Source: Candidatus Hermodarchaeota archaeon
GTDB lineage: Archaea > Asgardarchaeota > Lokiarchaeia > Sigyniarchaeales > SOKP01
Reading direction: 5' to 3'
NCBI GenBank assembly: GCA_048885925.1
Contig: JBHLLG010000003.1
Span: 47,323 to 111,322 of the forward strand
Length of the DNA stretch: 64,000 nt
The notes below the pieces were generated by a model that searched no databases, was not told where the DNA came from, and was given only the letters and a program-made list of their open reading frames with translations. The position numbers and the translations under genes are program-made. Below are positions 1 through 64,000 of the stretch, piece after piece (positions within the stretch are counted from its first letter, which is position 1; each line of letters starts with the position of its first letter).

Positions 1-942
1 CTCTTTTATTACCCGTTCTTTGACTAAAAATTCAAGGATCTCTCTTAACTTTGCACCAGATATTTTAGATTTAATAACCAATTCACGAGTTTTAACTTTT
101 TCTTGGTTTTTAATGATGTCTAAAATGTTCTGAATAGGATCTGGATTAATCTCAATTGATTTAATACAAGTTTTTGCATCAAACATTTTTCTCACACTAA
201 TTGCCATATTCGGCATATAGAATCCGTTAAAATGAAAATATGAATCATCAATGAATAAAACCGAATTAAAGTAATAATCTATTAGAATTACTCCCTCATT
301 GACGATTAAATCATTGAATCTTACTAATCGACATGCTTTTTCATTTGTTTCAATGATTTCTACTTTAATATTTTTTAAAATATCTGTTATATATCCAAAA
401 TAGTTATCAATTGATTCAAAATCTAATTTTGAATAATAAAGTTTAATTTTAATTCCGTTCAAAAAAGCTCTGTTTAATCCTCGCTCTAACTTTTTCAAAA
501 GGGATGGTGGAAGAGAAGAAAGGATGATCTCACTTTCTGCTTTATCAATTAATTCATATATATATTCAAGACCAATATTTATATCAGAATGATGATAGAA
601 CGTGATATTTCGGGTACAAATCCCTTTTACACTTTCTAATGCTTGAATACCTTCCTCAAGTTTATGTATTCTTTCCAGAATAGTATTATTTTTCTTCTTT
701 AATATTTCTGTTAATATGATTTTTGGGTTACTTCTAAAATACATTTTTGGTTTTCCATCTGAAGCAGTTATGAATCCATTATTTTCTAGATATCTTAAAT
801 TATCCCTTACCACAGCATAGGAATAGTCTAAATCATTTTTGATTTGACCAATACTTCCAAAATGATTATTTAACAAATAATCATAAATTTTAATTTGTAT
901 ATCAGATAATCCAAATTCATTAAGAAAGTCTAAATTATGCAT
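1..942 (-). CDS. TrmB-family transcriptional regulator (3' end outside window)
   Basis: Translated by hand from ATG 942: MHNLDFLNEFGLSDIQIKIYDYLL...LRYLENNGFITASDGKPKMYFRSNP, a typical TrmB N-terminal wHTH. The frame appears open to the window edge. Not in the ORF track. Confidence 0.8.
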   Translation of the reverse strand, partial: MHNLDFLNEFGLSDIQIKIYDYLLNNHFGSIGQIKNDLDYSYAVVRDNLRYLENNGFITASDGKPKMYFRSNPKIILTEILKKKNNTILERIHKLEEGIQALESVKGICTRNITFYHHSDINIGLEYIYELIDKAESEIILSSLPPSLLKKLERGLNRAFLNGIKIKLYYSKLDFESIDNYFGYITDILKNIKVEIIETNEKACRLVRFNDLIVNEGVILIDYYFNSVLFIDDSYFHFNGFYMPNMAISVRKMFDAKTCIKSIEINPDPIQNILDIIKNQEKVKTRELVIKSKISGAKLREILEFLVKERVIKE

Positions 943-975
943 ATTTATTATTTCCTCTAATATTATATTAGAATG

Positions 976-1033
976 ATTTGTGACAGTTTATATTCGTATT
1001 GAAGGAAATCATCATTTATATAAACTCACAAAT
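976..1033. promoter_or_regulatory. Imperfect inverted repeat overlapping divergent TATA-like boxes; candidate TrmB operator
   Basis: ATTTGTGA(CA)GTTTATAT at 976-993 and ATATAAACTCACAAAT at 1018-1033, lying between two divergent genes. Confidence 0.5.
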
Positions 1034-1090
1034 AATTATAAATCGTAATGATTAATAAATTTAAATTAAATAAAAAATGGAGTGATTAAT

Positions 1091-1222
1091 ATGGCTCAAT
1101 GTAAAGACTGTAAATTTTATAAACCAATTGATGAAACCAAAGGAGATTGCTTTGGACATGAAGTTCCGGCAACTTTAAACGTGGAACAATGTCCTGCTAA
1201 TGCATTTCAACCTAGGGAATGA
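1091..1222 (+). CDS. 43 aa Cys-rich microprotein resembling the BssC/TutF-like small Fe-S/metal-binding subunits
   Basis: MAQCKDCKFYKPIDETKGDCFGHEVPATLNVEQCPANAFQPRE; RBS GGAGTGA at 1079-1085; pattern CxxCxF...GDC...C...F. Confidence 0.75.
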   Translation: MAQCKDCKFYKPIDETKGDCFGHEVPATLNVEQCPANAFQPRE

Positions 1223-1250
1223 ATTTAAACTTTTATTTTGGTGGTATAAA

Positions 1251-1874
1251 GTGCAAGCAAAAGTTGATTTTAAAAAATCAATGAATGATTTTTACCAACC
1301 CAATTCGAAAGAAGTAGTAGTCATTAATGTTCCAGAAATGCAATTCTTGATGATTGATGGAATTGGATCTCCTGGAGACTCTGAAGAATATTTAGACGCT
1401 CTTGCTGTACTATATCCTGTGGCTTTTAAAATAAAGTTTTTGAGCAAAACAAAAGGTAAAGATTATGTTGTTCCTCCATTGGAAGGTCTTTGGTGGGCTG
1501 ATAAAATGGAAGATTTTATAGAAGGAAATAGAGATAAATGGAAGTGGACAATGATGATTATGCAACCAGATTGGATTACTCTAGATATGATTAATGAAGC
1601 TATTGAAATTTCAAAAGAAAAAAAACCAGAGCTGAAAGATAAATTATCTAAACTTCGTCTTGAAAAATATAAAGAAGGAAAAGCTGCACAAATAATGCAT
1701 ATAGGTCCTTATTCTGAAGAAGGTCCAACGATTGAAAAAATACATAATTTTATCAAATATAATGGTGGAAGTTTTAACGGATGCAAACAAAAGCATCATG
1801 AAATATATTTAAGTGATCCAAGAAAAGCAAATCCAGCTACCATGAAAACGGTTATAAGGCAGCCCTTTATCTAA
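1251..1874 (+). CDS. GyrI-like small-molecule-binding domain protein
   Basis: PLEGLWW, HIGPYSEE and HHEIYLSDPR motifs. The likely start is GTG 1251, because the track start (1200) overlaps the upstream microprotein. Confidence 0.85.
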   Translation: MQAKVDFKKSMNDFYQPNSKEVVVINVPEMQFLMIDGIGSPGDSEEYLDALAVLYPVAFKIKFLSKTKGKDYVVPPLEGLWWADKMEDFIEGNRDKWKWTMMIMQPDWITLDMINEAIEISKEKKPELKDKLSKLRLEKYKEGKAAQIMHIGPYSEEGPTIEKIHNFIKYNGGSFNGCKQKHHEIYLSDPRKANPATMKTVIRQPFI

Positions 1875-1980
1875 ATGTTTTTCTAAATTTCATTTAAATA
1901 TAATGAGTGCTTTTTTTTATAAAATGGATTTTAGAATGTTAGCTAAACTTCTTTTATTTAATTATATTTAAATTAATATC

Positions 1981-4569
1981 ATGTTTATCTATTTAGAGAA
2001 TTTACACTTATCAGAAGATAAAGAAAAGGGTATATTTTTAATTCCTCAACCATACTATCTAAAAGTTAAAAATTTGAAAAAGTTGAAGATAACAGAACAA
2101 TCTCGACTATTTTCAGATATAAAAAAGGATTATTTATTTATAATTGAAGATTTTCAAAAAAAATTGGTAGATTTTGGATTAAAAAAAAAGTTAGAAATTC
2201 ATGATATTAACAATAGCAACAAATTTCCAAAAGTTAAATCAATTTTAAAAATTGGTAAAAATAGTTTTCCAGAAAACCTTTATGATAATATTGTAAAACA
2301 AAATAATTATATTGAACAGGGATATATTTTAGTTTCAGAAGATTCTTCAATAGTAATTGAAGCTTCTTCATTTCGAGGGTTATTTTATGGAATTCAAACA
2401 CTGATTCAATTGTTAAATTCAAGTAATAATAAGTTATCTATTAATGAATTGAGAATAATAGATTATCCTACATTAGAAATCAGAGGTGTATCAGACAATA
2501 TATCAAGGGGACAAGCACCTACCATTGAAAATTTAAAGAAATTTATCAAAGAATTGAGTCATTATAAAATAAATCAATATTATCTGGTGCATATACATGA
2601 CATATTTAATTTTTCTAATCATCCAGAAATTGGAAAAGAGAGAGGGGCATATTTAAAAGAAGAATTAGTAGAATTGCGAGATTTCGCAAAAAAATATTTT
2701 GTAGATTTAATTCCAATTTTTCAAACTATAGGCCATTGGGAGAATATTTTAATTAATCCTAAATACTGGGAAAATGGAGAATTCCCTGGTTCAAATAGTT
2801 TAAATATTGCTAATCAAAACATTTATATGCTTTTAGATGAAATGATTGGTGAATTAAGACAAGTTTTTAATTCCGATTATTTTCATATTGGAGCAGATGA
2901 AAGTTGGGATGTTGGAAAAGTAACATCAAAAAACTATGTAGAAAATATTGGTCTCGGAAAAGCTTATCTGAACCATTACAAACGCGTGTATCAAATTGTA
3001 AAAAAGCATGGGTTTAAGAAACTTATAATTTATCATGACATTCTCCATAATTATAAAGAAGTACTAGAAAATTTACCTAAAGATATAATAATAATGTACT
3101 GGAAGTATAGTGTACAAAAGAATCATCCTATTTTAAAGAAAATCAAAAGCTATGGCTTTCCATTAATTGTAAGTCCATCTATTATGGATTTTAATCGTAT
3201 TTTTCCCTCATTTGATAAATATGAAAAAAATATTGTTAATTTAATCAAATTTGGATATGAAAATGGAATTCTTGGAGAAATTACATCAAGTTGGGGAGAT
3301 TATAGAAATAGAGAGCTCAGAGAAAATCGAATTTATGGTTTTATCTTTTCTGCTATGATTGGATGGAATCCAATAAAAGAGGTTAACGTTTTATATTTTT
3401 GGAAGAGTTTATTTATACATTTCTTCGGAATAATAAATCCTAAATTAATTCAAATTTTTAGTACTCTTAGATCGATCCAAGATAAAAGATTATTGCATAT
3501 AAGATCTTCAGCTTACTATAATCATTTCTTTGCTCACCCATATTCTAATAATACCAAAAGGTATAGAAAAAATATAAGGACCTCTGGATTTGCTAAATTA
3601 ACACTAAGGTTAAATGAAATCATTAAAATTTGCAAAGAATTAGAAAATGAGGTAATTAGGAATAGAATAAATATAAGAAATCTTGCTTTTGTCGCAAAAC
3701 ATATTAACTTTTTCTGCAAAAAAAAATTAAACTCAAAATCTTTAGTACAAATTACGCTTATCAATGAAAAATATAGGAATCAAAAAATTCAGGAGATTAG
3801 AGATTTAATAGAAGAATTAATCCATCTATTAGATGAATATGAATTTCTATGGTTAAAGTGTGCAAAGAAAGAAGGTTTTAATGCAATAAAAAATCAATAT
3901 TGGTGGTTAATTAGGTTTTATAATGATAAAATTGAACAATTGCAAAATAATATAAGATGGGAAAACCCTAATATCCCTAGTGAGCTAATATATTTAGATA
4001 AGGAAGCCCTACATACTTACCATACAACTTTTTATAAAAAGGTAATAAACTTTGAAGGAGAAATAGAAAATGCATACTTACAGGTTATTGCGGGTACTTT
4101 TGCTAAAATTTTTATTAATGATTCGTATATAGGTTATACAATTACAAGACATTCACTTGAATTTAATATCTTAGAAAATAATATTCAAATTTTTAATATA
4201 AAAAAATATTTAAAACAAGAAGAAAATGTAATTAAGATTGAAAATAATGATTTTATTGGAGGGATAAGCCCCATAAGCGTTTATGGCGAAATAGATATAC
4301 TTCCTAAAAAGCAAATTCTAATAAAAACAGATAGAACATGGGAAGCAACAAGAGAATTTAATAAAAATTGGAGAAATGTTAAAAGTTTTGGAAGTCCTCC
4401 TAAAGCAACAGGAGGATTGTATTATCCTGACTTCAAAAATGCTCTACATTCGAAAGAAACTGATTTACTAGCATTCTTAAATACTATTATTAGTAGAAAA
4501 TCTACAAGATCTTTTTGGTTTTTAAAGTTAATATTCAAGCTTTTTTACCGACTTAATATTTTAGAATAA
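1981..4569 (+). CDS. GH20-family beta-N-acetylhexosaminidase-like glycoside hydrolase
   Basis: [23 protein letters not shown] and HIGADE (catalytic D-E pair); C-terminal beta-rich extension. Confidence 0.85.
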
Positions 4570-4720
4570 ATACAATATTTTACTTTAGTTATTTCTATTT
4601 CAAGAGTTTTTTGGTTATTATCTTTTTAAAAGGATTTAACCCACTTAAGAATAACATTAAAATTTATATATTCTGACCTTATAGTTATTTTAATAAATTT
4701 GTAATTTACAGGTTTAGAAA

Positions 4721-5272
4721 ATGAGTAATGAAGAACTTAATCAAACTAAAAAAATAAACGTAAGAGATTGGATCGTACTTAGTACGGTTATGATTGGTGC
4801 GGTTCTCACGATCCTTGCTCTAATTTGGCAGGTTCCACCTCCTAATGGGATAGTTACCGCAACATTTTCACTAATGATATCTTTTATTTTTTTTGTTAAT
4901 TCTGTCTCTGCTAATTCTAAAGCTCAATTCGAAGCTAATCTAGGGAAAGTATCTGAAGAAAGAATTAACCGATTTGTAACTTTTGCAGAATATTCATTTG
5001 GATTTGGATTTACATTAGTCATCACTGGATTTACAATACTAGGTTATGAATATTTATTAGGTTATGTTGGTCGGGAATTAATTAGTCTATTGCTCCCAAT
5101 TACTTTTTTATTTACTGCGTGGGTAATTATCTTCATATATAATATAATAAACTATTTTGGGAAACCTCTAGGAGCCTTAAGAAACTTAAAACGTAACCTC
5201 TGGATATTTTTAGAACTAATCTGCCTGGTAATAATCATATTCGATTTTTTCGAGATATTATCTATTCCCTAA
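4721..5272 (+). CDS. Hypothetical integral membrane protein (~5 TM)
   Basis: Hydrophobic segments in a 183 aa ORF. Confidence 0.7.
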   Translation: MSNEELNQTKKINVRDWIVLSTVMIGAVLTILALIWQVPPPNGIVTATFSLMISFIFFVNSVSANSKAQFEANLGKVSEERINRFVTFAEYSFGFGFTLVITGFTILGYEYLLGYVGRELISLLLPITFLFTAWVIIFIYNIINYFGKPLGALRNLKRNLWIFLELICLVIIIFDFFEILSIP

Positions 5273-5284
5273 ATTTTTTTTTCT

Positions 5285-7693
5285 TTAAATGAAGCATGAT
5301 AAATCTGTTTGAAGCGATTTCTTATTATAATCTAAAGTTAATAATTCTTCAAGCTCAGGGAACTTAAAAGGAAAGATGTTTTCAAAAGCTCTTTTTAGAA
5401 GTTCAATGTACTTTCTTTTATCATACTGGTGCTTTTTTGGATTATACAAATCTGAAAGGATAACTTTCTTTTCAGGAAAATTCGGATCCGCATCAGCGTT
5501 AAGAATAATATATCTCACATTCTTTCCAGCAGACGCTACAATACCTGAGCGTTCTAACTGTCTTGCGGCTACAGCTTGATAAGAATTTACTTTGTATGCT
5601 GATGGCTTTCGGGATATTTTTTGACGGATAGAAAGTTCATCTCTGGATACTTTCCCCGAACAAATTCGTTCTACATATTCATAGAGCTTTTCCATTGCTT
5701 GTGGAATTCTTTCTATAAATTCATTGACGGTTTTTGCACCTTGAAAGACATCAATAAAGGCATATTGAGCATCTTTTACAATTTTGGGTATATCTCTGCG
5801 TCTCACTTCAATACCTCTCACCTTGACCTCGCCATTGCTTTTTATCCCCCAGTAATGACTAAGGGCTGGTACCTCTGGTTCTGCTCGAGAAGGCAAGAAA
5901 ACGATAACATTGAATCTTCCCTCCCAACTCATAGGAATACTTGTGCTTTTAGATATTTCTTCAGCAATTTTTCTTGTTAATTTCTCAAATTCTTCTGGAT
6001 TTCTTCCTTTTTTGTCTTGGATCCACATGGAATCAACAATTCCATGGACAATTTTACAATCATAATTTTTAGCAATCTCGACGGATCTCAATAAAAATTC
6101 ACGAGCGAAGGCACAAACTGTTTGATGAGCCTCAATTTTTCCAAAACGGGCGTTTTTAAATCCTAAATATCCAAAACTTACAACAAGTACCCATTTTAAT
6201 GCAATATCGGTAAATTTGTATCGAAGATCGTCATGAGTCTTATTATATGCTTTACACTCTAAACGCTTTCTTAATGGTAAACTAATTGATTTCGAAATAA
6301 TCCCCTCTCTTTTCGAACAAATATGAAAATCTAGACCAGGTACTTTAATCCCTGTACCATCATCTTTACAGCATTTGCAATTAATCGTTTCTGAAGAAAT
6401 ATTAAAGTTAGCCATTAGGGAGGGATACATTGAGGAAAAGTCTAACTCTATCACTTGATCAAAAACACCTATTAATGGTTCAAATATATGCCCACCTCGG
6501 TCATTTTTGATCAAATCCATTCCACTTCGAAAACCTTCTGGGCTCTTCTTGAAAGGTGGGATAAGGTGATTTAGTTTATAGGCATTATAGTATTGTATCG
6601 ATTGAAGAGCGCCCCCGATTGTTACTCTACATAATCTTTGCAATGGAACTCGAGATACTCTTGCAACCTCAATAACACCTGGTATATTTCCCTCGCTAAA
6701 GTGTAAGCTACCGTAAGTTGTTGTGTCTAAATGAAAGCGTCCTGTAAAATAAACTTGTGTTTTGGAACGTCGCATTATTATTCCGTAAGACATATAATGA
6801 TCAGAGTTTCCTGAAAGATTGAAGATACACTTTCCGAGTGGCGTTTTTGTGCGAGAAAAATAGAGATCGCTTGATACACGATTCACTGATGCTCGAGCTG
6901 CCAAGTAAGGAAACACAAATTCATCTCCTCCATGTGTTAAAATAATGTCTGGATCTAAACGCTCAATCACTTTACTAATTGATTTGATGGTTTCTGCTTC
7001 ATCAGCTTTGTCAATTAGAACTTTTCTTTTTCTCTGTCCATCAGCTCTCGGTATGTTGGCTTTTTCGTCTTTTTCAACAATACTAACTTCCGCACATATC
7101 AGCGGGTCGTTGAAATATGATCTCATTCCATGTTGCTGTATTTTAATATCCAGCCACACAGCTTTTAAAGGTGGTAACTCGTAAAACAATTCTTCGTTGT
7201 TGTCTTTTAGCTCTAATGAAATTAAACGCATTAATTGCCCGTCACCCTTTTTATTCTTTTCAGAATTAACCTTGAAACAACATAAAGACATTGGAAATAA
7301 ATCATTTACATAGAAATACATTTGCGAGATTGGAAGATCCGTATTATATAGAGTAAAAAGACCGATTTCATCTATTTCCTTAATTGTTTTCTTAAATACA
7401 GAAGGTTTTACTACAGAAACTCCTAATATTTTTACTTTTTCATGATCCTCTAACTTCACATATTTTTCACAGATTCGGACATCCTTTACATTGGGGTGTG
7501 ATTTGAGAATTTGTCTTAATCTCTTGAAATCGTTACCCGTATGTCTTTTTGGTACTGCAAAAAATTCTGGACAGAATTCATGAAAGATTTTTAAAACCTT
7601 TTGTTCCTTTAAAGTTTTTACCCAAAGGATAACTCCCTTATGATAAGTTGAAACATCTAAAAGCCAGCCATCAAATTGATCTTGATAATCCAA
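5285..7693 (-). CDS. polB2: Family B DNA polymerase, PolB2 (Dpo2-like) group, with degenerate 3'-5' exonuclease
   Basis: Motif A DFSSMYPS; motif B LKWVLVVSFGYLG; motif C HGIVDS (instead of YGDTDS); NCKCC...HIC insert; VRGIEVRRRD; exonuclease acidic residues lost; C-terminal QTDLSCFI. Confidence 0.9.
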   Translation of the reverse strand: MDYQDQFDGWLLDVSTYHKGVILWVKTLKEQKVLKIFHEFCPEFFAVPKRHTGNDFKRLRQILKSHPNVKDVRICEKYVKLEDHEKVKILGVSVVKPSVFKKTIKEIDEIGLFTLYNTDLPISQMYFYVNDLFPMSLCCFKVNSEKNKKGDGQLMRLISLELKDNNEELFYELPPLKAVWLDIKIQQHGMRSYFNDPLICAEVSIVEKDEKANIPRADGQRKRKVLIDKADEAETIKSISKVIERLDPDIILTHGGDEFVFPYLAARASVNRVSSDLYFSRTKTPLGKCIFNLSGNSDHYMSYGIIMRRSKTQVYFTGRFHLDTTTYGSLHFSEGNIPGVIEVARVSRVPLQRLCRVTIGGALQSIQYYNAYKLNHLIPPFKKSPEGFRSGMDLIKNDRGGHIFEPLIGVFDQVIELDFSSMYPSLMANFNISSETINCKCCKDDGTGIKVPGLDFHICSKREGIISKSISLPLRKRLECKAYNKTHDDLRYKFTDIALKWVLVVSFGYLGFKNARFGKIEAHQTVCAFAREFLLRSVEIAKNYDCKIVHGIVDSMWIQDKKGRNPEEFEKLTRKIAEEISKSTSIPMSWEGRFNVIVFLPSRAEPEVPALSHYWGIKSNGEVKVRGIEVRRRDIPKIVKDAQYAFIDVFQGAKTVNEFIERIPQAMEKLYEYVERICSGKVSRDELSIRQKISRKPSAYKVNSYQAVAARQLERSGIVASAGKNVRYIILNADADPNFPEKKVILSDLYNPKKHQYDKRKYIELLKRAFENIFPFKFPELEELLTLDYNKKSLQTDLSCFI

Positions 7694-7696
7694 TCT

Positions 7697-7978
7697 CTAA
7701 CCTTTTTCTTCTATCAATTCTTCTAACTTTTTTACCTTCTCCTCTAACTCCTCAATTCTTTTTTCTTGTTCAACTGCAAAGGAGATAAATAAGACTTCTG
7801 ACAGCACCGGACGGGCACTCATACTACCTGCATCAGCATGAATTCGAGCGAAGTTCATTAATTTATCAAAAATTTTCTGTTCTTCAGGGCGTAGAGCTCT
7901 TTTGAAGTCTTTCCAGCTTTCGATCTCATGCTCCAAGGCAGGTCGAAAAGAGGGTACCGTTCTTCCCATATCTTTCAC
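7697..7978 (-). CDS. Small helical PolB2-associated protein (arCOG07300-like)
   Basis: MGRTVPSFR...W..FKRALR.EEQ..FD.L signature; stop lies 3 nt from the polB2 start; alternative start ATG 7969. Confidence 0.85.
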   Translation of the reverse strand: MKDMGRTVPSFRPALEHEIESWKDFKRALRPEEQKIFDKLMNFARIHADAGSMSARPVLSEVLFISFAVEQEKRIEELEEKVKKLEELIEEKG

Positions 7979-8092
7979 TTTAATTTAAGGTAAAATCCAA
8001 AAAAGAGAGTATTGCAGTAAATTAAAAAAAAAATACAATACCAGTTTTCTGATTTTTAAATCTAATCATCGTTTAATAGATGATTTTAAAGA

Positions 8093-8233
8093 TTAATTTT
8101 CTTTTCCTTGGCATTCCGGACAAACAATCTCATCAAAATCTTCTAAATCACTTCTCCAGAAAAAAACTTTGCCTTTCCCTTTGCAAATTTTACATTTTTC
8201 CACATCTCCTTTTGGATATGCGAAATAGCTCAA
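8093..8233 (-). CDS. 46 aa zinc-finger microprotein (two CxxCxG motifs, DnaJ-type Zn knuckle)
   Basis: TTG start; SYFAYPKGDVEKCKICKGKGKVFFWRSDLEDFDEIVCPECQGKEN; RBS GAAGGTGA upstream. Not in the ORF track. Confidence 0.7.
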   Translation of the reverse strand: MSYFAYPKGDVEKCKICKGKGKVFFWRSDLEDFDEIVCPECQGKEN

Positions 8234-8302
8234 GTTTTAAATTCACCTTCTAAGGGTAATTATTGGAAAAGATTAATTCCAACAAAATATGGTTAATCTA
8301 CC

Positions 8303-8332
8303 TATTTAAATGTTTTCATAAAATATGAAACT
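8303..8332 (-). promoter_or_regulatory. BRE/TATA with upstream inverted repeat TTTCATA-AAA-TATGAAA containing AGTTTCAT
   Basis: The minus strand reads AGTTTCATATTTTATGAAAACATTTAAATA upstream of the Zn-finger/partner/polB2 genes. Confidence 0.5.
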
Positions 8333-8410
8333 TGGAAAAATAAATAGAAAGGTTAATAATATCTAAAAATAATACATTAATACTAAAAGAATGAAGAATA
8401 GAGAACAATT

Positions 8411-8821
8411 ATGAGTAAAGATTTGAAAAAATGGCATGCACCCTGTGGAATTTTCTGCAAAAGATGTCCGGGAGTAAAATCTTTTGGATGTAGGGGATGC
8501 AGAGAGCAAGAAGGTCAAATACGTAAGTTTCCAGTTTGTAAAACCTATAAATGTTGTATAAATAATAGATATGAATTTTGCTATGAATGTGAAGATTTTC
8601 CATGTGAAATGTTAGAACCTATTGTAAATTTTGAAATTTTCACACCACATAATTCCAAAGTATATAATTTGATTATGATAGAAAAGTTAGGGTTAGAAGA
8701 ATGGAATAAAATATGTGATGCCAAAACTAATCTTTACTATAATGGTCGCAAGATTCAATACGGTGGAGATCAATTAACTTTAGAAGAAAAAGATCCGAAT
8801 ATGTATAAAAAAAAGAATTAA
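8411..8821 (+). CDS. DUF3795-like Cys-rich protein
   Basis: APCGIFCKRC, CRGC, CC...FCYECEDFPC pattern. Confidence 0.8.
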   Translation: MSKDLKKWHAPCGIFCKRCPGVKSFGCRGCREQEGQIRKFPVCKTYKCCINNRYEFCYECEDFPCEMLEPIVNFEIFTPHNSKVYNLIMIEKLGLEEWNKICDAKTNLYYNGRKIQYGGDQLTLEEKDPNMYKKKN

Positions 8822-9147
8822 TAACTGAAATACTGAGTGAACGATAAATATTTTGATTTCTATACTTAAGATAGTTCTTTAAATTTAGGAATAAATTAGA
8901 AATTAAGTTAAGAATTTTTAAAAAATAAAGTCTATTTTAAAATTTCGTTATTTCTTTAGATTGGTTAGAACTTATCGAACAAAAATTCTTCTTAGTTCTT
9001 GTTATTATGCCCAAAGAATCCTTATGATAGTTGTTCTCTCACTCTTAAGGAAAAGATCCTAAATTTGTGCAAAAAAGAAGAAGATTAAGTGTATTATGTT
9101 CCTTTCAATAAAATTTTATATGGATAGATTTTCATATATAATATATT

Positions 9148-9885
9148 ATGGTAGCACCTATTACTTTTCTAAATTTTATAGGTATGGTCTTCGAGATCTT
9201 CATAATAATCATTGCTGCGGTTTTACTAATACTCATTCTAAAAAAATACTTAATTAAACGCCATAAACTTACTCGATTGCTTTTATTTATTTTTATAAAT
9301 TATTTTATTGCAATTGTTTTTTCTTGGATCTCAAAAGTTTTTGTAGTTTTTCAGATAAATATAACTCAAGATGGCTCTATAACTGCTTCGATATATAATT
9401 TAATATCAGATTTTAGATTAAGTGAATTTTTTGTTGTAATTGCCATCTTTCTATCGTATATATTAAAGGTAAATGTTTTTGAAAAGGGATATATTAAGTT
9501 ACAAAAATATATCGTGATAATTTATGGGATATTTAGTTGCGCTTACGTATTATTCATCTATGAAGACGGTAATACATTATTAGACATTATTGCCTTCTTG
9601 ATTGTCTTTATATACATGGTTATGGTATATGCCCCTTTTCTACGAAGATCAATAGAATCTTATCGTGCTGTGGAGGAGAAAACTTATAAACAAGCATTTT
9701 TATCCTTAGCAATCATGTCAGTCAGCTTTATGTTGATATTTCTTAATTTTGCTGTCGATCGATTATTAATCTTTTTAGGAAGCCTTGGATTTACCGTCTT
9801 TTATTTTCTAGCGTGGAGTTTTGCTATTGTAGGTATTTTTGGATCATACTATGGTTATGTTAGACCAAAGGCTAGTAAGGAGTAA
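9148..9885 (+). CDS. Seven-TM membrane protein, putative sensor
   Basis: Seven hydrophobic ~20 aa segments; no soluble output domain. Confidence 0.7.
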   Translation: MVAPITFLNFIGMVFEIFIIIIAAVLLILILKKYLIKRHKLTRLLLFIFINYFIAIVFSWISKVFVVFQINITQDGSITASIYNLISDFRLSEFFVVIAIFLSYILKVNVFEKGYIKLQKYIVIIYGIFSCAYVLFIYEDGNTLLDIIAFLIVFIYMVMVYAPFLRRSIESYRAVEEKTYKQAFLSLAIMSVSFMLIFLNFAVDRLLIFLGSLGFTVFYFLAWSFAIVGIFGSYYGYVRPKASKE

Positions 9886-9977
9886 TCATTAAATTTTTAA
9901 AAACTAAACATTAAATATTTTATAAATATTTTTATTTATTCACTAGAACATTAGAAATATGTTAAGCTGTGATTTAG

Positions 9978-10391
9978 ATGGAAAAGATAATACAAGATAT
10001 ATGGATACTAAATGATGCTGGTGCGGTTCTATTTAACCGTGTTTTTGAAAAAAAAATTGATGAACAATTAATTGGAGCTTTGATGTCAGCATTGAATCTA
10101 TTAGCAGAAGAATTAGAAAGAGGAGGCTTATCTAATTTTCAGCTTAAAGAAAAAAAATATTTTATTATGAAACAACATGGAATATCTTTTATAGTTAATT
10201 CCTCAAAAAAGACTAAAGAGAAAAAAGTTAATGAAGAATTGAAAAGTATAGTAAATAAGTTCTTCAATTTATATCCAAAAGAGATGCTTAATACTTGGGA
10301 CAATGATATAAGTATATTTTCTGATTTCGAAAAGCATATTGAAGATAGTTTACAAGATACTATAGATAAATTTGAAAAAGCTTTTTGGTAA
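9978..10391 (+). CDS. Longin-like domain protein
   Basis: IQDIWILNDAGAVLFNR N-terminal beta-hairpin, LIGALMSAL helix, C-terminal helix with F...Y; resembles Asgard longin/AP-sigma-like proteins. Confidence 0.7.
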   Translation: MEKIIQDIWILNDAGAVLFNRVFEKKIDEQLIGALMSALNLLAEELERGGLSNFQLKEKKYFIMKQHGISFIVNSSKKTKEKKVNEELKSIVNKFFNLYPKEMLNTWDNDISIFSDFEKHIEDSLQDTIDKFEKAFW

Positions 10392-10395
10392 TATT

Positions 10396-11145
10396 TTAAA
10401 ACCACACGTCAAGAGTCATATTTCGTAAGGGTACCTTTTTCTTAGGTTTACGAAGTTTCCACTTTTTCAGCCTATTTTCTGGTAAGTAAGGATGTTGAAC
10501 AAGCGTATATTCGACATATCTCTCATCATCATTTATCATTACCAGCACATTTCCAAAATGAGAAAGAATTTTACCTCCTTTTGGTCTGAAGAGGGAATGT
10601 TCATGTAAGGGTGCCGTTATTATAATGAGAGGTTTTGTTTTCCAGAGCATCTGTTTAATTCCATCTATCGCCCTTAGCAATTCTTCGAAAGTTTGCTTTT
10701 CATAGCCTTCAAATAGAGTTGTAATCCCAGAGATAAGTACAACTTTCACATCTTCAAGCATTGAAAGCTTATTCTCCAGAATCTCAATTATTTGGTCAAA
10801 AGTAAAGGCTCGTGAAATAAGGATGTTTTCTAACGCCATACGAGGGGACAGGTTTTGAGTGACTGCAAATTTGCTTACGTTGTAAGGGTTAAAATGATTA
10901 TTTCCATCGATAAAGGCAACTCTAATACCCTCTCCAAGTCCTCCATTGTCAAACGCTTTTTGAACGATAACTGCCGTTGTTAATAAGATATTAGTTGTTA
11001 ATTTCTTATCTCCATAAAGTAAATAGACTAAATCTCTGTGGAATCCGCCAGAAAGCAACTTATTGAGAGTCTTATCTCCGCTAGAAATGAGGTGCGAATG
11101 ATTGTTTCTTTCATGTACCGTGAATCCAGAATCAAACGTCATCAT
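10396..11145 (-). CDS. Inactivated RadA/RecA-like protein (PolB2-associated)
   Basis: SSGDKTLNKLLSGGF, FIDGNNHFNPY and LENILISRAFT are RadA-like. Walker A is degenerate (LYGDKKLTT) and Walker B lacks Asp (VLISGIT). C-terminus NMTLDVWF. Confidence 0.85.
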   Translation of the reverse strand: MMTFDSGFTVHERNNHSHLISSGDKTLNKLLSGGFHRDLVYLLYGDKKLTTNILLTTAVIVQKAFDNGGLGEGIRVAFIDGNNHFNPYNVSKFAVTQNLSPRMALENILISRAFTFDQIIEILENKLSMLEDVKVVLISGITTLFEGYEKQTFEELLRAIDGIKQMLWKTKPLIIITAPLHEHSLFRPKGGKILSHFGNVLVMINDDERYVEYTLVQHPYLPENRLKKWKLRKPKKKVPLRNMTLDVWF

Positions 11146-11226
11146 ATGAAGTAACTATTCTTCAAAATAAAACAAAGATACACCGACAATTTTCTGAAAT
11201 AAATCCAATTTCTCCATAAGACAATT

Positions 11227-11281
11227 AGATAGTTTCATTTTTCAAGAATAAATGTTCTTTTAAAAGTAAGATAGTTTCATT
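11227..11281 (-). promoter_or_regulatory. Perfect 13 bp direct repeat AGATAGTTTCATT (x2, 42 bp period) flanking a putative BRE/TATA of the RadA-like gene
   Basis: Copies at 11227-11239 and 11269-11281. Confidence 0.6.
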
Positions 11282-11480
11282 GAGACAGAGAGGTAATTGA
11301 AAGTAAAAATGAAGAAGAAAAAGATTCAGTTAAGAATGAATTAACTTTAAAAATGATATTACTTTTGATTTAAAATTATTCAACATGGTTTATAAGCAAA
11401 ATTAAACTTTATAATAAATCGCACCTAATAAAGTATAATCATCTTGAAAATTTAATCAAATAATAAACCAATGCGAGAAA

Positions 11481-13196
11481 ATGTCAAAACGATATAAAGA
11501 AAGGTTCTGGAAAGCAAAGTATGATCCAGGAATAGGTGATTTGGATCCGAAAGAGTTTGAAACTTCTTTTACTGAAACTATAAGAAAAACTTTCAATGAG
11601 CTTCCTGAAAAATTAGCTCTTGGATTTTACGGAACAGAAATTCCATATGGAGAATTAGACAAGTTATCAAACGAATTTTCCCATATGTTGATAGAAAATG
11701 GATTTAAAAAAGGAGATGTATTAGGAATAGCATTGGTAAATATTCCTGAATACGTGATCGGATTTCTAGGAGCAATGAAGGCTGGAGTCATCGTTTCAGG
11801 AGTTTCCCCACTTCTTTCAGCTGTGCAACTTGAATATCAGTTGAATGATTTAGGAACTGGTGGAAAACAAGTTGCACTTCTTACTTTAGATGCAGTCTTT
11901 GCGGGTCATATTACCAAAATTTATACGAAAATTCCATCATTAAAGCTTGTTATAACAACCTCGGTTGGTGGATTCATGCCGAAGATGTTAGCAAAACTGG
12001 GAAAATTGGCTGGAAAAATACCAAAAGGGAAGGTTACTCCATTAGAAGGTATTACCGTACTTGAATATCATAAGCATATTAAAGGAAAATATTCTGATAA
12101 ATTACCTGATGTTAAAATAGATCCGAAGGATATAGCATTTATTCAATATACTGGTGGTACAACGGGTCCTCCAAAAGGAGCAATGCTGAGTCATCGAAAT
12201 TTCGTTGCAGATATAAAAATATTTCAACATTGGCTTAGTTGGGAGTTTGGAACGGGTTTTGGATTATCAGGATTTCCATTTTTTCATATAGCAGGATTAT
12301 TTACATGTTCAAATGTTATAATGCTAGGGTGGAGTCAAGTTTTAATCCCAAATCCAAGAGATACAGGTCATATAATTAAAGAAATGTTAAAATATAGACC
12401 AACAGTTTTAGCAAACGTTCCCACATTGTATCAAATGATAATTAAGGATCCAAAATTCAAAAAAATTGATAAAGATATGATAGATTATGCCATTTCTGCA
12501 GCAGCTCCTTTCCCAAAAGAATCACAGGAAATTTTTGAAGGAGTCATCGGTAAAGGAAAAATAATTGAGCTCTACGGGATGACTGAAACTTCTCCATTAA
12601 CAGTTGGCAATCCATCAAGAGGAAAGAAAAAATTAGGACATGTTGGTTTACCATTCCCTAATGTAGAGTTCAAATTAGTAGAACCTGACAGTGGTAAAAC
12701 AGTAGATTTAGGTGAACCAGGAGAAATCTGTGTGAAAGGTCCGATGGTTATGGTAGGTTATCATAATAAACCAGAAGAAACGAAAAAAGCAATTGATTCT
12801 GATGGATTTATGCATACTGGAGATATTGGAATAATGGATGAAGAAGGGTATGTAAGAATCGCAGATCGAACCAAAGATATGATTATTGTAGGAGGTTATA
12901 AAGTATTCTCAACAAAAGTAGAAGATACATTGACTAAACATCCTGCAATTGGAATGGTTGCAATAATCGGGTTACCAAATCCTGAAAGACCAGGATCTGA
13001 ACTTGTCAAAGCTGTCATACAACTTGATCCAGATTATCAATATGATGGAAATGAAGAAGCATTAAAGGAAGATATAACCGCGTTTGCTAAAAAAGAATGT
13101 GCCCCATATGAAGTACCAAAGATTATAGAAATAGCGGCCGAGTTGCCACTTACAACAGTAGGTAAAGTAGATAAGAAGCTCTTGAGGGATCGTTAA
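11481..13196 (+). CDS. Long-chain fatty acid-CoA ligase (AMP-binding)
   Basis: YTGGTTGPPKG, YGMTE, GEICVKGP, HTGD and VGKV motifs. Confidence 0.92.
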   Translation: MSKRYKERFWKAKYDPGIGDLDPKEFETSFTETIRKTFNELPEKLALGFYGTEIPYGELDKLSNEFSHMLIENGFKKGDVLGIALVNIPEYVIGFLGAMKAGVIVSGVSPLLSAVQLEYQLNDLGTGGKQVALLTLDAVFAGHITKIYTKIPSLKLVITTSVGGFMPKMLAKLGKLAGKIPKGKVTPLEGITVLEYHKHIKGKYSDKLPDVKIDPKDIAFIQYTGGTTGPPKGAMLSHRNFVADIKIFQHWLSWEFGTGFGLSGFPFFHIAGLFTCSNVIMLGWSQVLIPNPRDTGHIIKEMLKYRPTVLANVPTLYQMIIKDPKFKKIDKDMIDYAISAAAPFPKESQEIFEGVIGKGKIIELYGMTETSPLTVGNPSRGKKKLGHVGLPFPNVEFKLVEPDSGKTVDLGEPGEICVKGPMVMVGYHNKPEETKKAIDSDGFMHTGDIGIMDEEGYVRIADRTKDMIIVGGYKVFSTKVEDTLTKHPAIGMVAIIGLPNPERPGSELVKAVIQLDPDYQYDGNEEALKEDITAFAKKECAPYEVPKIIEIAAELPLTTVGKVDKKLLRDR

Positions 13197-13310
13197 ATAA
13201 ATCAGTCCGAAATATTTATAAACTTGAAAAGAGAAAAGGTCAAATAAATTTATTAAAATTTAATCTCTTATTATTTTTTTTTATTTATATAATAATGTAT
13301 AGTTTATTCT

Positions 13311-13772
13311 TTAACTTAATTTTACAACTTCAATATTGGAACTTTTTAAAAGATCTACTTTTACGATATTTTCCATGTCGTATCCTTCCTTGTAAATTAA
13401 ACGCTTAATTTTAGCATTAATAATTAGTTTTAAACAACTCATACAGGGAAATGTTGTAGTATAAAGGGAAGTATTACCATCTATTGCTGTTCCGTGAAGT
13501 GCTGCTTGAATAACGCAATTAATTTCTGCATGGACACCTCTACATAATTCTGGTTTGTCACCAGGCTTAAGATGCTTCCGAACACAAGTATCTAAAGTAC
13601 AATGAGATATACCCGATGGAGCACCATTGTATCCCGTTGATAAAATATGATTATCTTTAACAAGTACAGCTCCAACATTCCTTCTAATGCAAGTTGATCT
13701 CATGGAGATCACTTCTGCTATTTTCATAAAGTAATCATCCTTTGAAATTCTTTTTCTCATAGATTTACCCAT
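13311..13772 (-). CDS. dCMP deaminase family protein
   Basis: RSTC, TGYNG, HAEINC and PCMSC zinc-deaminase motifs. Confidence 0.9.
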   Translation of the reverse strand: MGKSMRKRISKDDYFMKIAEVISMRSTCIRRNVGAVLVKDNHILSTGYNGAPSGISHCTLDTCVRKHLKPGDKPELCRGVHAEINCVIQAALHGTAIDGNTSLYTTTFPCMSCLKLIINAKIKRLIYKEGYDMENIVKVDLLKSSNIEVVKLS

Positions 13773-13813
13773 TTCTAATAATCACTCTATATAAGTTAAA
13801 AGATTTTAGAATA

Positions 13814-14590
13814 TTAACTTCTTTTTATTTTCTCTTCCACAATAGTGACTACCCTTGGAAATACATCTCCTATTTTTTCATGAATAATAACTTCAGCCAT
13901 CAAATCCATATCAGTTTCCTGAATATTTATAATTGCTAATTTCGCTCCAATTGCTAAAGCTTTTTGGGGATAAAACGCAACGGGATAAACCACAAGGGAA
14001 GATCCAAGCACCAATAACAAATCACAAGTGGAGATCATATCATCTGCGGCTTCGAGTGTCTTAGATTCGAGAGGTTCACCGAAAAAGATCGCATTCGGTT
14101 TCAATAAACCTCTACAACTTTCACAGGAAGGGCTAAAATTTCCCTTCAGTACTTGATTTACCATAGTACTGATTTGATATATTTGCCCACAGGTCATGCA
14201 TTTAGCTTCATACGCATTTCCATGGAACTCAACGATATTTTTGGTCTTAGCTTTATGATGCAATCTGTCTATATTTTGAGTAAGAATTCCTTTCAATTTT
14301 CCAAGTTTTTGGAGCTTAGTTAGGGCTTTGTGTCCTTTATTTGGCCTTGCTTTAAAAATTTGCAAACCTGTTTCTAACATGAATTCTAAATTCTTTCCTT
14401 TATTCGCCACATAAGAATTTATTGAAGCAAATTCATACGGATCTACTTTTTCCCATAATCCAGTACCCGGTGACCGGAAATCAGCAATTCCGCTTTCAGT
14501 AGACATCCCTGCACCTGTTAATGCTACTATGTTTTTTGAATCAAGGATTAAGTTAGCTAATTTTTCAACTTTTTGTTCTAACAACTTCAT
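13814..14590 (-). CDS. cobB: Sir2-family NAD-dependent protein deacylase
   Basis: TGAGMSTESGIADFR, TQNID, HG, two CxxC, GSSL. Confidence 0.93.
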   Translation of the reverse strand: MKLLEQKVEKLANLILDSKNIVALTGAGMSTESGIADFRSPGTGLWEKVDPYEFASINSYVANKGKNLEFMLETGLQIFKARPNKGHKALTKLQKLGKLKGILTQNIDRLHHKAKTKNIVEFHGNAYEAKCMTCGQIYQISTMVNQVLKGNFSPSCESCRGLLKPNAIFFGEPLESKTLEAADDMISTCDLLLVLGSSLVVYPVAFYPQKALAIGAKLAIINIQETDMDLMAEVIIHEKIGDVFPRVVTIVEEKIKRS

Positions 14591-14681
14591 TTATTTATAA
14601 TTTTAATTTTATCAGATAAAAAGTAATAATAATTATATTGCCTTATAAAATGTTTTATAGTTTTATGATTTTATTGTATTA

Positions 14682-15503
14682 ATGAATATAGAAGAATTTA
14701 AACAGATTAAATATAAAAAAGAAGAGAATGGAATTTTAACCGTTACCTTAAACTGGCCTGAAAAGAAAAATGCACTTTCACCATTAGGACTCCTAGAACT
14801 CTACTATGCTGTAGATCATGCTGAAAAAGATGATCAAGTAAAAGTTATGATACTGACTGGATGTGAGGAAGCAGGAGCTTTTTCTTCAGGAGGTTACTTT
14901 TCAAATGAAATGTTAAAGGAAGTACCAGAGAAGTATAGGAATGAAATTAATTTAAGAGATATGGCATCAAAAAGGCTGTGTCTTAAGTTTTGGGATTTAC
15001 CAAAACCTGTAATATCAGTAATTAATGGTTTTGCAGTGGGTGGTGGATTTACACTTCCTGTAATTTGTTCAGATTTAATTTATATGGCGGAAGATGCATG
15101 GTGGGCACTATTTTTTGTAAAAAGAGCGGTAATGCCTGATTTTGCCACTAGCATTCTTTTACCTTTCATGATAGGATTTCATAAAGCTAAAGAACTGTTT
15201 TATTTTGGGGATCGGATGACAGCACAAGACGCGGAGAGATTAGGACTTGTCAATAAGATATTAGCTAAAGATAAATTAATGTCTTATGCAAGAAACCAAG
15301 CCTTAAGACTTATTCCTCCTAAGGGTCCCTCTCTTTCAATCAAATTAATGAAAAAGACCATTCATACGTATTTTAGGGAAATTATAGAAACCCAATTAAA
15401 TTTAGAAAATAAGATGTGGACTAAAGCTATTCAAAGTAAGGATTTTTCAGAATCTTTAAAAGCTTTGAAGGAGAAAAAAGATCCTTCCTTTATTGGAAAG
15501 TAA
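14682..15503 (+). CDS. Enoyl-CoA hydratase/isomerase (crotonase) family
   Basis: FSSGG, PKPVISVINGFAVGGG, AERLGLVN. Confidence 0.9.
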   Translation: MNIEEFKQIKYKKEENGILTVTLNWPEKKNALSPLGLLELYYAVDHAEKDDQVKVMILTGCEEAGAFSSGGYFSNEMLKEVPEKYRNEINLRDMASKRLCLKFWDLPKPVISVINGFAVGGGFTLPVICSDLIYMAEDAWWALFFVKRAVMPDFATSILLPFMIGFHKAKELFYFGDRMTAQDAERLGLVNKILAKDKLMSYARNQALRLIPPKGPSLSIKLMKKTIHTYFREIIETQLNLENKMWTKAIQSKDFSESLKALKEKKDPSFIGK

Positions 15504-15791
15504 CTTCATACTTATTTAAAGTGCAAAGGAACTATCAGTATTGATTTTTGATTTTGGATTAAGTCTATAAAAATTTTGATTTTTTGATCTAAGTTTTTTA
15601 TTAAGTGAATAATCTCTGATAAATGAAATAAAAAAAATTAATAACGATTATTATTATTTATTGAATATTATATAATAATAATTAATAATTCTTAAATAAG
15701 TCATCATTCTTAGCTAAGTTTAAACATTAGAAATGATGGATGATTGTTAATATTGGGGAAAATCCTTTAACCAAAATGGTGGGATGGTAAA

Positions 15792-16346
15792 ATTACGGAG
15801 AAAGTTACTAAATCATTTATTTATAAAGTTTGTATAGTAGGAGACGGTGGAGTAGGTAAAACCAGTATGGTTTTGAGATATTGTGAGAACACCTTTAAAG
15901 AAAATTATATAATGACTATTGGTTCTAATTTTTCGACAAAACAAATAGAATTAGAAGATTATCCAAACTATCTCATTCGCCTACAATTATGGGATCTTGC
16001 TGGACAAAAACATTTCAGCTTTGTTCGCCCACCATTTTATCGTGGTGCTAGTGCGATTGTATATACATTTGACATTACGCGAAGAAGTTCATTTCAGAAT
16101 ATTTTAAACTGGAAGAGTGAAGTGGAAAAAGTAATCGGTGATGGTAAACCAAGTATTTTAGTTGGAAATAAATTCGATTTAGCAGAAAAGGGGAATAGGG
16201 AAGTAGGAGAAGGAGATGGAGAAGCATTGAAGGATGAGATTAATGCTTTAGCTTATTTTGAAACTAGTGCCAAGGATGATATTAAAGTTGAGCCTGTATT
16301 TAAAACAATCACAATGGCAATTTTAGAACACACCAAAAAAATATAG
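15792..16346 (+). CDS. Rab-like small GTPase (probable non-canonical ATT start)
   Basis: G1 GDGGVGKT lies in frame upstream of the track ATG (15867). Also G2 TIG, G3 WDLAGQ, YRGA, G4 NKFD, G5 ETSAK. No C-terminal prenylation motif. The start position is uncertain. Confidence 0.88.
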   Translation: MTEKVTKSFIYKVCIVGDGGVGKTSMVLRYCENTFKENYIMTIGSNFSTKQIELEDYPNYLIRLQLWDLAGQKHFSFVRPPFYRGASAIVYTFDITRRSSFQNILNWKSEVEKVIGDGKPSILVGNKFDLAEKGNREVGEGDGEALKDEINALAYFETSAKDDIKVEPVFKTITMAILEHTKKI

Positions 16347-16427
16347 CTTTTTATTTGTTATAAACAATAAATTAAAATTTATTTGTATATTTTAAACTAT
16401 AAAATCAAATAATAATAGGTAAATCAA

Positions 16428-17147
16428 ATGTTTGGAACAGCAGGTAGGGCTTATGATCGGGCACTTACTGTTTTTAGTCCCGAAGGTCGCCTTTTTCAAG
16501 TAGAATATGCATTGGAAGCAGTAAGGCGTGGAACACTTGCGGTTGCTGTAAAATCTGAGCAGGATGTATGTTTAGCAGCTCAAATCAAAATACCTTCCAT
16601 TTTAATGGATTCTGATTCAATTGATAAAATTTTTCAAATAGATGAGCATATTGGAGTAGCAATTTCTGGATTACATGCTGACTCACGTGCTTTAATTAAT
16701 TATGCAAGAGTTCAAGCCCAATCATTCAGATTGACATATGATGAGCCTGTTCGTTTGAATATGCTAACCAAGGCAATTGCAGATTTAAAGCAGATGTATA
16801 CACAGTATGGTGGTATCCGTCCTTGGGGTTGTGCGCTTTTTTTCATCGGAATAGATGCAAGTGGTACACAAATTTATACAACCTCCCCCAGTGGAATCTA
16901 TAGGTCATTCAAAGCTTATGCTCTCGGTAGCGGTGAAGCAACTGCGCGAGAGTATTTAATAGAACATTATAAAGAAGATATGACTTTTGATGAGTTAATT
17001 AATTTATCTTTACAGGCATTAAAGGAATCTATTGATGAAGAGGCAACGAAGGAAAATATTCGCCTAGCGTATATTAAAGGTGACATCAAAAAATTTTATG
17101 TATGTAATAAACAAGAAATTGAAGGCTTTTTAGCCAAATTAACATAA
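16428..17147 (+). CDS. psmA: Proteasome alpha subunit
   Basis: YDRALTVFSPEGRLFQVEYA signature; YTQYGGIRPWG. Confidence 0.93.
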   Translation: MFGTAGRAYDRALTVFSPEGRLFQVEYALEAVRRGTLAVAVKSEQDVCLAAQIKIPSILMDSDSIDKIFQIDEHIGVAISGLHADSRALINYARVQAQSFRLTYDEPVRLNMLTKAIADLKQMYTQYGGIRPWGCALFFIGIDASGTQIYTTSPSGIYRSFKAYALGSGEATAREYLIEHYKEDMTFDELINLSLQALKESIDEEATKENIRLAYIKGDIKKFYVCNKQEIEGFLAKLT

Positions 17148-17256
17148 TTCTTATTTTTATACTTATTGTAAAATATTTTATTCTCTTAATCTATATAATA
17201 GATATTAATATAATATCTAGAATTTTTCTTATATGATTAAATAATAGGCAATTTAT

Positions 17257-17652
17257 ATGGGGAAAAAGAAAAAGATTAGAGAGGACTTTGACGAGCTATT
17301 TAAAAAAGGCGATGAAAAGGGGATAAAAAAGATGTTAGATAAAAATCCGTGGTTACTCAATGAAGTTTCAACTACTTTAAATACAGGTATGGCTGAACAA
17401 AATGAAGTAATAGCAGCTTTAGGTGTAATGGAAGACGAGCTTGGAGGTCCTGTCCCAATTGATGAGATAGCATTTAGTTTAAGAGTTGATTTCAATATTC
17501 GTAAAAGTGATGATGAGATACATCAAATTCTTATGGGTATAGAAAAGTTAAATCTTGTAAAAAGAGATGCTAATGGATGGAGTTTGACTTATGAGGGGGG
17601 TAGAATTTGCGATGATTATCTTAACAAAAGTCTTGGAAAATTTGATTTATAA
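17257..17652 (+). CDS. Hypothetical protein with probable C-terminal winged helix
   Basis: VPIDEI...IHQILMGIEKLNLVKRDANGWSLTYEG resembles a wHTH recognition helix and wing. Confidence 0.65.
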   Translation: MGKKKKIREDFDELFKKGDEKGIKKMLDKNPWLLNEVSTTLNTGMAEQNEVIAALGVMEDELGGPVPIDEIAFSLRVDFNIRKSDDEIHQILMGIEKLNLVKRDANGWSLTYEGGRICDDYLNKSLGKFDL

Positions 17653-17777
17653 TTGATTAAATATTTATTTTCAGTTAATGATTTTTAAAATAAAACTAAA
17701 ATATTATATTAAATTTAAATTGAGAATAAAAAATATTAAATTCATTCTTAATTCTATTTAAAAAAGTGTTGAGGCTA

Positions 17778-20700
17778 ATGGAAGAGAGAAGGGAAGAAAA
17801 TTTCGATAAAGAATTTGATGAGGATGAGTTCGATCCAACAAAGGAAGCATTCTTTTCGGATATGATAGAAATGGAAGAAGAAATTGCTTCTGAAGCATAT
17901 GAATTAGTTGAGCATGCTATCAATCTAATAGAATCACAATATTACAACGATAGTATTGAAATTTTACGTCAAGCAATTGGATTATATACTCAAATTAACA
18001 GAGAAGAAGAGATTAAAGCTATAAATGATAAAATAGCAGAAATATATGTACTTAAAGAAAAAGCATTCAGAGAAGTTGAAATTGAATCTGAAAAAGCTGC
18101 TGAACCCGTAGAAGTACCTGAAGTAATTGATAAAAGTTCAATATTTGAAAAACAAGAGGTAATGAAAGAGTTTGAAGCAACTGAAGAGTCTAAAGCAATT
18201 GAAGAACATAAAGTGTTAAAAGATGCCATAAAGATTGCTGATTTAATGATCAATGCGGAAAATTTGTTAAAAGAAGCTCAAGAGTTAATTAACAACAATT
18301 ATTTCGAAGAAGCGCTCAGTAAATATGATGAAGTGGAAACAATTTATACAGAATTAGGAAAATCAAGTGAGATAGATAATTTATACAAATTAATTGAAGA
18401 TTGTTATAACCGAAAGGCTAAATTCTTACGAAGTATTAAAAAAGAAGAAATTAGAGAAGAAATAGACACGAGTGTAAAAGTGGAAGCACAATCAACAGAA
18501 GATCTTTTAAAGGAAAAAAGATTAAAGGAATATTTTGAAAATAAAAAGAGAGAAGAGGAGATCTCCTCTAAAGCTTACCAATTACTTGATAAAGCAGCTG
18601 AATTAACCACACAGCACAAATATGACAAAGCTTTAGAATTTTATGAAAAAGGAGCTAATTTATTTGGAGAATTAAATTGGACATATGAAGTTAGAAAAGT
18701 TCAAGATACGATTTTTCAATTAAAAATAGAAAAAGCAAGATATATACAAAGGCTAGAAGAGGAAAGAATGAAACCAGAGAAAGTGGTTGAAACTAAAGAA
18801 GAAATTACTGCGCAACAGGTAACAGAAATTGAGGAGCAGGATAGAATTGCTCAAATAGAAAAGTTAAGAGAAATAGAATTTCAAAAAATGGAACAAGAAT
18901 TTTTTAAAGCTCAAATTGATAATATGGCCACTGAAGCTGCTAGAATGGCACGTGAATATGAATTAGCTATGCAAAAAGCGATTAAGAAAGGAGAACTAGA
19001 AGAAGAATGTATTTACCCAAAAGTCATTGAAATTTATAAAAAAATAAGGGAATTACTTGTTGATAAGGGATGGAATAAAGAAGCAACGATCTATGATGAT
19101 ACGATAGATATCTATATTCAAAAGTTTGAACAAGATAAAAGAATTAGGCAAATAGAAGCTGAAAAAATCAAAAAGCAACACGAAGCTGAAAAGATGCTGA
19201 AACTAAAAAAAGAGGACATTGAAATTCACCTCAGCGAAGAACAAATAAAAGCTAAAGAGATGCAACAACAAAAAGAGATAGAAATACAAAATGTTCGAAA
19301 TCAATTAAATGATATGTCAAAAAGAGCTGATCGGTTAGCAAGAGAGTATGAGCTTGCATTAAGAAAAGGTAAATTTGAGTTAAAATGTCCTTATCCTCAG
19401 ATAATTAATATATATAAGAAAGCTAAATATATGGCACAAGAGAGAGGATGGGATACAGATATAGCAATTTTTTCAAGTCAAATTTTTACATATAAAGAAA
19501 AGTTAGAAAAAGATAAAAAGTTAAGAGAAATAGAAGCGGAAAAAGCACGGAAACAAGAAGAAGTTGAGAAGGCTTTTAAAGTTAAAAGAGAAGAACCAAA
19601 AGTTTCTTTAGATATCGAGAAGTTAAAATTATTAGAAGAACAAAGAAAATTAGAAGAAGAAAAAGAAGATTTTGAGGATATGGTAAATGCAATGATAAAT
19701 CGAGCAGAAAAAATTGCTCGAGAATATGATACAGATATGAAAAAAGCCATAAAGAAAGGTAGATTGGCACAAAATCCTCCATTCTTAAAGATCATAAATA
19801 TTTATGAGAAAGTAAAACAAATGTTCCTTGAAAGGGGTAGAAATGAAGAAGCAATTGCTTATGGGAATCAAATAAATTTTTATTCTCAAAAATTAGAACA
19901 AGATAATAAATTACGAGAAGTGGAAGCCAAAAAAGCTGAAAGGGAAAAAGCACTAGAAGAAATGCATAAAGTTGATAGAAAAGTTGAAATAGATGACCAA
20001 AGATTAAAAGCTTCAGAGAAAAAAAAGGAAGAAGAAGAATTTGAGAAATTTATTTCTGAAAATGTCAATATGGCAGAAAAGATGGTACGAGATTTTGAAA
20101 TTGCTATGCGAAAAGCTTATAGAAAAGGGGAAATATTGGAAACTACACCATATTCTAAAGTTATCGACATTTATAAAAATCTTCAAGAGAAAGTCTATGC
20201 TAGGGGTTGGAGAGAGCAATCTGAAGTATACATAAATCAAATTAAAATTTATCAAGATAAATTAGAAAAACATGAAAAATTGTTAGAAGTTGAAGTTCAA
20301 AAAGCTCAAAAGGAAAAAGGATTAGAAGAAATGCATAAAGTAGAAAAGGAGAGTGAAGCTGATACAAAAAGATTGAGTAAAATTGAAAGAAAAAAAGAAG
20401 AAAAAGAATTTGAGAAAAATATTGCTGAAAATGTCAGTATAGCAGAAAAAATGGTGAGAGATCATGAAATTGCTATGAGAAAATCATATCGAGAAGGAAA
20501 AATTCTAGAAAGCACACCATATCCAAAAGTTATTGAAATATATAAAGAAATTAGAGAAAAAATTTATGCTAAAGGTTGGAAAGAACAAGCAAAAGTATTT
20601 GCAAATCAAATAAAAATTTATCAGGAGAAGTTAGATAAACATAAAAATCTCCTTGAAATCGAAGCTCAGAAAGCACAAAAACAAAAAGAACTAGAAGAAA

Positions 20701-23117
20701 TGCATAAAGTAGAAAAGAAGAGTGAAGCTGATACAAAAAAATTGAGCATTATTGAAGAAAAAAAAAAAGAAGAAAAAGAATTTGAAAAGCATATTTTAGA
20801 ACTGGTTAATAAAGCAGAAAAACTAGAACGAGAATTTGATTCATCTCTGAAAAAAGCGATAAAAAAAGGTAAGGTAATTGAGTTAACACCATATCCAGAA
20901 ATAATTGAGATATATAAACAAATTAAAGATGAATTGGATGAGAAGGGCTGGGTAGATCAATCGCAAATTTATTTAAACCAAATAAAAATCTATCAGGAGA
21001 AATTAGACAAGCATAAAATTTTGCTTGATAAAGAATCAGAAAAAGCAGAAAAAGTAAAAGAACTTGAAGAACTGAAGAAGGCAGGTAAAAAAGAAGTTAA
21101 ACCATTCAAACCAGAAAGAATTAAAGAACTTGAAGCTGAAAAAGAGGAGGACATATTATTAGACAAAGCGATGAGTCTTATTGATGAGACAGAAAAAGAA
21201 GTTAAAAGTTATGAATTAAGCATAAGGAAAGACATTTTGATGTATGTAAGTCCTTATGAGAAAGCAATCTTTAATTATGAAGAAGCAAGAAAATTATTCC
21301 AAAAAATTGGATGGATTGATGAGGCTAATCGATTAATTAAAACTATCAAATTTTACAAGGATAAGAAAGAAAAAGATGATAAATTAAGAGAGATTGAACA
21401 AAAGAAGTTAGAGAAACCAGAAGTTGAATTAGAAGCTGTAAAGATAGAACTTGATAAGGATTTTCTTGAAAGTCAGAAAAGATTAAGAGAATTTGAAAAA
21501 AAAGAAAAAGAAGCCGATGAAAAAGCAGTTAAAGTATTGTCTTTAATTCAAAATGCTGAAAAGATGGCTCAAGAATATGAATTAAAACTAAAATCGGGAA
21601 TATTTGATTATGAAGCACCATATGAAAAAATTATTGAGATTTATCGTGTTGCTCGCAAAAAATTTGAAGAAATAAATTGGAAAGAAGAATCAGCGAAATT
21701 AATAGATACAATAAATTTTTATAAAGAAAAATTAGAGCAAGATAAGAAGATACGAGCTTTGGAGCTTGAAAAAGTAAAAAAGCGGGAAAAAGAATTACTC
21801 CTTCAACAAAAATTATTAGAACAGGCACGCCAAGAACAGGAAAGATTACTGCAAAAGCGAAAAGAATCTTTACAAGTAAAAAAAGAACGTATTGCACAAT
21901 TTGAGACGGAGAAAGATAAAGCATTTCGTTTAATGGATCAAGCTAAACGTGAATTAAGACTTAATAATTTTGATGAAGCTATTGATATTTATAAGGAAAG
22001 TGAAAAAATGTTTATAGATATGAAGTGGGAAGAAGGAATTATGATGGTTAGAGATTCAATTACAATGATTATTAATAAGAAAAAAGCTTATGAGCTTGAA
22101 CAAAAAGCAGTAGAAGAAAGAAAAGTTGAAGAGCTTGAGTTTGAAGAAAAATTAGAAGAGAAATTAGCTGAAGCGCGCGAAGTAAGAAAAAAGCAACAAG
22201 AAGAGAAACGAAGAGAATTTTTAAAAGTTCAGAGGGAAAAAGAGCGAGAAGAAAAAATCTCAGATGAGGCATATCAACTTTTAGAAGAAGGTACAAATTT
22301 TATGGACCGTAAAAAATTCTCTGAAGCATTCGAGAAATATATGGCAGCAAGAGACTTATTTGAAGAAATAGGGTGGCAAAGAGAGGTTTCAAGAATTAAT
22401 AACGAGCTCCTATTTAAACTTAAAAGAGAAGAAAAACAAGCTGAGATTCTAGAAGAAATAAAGTTGAAAAAAATTGAAGAGGAGAAAGAATTAGAATTAA
22501 TAAAAGAAGAAACGAAAAAAGAACATGAAGAAATGGAAAAGAAGAGAAAAGAAGAAAAAAGAAAGCTTGTAAAGGAAGAATATGACAGAAAAATAGCTGT
22601 TCAACTCAATAAAGCAGAAAAATTAATAGAAAGTTATAGGTATAATGAAGGGATTGTAATAATCAAAGAAGAAATCCAAAAATTAAATATACCAGAAAAG
22701 GAATCTGAAATTAAAGAACTTCATGAAAAAATTGAAAATTTAGGAACCCTTTCTCATATTCCATTAATTACTATTGAAATATCAGGTGAAGAAATTCAAA
22801 ATGCGAATTTTAAAGCAGCTTATACTGCATTAGATGAAGCTCAAATATCTATAATCAATAAAAATTACAAGAAAGCTATATCTGAGTTAAACGAAGCAAA
22901 ATATAATCTTGAAAAGGTTAAAATTGGTAAAAGATTTGTAAAAGAGATTGACGAAAAAATTGATCAATACAGAGAAAAACTTGGAAGAAAACCAAAAGAA
23001 CCAGAAATTGAAGTACTCACTGACGAAGAAACTCAAAAGATTAAAGCAAGAATCATTGCTAGAAGGGAATTGAGGAGAAATAAGGTTTTAGATCTTTTAA
23101 AAAAAAGTTCAAAATAA
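17778..23117 (+). CDS. Giant all-alpha repeat protein (~120 aa units of an MIT/SNAP-like helical bundle plus E/K-rich helix)
   Basis: Recurrent A..M.REYE...KG...PY..II.IY.......GW......QI..Y..KL motif; ATG 17778 is preceded by GAGG. Confidence 0.8.
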   Translation: MEERREENFDKEFDEDEFDPTKEAFFSDMIEMEEEIASEAYELVEHAINLIESQYYNDSIEILRQAIGLYTQINREEEIKAINDKIAEIYVLKEKAFREVEIESEKAAEPVEVPEVIDKSSIFEKQEVMKEFEATEESKAIEEHKVLKDAIKIADLMINAENLLKEAQELINNNYFEEALSKYDEVETIYTELGKSSEIDNLYKLIEDCYNRKAKFLRSIKKEEIREEIDTSVKVEAQSTEDLLKEKRLKEYFENKKREEEISSKAYQLLDKAAELTTQHKYDKALEFYEKGANLFGELNWTYEVRKVQDTIFQLKIEKARYIQRLEEERMKPEKVVETKEEITAQQVTEIEEQDRIAQIEKLREIEFQKMEQEFFKAQIDNMATEAARMAREYELAMQKAIKKGELEEECIYPKVIEIYKKIRELLVDKGWNKEATIYDDTIDIYIQKFEQDKRIRQIEAEKIKKQHEAEKMLKLKKEDIEIHLSEEQIKAKEMQQQKEIEIQNVRNQLNDMSKRADRLAREYELALRKGKFELKCPYPQIINIYKKAKYMAQERGWDTDIAIFSSQIFTYKEKLEKDKKLREIEAEKARKQEEVEKAFKVKREEPKVSLDIEKLKLLEEQRKLEEEKEDFEDMVNAMINRAEKIAREYDTDMKKAIKKGRLAQNPPFLKIINIYEKVKQMFLERGRNEEAIAYGNQINFYSQKLEQDNKLREVEAKKAEREKALEEMHKVDRKVEIDDQRLKASEKKKEEEEFEKFISENVNMAEKMVRDFEIAMRKAYRKGEILETTPYSKVIDIYKNLQEKVYARGWREQSEVYINQIKIYQDKLEKHEKLLEVEVQKAQKEKGLEEMHKVEKESEADTKRLSKIERKKEEKEFEKNIAENVSIAEKMVRDHEIAMRKSYREGKILESTPYPKVIEIYKEIREKIYAKGWKEQAKVFANQIKIYQEKLDKHKNLLEIEAQKAQKQKELEEMHKVEKKSEADTKKLSIIEEKKKEEKEFEKHILELVNKAEKLEREFDSSLKKAIKKGKVIELTPYPEIIEIYKQIKDELDEKGWVDQSQIYLNQIKIYQEKLDKHKILLDKESEKAEKVKELEELKKAGKKEVKPFKPERIKELEAEKEEDILLDKAMSLIDETEKEVKSYELSIRKDILMYVSPYEKAIFNYEEARKLFQKIGWIDEANRLIKTIKFYKDKKEKDDKLREIEQKKLEKPEVELEAVKIELDKDFLESQKRLREFEKKEKEADEKAVKVLSLIQNAEKMAQEYELKLKSGIFDYEAPYEKIIEIYRVARKKFEEINWKEESAKLIDTINFYKEKLEQDKKIRALELEKVKKREKELLLQQKLLEQARQEQERLLQKRKESLQVKKERIAQFETEKDKAFRLMDQAKRELRLNNFDEAIDIYKESEKMFIDMKWEEGIMMVRDSITMIINKKKAYELEQKAVEERKVEELEFEEKLEEKLAEAREVRKKQQEEKRREFLKVQREKEREEKISDEAYQLLEEGTNFMDRKKFSEAFEKYMAARDLFEEIGWQREVSRINNELLFKLKREEKQAEILEEIKLKKIEEEKELELIKEETKKEHEEMEKKRKEEKRKLVKEEYDRKIAVQLNKAEKLIESYRYNEGIVIIKEEIQKLNIPEKESEIKELHEKIENLGTLSHIPLITIEISGEEIQNANFKAAYTALDEAQISIINKNYKKAISELNEAKYNLEKVKIGKRFVKEIDEKIDQYREKLGRKPKEPEIEVLTDEETQKIKARIIARRELRRNKVLDLLKKSSK
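19962..20746 (+). repeat. Intragenic tandem repeat with 369 bp period
   Basis: GAAATGCATAAAG recurs with its ATG at 19962, 20331 and 20700; 20323-20377 and 20692-20746 match at 53 of 55 nt. Confidence 0.85.
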
Positions 23118-23164
23118 GATTCTAATTTTTGAGTTAGATTTACTTTTCAAAATAAAAAAAAGTT

Positions 23165-23386
23165 TTATATTAATAGATTTTCTTGAAGTTCACTTTCTAC
23201 TTCCGATTCTATTGCGCTGGGGGCAAGATTCCGGTTTACTGATTCCTCTATCAAATATTCTGTTTTAATTAGATCTCTTATTGCTACGCGAATAGCTTCT
23301 GACCTATTAGGGAATTTTCCGTCAACTACAAGTAATTCTAAGACTTTTAAATAAGACTCAGGTAAGTTTACTGATATTAATTTCAT
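23165..23386 (-). CDS. Ribbon-helix-helix (CopG/Arc/MetJ) regulator, CdrS-like
   Basis: MKLISVNLPESY...LV..GKFPNRSEAIRVAIRDLI; likely start ATG 23386. Confidence 0.85.
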   Translation of the reverse strand: MKLISVNLPESYLKVLELLVVDGKFPNRSEAIRVAIRDLIKTEYLIEESVNRNLAPSAIESEVESELQENLLI

Positions 23387-23688
23387 TAAAATCATGAATT
23401 TATTTGATTTATTGATGAATATACATATCACCTTAGTAATATTTAAAGATTTAGTGGAAAAAGACCCCAAGAAATCCGACAAAATGTTAAAATGCCTTTA
23501 TATTTTAATCTAGGGTGATTCTTCACAATTATTTAGATAAAAAGTCTTGTTTTTAAACATTTAATAGATTATTGTATTTTTATTCAATCCAAAAATTTTT
23601 ATATATGCCTTAGATGTAACACGTAACATCGACTAAAAATAATATAATCAAAAATAAATTCATAAAAATTAAATATATGTAGCGAGGA

Positions 23689-24012
23689 ATGAATATGTCT
23701 AGTATTGATACCCAATTAAAAGAACATCTAAAGAGTGGGGGTGATTGGGAAAAAATGGAGACTCCCGTTCCGGGTGTTTTCGTAGTTAAAGTCCCTGCAA
23801 CAAAAACAAAGCCAGCACTACTATTTCTAGAGATTAATCCTTTAAAAGATGATGGTAAACCACTAAAAAAGAGAGGGTTATTTGTTGGCTCTAAAGAAAT
23901 GTTATTGAAATTTAGTGAAGCATTGAATGATGACAAGACTTTTCAGTTGATTGGAGAACTAGAGAAAATTAATCCTGAAATTAAAACAAGAGCTAAAAAA
24001 TTGAAAATGTAA
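23689..24012 (+). CDS. Conserved archaeal hypothetical protein (possible PC4-like fold)
   Basis: DWEK.ETPVPGVFVVKVP...LEINP...GKP.KKRGL; the fold assignment is an inference. Confidence 0.7.
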   Translation: MNMSSIDTQLKEHLKSGGDWEKMETPVPGVFVVKVPATKTKPALLFLEINPLKDDGKPLKKRGLFVGSKEMLLKFSEALNDDKTFQLIGELEKINPEIKTRAKKLKM

Positions 24013-24219
24013 GGAAGAAATAAATTTTGTTATTTCTTTAAGCTATTATTTGTTTTATGATTAGTTTTCACTTATAAGAAAATATTTAATTTCTAATTTT
24101 ATTATTTATTTAATATTACTACTAAGTAAAAGTATAAAATTCAAATAGATTAAACCAATATTATAATAAAAGTTATAGAATTAAAAAAAAGTAATAAATT
24201 TAAGAGCTGAATTAGAGAA

Positions 24220-24504
24220 ATGTCTGAAGAGGATGGAGTTCATTGCATTGTTTGTGGAAAAGATCAGTTCTCTTTAGCCCACGATGAATGGATGAGAAGA
24301 GCTTTTCCTTTTGTAGAACAAGGACAACTAAAAATGTGTTCTGGTTGCGGAGCCAAATATCTTATATGTGAGAGTTGCGGAGGTCTATACTGCCGTATAC
24401 ACCCTGCTCTTGAAAGTTGGGAGCTTCCAGACAAATGTCCTAAGTGTGGATGGTTAAATGAAAGCGTTAGAGCTTGGGATGGAACCTCTGCTCGCCATTT
24501 TTAA
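24220..24504 (+). CDS. Multi-CxxC zinc-finger protein
   Basis: CIVC, CSGC, CESC and CPKC in 94 aa. Confidence 0.8.
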   Translation: MSEEDGVHCIVCGKDQFSLAHDEWMRRAFPFVEQGQLKMCSGCGAKYLICESCGGLYCRIHPALESWELPDKCPKCGWLNESVRAWDGTSARHF

Positions 24505-24686
24505 TACTTATGTTTATAAATGCTTATTTAATTTTAATTTTTTTAAAATACTATTATTTTAATTGAAAGTAGTATTAATTAACATCTCATTTGTAATTTT
24601 ATAAATTTAAGGTCAAGAAAATTTAAATTTTAAAATAGCAATAATTATTTTAATAAAAAAGTATATGAAATTGACGATGGTTTTAT

Positions 24687-25154
24687 ATGAGTTCAAATAT
24701 TAAAGTCGAAGTTGCAAATCCTGAACATATAGAAAGCTTAAGAGATTTAACTAAAGAATTGGTTGAAGGATTGGGGCAAGAATTTGATCAAAAGCGATTT
24801 GACTGGGGAATTCGACGTCGTCTTTACGATCCGCTTCAACGGCATGGTATTTTAATAGCTCTTGACGAAGATTCTAATGAAGTGATTGGAATGATTATTG
24901 CAGAACTACGGATTGATCCATTCGGCTCATCTGAAGGATATATTAAACAATTTTTTCTGAAAGAGCCATATCGTAAACAAGGTGTAGGGAGTTCTTTATT
25001 AGAAAAAGCATTAGAGCATTTGAAAAAGATAAAAGTAGAAAAAGTGAAAGTTAATATTAAAGAAAAAGCGTTAGAAGCAACTAAACTCTATGAAAAAATG
25101 AATTTCAAGAAGGTGTATGAGGTTCTAGAATTAGATTTAACAGATAAGAGCTAA
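24687..25154 (+). CDS. GNAT-family N-acetyltransferase
   Basis: YRKQGVGSSLL acetyl-CoA-binding motif; ATKLYEKMNF. Confidence 0.88.
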   Translation: MSSNIKVEVANPEHIESLRDLTKELVEGLGQEFDQKRFDWGIRRRLYDPLQRHGILIALDEDSNEVIGMIIAELRIDPFGSSEGYIKQFFLKEPYRKQGVGSSLLEKALEHLKKIKVEKVKVNIKEKALEATKLYEKMNFKKVYEVLELDLTDKS

Positions 25155-25178
25155 AAGAATTAAAAGTAATTTGAAAAA

Positions 25179-26150
25179 ATGAGTTTAGAAACACCTTGGG
25201 TTGAAAAATATCGGCCTGAAACATTTGATGATATTGTAAGTCAGAGTATTGCGATTAATAACCTAAAAGAATTTGTAAAAACTACGGATATACCTCATCT
25301 GATTTTTACGGGTCCTGCAGGAACTGGAAAAACTAGTACCGCCTTAATAATCGCAAAAAGTTTTCTTAATGAAGAAGAATTTGATACAAACCTACTAGAA
25401 TTGAATGCTTCTGACACCGTACGGATAGATTTTGTAAGAAATGTTCTTAAGAGTTTTGTAAATCAACATTTAGTTAAAAATGGGTCTTTAAAGTTTGTGA
25501 TTTTAGATGAAGCTGATAATATTCCTTCACAAGTTCAGCAAGCTCTTAGGAGAATTATTGAAAAAGCATCAACTAATATAAAGTTCATACTTTTATGTAA
25601 TTATATTAATAGGATTATAGATCCAATAGTATCTCGATGCGCTGTATTTAGATTTGTAACTTTACCTAAAGAAAAAATAGTAGAAAGATTAAGATATATA
25701 GCAAAAAAGGAGAAATTAAAAATACCGTCTAATCAATCAGAAGAATTCTTCAGTCAATTATATTTCATTTCTGGAGGAGATTTAAGGAAAGCAATCAATA
25801 GTCTCCAAATGGCTGTTGCACTTGAACTTTTAGATAATTTAGACATTAACGAGATATTAAGAATTTCTGGATTCTTAGACAAAGAAACATTGAAAAGTTT
25901 AATTTTTTCTCTTAAGAGCAAAGATTATAGGAAATCAAGAGAAATTCTTAGTTCGATTGAAACTTTTGATAGTCGAAATTTCATAAGACAAATATCAGAG
26001 TACATACCTTCATTAAATATTTCACCTGAAAATATTATTAGTTTAAAAGCCTTTATTGGAGATATAGATTATCGAATAAGCCAAGGTGCTGATGAACAGG
26101 TTCAGATTTCAGCTCTGTTATCGGCAATCATTGAGAATATTCAATCTTGA
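25179..26150 (+). CDS. rfcS: Replication factor C small subunit
   Basis: PWVEKYRP, GPAGTGKT, ELNASD, ILDEAD, SRC, GDLRKAIN. Confidence 0.95.
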   Translation: MSLETPWVEKYRPETFDDIVSQSIAINNLKEFVKTTDIPHLIFTGPAGTGKTSTALIIAKSFLNEEEFDTNLLELNASDTVRIDFVRNVLKSFVNQHLVKNGSLKFVILDEADNIPSQVQQALRRIIEKASTNIKFILLCNYINRIIDPIVSRCAVFRFVTLPKEKIVERLRYIAKKEKLKIPSNQSEEFFSQLYFISGGDLRKAINSLQMAVALELLDNLDINEILRISGFLDKETLKSLIFSLKSKDYRKSREILSSIETFDSRNFIRQISEYIPSLNISPENIISLKAFIGDIDYRISQGADEQVQISALLSAIIENIQS

Positions 26151-26192
26151 TTATTTATTAGAAAATTTAAAGAGAGAAAGAGATAGTTAAAT

Positions 26193-27239
26193 ATGATTGA
26201 ACAAATTCCGATTTGGCGAATTAAGTATCATCCAAAAAGTTTAGACGAAGTTTGCGGCAGAGATGAGGTAAAAGAGACTTTAAAACGTATGATTCACCAA
26301 AGAAACTTTCCACATTTATTATTTATTGGTTCAAAAGGTATAGGAAAAACTTCAATTGCTCAATTATTCTCAAAGGAGTTTCTTGGTAATAATTATAATG
26401 CAAATTTTAAATTAGTTTATGCTGATGTTCCTTTAAGCGAAGAAGAGAGAACTGAAGCAAGATCTGATGCATATGTTTCTACAAGTAAAATTGGAAGTAT
26501 AGCAGGAAAAAGGATAACAACACCCGCGTTTATTCAGGCTAGAGTTAAACCCTTTGTACAATTGAAAGTGTTAGGAGATGCCCCATTTAAAATTCTAATT
26601 GTAAAAAATTTTGAAGCTTTAGGTGGGGATCAACAAGGCTTTAGAAGACTAATGGAAAAGTATGGCACAAATTGCAGAATGATATTGATTAGCACGAAAA
26701 TTTCAAGTATCATTGATCCTATTGTTAGTAGATGCCAAATTTTCTTAATTTCTAGAATTAAGTTTAACAATTTCAACGAATTAATTAAAAAAATCGCTAA
26801 AAAGGAATCTTTAGAAATTTCTAATGAGGTAAGTGAAATTTTGTACAAAATATCTGATGGAAAAATATCTCGAGCAATTGATATTTTACAATTATGTAGT
26901 ATTTCAGAAAACAAAATAGATTCTGAAAAGATTTATGAAACATCTCAATTTTTTCATAATGAACTTATACAAAGTCTTTTAATGATTGCTTTCAAAGGAG
27001 ATTTCCCTAAAGCTCGAGAATTATCACGCAAAATCCTTTCTAATTATAAATTTGATCTGAGCGAGTTCTTTAAACTTTTAATCAATGAATTAAACAAATT
27101 GCCTTTAAGTAAATTTGCACGGATTAAATTAATAAATTTTATTGCAGATTCTGATTTTAGAGCAATTGATGGGAGAGATAATGATATTCAAATATCTGGT
27201 CTTTTATCAAAAATATGTTTATTTTCGGATTATATGTGA
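26193..27239 (+). CDS. Second RFC small subunit with degenerate Walker B
   Basis: WRIKYHP, GSKGIGKT, Walker B replaced by LIVKNFEAL, RRLMEKY, SRC retained. Confidence 0.85.
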   Translation: MIEQIPIWRIKYHPKSLDEVCGRDEVKETLKRMIHQRNFPHLLFIGSKGIGKTSIAQLFSKEFLGNNYNANFKLVYADVPLSEEERTEARSDAYVSTSKIGSIAGKRITTPAFIQARVKPFVQLKVLGDAPFKILIVKNFEALGGDQQGFRRLMEKYGTNCRMILISTKISSIIDPIVSRCQIFLISRIKFNNFNELIKKIAKKESLEISNEVSEILYKISDGKISRAIDILQLCSISENKIDSEKIYETSQFFHNELIQSLLMIAFKGDFPKARELSRKILSNYKFDLSEFFKLLINELNKLPLSKFARIKLINFIADSDFRAIDGRDNDIQISGLLSKICLFSDYM

Positions 27240-27250
27240 GGATTTAAATC

Positions 27251-28606
27251 ATGTCAAAAAAGAAAGTTGAGATTCCGTGGGTGGAGAAATATCGTCCAAA
27301 AAGTATAAAAGACATGGCTTTACCTTCAGCACGGATGGGTGGTCAAAGGGTTAAATTAGCTGAGCAATTAATGAACTTTATTGAAAACTTTTTCCTAGAA
27401 AGAAGAAGAATTAATAAAGAAAACAGAGAGATTCGCGAATTTAATAGAACCGTTATTGAAAAAGACCAAAAAGAAGAATTGAAAATTCCCTCTGAAAAAG
27501 CAGCAATTTTATTAGAAGGACCTCCCGGGATTGGAAAAACTTCTATTGTTTATGCTCTTGCGAATGACTTAAATATGGAAGTAATAGAAACTAACGCATC
27601 AGATACGCGAACAAGAGCTACTTTAGAAAGAAGGTTGAAAGAAACTGTTAAATCTCGTGGAATTATGGATTATATAACAGAATCAAAAGAGAAACTTATA
27701 CTTATTGATGAAATTGATGGGATATATGGTGTTCAAGACAGAGGTGCTATTCCTACCGTAATCGATTTAATTGAGAATACTCAGTTTCCTATTATAATGT
27801 GTTCAAATGAATATAAAACAAATCTACAACCACTCTATAATAAAATATTGAGATATGAAGTTCATCCTTTAGCTAAGAAAGAAGTAATTAAAATTACACA
27901 AAACATTCTCAAGAAAGAAAAAATCACAAATCTGAAAGATGATGATTTGGAATTAATAATTGAAAAGAATAATGGAGATTTGAGAGGAGTGATAAATGAT
28001 GTTCAAGGAATATGTCAAGGCGGAATAGAAGAAGATACTAAGGAATTGATTCTGAGTCTCCACCGTGATAATATTGAAGAAATTTTCTCATTAATTAGAG
28101 ATTTGTTTAAAATATCCACATTAAGGGAAGCTCGAAACTTAACTGATAAATCTGATGTTGATTATAACTTTCTATACAAATGGATAAATGAAAATCTAGT
28201 TTTATTCATGAAATCTAACAGAGAACTTTCTGATGCTTTTGAAAATCTTTCATTAGCAGATGAAATATTTGGAAGAATTCGTATTAACCAATATTGGGGA
28301 TTATTACCTTATTTTTTTGACCTTTTTGCAGGAGGTGTTGCATTATCACGAAAAGAGACACCTATTGCCAAGGGATTTCAAAGAGTTGTTTTTCCTCGAT
28401 ATTCTTCTGGAACTTATTTTTCTTTAAGTAATAATGAAAAAGAATTTATTGGGAAACTCAAAAGAAAATTTGAAATTTCTCAAGTTGATTTTATTCAAGA
28501 ATTCCTTCCATTTTTAAAAATTTTATGTGGAGCTTCGCGAAAACAATTAAAATCTGTGAGTGATTGGTTAGATTTAGATGCAAAAGAAAAGAAAATATTG
28601 AAATAA
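27251..28606 (+). CDS. rfcL: Replication factor C large subunit
   Basis: PWVEKYRP, GPPGIGKT, ETNASD, LIDEIDG, GDLRGVIND, WINEN, LSLAD. Confidence 0.93.
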   Translation: MSKKKVEIPWVEKYRPKSIKDMALPSARMGGQRVKLAEQLMNFIENFFLERRRINKENREIREFNRTVIEKDQKEELKIPSEKAAILLEGPPGIGKTSIVYALANDLNMEVIETNASDTRTRATLERRLKETVKSRGIMDYITESKEKLILIDEIDGIYGVQDRGAIPTVIDLIENTQFPIIMCSNEYKTNLQPLYNKILRYEVHPLAKKEVIKITQNILKKEKITNLKDDDLELIIEKNNGDLRGVINDVQGICQGGIEEDTKELILSLHRDNIEEIFSLIRDLFKISTLREARNLTDKSDVDYNFLYKWINENLVLFMKSNRELSDAFENLSLADEIFGRIRINQYWGLLPYFFDLFAGGVALSRKETPIAKGFQRVVFPRYSSGTYFSLSNNEKEFIGKLKRKFEISQVDFIQEFLPFLKILCGASRKQLKSVSDWLDLDAKEKKILK

Positions 28607-28848
28607 ATTTAGATCTCCAAAAGTGAGTTGATCCATAATTCAAAATAGTAATGAGATATTTAGAATGTATTAAAAAAAATTATTAGAATAATGAAATACT
28701 CAATTATTCTTACCAATTTTCAATTATCTCTAAAAGTTTTTATTTATAGCTTTTTGTTTAATTCAATTTTGTGGATTATATTTTACCCAAAATTTTAAAT
28801 TCTAACTAATTAAGAAATAAATTAAAAAACAAAATCTAAAAAACAAAA

Positions 28849-29466
28849 ATGTCTGATACAGAAGTTGTTAAAGAAGTTGAAAGTGTTTTATCAAAAAATA
28901 TCCAATTAACAATACAAATTGTTGGAGCTGCTATTTTTGGAGCCTTATCTTTAGTTTTATCATTATATGTAGTACCGTACTTACCTAGAACTCCAGAAGG
29001 TTTTGCTTATTTTGATCCTGTCTCAATAATTTGGGTTACTTGTTTTTTAATATTCGGTCCTTTAGCAGGGATTTTATGTTGTATAATTGGAATGGTGGTA
29101 TTATTTCCATTTGATCCTTTTGCACCAATCGGTCCTCTAATGAAATTTTCTGCTACTTTTTCTTTAATAATTGTTCCTATATTATTGTTATATTTGCTTA
29201 AACGCAAAGAAGGTAAGAGAATGAGCCAACAATTAAAAGAGCTTAAAACTTATGTTTTATACGGAGTATTAGGAATAGGCTTTAGAATTGTAATAATGGT
29301 AATTTTAAATATTTTAGTTTATTTGTATTACTACGGTTCAGAAGGATTGGAATATTGGGTAATTTTAGTTATTTTGCTTAATACTCTAACAAGTTTATGG
29401 GATTTATTATTTCCATACTTGTTAGTTTTTACAACTAAGCTGGACGAAAAATTTGAAATTTGGTAA
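28849..29466 (+). CDS. ECF-transporter S-component-like membrane protein
   Basis: AAIFGALS (AxxxA), FDPVSI and FGPLAG; ~6 TM. Confidence 0.7.
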   Translation: MSDTEVVKEVESVLSKNIQLTIQIVGAAIFGALSLVLSLYVVPYLPRTPEGFAYFDPVSIIWVTCFLIFGPLAGILCCIIGMVVLFPFDPFAPIGPLMKFSATFSLIIVPILLLYLLKRKEGKRMSQQLKELKTYVLYGVLGIGFRIVIMVILNILVYLYYYGSEGLEYWVILVILLNTLTSLWDLLFPYLLVFTTKLDEKFEIW

Positions 29467-29581
29467 TTAAGCTAAATTTCTTAATTTTTTTTATATTTTT
29501 AAACAGATAATAAGATTTTTTTTGAGTAATTTATGTATTAAATTACAGTAAATTTTTAATATCAAGTTAAATAAAGAGCAG

Positions 29582-30385
29582 ATGATTATTTTGAAGAGAG
29601 AATATGAATTTATTTTATTTGATGTTAATAATGGGATTAGTACTATTTCTTTAAACAGACCTGAAAAGTTTAATGCTCTGCAATATCCATTATTGATGGA
29701 AATTGTGAAAGTATTAGAATCAATCAAGAAAGATAAATCAATTCGGGTAATAGTATTTGAAGGTCGTGGAAAGAATTTTTGTTCTGGCGACGACATGACT
29801 AGTATGGGTTCAGAAGGGGTAAAATTCACACCATTAGAAGATGGTTCAAGAATGCCACACCATAAAGTAGTGCGATTAATACGAGAAATTCAAAAGCCTG
29901 TTATAGCATTGCTTCATGGATATTGTCTAGGAGCAGGATTTGATCTTGCACTTGCCTGTGATTTCAGATTAGCGGCAGATAATCTAAAAATGGGAGATCA
30001 TCGTACTACTAGAGCTCATTGCATACTAAGTGGAACAAGTTGGTTTCTCCCAAGAATCGTGGGTTTTGGAAGAGCAACTGAAATAATTATGACAGGGAGG
30101 CATCTTGATGCAAAGGAAGCGCTAAAGATTGGTTTAGTAAATGATGTTTACCCACTTGATAACTTTAAGCAAAAATCTTTAGAATTTATAGAAAAGATAG
30201 CGAATATGCCAACAAAATGTCTAGGGTATAATAAATCTATGTTGAATTTTTCACAATTTAATGAATTATTTCCATCATTACAGCATGAATTTCGATTATA
30301 TTGCAAAAATATAAGAACTTATGATTTTGGAGAAGGAATGAAATCGTTTAGAAAGAAACGAGATCCCAAATTTAAAGGACGATAG
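29582..30385 (+). CDS. Enoyl-CoA hydratase/isomerase family
   Basis: LNRPEKFNAL, FCSGDD, KPVIALLHGYCLGAG. Confidence 0.9.
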   Translation: MIILKREYEFILFDVNNGISTISLNRPEKFNALQYPLLMEIVKVLESIKKDKSIRVIVFEGRGKNFCSGDDMTSMGSEGVKFTPLEDGSRMPHHKVVRLIREIQKPVIALLHGYCLGAGFDLALACDFRLAADNLKMGDHRTTRAHCILSGTSWFLPRIVGFGRATEIIMTGRHLDAKEALKIGLVNDVYPLDNFKQKSLEFIEKIANMPTKCLGYNKSMLNFSQFNELFPSLQHEFRLYCKNIRTYDFGEGMKSFRKKRDPKFKGR

Positions 30386-30416
30386 ATCTTTTTTATAATT
30401 CAAATATGAATAATAA

Positions 30417-31691
30417 TTGATTGAGATGAATTTATCAAAGGAAATTCAGGAATTTTTATTAAATGATGCTTTAGAACGTTTTTTAAGATATGTAACGGTT
30501 TGGACGACTTCTAGCATAGAATCTGATACAATTCCCTCAACTAAAAATCAACTTGAGTTAGCTAAAATCTTAACTAAAGAACTGAAGGAGCTAGAATTAA
30601 AAGATGTCGTTCAAGATGAGTTGGGTTTTGTTTATGGGTATTTACCACCTAGTAAAGGAAACGAAAAAACAAGACCAATTGGTTTTATGGCACATTTAGA
30701 TACATCAGAATCTGTTAGTGGAAAAGATGTAAAACCTGTAATTCATAAGAATTATGATGGACGTAAAATAAAGTATTCTCAAAATAAGGATTTAACGTTA
30801 TCTATTGAAGATTCTCCCAATTTAGAACAATACATTGGTCTGGATATTATTACTTCACAAGGAGATACTCTATTAGGATCTGATGATAAGGCAGGCATTG
30901 CTGAAATTATGACTGCTTTAGCAGCATGGAAGATATATCCTCAATTAAAACATGGTCCAATTTTTGTTTGTTTTACCCCTGATGAAGAAACTGGAAAAGG
31001 AGTAATAAATAAAGTTGATAAGAAGAAACTTCCAAAAGTATGTTATACTTTAGATGGTGGAGAAATAGGTGAGTTAGAAGTTGAATGTTTTGATGCATGG
31101 CGTGTAGATATAAATTTTAAGGGTTTAAATGTACATACAGGATATGCAAAAAATTTGTTGATTAATGCAGGACATATTGCCTGTAGATTCTTAAGTGAAT
31201 TACCTGAAGCAGAGTCTCCAGAACATACAGAAGAAAGGGAAGGTTTCTTTCATTTAACTAAGTTAAAAGGAACAACAGAAGAAGCTTATGTTCGACTTTT
31301 AATAAGAGATTATGAAGTAAAAAATAATGAAAAGCGAATGGAATATATTAAAAAGTTAAAAGATTTGTATGAATTTCATTATCCAGGATTACAAATTGAA
31401 TTAAATTTTCATAATCAATACAAAAATATGCTTAATTATATTGAGAAAGATAAAGTTATAATTGATTTAGCCAAAAAAGCAATAGAACAAGCGGGATTAG
31501 AGTTAAAAATAAAATCTATTAGAGGAGGTACTGATGGGTCACAGCTCAGTGAAATCGGGATTCCTACTCCAAATCTTTTTACTGGAGGATTATTATTTCA
31601 CTCCAGGAAAGAGTATATCCCTACGCTAGCTTTACAAAAAGCAGCTGAAGTTTTAATATATTTAGCTCACCTATGGACTCAACAAGAATAG
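30417..31691 (+). CDS. pepT: Peptidase T (M20B tripeptidase)
   Basis: AHLDT, LGSDDKAGIAEI, FTPDEE, IRGGTDG, FHSRKE. Confidence 0.92.
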   Translation: MIEMNLSKEIQEFLLNDALERFLRYVTVWTTSSIESDTIPSTKNQLELAKILTKELKELELKDVVQDELGFVYGYLPPSKGNEKTRPIGFMAHLDTSESVSGKDVKPVIHKNYDGRKIKYSQNKDLTLSIEDSPNLEQYIGLDIITSQGDTLLGSDDKAGIAEIMTALAAWKIYPQLKHGPIFVCFTPDEETGKGVINKVDKKKLPKVCYTLDGGEIGELEVECFDAWRVDINFKGLNVHTGYAKNLLINAGHIACRFLSELPEAESPEHTEEREGFFHLTKLKGTTEEAYVRLLIRDYEVKNNEKRMEYIKKLKDLYEFHYPGLQIELNFHNQYKNMLNYIEKDKVIIDLAKKAIEQAGLELKIKSIRGGTDGSQLSEIGIPTPNLFTGGLLFHSRKEYIPTLALQKAAEVLIYLAHLWTQQE

Positions 31692-31705
31692 CATCTTAAT
31701 ATAAT

Positions 31706-32494
31706 TTATAATATATTTAATCTTGACAATGCAGCTAAAGCAATTTCACCCTCCAGACTTACACATTCTTTATATTCTTCTTCCCTCCAAGGAATTTTCC
31801 ATCTATTAAGAGGATTATAATAGCTATAGAAAAAAGCGCCAAAATTTACATTATTTTGCTTACAAATTGTTCCTAAGACATTAAGCTCCCCATTTTCCAT
31901 CGAAATACAACCTTTTTTCTGCAATTCATATATTTCTTGTCTTTTAATTTGATAAAATGCTTCTTTACAATAATTCTTCCCAATGTGATAATCAACAGTC
32001 CTTTTTTTTGTTTCTTCTATAAATATATTAATAACTTGTTTATCTAATTCAATTTCTTCATCCTGTTTTCTTCCATAATGTATAGATGTTCCATCTATCC
32101 CCAAACCATGCGTAGGAATAAGATAATCAAGTAATTTTACGTTTTCACCCATTCCCCAAGACCCGCAAACTAAGAAAATAGTTTTAGCTCCACAAAAGAT
32201 CAAATCTTCTGCAATTGATGCTATTGGCGATGCACCCATAGGTGGTATCAAAACTGTGATAGGTATTTCTTTAAATTTCCCTCGATATATATAATCTGGT
32301 GCAATGTAGGGGTGAAATGGCATCAACCATTCTACTTGTTCTATTTTAACTTTATCTTTTAAAAAATTCAAAAGAAATCTAGAAAAAATGATCATAACAT
32401 TTGAATCAACATTGAAATCTTTTTCATCTTTATTTGAAGATTCTATCGCTGCTTGAATTACATCTTTTGAGGTACAGCATAACTCATCTTTCAT
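31706..32494 (-). CDS. Nucleoside phosphorylase (PNP/UDP) family protein
   Basis: MGASPIA, GSWG, DGTSIHY and ISMENGE motifs. Confidence 0.75.
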   Translation of the reverse strand: MKDELCCTSKDVIQAAIESSNKDEKDFNVDSNVMIIFSRFLLNFLKDKVKIEQVEWLMPFHPYIAPDYIYRGKFKEIPITVLIPPMGASPIASIAEDLIFCGAKTIFLVCGSWGMGENVKLLDYLIPTHGLGIDGTSIHYGRKQDEEIELDKQVINIFIEETKKRTVDYHIGKNYCKEAFYQIKRQEIYELQKKGCISMENGELNVLGTICKQNNVNFGAFFYSYYNPLNRWKIPWREEEYKECVSLEGEIALAALSRLNIL

Positions 32495-32556
32495 TTTTTG
32501 AATTAACCCAAAATATTAAATATTAATAAATCTGAAATTGATGTTATTTAAAAGAA

Positions 32557-33780
32557 TTATTCCTTTTTTTGAATTATTTTTGAAAAATCAGTCACCGAGA
32601 ATATTAGGATACAAATGAGTAATAGAATTGAAGTATAAATAAATGCCCAGGTATATGAAAATAAATCATATATTAAGCCAAAAATTAATGATTCTCCCAT
32701 GGATATAAGCCCCACTGACAAGTAATAGTAGCCATAAGCCCGACCTCTTTTTCTTTTACCTGCTAAATCAGCGATATAAGCCCGTGATATTGGATCAACA
32801 GATGCCAAATAAAAGCCATACATTATAAAAATAATTATTATTAAAACAAAAGAAAATATTGAAATATTAATAGGAAATGATAAAAGAATACAGGAAACTA
32901 AAAGAACTAATAATCCAATATCTATTATTATTTTTCTTCCAAATTTATCAGACATGCTTCCAGTAATAGGCGAAAATAATGTGTATACAATATTACTTAC
33001 CATGTAGAAGATTGGGATAAAATAAATTAACTCAACGTAATCTCCCGCCCTGATTTGAAGAAAAGCAATATCCAAACTAGCAAATTCGATAACTCCCAAA
33101 ATAATTATTAATTTTATGAAATTTTTATCTAATTTTTTATATATTGGTTTTTCTTCTTGAAATCCTAATTTATCATCAATCTTATTTGGATCTACATCTT
33201 TAATTGTTAAAATTAAAATTATAGCAATAAAACCAGGAAAAATTGAGAAAAAGATTATCTGTGAGTACGTCCAAGTTAAAAATAGGAATAAAAAAGCTAG
33301 TAATGAACCAATAACCGCACCGAATGTATCCATCGCTCTATGTAGTCCAAAAGCTTTTCCCTTTTCAGTGGCATAATAAGATATAAGAGTATCTCTTGAG
33401 GAAGTTCTTAATCCTTTACCAAAGCGATCAATACTTTTCATTCCTAATATATATTCCCAAGAAGGACTAAATGCCATAAATGGTTTAGAAAGATTTGATA
33501 GAGCATAACCTCCTACTACAAATGGCTTCCTTTTATTTATTCTATCACTCATCCAACCAGAGATACCTTTTAAAATATTCGCAATGGCAGTTGTCAATCC
33601 TGTAATTAATCCTAAAATTAATCCGGTTCCGCCTACTTCAAAAATGAAATAAGGTAATATACTTTGTATCATTTCGCTTGATATATCAGTAAAGAAAGAA
33701 ACTAATCCCATTATGAAGATTGGAACGGAGACTCCAAAGATGAATTTAACTCTCCTTGCTTTTTTTTCTTTTTTATCCAT
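32557..33780 (-). CDS. MFS transporter
   Basis: GWMSDRINKRK and GSMSDKFGRK (motif A); 12 TM. Confidence 0.9.
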   Translation of the reverse strand: MDKKEKKARRVKFIFGVSVPIFIMGLVSFFTDISSEMIQSILPYFIFEVGGTGLILGLITGLTTAIANILKGISGWMSDRINKRKPFVVGGYALSNLSKPFMAFSPSWEYILGMKSIDRFGKGLRTSSRDTLISYYATEKGKAFGLHRAMDTFGAVIGSLLAFLFLFLTWTYSQIIFFSIFPGFIAIILILTIKDVDPNKIDDKLGFQEEKPIYKKLDKNFIKLIIILGVIEFASLDIAFLQIRAGDYVELIYFIPIFYMVSNIVYTLFSPITGSMSDKFGRKIIIDIGLLVLLVSCILLSFPINISIFSFVLIIIIFIMYGFYLASVDPISRAYIADLAGKRKRGRAYGYYYLSVGLISMGESLIFGLIYDLFSYTWAFIYTSILLLICILIFSVTDFSKIIQKKE

Positions 33781-33991
33781 AATTATTAGAGAATTCTTAG
33801 AATGTTATATAAAAGGTAAATTTATAAATAAGGATAATCAAATTCAAATTTATTAAAATTATTTTATACCAAAATCATAGATTAATAAAATTGCTATTCA
33901 ATACTCTGTATATTTTCCATGACTTTTATGAAACTTTATAAATCTCGAATAAATTTTTATTATTATATAAATCGTTTTTAAAGTAATTCCA

Positions 33992-34678
33992 ATGTCAGAT
34001 GAAAAAAAGACTTTAAATGTTATTGATGAAACTATTCAAGCAGCAGAGTCAAGTTTTAAAGAATTCATTGATGTATTAGAAACATCCAGAACTGCATTAT
34101 TAAAACTTGAAAATGATAAAATAGAGCTAAGTAATGTTAAAGAACAACTTGAAACAGAAAAAATACAACTAGAAGAGGAAAAAAATAAGCTGGAAAACGT
34201 AAAACGACAATTAGAGGCTGATAAGAAAAAATTAGAAGAAGAAACTAGAAAACTTGAAATTGAAAAACAAGAACGAGACCAAAAGATAGGTTCTTTGACA
34301 GAAGAACAAATGAAACTATTAGATGAATATAGAAAAGTAAAAGTGGAATTAGAGAAATTTATGAAAGCTGCTGAGGAAGCTGAAGAAGCAGAATATAATT
34401 TTGAGAGAGTTCGTGCTCTATTATCGATTTATACAGTCTTAGTTTCTGAGATTTGGCAAGGCCAACCTCATTATAGAATTCTCATGACTCTTCATGGTGA
34501 AACTGACGAAATGTCAAGAGATCAAATAAAGAATACAACTGGAATAGGTGGTGCATTTGTCTTACATTCAGTACAAGAATTAGCGAAAGTTGGGCTTGTA
34601 GACTATGATATGGATACGGGTATGGTGAAATTGAAAAAACGTCTATTTCCTAAAAAAGCATTAGAAGAAAAGAAATAA
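33992..34678 (+). CDS. Coiled-coil protein with C-terminal winged-helix domain
   Basis: Eight Leu-initiated heptads, then MSRDQIKNTTGIGGAFVLHSVQELAKVGLVDYD. Confidence 0.75.
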   Translation: MSDEKKTLNVIDETIQAAESSFKEFIDVLETSRTALLKLENDKIELSNVKEQLETEKIQLEEEKNKLENVKRQLEADKKKLEEETRKLEIEKQERDQKIGSLTEEQMKLLDEYRKVKVELEKFMKAAEEAEEAEYNFERVRALLSIYTVLVSEIWQGQPHYRILMTLHGETDEMSRDQIKNTTGIGGAFVLHSVQELAKVGLVDYDMDTGMVKLKKRLFPKKALEEKK

Positions 34679-34690
34679 ATCTTTTAATTA

Positions 34691-35674
34691 TTATTTTTTT
34701 GGTTTTAGAACTTCAGGATCTTTAATTTCTAAACCAGCGTTTATACCTAAATCATCAATGATCAAAATCTCTTTCCTTTTATCAAATAGTTTTAATCTAA
34801 TTTTTGAGTTAATACTTTCAGCAATATGACCTGACATAACTCCAACTTTTGGAGCTTTTAAAAGACCAGAACCAATCCCTTTTTTAGCCACCTGAAAATC
34901 AAGAGTATATTTTTTATCCTCAACAATAACATGAAGAATATCAGGTAAAATATCTAAAGATTTAATTTTTGCACTAGTATAGGTTGCAAATTTATAGAAA
35001 TCTCCTTCATACCAAAGTGCACTTAAAAATCCATTAAATTTCATTCCTAAGAAAGGAATTTTTGCAATTGAGAACATAAATGAGAGATTAGGATTCGAAA
35101 AATGATTTGATTGTGTCCAAACCCATGCACTTGGAAAGGATTTACCCCAATCTTTTTCAATATATCCTTTTCCATTATCAAAATTGATAAATTCTCCGTC
35201 AATTGTGAGAGTACCTCGAATTTCATGATTCATACTCACCATTCCATGGTAAGTTTCCATAAATGGCACATAAGAAAACCAACCCATCACCCCCGGCTGT
35301 AAGAATTTTTTAGGCCAAAGAATTGGATTTATATATTCAAGATCTCCTTTAATTTTATGGTTTTGTTGATCTATATCAATATGTATTCGCTCTAAGGAAA
35401 AATAATTTTTCCCAATTTGAATTTTATATTTCTTATTTGAGAGATTTTCGAAATCTTCTAAACGATATTTAAAGTATTCAACAGATGCGTTAATTCCATC
35501 CAAATATTGTATAAATGCATGCGAAGTTTTTTCCTTTTTATTCAATGCTATAGTTGGAATAATAGCATATATATGATTTGCCGATGAATCTACAATTTTA
35601 TTATACCAACCTTCGAAATAAAATTTCTTTTTTAAACTACCCTGAAATACATTAGGTCTACTTCTTTTTCCCAT
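34691..35674 (-). CDS. Tocopherol cyclase family protein
   Basis: YFEGWY, GVMGWFSYVPFMETYH, GYIEKDWGKSFPSAWVW. Confidence 0.88.
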   Translation of the reverse strand: MGKRSRPNVFQGSLKKKFYFEGWYNKIVDSSANHIYAIIPTIALNKKEKTSHAFIQYLDGINASVEYFKYRLEDFENLSNKKYKIQIGKNYFSLERIHIDIDQQNHKIKGDLEYINPILWPKKFLQPGVMGWFSYVPFMETYHGMVSMNHEIRGTLTIDGEFINFDNGKGYIEKDWGKSFPSAWVWTQSNHFSNPNLSFMFSIAKIPFLGMKFNGFLSALWYEGDFYKFATYTSAKIKSLDILPDILHVIVEDKKYTLDFQVAKKGIGSGLLKAPKVGVMSGHIAESINSKIRLKLFDKRKEILIIDDLGINAGLEIKDPEVLKPKK

Positions 35675-35739
35675 AATATCCCTAAATAATTATTCAATTC
35701 CAATTTATTTATTGTTTATCGCTAAAATAATAAAAATAA

Positions 35740-36153
35740 TTAAGTTTCTTCTGTTAAAAATTTAAACATTTTCAATAAAAGGAGTAATTTCCTTATCCCT
35801 CGCATTTTTATTTTTCTTTTAAGCCACATTTTAGCAACTCCAAGCATTGACAATCGACTCATAGCGATCGCAAGGAAAGTTTGTGTATCCATCTCTAAAA
35901 ATGCGTGCCACCCTACTTTTTTCTTATTTAAGTTTGTTTTAGGTTTATTAGGAATACTCTTAACTTTCACAGATCCATGATCAATTACTATTAATGCAGC
36001 GTATTTTAAATTAGAAGCATTCAAGAGAATTTTAGCATCAATATTTTTAAATTTATCTTGAAATGCCTTATTTTCATTTAAAGGAAGGAGAATACTATTA
36101 ATTAAAGCAGCAAAACCCCTTATTTTGTTCTCATCTTTGTTTGTATCTATCAT
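35740..36153 (-). CDS. SCP2-like lipid-binding domain protein
   Basis: LEMDTQTFLAIA...MWLKRKIKMRG SCP2-like C-terminus. Confidence 0.7.
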   Translation of the reverse strand: MIDTNKDENKIRGFAALINSILLPLNENKAFQDKFKNIDAKILLNASNLKYAALIVIDHGSVKVKSIPNKPKTNLNKKKVGWHAFLEMDTQTFLAIAMSRLSMLGVAKMWLKRKIKMRGIRKLLLLLKMFKFLTEET

Positions 36154-36162
36154 GACAATAAT

Positions 36163-37746
36163 TCATATATCTTGTTTTAATCTATTATTTGGTGAAATAT
36201 AAAATCCGGAATCAGAAATATCATTTGGATCAAATGCTTCTTTTATCTTTCTTAACCAGATATGATAATTCGACATATGAGGTCCAAAGAGATCATGCAA
36301 ACGATTTCCTTCTACAAAAAATGGAGCACCAAGATGTTTAAGTAAGTCTAATTGAAAACTTTTCCCTATATAGTCAGCCATTCCAGTGATGCTGTTTTTA
36401 TCTGTTTGATCGAAAAAAGTTAGGGCTTCTAAATGAAAATAATGTCCTGATTCATAGGAACTCATCCATGCACCTTCTCCAAAATCATTGACAATTACAC
36501 CTTTTTTAATATATTTTTTTTTTAATGGAATATTCACTGACGCACTGCGAAGGCATACTAATGCTGTATCGGCTCCTCCTTCTGCTGACTGCATACTTCC
36601 AGTTGCTAAAAAACCATGTAATCCTAAGTTAGATCGAAGTGCTTCGGCATAAAAAATTGGATTTGGAATATATAAAGTCCCTATTATATTTTTTAAATTT
36701 AATTTCTTCAATAAGAAATCCATTACTTTTTGTTTGTAATCAAATTCTCGCTTGGTTCTAGCAGCTATTAATACAACTAAAGGAGCTTGCATCCTTCCTA
36801 ATGCTACTTTATCCAATAAACTTTCCGTTGAATTAGAAAATATAGCCATCACAGCATAATTACATAAATAACTACACATAAATGAGATTTCTTCCTCTTC
36901 TACTCTCAAGATAGCAGATTCAAGTTTTTTAAAATTTCCACAATCCATTATATATAATTTCATGAATTTGGGAATAATAAAATCATAATTAGGAGAAAAT
37001 CCTTTAATATTATAATCACTACTACAAGGAAAAGGAAATAATTTTACAGCAACTTTTGTAAAAACACCTAGACCTGATTTTGTACCTGAATAACCTCTCA
37101 TTATTCCTCTTAGACTAGGACCTGGGCCATCTCCGTGATACCAATCAGGAGTGTTCTTTAATCCGTAAGATCCTAATTTCATTATTTCTCCATCAGGTAA
37201 TACCCATTCAACACCTAGTACATTCCTAGCACTATAACCTGTAGAAGGAGACGTAAAGCCAGGACCATTCATTGATGTAGAGCTAGCAAGAGGAGAAACT
37301 TGAGGACCAGCACCAGGCATATGGCAATTGAGTCCATATTTCATAACTTCAACTTGTAATTGAGCTCCACTCACATATGGTTCAATTACAGCATAAAGAT
37401 TTTTTTCATCAATTTTTACGATTTTATTCATTCTACGCATATCAAAAATAATGCAGTTATCAGTAGATGGTTGATTCCATGGTCCAAGACCAGTGGACTG
37501 AGCTTTAAATTGGAGTCCATATTTGTTACATAATTTTATAAGTTTTTGAACTTCTTCTGTTGTTGATGGTAATACAACTGCTCTAGGAACGGGAGAAAAA
37601 GGAATTGGTTCTTTACCTTCCATATAGTTAAAAATTTCTGTACACCAATTGTAAGCATAGACATTTGTAATTACATCACCATCATCTATATTTCCTACGC
37701 CAACTACTTTTTCAAATTCTCTAAAAATGTTTTTTTCCAAGGTCAT
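36163..37746 (-). CDS. FAD-binding oxidoreductase (VAO/GlcD family)
   Basis: PRAVVLPSTTEEVQ, DMRRMNKI, VLGVEWVLPDG, IKEAFDPND. Confidence 0.88.
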   Translation of the reverse strand: MTLEKNIFREFEKVVGVGNIDDGDVITNVYAYNWCTEIFNYMEGKEPIPFSPVPRAVVLPSTTEEVQKLIKLCNKYGLQFKAQSTGLGPWNQPSTDNCIIFDMRRMNKIVKIDEKNLYAVIEPYVSGAQLQVEVMKYGLNCHMPGAGPQVSPLASSTSMNGPGFTSPSTGYSARNVLGVEWVLPDGEIMKLGSYGLKNTPDWYHGDGPGPSLRGIMRGYSGTKSGLGVFTKVAVKLFPFPCSSDYNIKGFSPNYDFIIPKFMKLYIMDCGNFKKLESAILRVEEEEISFMCSYLCNYAVMAIFSNSTESLLDKVALGRMQAPLVVLIAARTKREFDYKQKVMDFLLKKLNLKNIIGTLYIPNPIFYAEALRSNLGLHGFLATGSMQSAEGGADTALVCLRSASVNIPLKKKYIKKGVIVNDFGEGAWMSSYESGHYFHLEALTFFDQTDKNSITGMADYIGKSFQLDLLKHLGAPFFVEGNRLHDLFGPHMSNYHIWLRKIKEAFDPNDISDSGFYISPNNRLKQDI

Positions 37747-39051
37747 TTAAGTTACCTCCACAGACGATTTTTTACCGAATTTATTTTGTGAATCGAGCGT
37801 TAATAAAATTAACTCACTTATATCATAGAATCTCAAATTAGAACCTTTATCGTCAATTCCATCTTTTAAATTAGTAGAACAAAAAGGACATGCAGAGGAG
37901 ATTATTTCTGCTCCTGTATCTTCAGCTTCCTCGATCCTAGATTTAGCAGTTTTGAGAGCAAATTCTGGAAATGCGGATTTCACACCACCTCCCGCGCCAC
38001 AACAATATGCATATTCTTTAATCCTTTCCATCTCAATAAAATTAAGTCCTGGTATTTTTTCAAGTAATTTTCTTGGAGCTTCATAGATTCCATATGTACC
38101 ACATCTCTTTGGTCTTTCAGGTATATTAATTGATACAAGTGGCATCATTTGTAGTTCATCACCATCCCAATCTTCATAAAGTTCAGAATTACGCCCCAAA
38201 TGGCAAGGATCGTGGTAGGTTACATTATAGGGGACTTCTCTAGTCAATTCTAATTTTGAATCCTCAATTAACTCATTAAACAATTGTGTTGTGTGAAGAA
38301 CCTTAAAATTATAATCTTTTTCTAAGACATAGTCAACTTTAAATGTATCATAACATCCAGCACAGCTAAAAACAACAGTTTCAATACCCTCTTTTTCAAT
38401 AATATCAATATTTTTATGTACCTGATCCAAAAATGATTTTGTATCTCCGGTTCTTAGGATGGGACTTCCACAACAAAATTCATTCTCAGTAAGAATTCTA
38501 AACGAGTAGTTTGCTGCATTCATTATACGAGCAGTAGAAATTGCTATTTCTTTTCTCCTGTAAGATGAGGTGCATCCAACAAAATATAAAACCTTTGCAT
38601 TAGGATCTATCTTGATATCATGAGGTAGCCAATCCATCCTCTTTTCATGAGCTTCATTATATGGATTATTCATATTTTTTATGGATTGAATATAGCGTTG
38701 TTGCTCTGACATTGGTCCATATCCTAAAGAAACCAGTTTTTCTCTGAGTTTTACAATGATTTCAAGTGGCTCTAGAGTATTTAAAAATTTACAAGCAATA
38801 GCACATCCTCCACATTCAGTACATTTGTATACGATTTCAGTTAATTCTTCAGATGGTTTCAATCTTCCCATTTCTAGTGCTAAGGCTATTATTATTCGAC
38901 CACCTCCACTATATGCATGAAAGTTATAAATATCTATTGAAGGACAAATTGTAGCATATTTTTGACTTTTTATTTGTAACTGTGGTATCCATTTACATAT
39001 GGAGCATCGGAGACAGCTTTGAATCATTTGTTTATATTCTTGATCATTCAA
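37747..39051 (-). CDS. Fe-S oxidoreductase (GlcF/HdrD-like; 4Fe-4S plus two CCG domains)
   Basis: CLRCSIC, CTECGGC, FCCGSP, YHDPCHLGR, CCGAGGG, ACPFC. Confidence 0.9.
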   Translation of the reverse strand: MNDQEYKQMIQSCLRCSICKWIPQLQIKSQKYATICPSIDIYNFHAYSGGGRIIIALALEMGRLKPSEELTEIVYKCTECGGCAIACKFLNTLEPLEIIVKLREKLVSLGYGPMSEQQRYIQSIKNMNNPYNEAHEKRMDWLPHDIKIDPNAKVLYFVGCTSSYRRKEIAISTARIMNAANYSFRILTENEFCCGSPILRTGDTKSFLDQVHKNIDIIEKEGIETVVFSCAGCYDTFKVDYVLEKDYNFKVLHTTQLFNELIEDSKLELTREVPYNVTYHDPCHLGRNSELYEDWDGDELQMMPLVSINIPERPKRCGTYGIYEAPRKLLEKIPGLNFIEMERIKEYAYCCGAGGGVKSAFPEFALKTAKSRIEEAEDTGAEIISSACPFCSTNLKDGIDDKGSNLRFYDISELILLTLDSQNKFGKKSSVEVT

Positions 39052-39215
39052 TAATCTGATAAATCCCCTTTTTATTTGATTTAAAGAAATTGATCTTGAC
39101 AGTGAAATAAATTAATTTTTAATCAAATAAAACGATAACTATTAAGAAATCTCTGGTTATTCGTTAAATTCTAAATAATTTTCTAAAAACAAGAATTTAA
39201 GTGAACTGTAAAAAT

Positions 39216-40100
39216 TCACTTAATTTGTGAGAGTTTTTCCCAATATTCCTTTATATTCCATTCTTTTTTCGTTTTAATTTTAAAAGCGATTTTTGTAAGA
39301 ATATCTCTAATTCTTTTAGAATTTAGATAATGGAAATTTGGTGTTATTGCACATAACATAAAAGTTCCTCTTCCACTTTGAGCTACTACTTCTGTATTGT
39401 CATCTATTTTATCTATTAAAGCATAAGCATCTATTAAATCTTTTACAACTCTCATAGTAAATTGATTCTTATTAAAAATTTTTTCAAATTCATAAACCTT
39501 TATGAGAATGGAATATAATTGAGTTGTAAGTTCTTTAAGATTAAGTGAAGGAATTAAATTTTTAGGGAAATAATTCGATATTACAGGTCCAGAAGTTTCA
39601 TTCCAAATCATATAAAAGATGTAGTTGAAATCAACTTTACTAAGCTTTTTAAGAGAGGGTTCTTCAAACTTTAAGATATCCTTAAGTTTTTCTTCAAAAA
39701 TTTGTGCTTTTTCTCTAATTTCTCTACTTTCGTTAATTTTTTCTTCAATTTTTTCTAATAGTTCTTTTGGACTAAAAGGTTTTGTAATGTAATCATCAAC
39801 ACCAAGCATTTTACCAAATCTTACATCATCAGGTTCTGTTTTTCCCGATAAAAAAAAGAATGGAATTCTTGACCACTCTGAATTTTCCGAAACCTTCATA
39901 TAAAAATCATACCCATCCATTTCTGGCATTAAAATATCACTGATTATAATATCGGGGGGATATTGGAGATTTGAGAGAACATCTAGAGCTTCTTTTCCAT
40001 TTAAAGCGGATATTAAATTATGGTTATTCATTTCTAAGAATACTTTGAAATTTTCAACTAAAACTACATCATCTTCAACCAAAAAAACATGAAGTTTCAT
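39216..40100 (-). CDS. Response-regulator receiver fused to a uDENN/longin-like domain
   Basis: Receiver motifs LVEDD, SDILMPEMDG and YITKPF; C-terminal FYMIWNETSGPVISNYFP. Confidence 0.85.
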   Translation of the reverse strand: MKLHVFLVEDDVVLVENFKVFLEMNNHNLISALNGKEALDVLSNLQYPPDIIISDILMPEMDGYDFYMKVSENSEWSRIPFFFLSGKTEPDDVRFGKMLGVDDYITKPFSPKELLEKIEEKINESREIREKAQIFEEKLKDILKFEEPSLKKLSKVDFNYIFYMIWNETSGPVISNYFPKNLIPSLNLKELTTQLYSILIKVYEFEKIFNKNQFTMRVVKDLIDAYALIDKIDDNTEVVAQSGRGTFMLCAITPNFHYLNSKRIRDILTKIAFKIKTKKEWNIKEYWEKLSQIK

Positions 40101-40268
40101 GATTAATATTTAAAATGCTTGGGAAAGTTATATTAATTCTCACTTATAATAAAAAAAGAAATATTTAACGTTTATGAAAACGAAATAATGGTTAATTTCA
40201 TTTAAAAAATCTTATGATAAAAAATATGTAATTTAAATTCAGTAATTTATAAAATAAATTTTAATCAT

Positions 40269-41732
40269 TTAACCATCAAAGCACAATACACCTGGATTTA
40301 AAATATTATTTGGATCAAAAATTCTTTTCACTTTTTTTAAAGCTAGTTGGGTTGAATCTGCGTGTCTTTTATATACTTCTTTAGCCCAAAGCCCATAAGG
40401 TCGATTAAAGAAGGCACCTAAATCCATTAAATTAATACTAGTATTCATAAACTTTTCTTTTACATTTAGATTGTGTTCTTTATCATTTGGATCATAATAA
40501 ATATCAAATTCACAATGATATGACGTTCCTTGATTTATTGGTTGAATATATACACCTAAATTATTTGAGATTTGTTGTTCTACAAATAAAATAAATTCTG
40601 GAATTCTTTCATAATTTGATATGAAAAAAATATCTTGATATCCTCCATACAATCTTAATCTCCAGCAATTATAATCAGGTTGAGTCAAAAATCTTAAGAT
40701 GTCATTATCATTGATATTAAATTTATTCTTTGGCAGTTCAATATTTTTTTCTTTTAGAATATCTTGAATATCTCCTTCGAGATATGAGATTTTATCTCCT
40801 GCTAGTTCACCTTTTCCAGAAATGACAAATATTAAATTCCATTTATCTAATTTTTTAGCTAATTCTAAAATCTCATTTGGTATTTCTTTAACCAAACAAG
40901 CTAAATTAAGATTATTTAGGAGTATTAACTCGTCACATAAACGATACTTTAAAAGTTCATGTTGAAAATCTAACAGTTCAATGATATTTTCTGATTGAAT
41001 ATGATAGACTTTTTGAATAGAAGGTAATAATTCTAATTTAATTGTTGCCCAAGTAACAATTCCAATGCTTCCTTGAGCTCCTTGAATTACTCTAAATGGA
41101 CTGAATTGAGTTGGGCCCATAGGATTTACTTGAGCTTGTCCAGATTTTTTTTGTTGTTTAATACTTCCTGGACCTGCTGCTGAGCCAGTTTTGAATTGTT
41201 CACCATTCCCAAAATACACCTCAGTACATAATAATGGATCAGAAGTATCCCACATATAACGGGGAATTGTAATAGGGTCACGTTCGAGAGCTGCCGTAAG
41301 AACAGATTTTGAAGCTCTTGGGTGTAAAGGAGTTAAAATTTTTAATCCTCTTTTTGAGAGTTGGGGTATTAATTCACCAAAAGTGACTCCCGGTTCAATC
41401 ATTATGACTCTATTTTTCCTGTCTATCACAATAATTTTATCAAATTTAGAGAGATTTAGTATTATTGAATTGTCATTTCGTGAAATAGTATCTCCATGGT
41501 GTCTGGGTCCTGAAGGTGAACTAACAGGAATAATAGAAAATTTCAAAGAATTTGCCAATTTTAAAATTTTTTGAATTTGATCTCGATTTCTTGGCCAAAT
41601 TACATATTTAGGTTCATTACGAGGAAAAAAGCTTAAATCTTCTGAAAATTCTTTAAGTATCTTTGGATCATTTGAAATAGCTTTTAAACCACAAATTTTG
41701 ACTAATTCTTTATAAAGTTGCGCTTCACTCAT
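40269..41732 (-). CDS. FAD-binding oxidoreductase (VAO/GlcD family)
   Basis: PKYVIWP, IEPGVTFGEL, GAQGSIGIVT, KRIFDPNNILNPG. Confidence 0.88.
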   Translation of the reverse strand: MSEAQLYKELVKICGLKAISNDPKILKEFSEDLSFFPRNEPKYVIWPRNRDQIQKILKLANSLKFSIIPVSSPSGPRHHGDTISRNDNSIILNLSKFDKIIVIDRKNRVIMIEPGVTFGELIPQLSKRGLKILTPLHPRASKSVLTAALERDPITIPRYMWDTSDPLLCTEVYFGNGEQFKTGSAAGPGSIKQQKKSGQAQVNPMGPTQFSPFRVIQGAQGSIGIVTWATIKLELLPSIQKVYHIQSENIIELLDFQHELLKYRLCDELILLNNLNLACLVKEIPNEILELAKKLDKWNLIFVISGKGELAGDKISYLEGDIQDILKEKNIELPKNKFNINDNDILRFLTQPDYNCWRLRLYGGYQDIFFISNYERIPEFILFVEQQISNNLGVYIQPINQGTSYHCEFDIYYDPNDKEHNLNVKEKFMNTSINLMDLGAFFNRPYGLWAKEVYKRHADSTQLALKKVKRIFDPNNILNPGVLCFDG

Positions 41733-41880
41733 ATTATTTAAAATTAGAAAGAAATTTCTTTGTTCTTAAAATATTTCCATCTATTAAGATATTTTCATTT
41801 AAAAAAATAAACTTTTAAATAATTCATAAGTACTATTTTACAATTATATTTTCTAAAAGAAATTCTAAAAGGAAATTCAA

Positions 41881-43281
41881 ATGAAATATTATGATTTAAT
41901 AATTGTTGGTGCAGGGCCAGGAGGATCTATTGCAGCAAAAACTGCTGCTGAAAAGGGATTAAAAACAATTTTTTTTGAACGTGGTCGCAAACCAGGTGAA
42001 AAAAATTCTTCTGGATGTGGATTAGGACCGCGTATGTTTAGAGATTTTCCAGAAATGATGAAACAGTTGACTCCTGAAGATTGTCCGTCTATGAGAGCTG
42101 GAACTGCTGCACGTAATTATTTTGTAAACAAGGATGATGTTGTAGCGGGTTATATTATGGCACGCCCTACAGAATCTGTGTCATATGAACCAGCAAAATC
42201 ATGGATTACTATGAATGTTTATAGAAGTGAATTTGATCCTTGGATTGCAGAATTTGCTACAAATGCTGGAGCTGAACTAAAAGCGTCAACTTTAATTGTA
42301 GATTTATACAAGGAAAATGGTAAAGTTCATGGAGTAATTGATGAAAAAGGAGAAAAATACGGATCACCGATTGTTATAGGTGCAGATGGAGTAATATCAA
42401 CAGTAGCACAAAAATCAGGATTAAGAAATAAATGGGCTCAAAATCAAGTCACTTTAGTACCTCAATATGATTTTCAAGCAACTCCAGAAAAAATAAATGA
42501 TATTATGGGTGATGAGGCATTAGCTGTTTGGTGGGGTTCAACTTTTCCATCATCATATCAGGTTTTTTTTAATGATGGTTTTCATCAAGGTTTAGGAAAT
42601 TGGATGAATTGGTGGGATAAAAATCCATTATATTATCTAAATAGAGTTATAAATCTAAAATATTATCAAAGATTGTTGAAAATTCTTAATGCTAAACCTC
42701 GTGAGTTTCAATCTCACTTACTTCCATGGTTAGATTATCCTTTTAATACTCATACTGATGGAGTAATTTTAATTGGTGATGCTGGTGGTTTTCCTTGTCC
42801 TCTTGAAGCGGAAGGAATATATCCTGCAATGGTAACAGGAAATATTGCTGCTGAAGTAGCAGTAGAAGCAATATCATCAGGGGATGTATCAAAACTTGCA
42901 CTAAAAAAATTTGATGAGCAATGGCGAAAAACAAGTGTAGGAGAAGAATTTGAAGCAGGACGTGAATTATGGAATATTTGGAAAGAATTACCTTTTAATC
43001 CAAAAGAAACGATGTCTTGGTTTGTTCCTATGATTATGGAAATTCTAGGTGGAATATTCGATTGGTCTCAACCACATGCTAAAAGAGTACGTCAAATTGT
43101 AAGACATGTTAAATCATATATGCCAAAAGCAACTCCATTTATAATGGCATATGTATTTCCTTTAGTCACTAAGATTTTTGAAAAAGATTTAGATAAAATC
43201 TTAGATCCAAAAAAAATTATGAAAATAATACCCAAGCTCCTTGATATGCTTCCAGAGAAAAAGAAAAAAAGAGGTAATTGA
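41881..43281 (+). CDS. FixC/geranylgeranyl-reductase-family flavoprotein
   Basis: IVGAGPGG, ERGRKPGEKNSSG, IGADG, IGDAGG...EGIYPAM. Confidence 0.85.
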   Translation: MKYYDLIIVGAGPGGSIAAKTAAEKGLKTIFFERGRKPGEKNSSGCGLGPRMFRDFPEMMKQLTPEDCPSMRAGTAARNYFVNKDDVVAGYIMARPTESVSYEPAKSWITMNVYRSEFDPWIAEFATNAGAELKASTLIVDLYKENGKVHGVIDEKGEKYGSPIVIGADGVISTVAQKSGLRNKWAQNQVTLVPQYDFQATPEKINDIMGDEALAVWWGSTFPSSYQVFFNDGFHQGLGNWMNWWDKNPLYYLNRVINLKYYQRLLKILNAKPREFQSHLLPWLDYPFNTHTDGVILIGDAGGFPCPLEAEGIYPAMVTGNIAAEVAVEAISSGDVSKLALKKFDEQWRKTSVGEEFEAGRELWNIWKELPFNPKETMSWFVPMIMEILGGIFDWSQPHAKRVRQIVRHVKSYMPKATPFIMAYVFPLVTKIFEKDLDKILDPKKIMKIIPKLLDMLPEKKKKRGN

Positions 43282-43285
43282 AAAA

Positions 43286-43555
43286 ATGAAGATTGAAATA
43301 GATGGTTTAAACAAAAGAATACCAGGCACAGGAGATTTCATTTCAATAGATTATAATAAATGCAATAACTGTGAACGATGTTTGATTTTATGTGTAATGA
43401 ATTTATGGAGAAAAAAAGACGGGAAAATATATTTACTTGATGAATACAAATCGAAATGTCTAGAATGTGCAGCTTGCTTTCAAGTTTGTGAAACAGGTGC
43501 TATAGAATTTAAATATCCTATTGGTGGAACTGGAATAGTTTTTGAACAAGGATAG
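43286..43555 (+). CDS. FixX-like ferredoxin
   Basis: CNNCERC...C and CLECAACFQVC; FKYPIGGTGIVFEQG FixX-type tail; ATG 43286 lies after the fixC-like stop. Confidence 0.85.
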   Translation: MKIEIDGLNKRIPGTGDFISIDYNKCNNCERCLILCVMNLWRKKDGKIYLLDEYKSKCLECAACFQVCETGAIEFKYPIGGTGIVFEQG

Positions 43556-43579
43556 ATTTAGCAATTTAACACTAAAATG

Positions 43580-44560
43580 TTAAATGTATTTTGCTTGACC
43601 TGATGAGCCTAATACATCTTCATTTCTTTGTTTTATCATCTTTATTAATTCTTGACGGGATAAACCTAAATATTTTCTTGGCTCAATCTGATCAGGATTT
43701 TCTATTAAAAATTTACGAATTATTGCGGTAAAGACTATTCTACTATCTGTTGCAATATTTATTTTGCACACTCCAAATTGAGTTGCTTTTTTTAGTTGAT
43801 ATTCGGGAATTCCGAATGCTTTTTTTAATGAACCACCCTTCTCATTAATTATGTTAACATATTTTTGTGGTATAGACGATGAACCATGTAAAACTATTGG
43901 ATACTTTCCTAAACGCTTTCTAACTTCTTGGAGAATATCGAATCGCAATTCAGGAATATCTTCTTCACTTTTTACATTAAATTTGTATGCACCGTGAGAT
44001 GTTCCAATAGCAATTGCGAGAGAATCACATCCAGTTTGGTTTACAAAATCTTCTACTCGTTCTGGGTTAGTATAATAATGTTTACTTGCTTGTAAACGAT
44101 CTTCAATACCCGCGATGACTCCCAATTCTGCTTCTACACTCACATCATTTTTATGGGCGAAATTAACTATATTTTTTGTAATATCTACATTTTTTTTGTA
44201 ATCTAAGTGGCTTCCGTCAAACATTACACTTGAAAAGCCATTATTTATACAAGATTTTGCTAATTCAAATGAATCTCCATGATCTAAATGTAATGCTATA
44301 GGAATATTATAACCTAAATCTTTCGCCATCGCAACTGCTCCTTCTGCTAAATATCTAATCATTGTTCGATTTGCATATTCTCCAGCAGCTGGACTATTTT
44401 GAAGAACAACAGGGGAATTAGTTTCTCCACAACCAATAATTATTGCTTGTAATTGCTCTAAATTGCTAAAATTGTATCCTGGTATGGCGAATTTCCTTTC
44501 TAAAGCAATTTCAAACATTCTTTTTGTATTAGATAATCCTAATTTTTTAAAAGATACCAT
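43580..44560 (-). CDS. fba: Class II fructose-bisphosphate aldolase
   Basis: ALHLDHG, GFSSVMFDGS, VEAELG, GTSHGAYK, VLHGSS, KINIATD. Confidence 0.93.
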   Translation of the reverse strand: MVSFKKLGLSNTKRMFEIALERKFAIPGYNFSNLEQLQAIIIGCGETNSPVVLQNSPAAGEYANRTMIRYLAEGAVAMAKDLGYNIPIALHLDHGDSFELAKSCINNGFSSVMFDGSHLDYKKNVDITKNIVNFAHKNDVSVEAELGVIAGIEDRLQASKHYYTNPERVEDFVNQTGCDSLAIAIGTSHGAYKFNVKSEEDIPELRFDILQEVRKRLGKYPIVLHGSSSIPQKYVNIINEKGGSLKKAFGIPEYQLKKATQFGVCKINIATDSRIVFTAIIRKFLIENPDQIEPRKYLGLSRQELIKMIKQRNEDVLGSSGQAKYI

Positions 44561-44703
44561 AATTAAAATTGAGAATTTAGTTTATTCTTGATATCACAAT
44601 ATTAGCATAGTAAATAAAGGTGACAAAAATTAAAGATATTTTAATCTAGATAAAAAAGAAAAGTGAAAACCTATTTGAAATATGAAATAAAATAAATGAA
44701 GGT

Positions 44704-45600
44704 TTAGTAAATAGGGATGTTAATATTTAGTTTCTTTTTTAATTCTTTGTATCGTGAGCGAAGAGTTACTTCTGTGACTCCAACTGATTCAACGATTTGT
44801 TGTTGAGTAACTTCATTCTTTTTAATTTTGCAGGCTAAATATAATGCTCCAGCACATAATCCTTTTGGATCTTTTCCACTAATAGTAAATCTTGAACGAT
44901 AAACTTTCAAAATCTTAATTGCTAAGCGTTCAATTTCCGAATCTAAACCTAATTCGGTGATATATCTTGGAATAAGAGACGTTGGATCTGTAGTTGGAGG
45001 CTTTAAATTCATTTCTTTCATTAATATTGAATAGCATCTTCTAACATCTTTAGCATTTACTGATGCTTCACTAATAATTTCTTGAAGGGTTCTTGGAAGT
45101 TTTTTTCTTCTGCAGGCAAGGTATAAACAAGCAGCAACCATAGCATTAATAGATCTTCCTCTTAATAACTTTTTCTTGAAAGCTTCAATATAAAGACGCA
45201 TTGCATCTTCTTTTATGTAATTGGGTAAGTCTAAATTGGTGCTAATTCTTTTTAATTCAGTGGATGCTATTAATAAATTCCTTTTTTGCCATGTAATACG
45301 GGTATTCCATTTAGCAGCTCTCTTTAAATCGGGATTATTTATTTTATTTCTGTCGATAACCGTACTTAATCCCATATCTGGCAATAAAATTGATATTGGA
45401 GCTCCGATTTGTTCTCGATTTGTTTTTTCTAAATTTGTATACGCTCTCCTACCCTTATGTGAAAAATCTACACTTTTCTCATTAATTACTAATCCACATT
45501 GATTGCAAACAACATCTCCAGTATTTATTAATGAAATTATTGAACCCCCACATTCAGGACATACATTTAAAGAAACATTATTTTTTGTATTTATATCCAT
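44704..45600 (-). CDS. tfb: Transcription initiation factor IIB (TFB) paralogue
   Basis: Zn ribbon CPEC...CNQCG; cyclin repeats RGRS and GKDP; VTEVTLRSRYKEL. Confidence 0.93.
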   Translation of the reverse strand: MDINTKNNVSLNVCPECGGSIISLINTGDVVCNQCGLVINEKSVDFSHKGRRAYTNLEKTNREQIGAPISILLPDMGLSTVIDRNKINNPDLKRAAKWNTRITWQKRNLLIASTELKRISTNLDLPNYIKEDAMRLYIEAFKKKLLRGRSINAMVAACLYLACRRKKLPRTLQEIISEASVNAKDVRRCYSILMKEMNLKPPTTDPTSLIPRYITELGLDSEIERLAIKILKVYRSRFTISGKDPKGLCAGALYLACKIKKNEVTQQQIVESVGVTEVTLRSRYKELKKKLNINIPIY

Positions 45601-45686
45601 TTTATTAACCTATTTATCTTAATTTTTTTTGAAATAATAAAACATTTGTAGACCAATTATTGATTCATCATTTTTTGGAATCACTT

Positions 45687-46709
45687 CTACAATCCGGATT
45701 TTTTTAATTTTTCTAATAATTCTCTTTGAGGTTTATCCAATTTCGTTGGAACAGCTATACTAATTTTAACCAATTCGTATCCTCTTTGTTCTGAACCTGT
45801 AACATAGAAACCTTGATTTTTTAATCTTAGGATTGATCCATCTGAGGTTCCAGGGGGTACAGTAACAGTTAAATTTTTATCAATTCCTGGAACTTGAATT
45901 TTTCCACCAAGTACCGCAGTGGTAAAAGGGATTTCTTTCTCAACGTAGATATCAGCTCCATCTAACTTAAATATAGGATGAGGTTTTATATTTACATTGA
46001 TATATAAATCTCCTGATGGACCTCCATTTATCCCAGGCATACCTTTCCCTTTGAGACGTAATTTTTGTTGATCTTTAATTCCTTTTGGAATTTTAACTTT
46101 TAATGTAGTCTGTTGATTTGTTGTTGGATCTTTATATGATATTCTTTTTTCTCCTCCATTAAAGGCTTCCATGAAATCGATTTCCATATCGTATCTTAAA
46201 TCATCACCTTCAACGGGTCTACTTCCAAAGTTAGATGAATTAACTCGTGAGCTTCTTCCAGTTTTTGAAAATACATCAAAAATGTCCCCGAGATCATTAA
46301 AAAAGTCAAATCCTCCAACTCGACGAGAACCTCCATTACCTCTTGATCTTCCAAAATTATTGAAAATGTCATTAAAATTGAAATCTCCAGGAGAATTAGA
46401 TGTTGAATAATAATAGGTTGTACCATCTGGACTTTGATATGCTCTTGAACCTCCAGGTATTCCACCCCAACCTTGGTATGTTGAATGGTCTCCTTCCACT
46501 ACTCCGAATCTGTCGTACGTTTCTCTCTTTTTATCATCACTTAAAATACTATATGCTTCATTTATTTCTTTAAACTTTTCACCTGTTTTAGGTTCATCTG
46601 GATTTACATCTGGATGATATTTCCTAGCCATTTTACGAAACGCTCTTTTTATTTCATCCTTTGATGCTCCTTTTTCAATATCTAATATTTTATAATAATC
46701 TTTTACCAA
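45687..46709 (-). CDS. dnaJ: DnaJ chaperone, class B (no zinc finger)
   Basis: J domain DYY...HPD, G/F-rich linker and C-terminal domains; no CxxCxGxG. Confidence 0.9.
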
Positions 46710-46795
46710 ATTTTACAACCTCTTCTTAATAATGGTGAATAATAAATTTATTAATTTGAAAGTAAAAAAAATAAAAAAATTGTAAAAAAATATTT

Positions 46796-48706
46796 TTATT
46801 CATACTCAGCGTCAACTACATCATCTTGACCAGCTGCTTTCCTAAATTTTTCTTGTTCAATTTCATCTTGAGTTTTATTTTGATATCCATAGTTAGCTCC
46901 GGGTGGTACTCCACCCATTCCTCCAGGTGGAGCTCCTTGATAAGCATCTTGATATTGTCCTTGCTGTTTTCCATAAATACGAGATGATACTTCATGTAAA
47001 GATTTCTGTAATACTTCCATCGCTTTGTTAATTTTCTTTACGTCTTCGGATTCCACTGCTCTTCTTAAATCAGATATTTTATCAAGTATCCTAGATTTCA
47101 AATCTCCTATGACAGCCTCATTTTCATTCAATAACTTTTCAGTTTGATAAATTAATGCCTCTGCATGATTTTTAGCTTCAGTCAATTCTTTAAATTTTTT
47201 ATCTTCCTCAGCATATCGCTCAGCTTCTCGGACTTTTTGTTTAATTTCCTCTTCGGGCATCTTAGTAGAGGCAGTAATAGTGATTGATTGGCTTCTTCCA
47301 GTTCCTTTATCCTTTGCTGAAACATTAAGGATTCCATTTTGATCTATATCAAAAGTGACTTCGATCTGTGGCATTCCTCTAGGAGCTGGAGGAATCCCTG
47401 TCAAATGAAACCTTCCTAAGGTTATATTATCAGCTGCTCTTGGTCTCTCTCCCTGTAATACATGAATTTCAACCGCTGGTTGATTGTCAGCTGCAGTTGA
47501 GAAAATTTCAGCCTTTTTAGTTGGAATTGTTGTATTTCTTTCAATTAATTTCGTAAAAACGCCACCTAAAGTTTCAACTCCTAATGAAAGAGGGGTTACA
47601 TCTAACAATAATAAATCTTCAACTTCACCAGTTAATACTCCACCTTGAACAGCCGCTCCCATAGCAACACATTCCATTGGATCAATGCTACGCTCAGGGC
47701 TCTTTCCTAATAAATCTTCGAATTTCTTTTGAACACTTGGCATCCTTGTAGGTCCTCCAACTAAAATAATCTTATCTATTTCTCCTCTAGCTATACCAGC
47801 ATCTTGTAAAGCTTTCAAGATTGAAGTATCCAATTTCTTTAATATGGGGTCAATTAGCTGTTCTAATTTAGCTCTAGATAGTGTCATATTAAGATGTCTA
47901 GGCCCTTCTTTTGTCGCAGTTATATAAGGTAAATTAATGTCAGTTGTTATTGAGGTAGATAATTCAATTTTAGCTTTTTCAGCGGCTTCGCGAACTCTTT
48001 GCATTGCCATAGAATCTCCTCTTAAATCTACACTTTGATCTTTCTTAAATTCTGAAACTATATAGTCAACAAGAATTTTATCCATATCAGTACCACCTAG
48101 CTGGGTATCTCCTGCTGTGGAAATTACTTCAAAGACTTGATTATCCATTTCCATTATAGTAACATCAAAAGTTCCACCACCAAGATCCAATACTGCGATT
48201 TTTAACCTAGCATCTTTCTTATCCAATCCATAAGCTACGGCTGCGGCAGTGGGTTCGTTGATTAAACGTTTCACATTTAATCCCGCGATCCTTCCCGCAT
48301 CCTTAGTAGCTTGTCTTTGATTATCGTTAAAGTAAGCAGGTACAGTAATTATTGCATCAGTGACTTCTTCACCTAAATAGGCACTAGCATCTTCTTTAAT
48401 TTTCCTAAGAAGCATTGCAGAAATTTCTTGAGGAGTGTAATCCTTACTATCAATTTTTACGGTATATGAAGTACCCATTTTTCTTTTTATCGCTGTAATT
48501 GTACGATCTGGATTGGAGATTGCTTGTCTCCTCGCTGGTTCCCCAACTAATCTTTGACCATCCTTTGTAAATGCAATCACAGAAGGAAATGCTTTACCAC
48601 CTAAGGTTAATCCCTCAGCACTTGGAATAATCGTTGGTTTGCCACCAATTAATACAGCTGCCGCTGAGTTTGACGTTCCTAAGTCAATTCCTATTATTTT
48701 TCCCAT
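46796..48706 (-). CDS. dnaK: Hsp70 chaperone DnaK
   Basis: [44 protein letters not shown]. Confidence 0.97.
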
Positions 48707-48762
48707 AGTTAATCACTCCATAATTTTTTTTTTTATTTTAATTTAATATTAATAACTTTTTT

Positions 48763-49467
48763 CTAATTTTCATTTAAATTTGTTAATTTTGATTTCTTTG
48801 AGATTTTGACCTTCGCAGGTCTTAAAACCTTATCTTTTATATAATAACCTTTAGTAATTTCTTCTAAAATCGTATTCTCTGGGAGATCTTCTCGACCTTC
48901 CTCAACAAGTACCGCTTCATGTTTATAGGGATCAAATTTCTGACCTTCTGAATTCATTGGTTTTACTCCTTCTTCTTCTAGGATTTTATCAAATTTTTTC
49001 ACGATTATTTCAAATCCGTTCTTAATGCCATCCATATTCTCAATCATCTTTATTATATTCAATGCTCTATCTAAATCATCCTTATGATCAATCAATTTTC
49101 TTAATATACCTTCTAAAAGGTACGATTTATACTTATCATTCTCTTGTTCTGAACGCTTTTTATAATTCTCAAAATCTGCACGCACCCTTAGCAATGAATT
49201 TAAATATTTTTCTTTTTCTTCCATCAATTCCTTAAATTTTCGTCCATCTTCCTTCATATCATCAAGTTCCTTGAGTAATTGATCATTTCGTGTCTTAACT
49301 TTTTTATGCTCCTCCATTAATGCTTCATATTTCTCAACTTTAGCCCTAAGTGATTCATAATTTTTTTTCGAAATTGAAATCTGGTTTGACCCTCTAGGCT
49401 GTAAACTACGTTCGTTAATAAACCTGTCAAAATAATCTTCAAATACCATATCTTTTAAATCTCCCAT
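48763..49467 (-). CDS. grpE: Nucleotide exchange factor GrpE
   Basis: RADFENYKKR, FDPYKHEA, KGY...VLRPAKV. Confidence 0.93.
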   Translation of the reverse strand: MGDLKDMVFEDYFDRFINERSLQPRGSNQISISKKNYESLRAKVEKYEALMEEHKKVKTRNDQLLKELDDMKEDGRKFKELMEEKEKYLNSLLRVRADFENYKKRSEQENDKYKSYLLEGILRKLIDHKDDLDRALNIIKMIENMDGIKNGFEIIVKKFDKILEEEGVKPMNSEGQKFDPYKHEAVLVEEGREDLPENTILEEITKGYYIKDKVLRPAKVKISKKSKLTNLNEN

Positions 49468-49541
49468 CTCTTTTTTTTAATTACATGTCATTATTTTATT
49501 TTTGAGTTTTAAATCCCATTTTTTAAATAATAACTTGTGAT

Positions 49542-49610
49542 TGTCAATGGCTGATTGACATCAACATCTTAATATATATGTATTAATTGACATATTTAAA
49601 GATTATGTTT
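49542..49610 (-). promoter_or_regulatory. Candidate operator of the grpE-dnaK-dnaJ operon
   Basis: Palindrome TGTCAAT-N5-ATTGACA at 49542-49560; a third half-site at 49596-49602 abuts the minus-strand TATA (TTTAAATA, 49603-49610). Confidence 0.55.
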
Positions 49611-49741
49611 TTATATAATAAATGAAAATAATGAGGAATAAGTAAATTAAACTGTTAGTATAAAATTTTTTAAATAAATTGAAGATATAGTAAAACAAGG
49701 TTAAAATTTATCTAAAAATTTAAGATGAGGAATTTTTCAAT

Positions 49742-50398
49742 ATGAAGAAAAAGATTTCGATTCCAATTTTAATATTGGGTGTTGCATTACTAATAATAGC
49801 ACCAATTTTAGGTTATACTATGAATAAAGTGGTATTGTACGAGAGAAAGCCTGTTACAATTAATGAGGATAGCGAAGATAGTTTACAGGAAGCATTTGCT
49901 TATCCATTTTCAATAAAAAAAGATCAAAAGGTAACCGTAGAATTTTCAGTTTATTATGCCAATGTTACAGCTACTTTAAAAATTTTTGGTAAAGGATTTT
50001 TTGATCAACAGTTTGCTTTAAATAGTACTCCTCCCGATTTACTTACAGGTCAGAATTTTATATATTCTCAATTTGTGTGGGGTCAAGAGCCTTATTTTTA
50101 CACTTTTTCATCTAATGAAGTATCAATTACATATAATGGATATTGGTATATAGAATTTGGGGGAGGTACAAGTGGAGATTATCTTATTTCAATACCCGGA
50201 TCTTATGTTGTAGTTGTCTATGGTGATAATGATGGTCCTATAGCAGAATCTGAAGTGAAATTTAATATAGTAATAAAAATAGATGGTCCTGGTGATTTAT
50301 TAGAAGAAATATTTTATTATCTTGGAACCGGTGTATTAGTTGCTCTAGTTCTATTTATATCTTATGGTTATTACAAAAAATTCAAAGGAGGCAGATAA
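49742..50398 (+). CDS. Membrane-anchored protein with extracytoplasmic beta-rich domain
   Basis: N-terminal signal/TM segment and C-terminal TM followed by a basic tail. Confidence 0.7.
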   Translation: MKKKISIPILILGVALLIIAPILGYTMNKVVLYERKPVTINEDSEDSLQEAFAYPFSIKKDQKVTVEFSVYYANVTATLKIFGKGFFDQQFALNSTPPDLLTGQNFIYSQFVWGQEPYFYTFSSNEVSITYNGYWYIEFGGGTSGDYLISIPGSYVVVVYGDNDGPIAESEVKFNIVIKIDGPGDLLEEIFYYLGTGVLVALVLFISYGYYKKFKGGR

Positions 50399-50400
50399 TA

Positions 50401-50865
50401 ATGGGAGAAGAAAGAAGTTTTTTTGACAGATTACCATTACTAGATAAGAATAAAGCTACAAAATTCATTATTTATGGATTATTAGCTGCAATAATATTTG
50501 GATTAATGATGATGATAAGCCGTTCAATTGCTCAAAATGCAGGTACTTGGTATAACATAGCATATCAAGAGAATCAAATGAATTATTGGAATGGAGTTTA
50601 CGGTTATAATGATTATATCCAGAAATTGGAAGAAATTGAAAAAACAATGTATTGGATGCAATTTCAGGATGTTATCTTTATGAATATTGCAAGAGTTGGT
50701 GTAAATATCTCATTATTTTTCATACTTATTGGATTTTTAAGTTTTGCTGTAAATGATAAAATTGATGAAAAAACACGCAGAATATTCTTAATAATTGCTG
50801 GGTTAATTCTTTTTGTAATAATGTTCACAACGCTTTTCTCTTCCATTAGTATTTCCGTTTCATAA
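50401..50865 (+). CDS. Hypothetical membrane protein (3 TM)
   Basis: Starts 2 nt after the previous gene; RBS GGAGG; hydrophobic segments. Confidence 0.7.
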   Translation: MGEERSFFDRLPLLDKNKATKFIIYGLLAAIIFGLMMMISRSIAQNAGTWYNIAYQENQMNYWNGVYGYNDYIQKLEEIEKTMYWMQFQDVIFMNIARVGVNISLFFILIGFLSFAVNDKIDEKTRRIFLIIAGLILFVIMFTTLFSSISISVS

Positions 50866-50959
50866 TTTTAAATACTTTTTTTTCCTTTTTATTATAATAA
50901 GAAAAACAAACTCTATAGAATATATCAAATCAATTATAAAATAGAGAATTGTTGCCCCA

Positions 50960-51418
50960 ATGAAAGAGAAAGTATGGTACATTCGCACATACATTCAAAA
51001 GTTTGAATATCTTAAAGATGATATTGTAAATCACTTAAATTTGTTAGATGATTTTGATGATTCAACTAAAAAGTTATGGATTGCAGATGTCAAGGAATTG
51101 TATTATAACATCATTCCTGCTTGGGAATTTCTAATACATTCCAAAAAAATAGAGAATAAAAGTATAAATAATTCTAAAACATTCTTATATATCGCACGAA
51201 ATGGTTTATCTAAAGTCATTAGTGAGCTGAATATATTAAAAGTTCATAATTTTTTGAAAAAATATCATACCCATGAAGGATTAGATGCTTACTGCCCTGA
51301 ATATAATAAAATATATTGTTGGGAGCATTACAATGCCAGAGAAGAATTTGATGATGGATTTTACGATTATACCTATGGAGAATGTCCAGAGGGACATAAA
51401 AGAATGATTGATGATTAA
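50960..51418 (+). CDS. Hypothetical protein, possibly chimeric (helical N-part plus Cys/His C-part)
   Basis: C-terminal YCPEYNKIYCWEHY...CPEGHKRMIDD. Confidence 0.55.
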   Translation: MKEKVWYIRTYIQKFEYLKDDIVNHLNLLDDFDDSTKKLWIADVKELYYNIIPAWEFLIHSKKIENKSINNSKTFLYIARNGLSKVISELNILKVHNFLKKYHTHEGLDAYCPEYNKIYCWEHYNAREEFDDGFYDYTYGECPEGHKRMIDD

Positions 51419-51490
51419 ATTAATAGTAAATTTAAAAATTTTATATAAATTACTTAATTTAAATTTTAAAATGATTAAAAAGAGTTTAAA

Positions 51491-52006
51491 ATGGATTTTT
51501 ATGAAGTAGTTGGGAAAAGGAGAAGTTATAGATTTTATAAACCTGATATGCCTGAAAAAGATAAAATAGAAAGAATTTTAGAAGCCGCAAGGCTCGCTCC
51601 TACGTGGGCTAACTCGCAAGGAGTACATTATATTGTAGTCCAAGAACCTGAAAAAGTTAAGGCCGTTTGGAAAGCAATTGGACAAGAAAAAAAGTTTATT
51701 GAAGCTCCAATGTTTATTATTGGCATAATTTCCACATATGCATCTGGTACAAATAAAAGTGGGGAGAAATATTATGGTGTAGATTTTGGAATTTGTTTTG
51801 AACATCTAATTTTAGCTGCTGCTGCCGAAGGTTTAGGTACTTGTTGGGTAGGCATGTTTAATGAAGGAAAAGTTAAAAAGTTATTAAAAATCCCTAAAAA
51901 ATATAGAGTGTTGGGATTAACACCTTTAGGTTATCCAATTAAATCTAAAGGTGAAGTTAAAGAAAGAAAATCTATTGATCAAATTGTTCATTATGAACAA
52001 TTTTAA
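51491..52006 (+). CDS. Nitroreductase family protein
   Basis: RRSYRFY, ILEAARLAPT..N.Q, AEGLGTCWVG, LGYP. Confidence 0.92.
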   Translation: MDFYEVVGKRRSYRFYKPDMPEKDKIERILEAARLAPTWANSQGVHYIVVQEPEKVKAVWKAIGQEKKFIEAPMFIIGIISTYASGTNKSGEKYYGVDFGICFEHLILAAAAEGLGTCWVGMFNEGKVKKLLKIPKKYRVLGLTPLGYPIKSKGEVKERKSIDQIVHYEQF

Positions 52007-52029
52007 ATCAATTTTTAATTAATTGAAAA

Positions 52030-52221
52030 ATGAGAGTAAGAAAATGTTTTAGATGTGGTAAGGAATTAGATTTTGAAAGTTATATAAAAAATGCTAATCC
52101 TAAAAATGAGGAATATTTAACAAGAATGTGGGATAATGAACATATTGAATTTTTTTGTTGTCATTGTTATTGTTTCAAAGTAAAATATCAGCCAAATTTG
52201 GATTCCGAAGACTTTTATTAA
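52030..52221 (+). CDS. Small zinc-binding protein
   Basis: CFRCG...FFCCHCYC in 63 aa. Confidence 0.7.
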   Translation: MRVRKCFRCGKELDFESYIKNANPKNEEYLTRMWDNEHIEFFCCHCYCFKVKYQPNLDSEDFY

Positions 52222-52594
52222 ATCGCTTTTAACCCTATTTAAAATAGAAAATCTTTTTCTTTTTAAATAAAGAATTTAAATGCAATTTATGATGAAAAGT
52301 GAGGAATTATTATGCGAAATTATTTTCTTAGACCATAAATTAGGATTTATAACAAGCAGAATTGGTATTATTGATGTTTCTCAATTAAGAAATTTTGAAT
52401 AAAATTCAAATTTATTCATCATATTTAAAGAACGATATCTTCCTCCTATTTATAAGCACGATATAAAGGAGATAATAATATATCAAAAAAAAGAGCAATT
52501 AAGTACAAATGAAAAAAAATTAGGGGAGGAAATACCCTTAAAAATAAAATTTTCTCCAAAAATTAGTTAAAAACATATAAAATATTAAAAAAGA

Positions 52595-53002
52595 TTATCT
52601 ATTTTTTAACTCTTCAAGAATCTCTTCTAAAGCTTTAATAACTCGGTCTTTATAAGGAATTTGATTAGGATAATTATAACTAAATGACTTCCAATAAGGT
52701 CTTTTATGTCCTATTTTAAATTTAATTCCTTTCATTGATGTCATATAAGAATTATCATCAGTTTTAGTTGCTATTTGATCAGCTATAATATACCAATGAA
52801 ATTTAGTATTAATACTAGCCCCAGTATTACTTGGAGCAAGATTAATTCGAGTTTTTATGCTATCAAATTTGAAGCTCCATTTGTCAGGTGCTTTTTTAGT
52901 TTCAACCCATTTTCCATTATTGTAATTCCAATAGTGAGAGGCACCCACTCTCATACCAGAATATGTTTTTTCATTATATTTTTTTAAAGAATTATACATC
53001 AA
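52595..53002 (-). CDS. Conserved hypothetical Trp-rich protein
   Basis: YSGMRVGASHYWNY..GKWVETK..PDKW...FHWYIIADQ...KIGHKR. Confidence 0.75.
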   Translation of the reverse strand: MMYNSLKKYNEKTYSGMRVGASHYWNYNNGKWVETKKAPDKWSFKFDSIKTRINLAPSNTGASINTKFHWYIIADQIATKTDDNSYMTSMKGIKFKIGHKRPYWKSFSYNYPNQIPYKDRVIKALEEILEELKNR

Positions 53003-53121
53003 AATTTTGAGTTTTTATTTATTATCTTATAAGTTAAAAAAATAAGATTATATAAATAGACTAATAGACTCAAAATTTATTATAAGCATATTTATCATTT
53101 TCGATTTATTGAATTTTTTAT

Positions 53122-54594
53122 TTAAGAATTCGGTTTAAGTATTTCTCCAACATAATATAGTCCCACCAAGTTACCTCTTTTCTCAAATTTTCTTGAAACT
53201 AATAAAATTATTACATGTTCATTCTCATCTAGCAATTTATTCTCAACAGTGTGTTTGACGGATTTTTCTATTATTTCTTCTGCATCCATGTTAAAAAAGT
53301 CAATATTTTCAATATGAACAGGATATACTCCCCATACTAAATTTAATTCTCTCGCTGTTTTTTTGAAAGGAGTTATTGCAATTATTGGTAGGGGAGGTCG
53401 ATATTTTGCAATCATTCTAGCTCCATATCCTCTTCGCGTAATTACTAAAATCTTACCTCTAAAATTTAATTCCTCCATTTCAGACGCTAAAGCATGTATG
53501 GCATGTCCTAAAGTTTGAGTATGGGTAAGTCTATCAGAATCATATTTATCTGGGATCCTTTTAGGCATGTTTTCAGTTGCTGTTTTTGCTATTTGGTTCA
53601 TATATTGAACAGAATTGATTGGATATTTTCCCATTGCTGTTTCAGCTGATAACATTACGGCATCTGTTCCATCCATAACTGCATTATAAACATCATTTGC
53701 TTCTGCTCTTGTGGGTATAGGATTTGAAACCATAGATTCGAGCATTTGAGTGGCAACAATTATGGGTTTTCCTTCTTGATTAGATTTATATATCATTTCT
53801 TTTTGCCAAAGTGGAACCTTATCTGGGTCAATTTCAACTCCCAAATCTCCTCTTGCAACCATAATGCCATCTGAAACCTCAAGTATTTGATCAAAATTAT
53901 CCAAAGCAATAGGTCTTTCAATTTTAGAAATTAGTTTTATATCATTATTCCCATAATTTTCAAGGATTCTTCTAACATGGAGAACATCTGTAGCATCCGA
54001 GACAAAGGAAATTGCAACATATTCAGGATCGCTTTCAGCAATAAATTTAAGATCTTTTGTATCTTTTTTAGTAGGAACTCTCTGAGATAATTCTCCAGTA
54101 GGAATATTGACTCCTTTTCTATTGCTAATCATTCCTCCTGCGAGAACTTCTCCTAGAATATGGTCTTTTTCTTTTCTTATAACTTTAATTTTAATTATAC
54201 CATCATTAACAAAAAAAATATTTCCTACTCTCATTGAATTAAGAAATCCATCAAGAGGAATCGAGAATTGATCTTGATCACCTTCAATTTCTTTTTCATA
54301 CACTTTTACTTCTTTACCTATCCCCAGATTATAGGTTCGATCTTCTTTAAAAGTCCCTACTCTAATTTTTGGTCCTTGAATATCAGCTAGAATTCCAATA
54401 TAATCACTAACTTCTCTAATTCTTTCAATTAATTCTTTTTTTTCTTCATGAGTTCCATGTGAGAAATTCAATCGAAATATATCAACCCCCGCATTAATTA
54501 AATTCTTAAGCATTTCCTTTGAACTCGACGCTGGACCTAAGGTCGCCGTAATTTTAACAGTGTTGTGTCTAAAATGTTTAAACAATATTGTCAT
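53122..54594 (-). CDS. pyk: Pyruvate kinase
   Basis: KITATLGPAS, RLNFSHG, SKIE, MVARGDLGVE, ATQMLESM, PTRAE. Confidence 0.95.
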   Translation of the reverse strand: MTILFKHFRHNTVKITATLGPASSSKEMLKNLINAGVDIFRLNFSHGTHEEKKELIERIREVSDYIGILADIQGPKIRVGTFKEDRTYNLGIGKEVKVYEKEIEGDQDQFSIPLDGFLNSMRVGNIFFVNDGIIKIKVIRKEKDHILGEVLAGGMISNRKGVNIPTGELSQRVPTKKDTKDLKFIAESDPEYVAISFVSDATDVLHVRRILENYGNNDIKLISKIERPIALDNFDQILEVSDGIMVARGDLGVEIDPDKVPLWQKEMIYKSNQEGKPIIVATQMLESMVSNPIPTRAEANDVYNAVMDGTDAVMLSAETAMGKYPINSVQYMNQIAKTATENMPKRIPDKYDSDRLTHTQTLGHAIHALASEMEELNFRGKILVITRRGYGARMIAKYRPPLPIIAITPFKKTARELNLVWGVYPVHIENIDFFNMDAEEIIEKSVKHTVENKLLDENEHVIILLVSRKFEKRGNLVGLYYVGEILKPNS

Positions 54595-54690
54595 CCCTTT
54601 TTTAGAAATTTTAAGTTAGTTTATACAGAATATTCAATTGGAAATATACAATACAATGATTAATAATATTATTATGCTTTTCCTTAAAAA

Positions 54691-55161
54691 TTATTTATTT
54701 TCTATTAAATTCCTAATTTTTCCTAATTTATTTCGAAATTCCCTTCGTAAGAGTTTTAATTTTTTAATAAAATTAGTATAATCTTCAATCTCTTTAATTT
54801 CTTTTATTAATAGTAATTGAATTCTTAAAGTTTTTGGGAAAATTGAATACTGAATTAACTGTAAATCATTTTCAATAGCTAAATCTTTTGCTAGTTGAAC
54901 TAAAAAATCAGAACTATTATTAGCTAAGGAAACAGTTAAAAAATATCTTAATTTTGGGGTTTTAAAGTAATTTTTAGCAATAAATAGGTAAAAATATTTA
55001 TTCTTTTCACTCAGATTATAAATTTTTTCTATTATTAAAGATTTGGAAATATTATTGACAATTTCTGAAATATAAGCATGTTTACCTTTTACTTTATCAA
55101 AGTTTTTAATAATCTCGTTTTTGATAAACGATTCCAAGTTTTTATGGCTTAAATCATTCAT
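54691..55161 (-). CDS. Hypothetical protein
   Basis: 156 aa ORF filling the gap between pyk and the AOR gene on the same strand. Confidence 0.6.
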   Translation of the reverse strand: MNDLSHKNLESFIKNEIIKNFDKVKGKHAYISEIVNNISKSLIIEKIYNLSEKNKYFYLFIAKNYFKTPKLRYFLTVSLANNSSDFLVQLAKDLAIENDLQLIQYSIFPKTLRIQLLLIKEIKEIEDYTNFIKKLKLLRREFRNKLGKIRNLIENK

Positions 55162-55234
55162 TTTATAATTCTTAACATTTTACACTATTTTTAAAATAAA
55201 ATAAGTTAATTATACTATAGGAAGAAATATTACT

Positions 55235-57205
55235 TTAATATAAATCCTTTATAACAAAACTTAAATCTAAATCCATAAGTGTTTCTTTTAAGGGATATCC
55301 ATTTTCGGGATTCCAACCCATTTCATTACAATACCCTTTATAGAAGTTTACATATTCAATAGAAACTCCTTTTGTAGGTCCTCTTTCATCTGGGGGATGC
55401 CCTGTAACCCTCCCAGGTAGTCTATTATTGGCGAGTTCAATACCTTCACGTATAGTAAAAGTTTGCCGTAATGTTTGAATTCTCAAACCAATTTGAATTA
55501 ACTCGTTAATTGATATATTCCATCCAGTAAAAGTATGAATTAAATCGATAAAAGGATATGACCCAAATAATGTTGAAAAGGAACATAAACCTACACTGTT
55601 TAATACTTGATGAAAAGAAGTGGTTAACATTTGTCCTCGATATTTGGTTTTCTCGTTCTTTTTCCTTCCTTTTGGTAATTTAAATCCTTTCTGGAATTTG
55701 TTTATAGGACCTATCTCAATCATATCTATACTTGCTGCAGTATGTCTTCCTGGAGTAGGATCATAATTATATGTAAAAGCTAAGGAAGGAAAAACTCTAG
55801 GATTATGCATCGCGATTTCTGAACCTAAAGATGTAATTGCATATTTTTCAGATCCGCGACCAATTTTTTCTGCAGCAATTTTACATCCATCAGCTAAAAT
55901 ATCTCCAATACCTTCTCGATTAATTATTTTTTTAACTAATTCAATTATAGCTTTTGAATTACCCCATGTTAATTCTATACCATTTGTGTCTTCTTTAGTT
56001 AAAATCCCGTTTTCAAAACATTCAATAGCAAAAGCAATGGTTGCCCCAGTAGAGATTGTATCAATTGCTGCTCTATTGCATAATTCATTTATCTCAAATA
56101 TTGAGAGTAAGTCATGATTTAGTAAGAGAGCACCAAATGAACAACATGTTTCATACTCTGGAATGTGAGTTTCTTCTAGATTTATTTCAGGAACTTTTAA
56201 GATTGCACCACATTGAACTGGACAACTAAAACACCCATATTCTCTAATCTTATATTTTTGAATTTCTAATGCTGATAAATTTTTTGAATTTTTAAAAGGG
56301 AAATCATACATACCAATTCCACTCCAATTTTTTATCGGAGAATCGTTGATTTCTGCTGCTAGAGTGTTTCCAACACTAGTTCCGAAAGATTTGTATATCT
56401 CTCTTATCATTTTCGGTGGTCCTGAAAATCCTATTCTAAATCGACGAATTGTTTTAGCTAATCTTGGGACATTTTTTAGAATTGAGCGTATTAATTTATT
56501 GGGTTGTTCTTGGATTCCCCTTTGATTATAGGTTTTTATTAATTCGAGAAATCGGTCCTTCTGATAAATAGAAATCCTTTTATTCCCTTTTAAAGCGAGC
56601 ATTTTTAGATTTTTTGATCCCATAATTGCTCCTAATCCTGATCGTGCTGCTATTCGACCTCTATCATTAGCAATTCCTGAAATTTTAGATATATTTTCTC
56701 CAGCTTGCCCAATTCCTGCCGTCTTTATAAATTTTCCATGTTTTTTCTTTAAATGTGTTTCAGCCTCAATAATGTCTAAACCCCAAATGTCTGAAGCATC
56801 TAAAATTTCTTTATTACCCTCCTTTATTAACACATATTTAGGTGTTTCAGCAGCTCCTTTGAATAAGATTGCATCAAATCCACATTTCTTTATTTCAGGG
56901 CCAAATGTTCCTCCCGAGTTAGCATCCCCCCAAGTCCCTGTCAAAGGAGATTTGCCTGCTATCATATATCTTCCAGAAAATGGAGCGGCGGTCCCTGTCA
57001 GTAAACCAGGAAAAAAGCCAAAAATTGATTTAGGGCTTAATGGATCAATTCTTACGGGCATATTATCATAAATTAATTTAACTCCTAATCCATAACCCCC
57101 AATATACTGACGATAAATCTCTTCAGGTAGAGATTCTTCTTTAAAATTTTCTTCTGTTAAATCAATCCATAAGATTTTTCCAAAAATTCCAGATGCCATG
57201 TTCAA
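55235..57205 (-). CDS. aor: Tungsten-containing aldehyde:ferredoxin oxidoreductase family
   Basis: KSPLTG, AARSGLGAIMGSKNLK, CFSCPVQC, PEYET, DTISTG. Confidence 0.93.
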   Translation of the reverse strand: MNMASGIFGKILWIDLTEENFKEESLPEEIYRQYIGGYGLGVKLIYDNMPVRIDPLSPKSIFGFFPGLLTGTAAPFSGRYMIAGKSPLTGTWGDANSGGTFGPEIKKCGFDAILFKGAAETPKYVLIKEGNKEILDASDIWGLDIIEAETHLKKKHGKFIKTAGIGQAGENISKISGIANDRGRIAARSGLGAIMGSKNLKMLALKGNKRISIYQKDRFLELIKTYNQRGIQEQPNKLIRSILKNVPRLAKTIRRFRIGFSGPPKMIREIYKSFGTSVGNTLAAEINDSPIKNWSGIGMYDFPFKNSKNLSALEIQKYKIREYGCFSCPVQCGAILKVPEINLEETHIPEYETCCSFGALLLNHDLLSIFEINELCNRAAIDTISTGATIAFAIECFENGILTKEDTNGIELTWGNSKAIIELVKKIINREGIGDILADGCKIAAEKIGRGSEKYAITSLGSEIAMHNPRVFPSLAFTYNYDPTPGRHTAASIDMIEIGPINKFQKGFKLPKGRKKNEKTKYRGQMLTTSFHQVLNSVGLCSFSTLFGSYPFIDLIHTFTGWNISINELIQIGLRIQTLRQTFTIREGIELANNRLPGRVTGHPPDERGPTKGVSIEYVNFYKGYCNEMGWNPENGYPLKETLMDLDLSFVIKDLY

Positions 57206-57558
57206 CCAAAAAAATTCTTTTAAAAGTTATTTTTTATATAATTATCTTTTTCTGATTAAATTTAATACTATATTTTGTTAAAACCTTATTTATAAAAGAA
57301 TTGAACGTGTTAAAGGTTTTCTTTAATATGAAGTTATAATCTTAAGTTAAAAGATTAATATTTCTTTAAATAGTATTTAAGAAACATTTAAATATACAAT
57401 TTATTTTAATATAATCGGAACCAAATTATACCTTTCATTCATAAATAAGCATTTATTTGTTATTTCAAAATAATTTGAGTTCTTCTGAAGGGTTAATATA
57501 AAAATCATTAGAAAATAATATATTTAAAGCAAATTTCTGAAAAGTTAGGCATAAAATT

Positions 57559-57774
57559 ATGGCTGTTGTCCCAACTATAAAAAAAACGGAAGAATTAATC
57601 CAGAAATTCATTGATTGGGATAAGTTTGAAAATGTTTTTTATAATAATTTCTACTTAGATAAATATAAAATCGTAATTAAAATGCCTCTTGTTCCAAGAA
57701 AAGATTTAAAAGACGAGATTAAAATAAGAAAGTTTAACCTTGAAAAGTATACATTTCTTATTTCATACGATTAA
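57559..57774 (+). CDS. Small hypothetical protein
   Basis: 71 aa ORF in an otherwise empty gap, with TATA-like sequence upstream. Confidence 0.5.
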   Translation: MAVVPTIKKTEELIQKFIDWDKFENVFYNNFYLDKYKIVIKMPLVPRKDLKDEIKIRKFNLEKYTFLISYD

Positions 57775-57787
57775 AGAATAAGTTTGA

Positions 57788-57937
57788 TTAATCAAATATT
57801 TTCTTTTTCTTAACTTTTTCTCCCTTTCCTCTATTAATTTCATTCCAACAAGAGAAACACATATAATTTCCATCCTCTAAAAGTACTAGATCTTTTGGTG
57901 AACGGATCATTCCACATTTATGACATTTTTTCATCAT
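57788..57937 (-). CDS. 49 aa zinc-finger microprotein
   Basis: MMKKCHKCGMIRSPKDLVLLEDGNYMCFSCWNEINRGKGEKVKKKKIFD; two CxxC. Not in the ORF track. Confidence 0.7.
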   Translation of the reverse strand: MMKKCHKCGMIRSPKDLVLLEDGNYMCFSCWNEINRGKGEKVKKKKIFD

Positions 57938-57998
57938 AAGTATATCTTTTAATAATTTTTTAAAATTATAAATATATGTTAATAATAAGTATTTTAAA

Positions 57999-59459
57999 TT
58001 ATTTATTTTTTGATTGTAAAAACTTACTATATTGCCACATTCTTATTAACGTCCATACTCCTTCTTCAGGATAACAAACAGGAATTCCATTATCCTGTAA
58101 GTAAGCAACAAATTTTTCTTCTCTGGTATTATAACAGGTTAAAATGATTGGTTTTCGATATTTATCTCTAAATTCTACTATTTCATCAAAAAGAGCAATA
58201 AAAAAATCTTCCATCATGTCTCCAAAATTTTTCATTGTGATTATACTCTCATGTTCTTTCATAAAATCTGGTACATTAACAAGATTCTTGAAATATTCTG
58301 TCCCCATAAGACCATAAAAAATAAGGGAATCAATTTCATCACTTTTTAACAATATTTCTGGTAATACATTTAAGAAATTTTGCATATCATCAGAATAAGT
58401 TAAATCAATAGGGTTAATTGTTGATGCTGTTTCTGGCATCCAAGGTTTTAATTTTTCTTGTAATTCTTTGCTTAGCATTGGAACTTTCATTCCATTACTT
58501 TCAAATAAATCTGACATTAAAGTACCTGGACCGCCTCCCATTGTAAGAATTGCTACACGATTTCCTTTAGGAAGAGGTAATGAATCAAATGCGTTTAAGA
58601 GATTCAACATATCTATACTACTTTTTACTTTTATAGCTCCTGTTTGTTCACAAATGGAATCAATAATGTAACCTGGAGATGTAATAGCAGCAGTATGAGA
58701 CTTTGCTGATCTTGTTCCAGCTTCAGTTTGACCAATGGGAATAATAACTATTGGTTTTTTCTGATTAATTCTTTCTAATAATTCAATAAATTCTTTTCCC
58801 CTTCTTACTGCTTCAAAATATATTCCAATACATGTTGTTTTATCATCTTCATCGAATAATTCTAAATAATCCACAAGATCGGTATTAACTTCATTTCCAA
58901 CAGATATTATTTTTGAGATTCCCAATCCTATTTTTGAACTAATAGCAATAAGTGGTTGAACTGCATATGTTCCTGATTGTGAGACAATTGATACTCCTCC
59001 TTTCCTTGGAGGCCATGGAACATGAGTTATATTTATAAAGGGAGTAATTACTTCTCCTGAACAATTTGGTCCCATGATTTTAATGTTATACTTCTTAGCT
59101 ATTTCCTTCATTTTATCTTGAGCTTCTTTATTTCCTACTTCCAAGAAACCTCCTGATAAAATTATTACATTTTTTACTCCCTTCTGACCACACTCCTCAA
59201 GAAAATTATTGATTAAATCAGGATTGATTGCCATTACTACTAAATCTACTTGTTCAGGAATGTCTTTTATACTATGATAAGCTTTAAATCCTAATATTTC
59301 CTGCTCTTTCGGATGAATTGGAAACACTTTACCTTGAAATCCTGCAGATAATAAATTCGTAAGATGAATACTTCCAAACTTTTGCATCATATTGGAAGCT
59401 CCATAAAAAGCAACTGATTTTGGATTAAAAAACCCTTCAAATTCTATCAACTTTGACAT
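57999..59459 (-). CDS. acdA: ADP-forming acyl-CoA synthetase alpha subunit
   Basis: FFNPKSVA..GAS, MGPNC, SQSG, SVGNE, SHTA phospho-His, NPIDL. Confidence 0.9.
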   Translation of the reverse strand: MSKLIEFEGFFNPKSVAFYGASNMMQKFGSIHLTNLLSAGFQGKVFPIHPKEQEILGFKAYHSIKDIPEQVDLVVMAINPDLINNFLEECGQKGVKNVIILSGGFLEVGNKEAQDKMKEIAKKYNIKIMGPNCSGEVITPFINITHVPWPPRKGGVSIVSQSGTYAVQPLIAISSKIGLGISKIISVGNEVNTDLVDYLELFDEDDKTTCIGIYFEAVRRGKEFIELLERINQKKPIVIIPIGQTEAGTRSAKSHTAAITSPGYIIDSICEQTGAIKVKSSIDMLNLLNAFDSLPLPKGNRVAILTMGGGPGTLMSDLFESNGMKVPMLSKELQEKLKPWMPETASTINPIDLTYSDDMQNFLNVLPEILLKSDEIDSLIFYGLMGTEYFKNLVNVPDFMKEHESIITMKNFGDMMEDFFIALFDEIVEFRDKYRKPIILTCYNTREEKFVAYLQDNGIPVCYPEEGVWTLIRMWQYSKFLQSKNK

Positions 59460-60155
59460 CTAACTGACCTCTTTTAAAATTATACGAGCATCTACTACCA
59501 TTACTCCTTTACCAGTTTCAAATACAATAACGGGATTTAAGTCAAGTTCTATGATTTCTGGATTTTCTATTAATAAATTACAACATTTTAAAATTGTATT
59601 AATAATTTGTTCTATATCTCCCTTAGATTGTCCACGGTATCCATTCAATAATGGAAAGGCTTTAATGCTTCGGATCATTCGATTTGCTTCTTCTTTTGTA
59701 ATAGGACATACTCTATATGACACATCTTTAAAAATCTCAACAAAGATTCCTCCTAAGCCAAACATAAGAACAGGACCAAAATTTTTATCACGTATAGCAC
59801 CAATAATGATTTCGGTGATCCCATCTTTAACCATTTTTTGAACATTTACTCCAATAATCTTAGCATTGGCTTTATATTTATTCGCATTTGAAATTAATTC
59901 ATCATACGCCTGATTTAAATCCTTATCAGATTCAATATTAAGTTTAATAACTTTAGCTTCTGTTTTGTGAATTATATCCGGACTCATTAATTTAGCAACA
60001 ACGGGGTATCCAATTTCATTTGCATATTCTATAGCTTCACTTTTTGTCTTAGTTATCTTATAATCTCCAACTGGAATACCGTAATTAGAAATAAAGTTCT
60101 TACTTTCATGTTCCATTAAAAAATATCTTTTTTCTGCTAATATTTCACTTATCAT
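59460..60155 (-). CDS. acdB: ADP-forming acyl-CoA synthetase beta (ATP-grasp) subunit
   Basis: IGYPVVAK, HKTE, FGPVLMFGLGGIFVE, ELDLNP, VDARI. Confidence 0.92.
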   Translation of the reverse strand: MISEILAEKRYFLMEHESKNFISNYGIPVGDYKITKTKSEAIEYANEIGYPVVAKLMSPDIIHKTEAKVIKLNIESDKDLNQAYDELISNANKYKANAKIIGVNVQKMVKDGITEIIIGAIRDKNFGPVLMFGLGGIFVEIFKDVSYRVCPITKEEANRMIRSIKAFPLLNGYRGQSKGDIEQIINTILKCCNLLIENPEIIELDLNPVIVFETGKGVMVVDARIILKEVS

Positions 60156-60183
60156 TTTATTCGATCGTGTGATTTTCCTAACC

Positions 60184-60462
60184 TCATTTTGTTACAATTT
60201 TGAAGATATTAAAGGATAAGTTAGATTTTCTGATTAAGTAAATAGTAATTATTGCAAATATCAGATCAATTAAACCTAAAATTATTGCTAATAACCCTCC
60301 TGTTTGGGAAAAAATAGGAAATTGTAAGGAAGTTATAACTGCTCCTAGCAAATTAAATAAAGGCTGAATTAAAAATATCATTAAGAATCCAAAAAATATC
60401 TCATATCCCCCTCCAATCAAGGATAAAATCTTCAATAATCCCTTTGCTTTACTTTCATCCAT
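60184..60462 (-). CDS. Small hypothetical membrane protein
   Basis: 92 aa hydrophobic ORF within the operon. Confidence 0.55.
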   Translation of the reverse strand: MDESKAKGLLKILSLIGGGYEIFFGFLMIFLIQPLFNLLGAVITSLQFPIFSQTGGLLAIILGLIDLIFAIITIYLIRKSNLSFNIFKIVTK

Positions 60463-60484
60463 CTTATAATCAACACAATTTTAT

Positions 60485-61303
60485 TTAACGCCCTAAAAAG
60501 TCAGGCTCTCTCTTTTCAAAAAAAGCTAATAATCCTTCAGTAAAATCTTCTGAGTCAAATGCTTTAAATAGCGCTTCTGCTTCATTTTCGAGTGCTTTTA
60601 GTGTTTTTTCTTCAAGTAGTTTATTAATAGCTAACTTTGCTAATCCAATCGAATAAGTAGGTCCTCTTGCTAACTTTTCAGCAATATCCACCACTCTATC
60701 CATAAATTCGTTAGCAGGAAATACTCCATTAATTAATCCCATTTTTTGAGCTTCTTGAGCGCTAAATCTATCTCCAAAAAAGATCAATTCCTTTGCTTTA
60801 TGTATACCTAGAATTCTGGGGAGAATATAGGTGGAAGACATTTCAGGAATAATTGCTCGCTTCATAAAAAAAGTACCGAGTTCAGCTTCATCTGAAGCAT
60901 AAATTAAATCACAATTTAAAGCGATATTCAACCCTCCTCCTAATGCTAGCCCATTTATAGCTGCAATTATAGGTTTAGGTGTTCTTTGTAACTTTAGTAC
61001 AATTCTTTTTTGAGAAACATCAATTTCTTGTTCTCCAGACTGCATTTTTCCTCCATCTTCTACAGAATCTACATCTCCCGCCATCCCTTGGCTTGCTTGA
61101 TTAAAGTCTCCTCCCGTTGAAAATGCACGACCTTTTCCAGTAATAACTGCAGCTCGAATTTCTTTATTATTAGCAATTTCGTCTAAAGCATCATAAATTT
61201 CATCAAACATTTTGCCATTTATAGCATTTAGCTTATCTTCTCTATTAAACTTTATAATACCTACATTATTTTTAACTTCAAATAAAAGATATTTAAATTC
61301 CAT
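60485..61303 (-). CDS. Enoyl-CoA hydratase/isomerase family
   Basis: AFSTGGD, PKPIIAAINGLALGGG. Confidence 0.9.
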   Translation of the reverse strand: MEFKYLLFEVKNNVGIIKFNREDKLNAINGKMFDEIYDALDEIANNKEIRAAVITGKGRAFSTGGDFNQASQGMAGDVDSVEDGGKMQSGEQEIDVSQKRIVLKLQRTPKPIIAAINGLALGGGLNIALNCDLIYASDEAELGTFFMKRAIIPEMSSTYILPRILGIHKAKELIFFGDRFSAQEAQKMGLINGVFPANEFMDRVVDIAEKLARGPTYSIGLAKLAINKLLEEKTLKALENEAEALFKAFDSEDFTEGLLAFFEKREPDFLGR

Positions 61304-61370
61304 TTCTCATACCATGATTAATTTTCTTAAAATATAATACAAAAAAAAATTGTTTACTTATTCAACCAAT

Positions 61371-61700
61371 TTATTTCATAAGCATCTGCATTTTAAGCAT
61401 ATCTTTCATTGGACCCTTAGCTTTAAGTTTACCGCCCATAAATGCTTTAGTTGGGCTCAACTCACCATCCATGATATCAATAATAACTTCACTTGCTGTT
61501 ATTATTGTGATATCAGGGTCTTCGATATCACCCTCTTTAATTTCACATTTCGCATCCTTAAAGATAAGATAATAATTGTTTGTATCTGTGAAATTAAATT
61601 GCAATGTTTTGTTAAAATCCGAAAATCTCTCTGCATAAGCTGGATCGTCTAATTTACTAACCATCTTTTTAATTCCTTCAACTAATTCTTCATTTACCAT
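61371..61700 (-). CDS. SCP2 sterol/lipid-binding domain protein
   Basis: PDITI...GELSPTKAFMGGKLKAKG; RBS GGAGGT. Confidence 0.9.
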   Translation of the reverse strand: MVNEELVEGIKKMVSKLDDPAYAERFSDFNKTLQFNFTDTNNYYLIFKDAKCEIKEGDIEDPDITIITASEVIIDIMDGELSPTKAFMGGKLKAKGPMKDMLKMQMLMK

Positions 61701-61739
61701 TTTTCTACCTCCTTATTTATAATTTTGATAAAAAAAATT

Positions 61740-62540
61740 TTATTTTCCTTTCCATTTAGGTTGTCTATTTCCTTCCATGAAGGCAGTAAAGCCCTCAATA
61801 ACATCCTCCGAGTGAAATAGCTCTTGAAAAGGTTCCCATAAACTACCAATTGCTCTAGTTCTAGTATAATGATATCCTTGTTGGAACCATTTTTTTGTCC
61901 ATTTATGACTTATAGGAGCTACCATCTTCATTTCATTTGCCATTTCTAAAGCAGCATCAAGTAATTGGTCATGAGGAACAACTTTATTAACTAAACCAAT
62001 TCTAAATGCCTCATCAGCGGAAATAATTTTTCCTGTTAAAAGAAGCTCTTTCGTGTAACGCATCCCAATTAATTCAGGAAGTAGTAAGAATGCAACACCA
62101 CTTGCTAAGCCTCTTCTATTTTCCCAAAATCCCATTTCTGCATCATGAGCTGCAATAGCACAATCGCACCATAATGTTAATTCCAAACCCCCCGCATAAG
62201 CATAACCATTTATTGCAGCAATTAGAGGTTTTGGATAACGTGCCATTAATTCACAGGGATCAAGCAAGATTCCGAGAAAATCACCTAAATTTTTAAATCC
62301 AGTTGTAGACATTTCTTTAATATCGAGTCCCGCTGAAAAAGCGCGTCCACCTTTATATTCCTCATCATTACCTGTTAATATTATGACTCTCACGTTTATA
62401 TCATCCCACGTGTCTGATAAAACCTCCCCAATACTCGCCCAAACATCTCTACATAATGCATTTCTTCTTTGTGGTCGATCTATTGTAATTATACCAACTT
62501 CATCTTTTACTTCAAATTTAATTTCTTTATATCTTGCCAT
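61740..62540 (-). CDS. Enoyl-CoA hydratase (both catalytic Glu present)
   Basis: AFSAGLD, GYAYAGGLEL, FWENRRG. Confidence 0.9.
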   Translation of the reverse strand: MARYKEIKFEVKDEVGIITIDRPQRRNALCRDVWASIGEVLSDTWDDINVRVIILTGNDEEYKGGRAFSAGLDIKEMSTTGFKNLGDFLGILLDPCELMARYPKPLIAAINGYAYAGGLELTLWCDCAIAAHDAEMGFWENRRGLASGVAFLLLPELIGMRYTKELLLTGKIISADEAFRIGLVNKVVPHDQLLDAALEMANEMKMVAPISHKWTKKWFQQGYHYTRTRAIGSLWEPFQELFHSEDVIEGFTAFMEGNRQPKWKGK

Positions 62541-62559
62541 TTTTTTACCTCCAAATTTA

Positions 62560-63807
62560 TTATAATTTATCAGCTTCTTCTTTTGTTGGTCCTCTAACTG
62601 AAGGAGTTAACATACGCTCGTCTACATCTTGTTTGAACTCTTGCCTACCAATAAATAACTTTAATATGTCATTTGAGCCACCTGCTATTTGCATTAATGC
62701 TCCATTCTTTAATATACCTCCAATCCCCGTTTCTTGAAGATATCCATCACCACCAACAATAAAAAGGGCATCTAAAGCCATTTCTGTTAATGATTGAGTC
62801 CCAAATATTTTAGCAGTTGAAGATTTTAATGCAAAAGTAAACATATCAGCCTCTCCAGTGTCAAGTAAATGGGCAAGATAATATATATAAACTCGTGTAA
62901 GATGCATTTTCATACTAATATTCGCCATTCTCAACTGAACTCCATTATATCGCGATATGGGTAATCCAAATTGAACTCGTCTACGACCATAAGCTCGAGC
63001 TGTTTCTAATAAATTTTTAGCAGATCCTACCACACTAGCAATCCCTAAACGCTCTATATTTAAAGCGCTGGTCATAACGGTCCATCCATCACCAGGATCC
63101 AAGATCATATTTTCTTTTGGAACCCTCACATCTCGATATCTTATAACCGAGTTAGCCATCTCAACATCACCTATAAGGTGATTTATTTTTTCTATTGTAA
63201 TCCCCGGAGTGTCAGTTGGTACTAGAAATGCTGTTAAATGGCGATAGACATTCTTCATTTCAGGATCTGTGTTTGCATAGAGCATATGGTAATCGGAAAG
63301 TGCTCCTAATGTAATATATCGTTTCCATCCGTTTAATACCCATTCATCACCATTCTCTTCAGCATGAAGCTGAATTCCTGCTGCATCATTACCCACATCT
63401 GGTTCAGTAACAGTTATGCTAGCCCACTTCTCACCTTTCACAATAGGCATTAGAAATTTTTCTTTCTGTGCATTGGTTCCAAATAAATGCACTGGTCCTG
63501 CCCCAAAAACTGAAGTGAGTAACGGGTTTACGTTTAAATTTGACCTACCAATCTCTTCATTTAAGATTGTATATCCAGAATATCCTTTATCTCGTCCACC
63601 ATATTTCTCCTCTGCTAAAACCATTAAAGGATGAAAACCTTTTTCTACGCAAAGTTTTGAAGCAATCCACTGAATTTCCATTGGATCTTTGTTTTGTTCT
63701 AAAAGTTTAGTTGTTCGTGGTACTAATTCAGTATCACAAAAGTTTTCAACCTCGTCAGCAAATTCTTTAGTTTCTTTGTCCCACCAAGGCATATAGTCAA
63801 AAGGCAT
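62560..63807 (-). CDS. Acyl-CoA dehydrogenase
   Basis: TEPDVGND, LNGWKRYIT, LNIER, RRVQFG, GGDGY, IAGGSNDI. Confidence 0.93.
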   Translation of the reverse strand: MPFDYMPWWDKETKEFADEVENFCDTELVPRTTKLLEQNKDPMEIQWIASKLCVEKGFHPLMVLAEEKYGGRDKGYSGYTILNEEIGRSNLNVNPLLTSVFGAGPVHLFGTNAQKEKFLMPIVKGEKWASITVTEPDVGNDAAGIQLHAEENGDEWVLNGWKRYITLGALSDYHMLYANTDPEMKNVYRHLTAFLVPTDTPGITIEKINHLIGDVEMANSVIRYRDVRVPKENMILDPGDGWTVMTSALNIERLGIASVVGSAKNLLETARAYGRRRVQFGLPISRYNGVQLRMANISMKMHLTRVYIYYLAHLLDTGEADMFTFALKSSTAKIFGTQSLTEMALDALFIVGGDGYLQETGIGGILKNGALMQIAGGSNDILKLFIGRQEFKQDVDERMLTPSVRGPTKEEADKL

Positions 63808-64000
63808 TTATCGGTACCCCTCCGCATTGTAATTTTTATATACATCCTTTCCCATACCAAACTTCAAGTTAACTTCTCCAATTTCATTTAAACCTTGCCA
63901 TGATATTTTTGCCAATTTTACTATTTCTCCTTCTTCATAAAGGTTCGCTAATTGCGCTTTTCCTAAAGCTTTTAATACAGGTTGAATGTCTTTCTTCTTT
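63808..64000 (-). CDS. 3' end of an upstream CDS (function unclear; winged-helix-like C-terminus)
   Basis: Open frame KKKDIQPVLKALGKAQLANLYEEGEIVKLAKISWQGLNE...GYR* whose stop abuts the ACAD start. Confidence 0.65.
   Translation of the reverse strand, partial: KKKDIQPVLKALGKAQLANLYEEGEIVKLAKISWQGLNEIGEVNLKFGMGKDVYKNYNAEGYR

Follow-up and report, generated by a model that had tools for sequence, protein, structure and literature searches.

We propose that a minus-strand module at positions 5285-11145 of the window (the whole 64,000-nucleotide stretch of DNA that was analyzed) encodes an Asgard PolB2 mutasome that is probably tethered to PCNA by two C-terminal tails and split into two transcription units under one shared promoter element. 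The module consists of PolB2, PPB2, and iRadA (an ATPase-dead RadA), and the locus is an Asgard case of the PolB2-PPB2-iRadA damage-tolerance polymerase set already described in archaea. A reading made from the sequence alone had called this three-gene association known; it is the set of PolB2, PPB2 (arCOG07300), and inactivated RadA reported by Makarova et al. in 2014 (PMC4104785). Timinskas, Timinskas, and Venclovas modeled the "mutasome" in 2025 as a heteropentamer on clamps (PMC11791011), and a 2026 review describes that model as still awaiting experimental verification (PMC13324097). The sequence-only interpretation is therefore largely right, but already published. New here are the finding that the operon is usually split in this clade and the unusual shared promoter element on both separated units.

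Gene content and catalytic motifs of the module

5285..7693 (-): PolB2, family B DNA polymerase group 2; ORF of 802 aa; Pfam PF00136 (1.3e-25) and PF03104 (3.2e-11), motif mapping
7697..7969 (-): PPB2 (arCOG07300 / DUF8156); 90 aa from the ATG of MGRT; precomputed Pfam PF26485
8411..8821 (+): DUF3795 ORF between PPB2 and iRadA; ORF list, Pfam
9148..9885 (+): membrane protein between PPB2 and iRadA; ORF list, Pfam
9978..10391 (+): longin-like protein between PPB2 and iRadA; ORF list, Pfam
10396..11145 (-): iRadA, Rad51/RadA fold; ORF of 249 aa; Pfam and NCBIfam Rad51/RadA matches

About 2.4 kb, holding three opposite-strand genes, lie between the PPB2 start and the iRadA stop. The ORFs and families agree with the earlier placement of PolB2 beside its small partner and of an inactive RadA-like gene 2.4 kb upstream on the same strand. 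Its phrase "split PolB2 module" is apt for the module but not for the polymerase gene, which is a single intact ORF, and its right boundary (11281) runs beyond the iRadA start (11145) and takes in the iRadA promoter.

The PolB2 ORF contains DNA_pol_B and DNA_pol_B_exo1 domains (Pfam, NCBIfam), and its motifs were mapped against the solved Pyrococcus PolB and the genome's own replicative PolB. Motif C has changed from DTD to IVD (HGIVDS), with the first Asp gone and the second kept; the motif A Asp is retained, and motif B carries N-to-V and Y-to-F changes. Exo I reads DIK in place of DIE, Exo II has Val in place of Asp, and a deletion removes the Exo III region. The D(K/R) motif, reported as a PPB2 contact, is IDK here, and other genera of this order do not conserve it.

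The missing motif C Asp and the motif B changes would fit a catalytically dead PolB2 in a complex with a structural or regulatory role, such as the control of origins or forks, and a role of this kind was the original proposal in 2014 (PMC4104785). We regard this as highly improbable: Sulfolobus Dpo2, despite a like change (IID), has polymerase activity and is needed for targeted mutagenesis (PMC11791011, PMC8764526), and PolB2 here keeps the Asp of motif A as well as the second one of motif C. Dpo2 is reported to copy undamaged DNA with high fidelity and to act as an extender at mismatches and lesions (PMC8764526). By homology to Dpo2, an active PolB2 without exonuclease would extend primers past mismatches and lesions. 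The earlier label "error-prone" should be used with caution in view of these reported properties of Dpo2. DNA damage induction of Dpo2, according to PMC6061795, is established only for Sulfolobales.

The PPB2 ORF spans 7697..7978 (93 aa) when read from a GTG; the start is most likely the ATG of MGRT at window position 7969 (90 aa), because the residues ahead of MGRT are unconserved among orthologues. All 20 of 20 aligned sequences have MGRT with R3 and R9, the PPB2 signature described in PMC11791011. An AF2 model (pLDDT 76.9) shows an N-terminal arm and helices at 8-25, 28-45, and 53-89. PolB2 begins with a TTG codon 4 nt past the PPB2 stop, and the two genes appear to be translationally coupled.

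iRadA lacks the N-terminal domain, and its Walker A and Walker B motifs are both dead. Relative to the solved Pyrococcus RadA, Walker A has gone from GEFGSGKTQ to GDK-KLTTN (Lys to Thr) and Walker B from LLIVDS to VVLISG. In its AF2 model (pLDDT 89.5), the RecA-like core is folded to residue 229, and a disordered tail (about 65) occupies residues 230-249. Since the ATPase site is absent, iRadA could tether a polymerase but not load one, which leaves the loading role suggested earlier unsupported. [quoted passage not shown]

Probable clamp-binding tails at the C termini

5288..5311 (-): PolB2 C-terminal PIP box QTDLSCFI, the last 8 codons (C terminus ...SLQTDLSCFI); conservation in Asgard loci
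10399..10422 (-): iRadA C-terminal PIP-like box NMTLDVWF after basic linker KKWKLRKPKKKVPLR (ORF C terminus ...KKWKLRKPKKKVPLRNMTLDVWF); conservation and complex prediction

The PIP-like tails that the sequence-only reading noticed on both proteins are conserved across 80 Asgard loci: hDxah was found in 65/65 readable iRadA tails, Qxxhxxa in 66/68 readable PolB2 tails, and the two together in 52/54 readable pairs. Qxxhxxa also occurs in all 11 complete PolB2 tails of same-genus genomes. Position 1 of the iRadA tail is Asn, the canonical residue being Gln, and 7 of the 65 tails have neither Q nor N there. Counting representatives of 50%-identity clusters (at least 200 aa), 55 of 94 Walker-A-less proteins carry the core tail motif within the last 30 residues, compared with a mean of 2/94 (maximum 6) in 500 tail shuffles, 20/749 internal windows, and 0/17 Walker-A-positive RadA homologues. 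Known PCNA clients of the same genome have similar ends: the FEN1 tail QVSLDDFIK (PIP QVSLDDFI) resembles that of iRadA, the replicative PolB ends in IKKMDAFF, and the Y-family polymerase in QTNLLNYAYI.

Structure prediction of PCNA with the iRadA tail scored 0.56 (runs 0.59, 0.55, and 0.56) against 0.01 for the best of 3 controls, with at least 94% contact agreement between runs and a partner pLDDT of at least 49. In calibration, the mark was reached by 58/80 solved complexes and 2/110 mismatched pairs, and at scores of 0.60 or below by just 7 of the 80 solved complexes and both of the passing mismatches; these counts are approximate because our own alignments served as input. The interaction of PIP motifs with PCNA is textbook, and a pass may reflect memory because PIP-PCNA complexes have already been solved. 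The prediction lends weak support to the binding of PCNA by the iRadA tail.

A (N)x(T/S)LDx(W/F/Y)h end might instead dock elsewhere, on PolB2, PPB2, RPA, or a RadA paralogue, or fold back on iRadA, so that only PolB2 would contact PCNA. The noncanonical position 1 and the low prediction score leave room for this, as does the rarity of dual motifs in PMC11791011, since a second PIP could look redundant. We consider it unlikely: the tail has the PIP layout (h-x-x-aromatic-hydrophobic) at the extreme C terminus behind a disordered basic linker, it nearly matches the genome's own FEN1 tail, and all 17 Walker-A-positive homologues lack it. In addition, PMC11791011 reports the same iRadA motif, detected with a profile from PolB1 PIP boxes and modeled in the PCNA pocket. 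That work, by Timinskas et al. (2025), precedes the sequence-only reading, which knew of no characterized PIP box on the RadA-like partner; it describes PCNA-binding motifs as commoner on iRadA than on PolB2. We favor tethering of the complex to the PCNA ring by both short motifs, QTDLSCFI on PolB2 and NMTLDVWF on iRadA, in which case one complex could occupy two of the three PCNA subunits.

A split operon with a shared promoter element

iRadA orthologues with at least 78% identity were found in 22/23 same-genus genomes, upstream of PPB2-PolB2 on the same strand wherever the contig permits. Of 80 PPB2-centered Asgard loci, 64 have iRadA upstream in the same orientation, 1 has it on the opposite strand, and 15 lack it within the locus; of the 65 loci showing both genes, 64 keep strand and order with the two no more than 6 kb apart. 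The operon gap is at least 450 nt in 58/64 loci of this clade. The interval 8411..10391 (+) varies in length and gene content among same-genus genomes, and its opposite-strand genes are variable cargo and no part of the machine. We postulate that their insertion broke an ancestral iRadA-PPB2-PolB2 operon, which would have left iRadA and PPB2-PolB2 as two separate transcription units.

The break could also have uncoupled the module in this clade, leaving PolB2-PPB2 to work without iRadA and iRadA to act as an independent PCNA-associated recombination/repair mediator. Evidence for this, besides the gap and the separate promoter of each unit, includes the 296 kb between PolB2 and iRadA in a genus of this order (g2). 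In genome G038, no PolB2 lies within 8 kb of the first iRadA-like gene detected (on contig C4), and PolB2 sits on a different contig. Given the 296-kb separation, and as PPB2 was not found between PolB2 and iRadA in another genus of the order, obligate partnership is not guaranteed. Uncoupling nevertheless seems very unlikely to us: strand, order, and distance held in 64/65 loci despite turnover of the inserted genes, and the two promoters have in common an element that is absent from the rest of the genome and is still shared by both units in diverged lineages.

8019..8052 (-): PPB2-PolB2 promoter element TCAGAAAACTG-GTAT-TGTAT-TTTTT-TTTTTAATT; 38.0 bits
11164..11197 (-): iRadA promoter element TCAGAAAATTG-TCGG-TGTAT-CTTTG-TTTTATTTT; 48.1 bits
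11245..11312 (-): conserved non-coding block upstream of iRadA; conserved in 18/18 aligned same-genus genomes

The common element is an 11-nt box followed by two spaced motifs, TCAGAAAAYTG-N4-TGTAT-N5-TATA. At PPB2-PolB2, the box, TGTAT, and TATA-like tract lie about 50-83 nt ahead of the PPB2 ATG; in the iRadA promoter, 18 nt separate the end of the element from the ATG, a spacing that makes a leaderless mRNA probable. One of the two promoters may simply be a copy of the other.

The strict pattern has exactly 2 matches in the genome, the iRadA and PPB2 promoters, and the 13-mer AGAAAATTGTCGG of the iRadA promoter has no further exact copy there. When a 34-nt matrix was run over the 3.9-Mb genome, these sites scored 48.1 and 38.0 bits and the next best 21.4, which argues against a generic promoter. 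Across 30 same-genus genomes, the pattern, which was built from the two sites themselves, matched 46 times (22 iRadA-type, 17 PPB2-type, and 7 others) versus 5 for the reversed control, counts that are not independent events because the genomes are relatives. In both intergenic regions the element is the best-conserved stretch: its conservation across 21 genomes is 95% or higher, whereas the surrounding non-coding DNA varies, as do even the neighboring codons. Outside the matrix genus, the two best sites of the ~14-kb locus fall upstream of iRadA and PPB2 in 15/16 and 7/7 split loci with a placeable PPB2 start.

The shared element points to co-regulation of iRadA and PPB2-PolB2. Alternatively, the likeness may have no regulatory meaning, as a relic of promoter duplication at the operon split or as a strong-promoter architecture. 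The L218 PPB2 promoter (TTAGAAAATTGTCGATGTAT) is nearly identical to the iRadA type, as a copy would be, the pattern came from the very sites compared, and a similar AGAAAATT box at an equal 14-nt distance to the TATA tract at an Orc1/Cdc6 paralogue hints at a commoner layout. Conservation of at least 95% amid varying flanks and codons, retention in lineages whose PolB2 is 68-79% identical, and the drop to at most 21.4 bits at the next site make this explanation rather unlikely. We infer that, under co-regulation, one dedicated DNA-binding regulator would switch iRadA and PPB2-PolB2 in concert, perhaps in response to DNA damage.

The DNA-damage-responsive element of Sulfolobales (ANTTTC; consensus AATAGTTTCRGWDTACTCWS), bound by Orc1-2, is likewise short, conserved, and located in promoters, including those of the PolB2 (dpo2) genes (PMC6061795). 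The iRadA promoter has TTTCAGA, which fits TTTCRGW of that element, but the likeness is just 7 nt in a genome of 30% G+C, and the conserved core AGAAAATTGTCGG misfits the remainder of the Sulfolobus consensus. Unlike the Sulfolobales element, the one here sits upstream of the TATA tract, and it occurs at two promoters only, whereas the former serves a regulon of tens of genes (PMC6061795). The second conserved block upstream of iRadA gave no Rfam match, consensus fold, or second genome copy.

Comparison with known polymerase complexes

The PolB2 (Dpo2)-PPB2-iRadA set of Sulfolobus islandicus (Makarova et al. 2014; Timinskas et al. 2025) has three protein families in common with this locus. Its PolB2 has likewise lost the exonuclease site and the first Asp of motif C; also common to both are the PPB2 MGRT arm, an iRadA without N-terminal domain and ATPase residues, the ancestral order iRadA-PPB2-PolB2, and C-terminal clamp-binding motifs. 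The locus differs in having PIP-like tails on both PolB2 and iRadA (52/54 pairs), which are rare in PMC11791011; in an operon cut by opposite-strand genes into two twin-promoter units; in its Asgard host, Asgard being unmentioned in the main text of PMC11791011; and in having no Orc1/Cdc6 gene within the window.

The parallel to bacterial ImuA-ImuB-DnaE2 that the sequence-only reading drew is an analogy only, because that system has no PPB2 equivalent; the RecA fold is the sole shared component family. ImuA-ImuB-DnaE2 resembles the proposed complex in its RecA-like accessory without recombinase function, separate clamp-binding adaptor, and damage-inducible mutagenesis. Its catalytic subunit is C-family, and clamp binding falls not to the RecA-like ImuA but to the adaptor ImuB, an inactive Y-family polymerase. 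ImuA goes unmentioned in the available text of the 2025 mutasome paper (PMC11791011).

Escherichia coli Pol V (UmuD'2C-RecA-ATP) is also a multi-protein damage-tolerance polymerase complex, with a RecA-family subunit, a small oligomeric accessory, and use of a sliding clamp (PMC11791011). Its components and those of the PolB2 module have no homology beyond the RecA fold: the Pol V polymerase is Y-family and PolB2 is B-family. The RecA of Pol V is the active cellular recombinase taken from a filament, whereas iRadA is a dedicated dead paralogue.

Gene content and active sites of the PolB2 module

Three ORFs on the minus strand of the window make up the module:

5285..7693, minus strand: PolB2 ORF, 802 aa with a TTG start, C-terminus SLQTDLSCFI
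7697..7978, minus strand: PPB2 ORF (small PolB2 partner), 93 aa counted from GTG
10396..11145, minus strand: iRadA ORF (ATPase-dead RadA-fold protein), 249 aa, C-terminus KKWKLRKPKKKVPLRNMTLDVWF

The ORFs, their Pfam and NCBIfam matches, and the motif alignments described below confirm the association of PolB2, a small partner, and an inactive RadA homolog that was noticed in the sequence-only reading. The polymerase gene itself is intact, and it is the module that is split: between PPB2 and iRadA lie three plus-strand ORFs that were classified with Pfam as encoding a DUF3795 protein, a membrane protein, and a longin-like protein. The nearest public records to the locus are MAGs assigned to Promethearchaeota or “Candidatus Hodarchaeota.” In the 93-aa reading of the small ORF, MGRTVPSFR begins at residue 4, and because the residues preceding MGRT vary among orthologs, we take PPB2 to be a 90-aa protein that starts at window position 7969. 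Its stop codon is 4 nt ahead of the PolB2 TTG start (window 7691-7699), a spacing that suggests that PPB2 and PolB2 are translationally coupled; the first in-frame ATG of PolB2 occurs only at about residue 125 or later.

PolB2 matched the family B polymerase domain PF00136 (1.3e-25) and the exonuclease domain PF03104 (3.2e-11), and matches to PolB structures in the PDB were as strong as 1.4e-39. The best NCBIfam models were generic (“type B DNA-directed DNA polymerase”), with scores under their cut-offs. We aligned PolB2 with the solved Pyrococcus PolB and with the replicative PolB of the same genome (893 aa, motif LYGDTDS), and the motif A Asp is present in both alignments. In motif C, YIDTDG of the Pyrococcus enzyme is aligned with HGIVDS, a change of DTD to IVD that retains the second Asp, and HGIVDS is unchanged in all eight aligned PolB2 sequences from the order. 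The exonuclease site is gone: Exo I reads DIK instead of DIE, a Val stands in place of the Exo II Asp, and PolB2 lacks the Exo III region of the replicative PolB. Dpo2, an active extender polymerase that lacks an exonuclease, is reported to extend mismatches and lesions, as shown for Sulfolobus only (PMC8764526).

PPB2 is located directly upstream of PolB2, and its AF2 model consists of three helices preceded by a free N-terminal arm. Residues M1, G2, R3, T4, and R9 are invariant in our alignment of 20 PPB2 sequences; an MGRT arm with Arg3 and Arg9 is described in PMC11791011. PF26485 is the precomputed assignment for the PPB2 of the window and for 120/120 listed homologs, one of which has a UniRef name that reads DUF8156. 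[quoted passage not shown] In some Asgard lineages (L203, L217, L221, L222, and L224-L226), PPB2 starts with MCGRT or MVGRT, one residue beyond MGRT, and at three loci (L202, L223, and L233) its ATG start could not be placed.

iRadA matched PF08423 (Rad51/RadA) at 2.9e-15 and aligned with the NCBIfam RadA, Rad51, and Dmc1 models only from about model residue 60-66 onward, that is, without the N-terminal helical domain. Alignment with Pyrococcus RadA places GDK-KLTTN opposite GEFGSGKTQ in Walker A, with Lys replaced by Thr and the glycines gone, and VVLISG opposite LLIVDS in Walker B, with Asp replaced by Ser. The G....GK[TS] pattern is missing from 94 of the 111 cluster representatives of at least 200 aa found in the iRadA search. 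AF2 predicted a RecA-like core (pLDDT of 89.5) followed by 20 low-confidence residues that end in a short helix across LDVW. Judged from these alignments and profile matches, the locus carries all of the defining sequence features of the PolB2, PPB2, and iRadA families, and the AF2 models of iRadA and PPB2 are consistent with the published descriptions.

PCNA-binding-type tails on PolB2 and iRadA

The sequence-only reading had pointed to PCNA-binding (PIP) boxes at the C termini of both large subunits. Orthologs of iRadA with 78-90% identity were found in 22 of 23 same-genus genomes, and every readable tail among them, including those of two partial orthologs, has the form KKK-x-PL(K/R)-N-x-x-(L/I)-D-x-(W/F)-h; the complete PolB2 proteins of the genus all end in Q-(K/R)-D-(L/I/M)-S-C-(F/Y)-h (11/11). 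The iRadA C termini of other genera of the order (NMSLDHYL, NLTLDYYI, NLTLDKYL, and RTLDDFA) are paired with the PolB2 C termini QGALDKFM, SGLDKYF, QKPISAYF, and QPGLDAWI. We also collected 80 PPB2-centered Asgard loci with the PPB2 alignment; these are mutually related, overlap the same-genus and same-order genomes, and do not represent independent events, and among them hDxah was found in 65/65 readable iRadA tails, Qxxhxxa in 66/68 readable PolB2 tails, and both motifs in 52 of 54 readable PolB2-iRadA pairs. The proposed conservation of the C-terminal motif across Asgard orthologs thus held.

A wider survey of iRadA tails covered 1.84 billion cluster representatives, from which matches of at least 200 aa were kept. 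The core tail motif occurred within the last 30 residues of 55 of the 94 representatives that lack Walker A, compared with about 2/94 after shuffling (maximum of 6), 20/749 internal windows, and 0/17 Walker A-positive RadA proteins. Known PCNA clients encoded in the same genome have similar tails: FEN1 ends in QVSLDDFIK, the replicative PolB in IKKMDAFF, and the Y-family polymerase in QTNLLNYAYI, and the tail of the RFC large subunit (...SVSDWL...) is also similar. The layout Q/N-x-x-h-x-x-aromatic-hydrophobic is found at a disordered terminus and is conserved among orthologs. By these sequence comparisons, the iRadA tail motif is conserved and PIP-like.

The predicted docking of the tails on PCNA was followed up for iRadA by pairing the 267-aa PCNA of this genome with iRadA residues 205-249, each with its own alignment. 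This prediction scored 0.56 (runs of 0.59, 0.55, and 0.56) against 0.01 for the best of three controls, a result graded as weak support; the runs share at least 94% of contacts, with a partner pLDDT of at least 49. Of 80 solved complexes, 58 passed the same mark, as did 2 of 110 mismatched pairs, counts that serve only as a rough benchmark since the alignments used here were built by us, and scores of ≤0.60 were seen in only 7 of the 80 solved complexes and in both of the passing mismatches. Because PIP-PCNA complexes have already been solved, the pass may reflect mere likeness to them. We consider the predicted binding of the iRadA tail to PCNA plausible.

A split operon with a shared promoter element

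The order iRadA, then PPB2-PolB2, on one strand is retained throughout the genus, while the opposite-strand genes in the interval change among genomes (longin-like, membrane protein, DUF3795, GH20, and AMP-ligase genes) and the interval shrinks to about 0.5-1 kb in two of them. iRadA was found on the same strand, upstream, and within 6 kb of PPB2-PolB2 at 64 of the 65 loci that show both genes. Among these 64, drawn from the 80 Asgard loci, the gap between iRadA and PPB2 is <150 nt at 6 and at least 450 nt at 58, and a contiguous operon is seen only in the lineages farthest from this one, whose PolB2 is 41-74% identical. Other arrangements occur in two genera of the order and at one further locus. 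In genus g2 (L084-L086 and L123-L125), no MGRT gene was seen adjoining PolB2, which lies 296 kb from iRadA in genome G031; in genus g9 (L077, L081, and L087), PolB2 directly follows iRadA, with no PPB2 found in between; and at L199, iRadA is inverted and downstream of PolB2. The iRadA interval is evidently prone to rearrangement, since in the same-genus genome G005 a second, partial iRadA 3' end (G005:C29:23598-23914; residues about 145-249, 64-78% identical) adjoins the full gene at a distance of about 1.4 kb.

The longin-like gene (window 9978-10391, plus strand), which is convergent with iRadA, belongs to the variable cargo that divides the module. It matched Fuz_longin_1 at 24.3 bits, under the 26.1 cut-off, and was counted as a eukaryote-like signature gene.

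Both halves of the split module are preceded by the same promoter element, a TCAGAAAAYTG box that forms part of a 34-nt element. In the iRadA promoter, TCAGAAAATTG TCGG TGTAT CTTTG TTTTATTTT, 18 nt separate the element from the ATG; in the PPB2 promoter, TCAGAAAACTG GTAT TGTAT TTTTT TTTTTAATT, the distance to the ATG is about 49 nt. With the box defined from these two sites themselves, the strict pattern has exactly two matches in the 3.9-Mb genome (95% complete), namely, the iRadA and PPB2 promoters. A 34-nt matrix trained on same-genus sites, 21 from iRadA and 12 from PPB2, scored the iRadA site at 48.1 bits, the PPB2 site at 38.0, and the next best site in the genome at 21.4. Across 30 same-genus genomes there were 46 pattern matches, compared with 5 for a reversed control; 22 are of the iRadA type, 17 are of the PPB2 type, and 7 are others, of which the 4 that were inspected have no TATA tract or no ORF. 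We attribute the next-best matrix and pattern matches, in this genome and its relatives, to chance, since no TATA tract or ORF follows them. The promoter block is the best-conserved stretch of both intergenic regions; at iRadA, its identity across 21 genomes is 95% or more.

The element extends beyond the training genus. In lineages whose PolB2 is 61-79% identical, iRadA is preceded by (T/C)AGAAAATTGTCGG(A/T/G)GTA and PPB2 by T(C/T)A(G/A)AAAA(T/C)T-N5-GTAT-N5-TTTAAATT. Outside the training genus, the two best matrix sites per roughly 14-kb locus were the iRadA and PPB2 promoters at 15/16 and 7/7 split loci, counting those with a placeable PPB2 start (three further loci had none). The lineages with a contiguous operon have a related AAAAATTTGTCG ahead of iRadA only. 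We read this pattern as one operator that would have been retained by each half of the operon after it broke, and we infer a common regulator of both units; either module promoter may, however, be a copy of the other. An earlier search of other genera with the 9-mer [CA]AGAAA[AT]TT, picked after the data had been viewed, placed it upstream of iRadA at just 4/13 loci versus 0.02 expected per locus, which is suggestive only, and was superseded by the wider matrix test. Among the matches listed in literature searches, we found nothing in print on the motif, judged by title, and nothing relevant on Asgard DNA damage promoters or translesion synthesis.

A possible lead to the regulator, although a weak one, is the promoter of one of three Orc1/Cdc6 paralogs (G000:C51, L245 559-634), in which TCAGAAAATTT is followed by 14 nt and then CTTTTATAAG, about 75 nt before the ATG. 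The box-to-TATA spacing of 14 nt is that of the two module promoters. Within the genus, the consensus is TAAGAAAATTT and conservation extends over the entire upstream region; other genera give no clear signal, and the evidence is insufficient to count this paralog as a regulon member. Sulfolobus Dpo2 is reported to be damage induced via Orc1-2 (PMC6061795). TTTCAGA, which fits TTTCRGW, is the only part that our element has in common with the Sulfolobus damage-responsive element (ANTTTC), which we therefore dropped as evidence and retained as a lead. The box was not seen in the promoter of the Y-family polymerase gene.

A near-match to the 13-mer core AGAAAATTGTCGG is located within the PCNA gene (G000:C2:87792, minus strand; codons 7-11, AGAAAATAGTCGG, reading LENSR). 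It is one of four single-mismatch matches to the 13-mer, recurs in 18 of 20 orthologs from the genus, and uses the G+C-rich Arg codon CGG, which would be unexpected at 30% G+C. It sits inside a conserved peptide and is probably a coincidence rather than a regulatory site. A second conserved noncoding block (TTATTTTTACTTTYAATYACCCCTCTCYGTCTCCATGAAAC..TTACTTTTAAAAGAAC; window 11245-11312, minus strand) is found ahead of iRadA, at a distance of about 100-165 nt, in 18/18 aligned same-genus genomes, irrespective of the upstream neighbor. This block has no second genomic copy, no conserved ORF by eye, and 0 pairs in its RNAalifold consensus, and an Rfam search of window 7600-11600 gave no match at an E value of ≤1.

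Relation to published systems and neighboring genes

The association of PolB2, arCOG07300, and an inactivated RadA was described by Makarova et al. in 2014 (PMC4104785). Timinskas, Timinskas, and Venclovas named PPB2 and iRadA in 2025 and modeled a PolB2:PPB2(3):iRadA heteropentamer for 40 species, in which iRadA is reported to bind a PolB2 beta-alpha motif that mimics the RadA oligomerization motif (PMC11791011). The same paper reports that PCNA-binding motifs are commoner on iRadA than on PolB2 and “rarely” occur on both; neither Asgard nor ImuA appears in its main text. A 2026 review states that the mutasome prediction still awaits experimental verification (PMC13324097). The proposal that a dead RadA serves as a clamp adaptor for PolB2, put forward in the sequence-only reading, is therefore reasonable but not new; because its core had already been published in silico, the locus confirms the idea rather than discovering it. 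What the locus adds is an Asgard clade where PolB2 and iRadA as a rule both carry PIP-like tails, an operon that is habitually split, and a promoter element, unique, conserved, and present in duplicate, by which the regulator can be sought.

The parallel with ImuA-ImuB-DnaE2, also drawn in that reading, does not extend to polymerase family. The bacterial cassette combines DnaE2, a polymerase of the C family, with the adaptor ImuB, a dead Y-family polymerase, whereas the polymerase here belongs to family B and the module has no Y-family gene. The Y-family polymerase of this genome is encoded on another contig than the module. RNase HII was not found in the genome (95% complete). PF08519 (RFC1) had no match in this genome or in any of the control genomes, so its absence carries no weight.

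For damage-induced mutagenesis in archaea, the main candidate is the PolB2 mutasome, and its composition and clamp use are known from models only. With conserved clamp-binding-type tails on both large subunits, the Asgard clade is a natural test case, and the short, genome-unique element on both transcription units could be used as bait for the regulator. We speculate, at low confidence, that the AGAAAATTGTCGG box might be the operator of a new Asgard stress or DNA damage regulator for the PolB2 machine, long kept on both operon halves, and that the machine might be a two-handed PCNA client. The PIP boxes of PolB2 and iRadA would then fill two subunits of the homotrimeric clamp, leaving the third for the stalled replicase or a Y-family inserter. 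If true, this would be a prokaryotic “tool-belt” hand-off that resembles eukaryotic Pol zeta/Rev1 switching, in the closest archaeal relatives of eukaryotes, and a regulator that responds to DNA damage would provide a first handle on the Asgard damage response.

Other genes in the window include a second eukaryote-like signature gene, which encodes a Ras-family small GTPase (window 15867-16346, plus strand). A clamp-loader gene cluster (window 25179-28606, plus strand) lies 14 kb from the module and comprises two genes for proteins like the RFC small subunit, of 323 and 348 aa, together with a gene for a 451-aa AAA+ protein with the tail ...QLKSVSDWLDLD..., which is probably the RFC large subunit. 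At window 17766-23117 (plus strand) there is a 1783-aa ORF, blank in Pfam at an E value of ≤1e-4, in a region with a strong skew of G over C and of A over T.

Follow-up and report, generated by a model that had tools for sequence, protein, structure and literature searches.

The gene at 17778..23117 on the forward strand of the window, that is, of the whole 64,000-nucleotide stretch of DNA analysed here, encodes a real, conserved and constrained protein of Loki-type Asgard archaea, which carries fifteen repeat units and whose central array gains or loses whole units of ~123 aa between species. We consider the chances about even that this giant is a soluble cytoplasmic scaffold that is long, flexible, multivalent and tunable in length. 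Loki-type Asgard archaea serve as models of how eukaryotic cell architecture arose, and their lists of cytoskeletal and membrane-remodelling parts are still short; the giant's family ranks with the largest soluble proteins that these genomes encode. Its module, an MIT/TPR-like three-helix bundle, recognises ESCRT-III and other helical motifs in eukaryotes, and no described counterpart was found for 13–20 such modules on spacers. In the full-text literature as far as it is accessible, no published description of the family was found, and supplementary cluster tables may still hold one; the available portions of bioRxiv 10.64898/2026.10.28.762692 and PMC7240154 contain nothing on it.

Architecture of the gene product

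The frame 17766..23117 (+) is open from a GTG, corresponding to 1,783 aa. The ATG at 17778, already proposed as the start in a preliminary description of this DNA, gives 1,779 aa and is taken as correct because it coincides, in register, with the Met of 24 orthologues (MEEKREEDF...). The gene and its parts are as follows, with scores from a leave-one-out HMM.

17778..23117, forward strand: giant repeat-protein gene, 1,779 aa, stop codon included; based on the open reading frame, its translation and the orthologue alignment
17778..17873, forward strand: acidic N-terminal segment, aa 1–32, net charge about −13, motif FDPTKEAFFSD
17874..18077, forward strand: unit 1, short, aa 33–100; 29.9 bits; AF2 bundle at residues 20–107
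18231..18443, forward strand: unit 2, short, aa 152–222; 22.3 bits; AF2 bundle at 137–227
18552..18767, forward strand: unit 3, short, aa 259–330; best MIT match
18903..19157, forward strand: unit 4, long with insert, aa 376–460; 55.9 bits
19281..19535, forward strand: unit 5, long, aa 502–586; 49.5 bits
19665..19913, forward strand: unit 6, long, aa 630–712; 51.4 bits; Arg688 in place of Trp
20043..20291, forward strand: unit 7, long, aa 756–838; 59.3 bits; AF2 helices of 46, 17 and 42 aa
20412..20660, forward strand: unit 8, long, aa 879–961; 67.9 bits; in AF2 model 1
20784..21032, forward strand: unit 9, long, aa 1003–1085; 59.2 bits
21147..21395, forward strand: unit 10, long, aa 1124–1206; 54.7 bits
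21513..21761, forward strand: unit 11, long, aa 1246–1328; 62.4 bits
21897..22112, forward strand: unit 12, short, aa 1374–1445; 25.0 bits; Pfam MIT 19 bits
22248..22457, forward strand: unit 13, short, aa 1491–1560; 32.6 bits; Pfam MIT 15 bits
22575..22757, forward strand: unit 14, degenerate short, aa 1600–1660; 10.4 bits, weak
22791..22997, forward strand: unit 15, degenerate short, aa 1672–1740; 9.5 bits, weak
22998..23114, forward strand: polybasic C-terminal tail, aa 1741–1779, ...KARIIARRELRRNKVLDLLKK...

The preliminary description had counted about eleven units plus more degenerate terminal ones; the repeats stand, while the count rises to fifteen, arranged as three short, eight long and four short units. 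Measured against 300 shuffles, 13 of the 15 units score 22–68 bits with a shuffle maximum of at most 13.7 and no shuffle as high (0/300). Degenerate unit 14 is likewise reached by none of the 300 (shuffle maximum 9.1), and unit 15 is reached by one. The short units (U1–U3 and U12–U15) comprise 61–72 aa and the long ones (U4–U11) 83–85 aa, the latter sharing a 13–17 aa insert (REYE..KKG) ahead of the PY motif, just as had been reported for eight central units. Ten Trp codons lie exactly where they had been placed (18678, 19071, 19449, 20208, 20577, 20949, 21312, 21678, 22026 and 22374), their spacing reproduces the described period of 116–131 aa, and the Arg variant near 19839 is Arg688 of unit 6, at the conserved-Trp position. 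At the DNA level, a repeat with a period of 369 bp is found at 19890–21071 (3.2 copies, 75% identity). Conservation among 11 orthologues is 0.62–0.87 in the units versus 0.32–0.75 in the linkers; the unit columns are almost gap-free, the linker lengths are kept, and unit 1 is the most conserved of all (mean column conservation 0.87).

The protein is rich in Glu (19.1%) and Lys (16.2%), has just 10 Trp and 3 Cys residues, and is strongly acidic overall with a net charge of −39. Neither a transmembrane segment nor an ATPase had been seen initially, and both absences hold: Kyte-Doolittle hydropathy in a 19-aa window peaks at 0.78 across the giant, and a Pfam scan finds no ATPase and no other domain at or above threshold. 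On these grounds the giant is probably cytoplasmic.

Two AlphaFold2 models agree with the proposed three helices per unit. Model 1 (aa 734–979; pTM 0.42) has helices of 46, 17 and 42 aa in each unit and a break at aa 853–861, and model 2 (aa 1–345; pTM 0.30) has three bundles with core pLDDT >90 and linkers <50. The confident bundles and low-confidence hinges support the elongated, cytoplasmic beads-on-a-string arrangement of discrete three-helix bundles postulated earlier, and the independence of the bundles is predicted from these same confidence values; the low pTM may reflect prediction uncertainty instead of true flexibility.

The linkers between unit boundaries are 36–51 aa long with a mean D/E/K/R content of 58% (range 44–72%), in line with the charged segment described after each unit. 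Their opposite-charge pairs at i/i+3 and i/i+4 amount to 0.41 per residue versus 0.33 ± 0.018 in shuffles. The idea that they are clean single alpha-helices is not supported: they are predicted to be helical but are only 58% charged, carry 23% bulky hydrophobics (ILMFVWY; range 17–29%) and are modelled with a break in the middle. Given this hydrophobic content, the linkers could pair mutually or with a second chain; a coiled-coil dimer is disfavoured on the sequence by their lack of a consistent heptad (best a/d occupancy 0.33–0.55).

Both ends of the giant are, judging from sequence, specialised. At the N-terminus, residues D19, T21, K22, A24, F25, F26 and D28 are invariant in 25 orthologues, and 9 of the 17 loci checked have the FDPTKEAFFSD motif, either strictly or in a relaxed version; genus g2 and the sister family f3 lack it. 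At the C-terminus, a basic cluster lies within the last 30 aa in 16 of the 17 giants checked (14 from the window's own family f1, 3 from f3), and all 17 tails carry a net positive charge.

Distribution, length variation and gene neighbourhood

Among 7,999 candidates scored, 274 homologues are found at E ≤ 1e-3, of which the best 120 are 961–2,267 aa long. The giant is matched in 127 of the 133 genomes of its own family, and diverged giants of 2,274, 2,417 and 2,547 aa occur in 3/3 complete genomes of family f3; matches beyond the order are few and weak. This distribution within one order supports the proposed restriction to Loki-type Asgard archaea. Open-frame lengths in the genus form clusters at 1,760 aa and at offsets from it of −2, −1, +1, +2 and +3 times 123 aa, the unit maps read as three short, N long and four short units, and in the f3 giants the central units are near-identical copies.

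Four neighbouring genes are relevant to the interpretation.

15867–16346, forward strand: Ras-family GTPase gene, upstream of the giant
16428–17147, forward strand: proteasome alpha gene, upstream of the giant
17257..17652, forward strand: 131-aa gene, directly upstream of the giant in 14/14 f1 and 3/3 f3 loci
23689..24012, forward strand: 107-aa gene, downstream of the giant in 14/14 f1 and 3/3 f3 loci

The preliminary description had named Rab-like GTPase, proteasome alpha and winged-helix genes upstream on the same strand. The first two are confirmed but the third identity is not, as the 131-aa frame has no match in Pfam, NCBIfam or the PDB; the same searches return nothing for the 107-aa neighbour. 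In the ESM Atlas both small proteins fall into archaeal clusters without a name, where DUF4364 at 0.87 is a mere lead. The 107-aa protein resembles small proteins of other archaeal phyla (0.92–0.94) and is therefore probably not specific to the giant. The 131-aa gene is found across the class in 139 of 399 genomes (families f1 and f3–f7), in three loci of other families without an adjoining giant, which weakens it as an obligate partner; in family f4 it is directly followed by a homologue of the window's 94-aa zinc-ribbon gene. The GTPase and proteasome alpha neighbours are kept within the giant's own family only, and neither is retained as a candidate functional partner, the adjacency being lost in f3. 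Synteny is uninformative; the only class-confined neighbour shared with f3, the 131-aa gene, also stands without the giant.

Kinship of the units and competing explanations

The terminal units had been likened to MIT, SNAP or TPR hairpins, and this is supported by sub-threshold Pfam matches, profile comparison and fold. First, against the Pfam MIT family (PF04212, gathering cut-off 30 bits) the whole giant scores 20 bits, U3 27.0 bits (E 4.7e-6), U12 19 and U13 15, all below the cut-off, and the long units have no match. U3 also matches TPR_1 (17.3 bits) and TPR_2 (13.4 bits; cut-offs 27–28), and a weak SNAP match occurs among the units. Precomputed annotations place PF04212 in 46, and a TPR family in 29, of the best 120 of the 274 homologues. 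Next, hhalign comparison with 30 Asgard Vps4 MIT domains gives 89% for U2, 68% for U3, 55% for U13, 81% for all short units and 91% for the units of a paralogue in the same genome, against 0.9% for the eight long central units and 0.6–2.1% for reversed-MIT controls, with alignments that span 32–41 columns and cover helices 1–2 only. Among PDB sequences, the short-unit profile matches the VPS4A MIT domain (E 6.3e-5 over 49 positions), with gamma-SNAP also among the matches, and the long-unit profile retrieves only designed proteins and, weakly, an archaeal Vps4-like MIT domain (E 0.052).

Finally, at the level of fold, VIA superposes U1 on the archaeal Vps4-like MIT domain 2w2u_B (Z 9.0, rmsd 1.6 Å, 63 aligned) and U3 on MITD1 4a5x_B (Z 9.8, 2.0 Å, 62 aligned), and for U1/U3 finds spartin (Z 9.3, 2.4 Å, 70 residues), VPS4A (8.9, 1.9 Å, 59) and spastin (8.7, 1.9 Å, 66), although all its scores are Z ≤ 11 and values below about 13 are common for helical bundles. 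At least seven solved MIT domains are among the 50 best VIA rows, with Z of 8.7–9.8 and near whole-chain coverage; five of seven have an rmsd of 1.6–2.4 Å and the remaining two 4.1 and 4.4 Å. For the two-unit model 1, Foldseek against the PDB gives no match at E ≤ 1e-3, with MIT rows at E about 4, and the best hit of a wide VIA search is a designed protein (Z 9.2). Together, sequence and models suggest that the seven short terminal units are MIT/TPR-like, and that the eight long central ones represent a derived form in which the first helix is longer. The units match a family widespread outside Asgard archaea just trivially, through the universal TPR-like helical class.

These features can be combined into a mechanism for the scaffold. 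From sequence and models, the chain consists of fifteen separately folding three-helix bundles that belong to the TPR-like helical class, of which the seven at the termini are MIT-like. Charged linkers of about 40–60 residues, for the most part helical and hinged near their centre, space the bundles, and the chain runs from an acidic FDPTKEAFF motif and the near-invariant unit 1 behind it to the conserved polybasic tail. By analogy with MIT and TPR modules, each bundle would dock a short helical or peptide motif in its groove, many weak sites would combine into strong binding of a partner that is itself repetitive or polymeric (for example, a filament, a coat or an array bound to a membrane), and the chain would be anchored by its two ends, with the number of units setting its reach or valency. 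Taking 15 bundles and 14 helical linkers at 0.15 nm per residue, its fully extended span is estimated very roughly at 100–170 nm. Partners, if found, could show how these cells organise filaments, membranes or protein-modification machinery over 100-nm distances.

A bolder form of this scaffold would be a length-tunable ruler or tether, in which fifteen MIT-derived modules read a polymer (ESCRT-III, an actin-like or other filament, or a membrane coat) by avidity, the acidic head and basic tail serve as anchors, and species set the reach through 123-aa modules. This version is a long shot, but, if true, it would represent a prokaryotic counterpart of eukaryotic giant scaffolds, made from the domain with which eukaryotes recognise ESCRT-III.

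The alternative of a spectrin-like mechanical element, in which helical bundles would form a passive elastic rod or spring, without specific ligands along its length, to stiffen or space the cell envelope or the protrusions, is unlikely. The giant is reminiscent of spectrin repeats in its period of 116–131 aa, its three-helix units and its conserved Trp, the linker lengths are conserved among orthologues, and plectin/plakin spectrin rows in Foldseek (E 1.1–4.9, TM 0.13–0.25) and talin rod domains in VIA appear among the weak matches. The likeness to spectrin raised in the preliminary description nevertheless finds no Pfam match at E ≤ 0.01 and no Foldseek match below E 1. With modelled lengths of 46, 17 and 42 aa, the helices are less even than the three of a spectrin repeat, which are roughly equal, a break instead of a continuous helix is modelled between units, and Pfam detects an actin-binding or membrane-binding domain at neither end. 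A passive spacer, if true, would still provide a clean natural case of length evolution by gain and loss of whole modules.

An ESCRT-III reader or tether, whose MIT-like bundles would bind the C-terminal MIM helices of the genome's own two ESCRT-III proteins and which would, through avidity for the polymer, bundle, measure or recruit it, appears distinctly unlikely. It draws on the closeness of the short units to MIT by Pfam, profile comparison and fold. In addition, the genome encodes a Vps4 with a bona fide MIT domain (57 bits) and two Snf7-family proteins that end in conserved amphipathic helices (KIAELEKELKRLK), and the accessible part of PMC7240154 describes MIM1-like motifs in Asgard archaea. 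However, the giant lies on contig C3 and the ESCRT genes on C1 and C2, a search with the unit HMM misses the Vps4 MIT domain of the same genome at E ≤ 1e-3, and the central units are without an MIT signal. ESCRT genes are phylum-wide, with MIT matches in 60 of 61 genomes, while the giant is confined to one order, and such a protein is absent from the available text of the ESCRT survey PMC10936438. Co-folding of U2–U3 (aa 130–345, 25-row alignment) with the last 70 residues of the ESCRT-III protein encoded beside Vps4 (13-row alignment) yields scores of 0.15 and 0.14, where the mark is 0.32, and speaks neither for nor against binding.

The paralogue bears on a further explanation, in which the giant's family organises protein-modification or degradation machinery as a ubiquitin- or proteasome-linked scaffold. 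Encoded on contig C40, it has 2,125 aa, its units are 99.1% related to the giant's short units by hhalign, and it reaches 47.8 bits against Pfam MIT by summed weak matches. It is followed by a ThiF/E1-like gene (in 6/6 related genomes checked) and further on by a UQ_con/E2 gene (within the fetched stretch in 3/6), and proteasome alpha is near the giant in 13 of 14 own-family loci. This synteny lies within a single family and may be inherited gene order, however; proteasome alpha stands ~3–5 kb further off in 7 of the 14 loci and is missing beside the f3 giants, and Pfam finds no ubiquitin-related domain in the giant. The explanation is very improbable.

A nucleic-acid or chromatin scaffold, which would be anchored by its polybasic tail and work together with the small protein encoded upstream, seems highly improbable. 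The arginine/lysine tail is conserved in both families, and among the neighbours are a putative winged-helix protein, replication factor C genes and a gene for a CdrS-like ribbon-helix-helix protein (39 bits against NCBIfam CdrS at E 5.9e-10, with a cut-off of 100), but the giant as a whole is acidic, neither the ribbon-helix-helix gene nor the replication factor C genes accompany the f3 giants, the winged-helix identity of the 131-aa protein is only putative, and a basic tail would equally suit acidic membranes or acidic proteins.

An ordinary continuous TPR solenoid, with the repeats stacked as one superhelix, is barely credible: the short-unit profile matches consensus TPR proteins (summed E 2e-11), LGN/Pins TPR domains come first in Foldseek for model 2 (E 8.2e-4, probability 1.0) and, of 4,745 matches in a library of 1.84 billion proteins, the weaker relatives are typical TPR proteins, but the TPR match is a 20-aa motif (positions 18–37) with no single stretch significant, the LGN alignments have a TM of 0.2 and an rmsd of 27–30 Å and therefore lack global superposition, and the AlphaFold2 models (pTM 0.30–0.42) show separate bundles, no stack, with charged separators of 36–51 residues.

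Comparison with known systems

A close parallel to the giant's units appears in the MIT domains, likewise isolated three-helix bundles of ~70 aa. PF04212, to which U3, U12 and U13 score best in Pfam, has members in Vps4/CdvC, MITD1, spastin, spartin and NRBF2, with tandem pairs in calpain-7, and the calpain-7 tandem is a recurring match in both sequence and structure comparisons. The superposition of U1 and U3 on solved MIT domains covers 59–70 residues at 1.6–2.4 Å. Unlike them, the giant stays below the Pfam threshold and aligns by profile in helices 1–2 only, the MIT signal is gone from its central units, which contain the 13–17 aa insert, and it has 15 copies on long charged spacers without an AAA ATPase or other catalytic domain, whereas known MIT proteins have one or two copies. 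With the TPR-clan and SNAP/Sec17 repeats the giant shares the A..A...(N/Y)(F/Y)..A(I/L)..Y..A motif of helices 1–2, but its three-helix bundles, set 36–51 residues apart, form neither contiguous 34-aa repeats nor a superhelix.

The giant resembles the spectrin/plakin and talin rods in being a long chain of helical bundles that repeats about every 120 aa and keeps a Trp, and in the principle of a modular rod, with the number of repeats fixing the length; it differs in having no sequence match or significant fold match to them, and from spectrin also in its unequal helices and in charged, hinged linkers in place of continuous-helix junctions. Finally, the linkers compare with the ER/K single alpha-helices that occur, for example, in myosin VI/X and caldesmon. 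They are less charged (58%), more hydrophobic (23% bulky residues) and broken mid-linker in the model, yet they are charged, predicted to be helical and enriched in i/i+3 and i/i+4 opposite-charge pairs in the same manner, and a similar role as spacers is plausible.

Repeat architecture, specialised ends and distribution

The 1,779-aa protein is a conserved, soluble giant of 15 repeat units, with specialised ends and a length that varies by whole modules. It is encoded in a single uninterrupted open frame over window positions 17766-23117 (+), in which the ATG at 17778 matches the first Met in an alignment of 24 orthologues. Translation from this ATG yields 1,779 residues, of which 19% are Glu and 16% Lys; Trp occurs ten times and Cys three times. 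No 19-residue window exceeds a hydropathy of 0.78 and Pfam reveals no second domain in the giant, which therefore reads, from its sequence, as soluble and cytoplasmic. The preliminary description had located ten Trp codons and one Arg variant within the array; all ten Trp codons are indeed found in place, 116-131 aa apart, and Arg688 (nt 19839) is the variant. With these Trp and Arg positions as anchors, alignment of the sequence defines the following units, among them the eight long ones whose common insert had likewise been recognised before.

Repeat units of the 1,779-aa giant
U1-U3: three short units
U4-U11: eight long (central) units, with a common 13-17 aa insert (REYE..KKG) ahead of the PY motif
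U12-U15: four short units, of which U14 and U15 are degenerate

When each unit is left out in turn and scored with a profile built from the remaining 14, 13 of the 15 reach 22-68 bits, with U14 and U15 marginal, while the best of 300 composition-matched shuffles does not exceed 13.7 bits. The DNA over 19890-21071 retains a period of 369 bp, equal to 123 aa. The N-terminus is acidic and carries an invariant motif, FDPTKEAFFSD, followed by an almost invariant U1; the motif is present in most genera of the window's own family (f1) and absent in genus g2 and in the sister family f3. The chain ends in a polybasic C-terminal tail (..RIAARREERRKKVLDLL in f1, ..ERKRRRREARKK in f3). In all 17 giants this tail carries a net positive charge, and in 16 of them it includes a basic cluster.

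A whole-protein search, in which 7,999 candidates were scored, gave 274 homologues at E≤1e-3, and those with a named source belong to Promethearchaeota or Lokiarchaeota, apart from a few metagenome bins that bear other Asgard labels.

Matches to the giant in a survey of 399 genomes of the phylum (strict first look, the counts being a floor)
Own family, f1: match in at least 127 of 133 genomes
Families f2-f4 of the same order: weaker matches in at least 18 of 19 genomes
Other families of the class: match in 0 of 7 genomes at this strict first look
Rest of the phylum: weak matches in at least 4 genomes

In other orders of the class, the matches are no more than weak and unit-like, scattered over various proteins. 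With a unit-pair profile, true giants are found in three complete f3 genomes, with 2,274 aa in G138, 2,417 aa in G135 and 2,547 aa in G143. Their central units are near-identical 70-aa tandem copies with a 127-aa period (for example the arrays L090:11943-14438 of genome G138 and L091:10640-11992 of G135), a near-identity suggesting that the f3 arrays were recently amplified or homogenised. Within the genus, the layout of three short, N long and four short units is fixed, and the open-frame lengths step by 123 aa, from -2 to +3 steps around 1,760 aa. In the orthologue alignment the units are more conserved than the linkers, and the central linkers are constant in length.

The repeat unit and its relation to MIT and TPR modules

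The terminal units had been proposed to resemble MIT or TPR hairpins, and this likeness is supported by Pfam, profile and fold comparisons; membership in the MIT family is plausible rather than established. MIT is the best Pfam family for the units (U3 27.0 bits, U12 19, U13 15), every unit of the giant lying below the MIT cut-off of 30 bits; TPR_1 and SNAP match more weakly than MIT, and the long units have no relevant Pfam match. Among the 120 homologues listed, precomputed annotation assigns PF04212 to 46 and a TPR family to 29. Among PDB sequences, a profile of 52 short units finds the VPS4A MIT across 49 positions (E 6.3e-5) and consensus TPR proteins across no more than a 20-residue motif (summed E 2e-11). 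In profile-profile comparison with 30 Asgard Vps4 MIT domains, U2 scores 89%, all short units 81%, U3 68%, U13 55% and the long units 0.9%, against 0.6-2.1% for reversed-MIT controls, the alignment being confined to helices 1-2. The short and long units of the giant are 94% related to one another, and both are ~99% related to units of the sister-family giants. The short-unit profile, run against 1.84 billion representative proteins, has 4,745 matches with E≤1e-3, of which 126 have E≤1e-30. Proteins of several units, with 2-25 stretches matched in each, head the ranking; Pfam, by summed score, finds TPR families in 18 and MIT in 5 of a sample of 20 from these searches, and the lower-ranked matches are ordinary STAND- or CHAT-TPR proteins. 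MIT is placed in the TPR clan by Pfam.

Two stretches of the giant were modelled with AlphaFold2, using alignments from orthologous loci and internal repeats. Residues 1-345 (25 rows) are predicted as three separate three-helix bundles with core pLDDT >90, joined by linkers 108-142 and 226-238 at pLDDT <50 (pTM 0.30). The model of U7-U8 (residues 734-979, 84 rows; mean pLDDT 82, pTM 0.42) has helices of 46, 17 and 42 residues in each unit and a low-confidence break between the units at aa 853-861, so that the long first and third helices would extend beyond each bundle and form the linker together with a hinge. The AlphaFold2 confidence values suggest that the bundles are independent. At least 7 of the 50 best VIA matches of the N-terminal model are solved MIT domains with near-whole-chain coverage; the MIT matches include MITD1 (Z 9.8, 2.0 Å), an archaeal Vps4-like protein (Z 9.0, 1.6 Å), spartin, NRBF2, yeast Vps4, VPS4A and spastin, with Z values within the range common for helical bundles. 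The central two-unit model has no significant structural match in Foldseek or VIA. Taken together, we read the unit as a TPR-like three-helix module with MIT as its closest domain-level relative, and the central units as a derived subtype.

The linkers had been suggested to be single alpha-helices. They do appear as charged helices, but with 58% charged and 23% bulky hydrophobic residues they depart from textbook examples. Opposite-charge pairs at i/i+3 and i/i+4 amount to 0.41 per residue versus 0.33 ± 0.018 in shuffles; no consistent heptad was found in the linker sequences, which are not clear coiled coils either.

Gene neighbourhood and relatives in the genome

The gene order, from the GTPase and proteasome alpha genes through the 131-aa gene, the giant and the genes that follow it, is conserved in 14 f1 loci, in 7 of which an extra ~3-5 kb separates proteasome alpha from the 131-aa gene.

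Genes around the giant (window positions)
15771-16346 (+): Ras-family GTPase, followed by proteasome alpha
17257-17652 (+): 131-aa gene
17778-23117 (+): giant
23165-23482 (-): ribbon-helix-helix (RHH) gene, convergent with the 3' end of the giant
23689-24012 (+): 107-aa gene
24220-24504: zinc-ribbon gene, 94 aa
24687-25154: GNAT acetyltransferase
25179-28606 (+): three successive replication-factor-C-type (RFC) AAA+ genes, 323, 348 and 451 aa; the order of GNAT and RFC genes is conserved across f1

Of these neighbours, only homologues of the 131-aa gene, at 39-50% identity, and of the 107-aa gene, at 50-58%, are kept beside the f3 giants. The adjacency to GTPase and proteasome alpha genes that had been pointed out earlier thus holds in f1 but is lost beside the f3 giants, which makes it lineage-specific synteny. 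The 131-aa protein occurs as a single copy throughout the class, in 139 of the 399 genomes (families f1 and f3-f7), and is found nowhere else among these genomes of the phylum, and at three loci of other families no giant adjoins its gene. It follows that the gene predates its position beside the giant, and judging from this distribution the 131-aa protein need not be a dedicated partner. Since in f4 (loci L098 and L099 of genomes G281 and G280) a zinc-ribbon homologue directly follows the 131-aa gene homologue, these two genes may once have been adjacent and then parted by insertion of the giant, the RHH gene and the 107-aa gene. The 107-aa protein is similar in its language-model features to small proteins from other archaeal phyla.

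The RHH gene matches Pfam RHH_1, NCBIfam CdrS (E 5.9e-10, 39 bits against a cut-off of 100) and, weakly, the aCcr1 family, and its product may be a cell-cycle-type regulator. It is present in 13 of the 14 f1 loci, in one lying ~6.8 kb from the giant and being only 43% identical, and is not found beside the f3 giants. In the GTPase gene, the ORF from the first ATG (15867) aligns to the Pfam Ras profile only from position 15 onwards. The P-loop (KVCIVGDGGVGKTS) lies in frame upstream of this ATG, and no ATG, GTG or TTG occurs upstream of the P-loop after the stop at 15768-15770. The same pattern is seen in 3 of 6 orthologues checked (loci L038, L046 and L042), and the gene, which naive annotation would truncate, probably uses a non-canonical start.

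A second giant of 2,125 aa is encoded in the same genome at C40:7049-13426 (+), equivalent to L100:7049-13426. It comprises ~18 short-type units with a period of ~115 aa and summed Pfam scores of 70 bits for TPR_2 and 47.8 bits for MIT, its units being more MIT/TPR-like than those of the 1,779-aa giant.

Genes flanking the 2,125-aa paralogue (contig C40)
Upstream: Ras GTPase and RACo-like gene
13583-15166, downstream: ThiF/E1-like gene
16498-17019, downstream: UQ_con/E2 gene

In all 6 related genomes examined, the E1-like gene adjoins the paralogue; the E2 gene lies within the examined stretch in 3 of them. Other flanking genes recur in most related genomes. On another contig of the genome, a 180-aa protein with one unit-like domain (C1:230561-231103 (-); 23 bits, E 1.2e-5) is encoded ~10 kb from an ESCRT locus (C1:240473-243211), where a Ras-like GTPase (240473-241024) adjoins ESCRT-III (241178-241816) and Vps4 (241991-243211). 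The genome encodes a second ESCRT-III protein at C2:135818-136414.

Possible function of the giant

Full-text literature searches and passages of related papers gave no account of the giant family, and the protein is a known module in a giant array for which we found no earlier description. In the model, autonomous three-helix bundles are carried on hinged, charged helical linkers. There is about an even chance that such a chain serves as a scaffold or tether that binds a repeating partner multivalently, with the bundles as docking sites and the ends as anchors; if extended, it would span ~100-170 nm by our estimate. That the giant is instead a passive rod akin to spectrin seems unlikely, and there is a small chance that it is a reader specific for ESCRT-III. 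A scaffold of the ubiquitin/proteasome system, to which the position of the 2,125-aa paralogue beside E1-like and E2 genes would lend some weight, is improbable, and a nucleic-acid-associated scaffold about equally so. An ordinary TPR solenoid is hardly credible: in Foldseek, LGN-type TPR domains are the top matches of the N-terminal model, yet with TM 0.2 and rmsd 27-30 Å, so the hairpin likeness is local, with no common superhelix. As a multivalent scaffold or tether, the giant would dock a helical or peptide motif at each of its bundles, in analogy with MIT and TPR modules.
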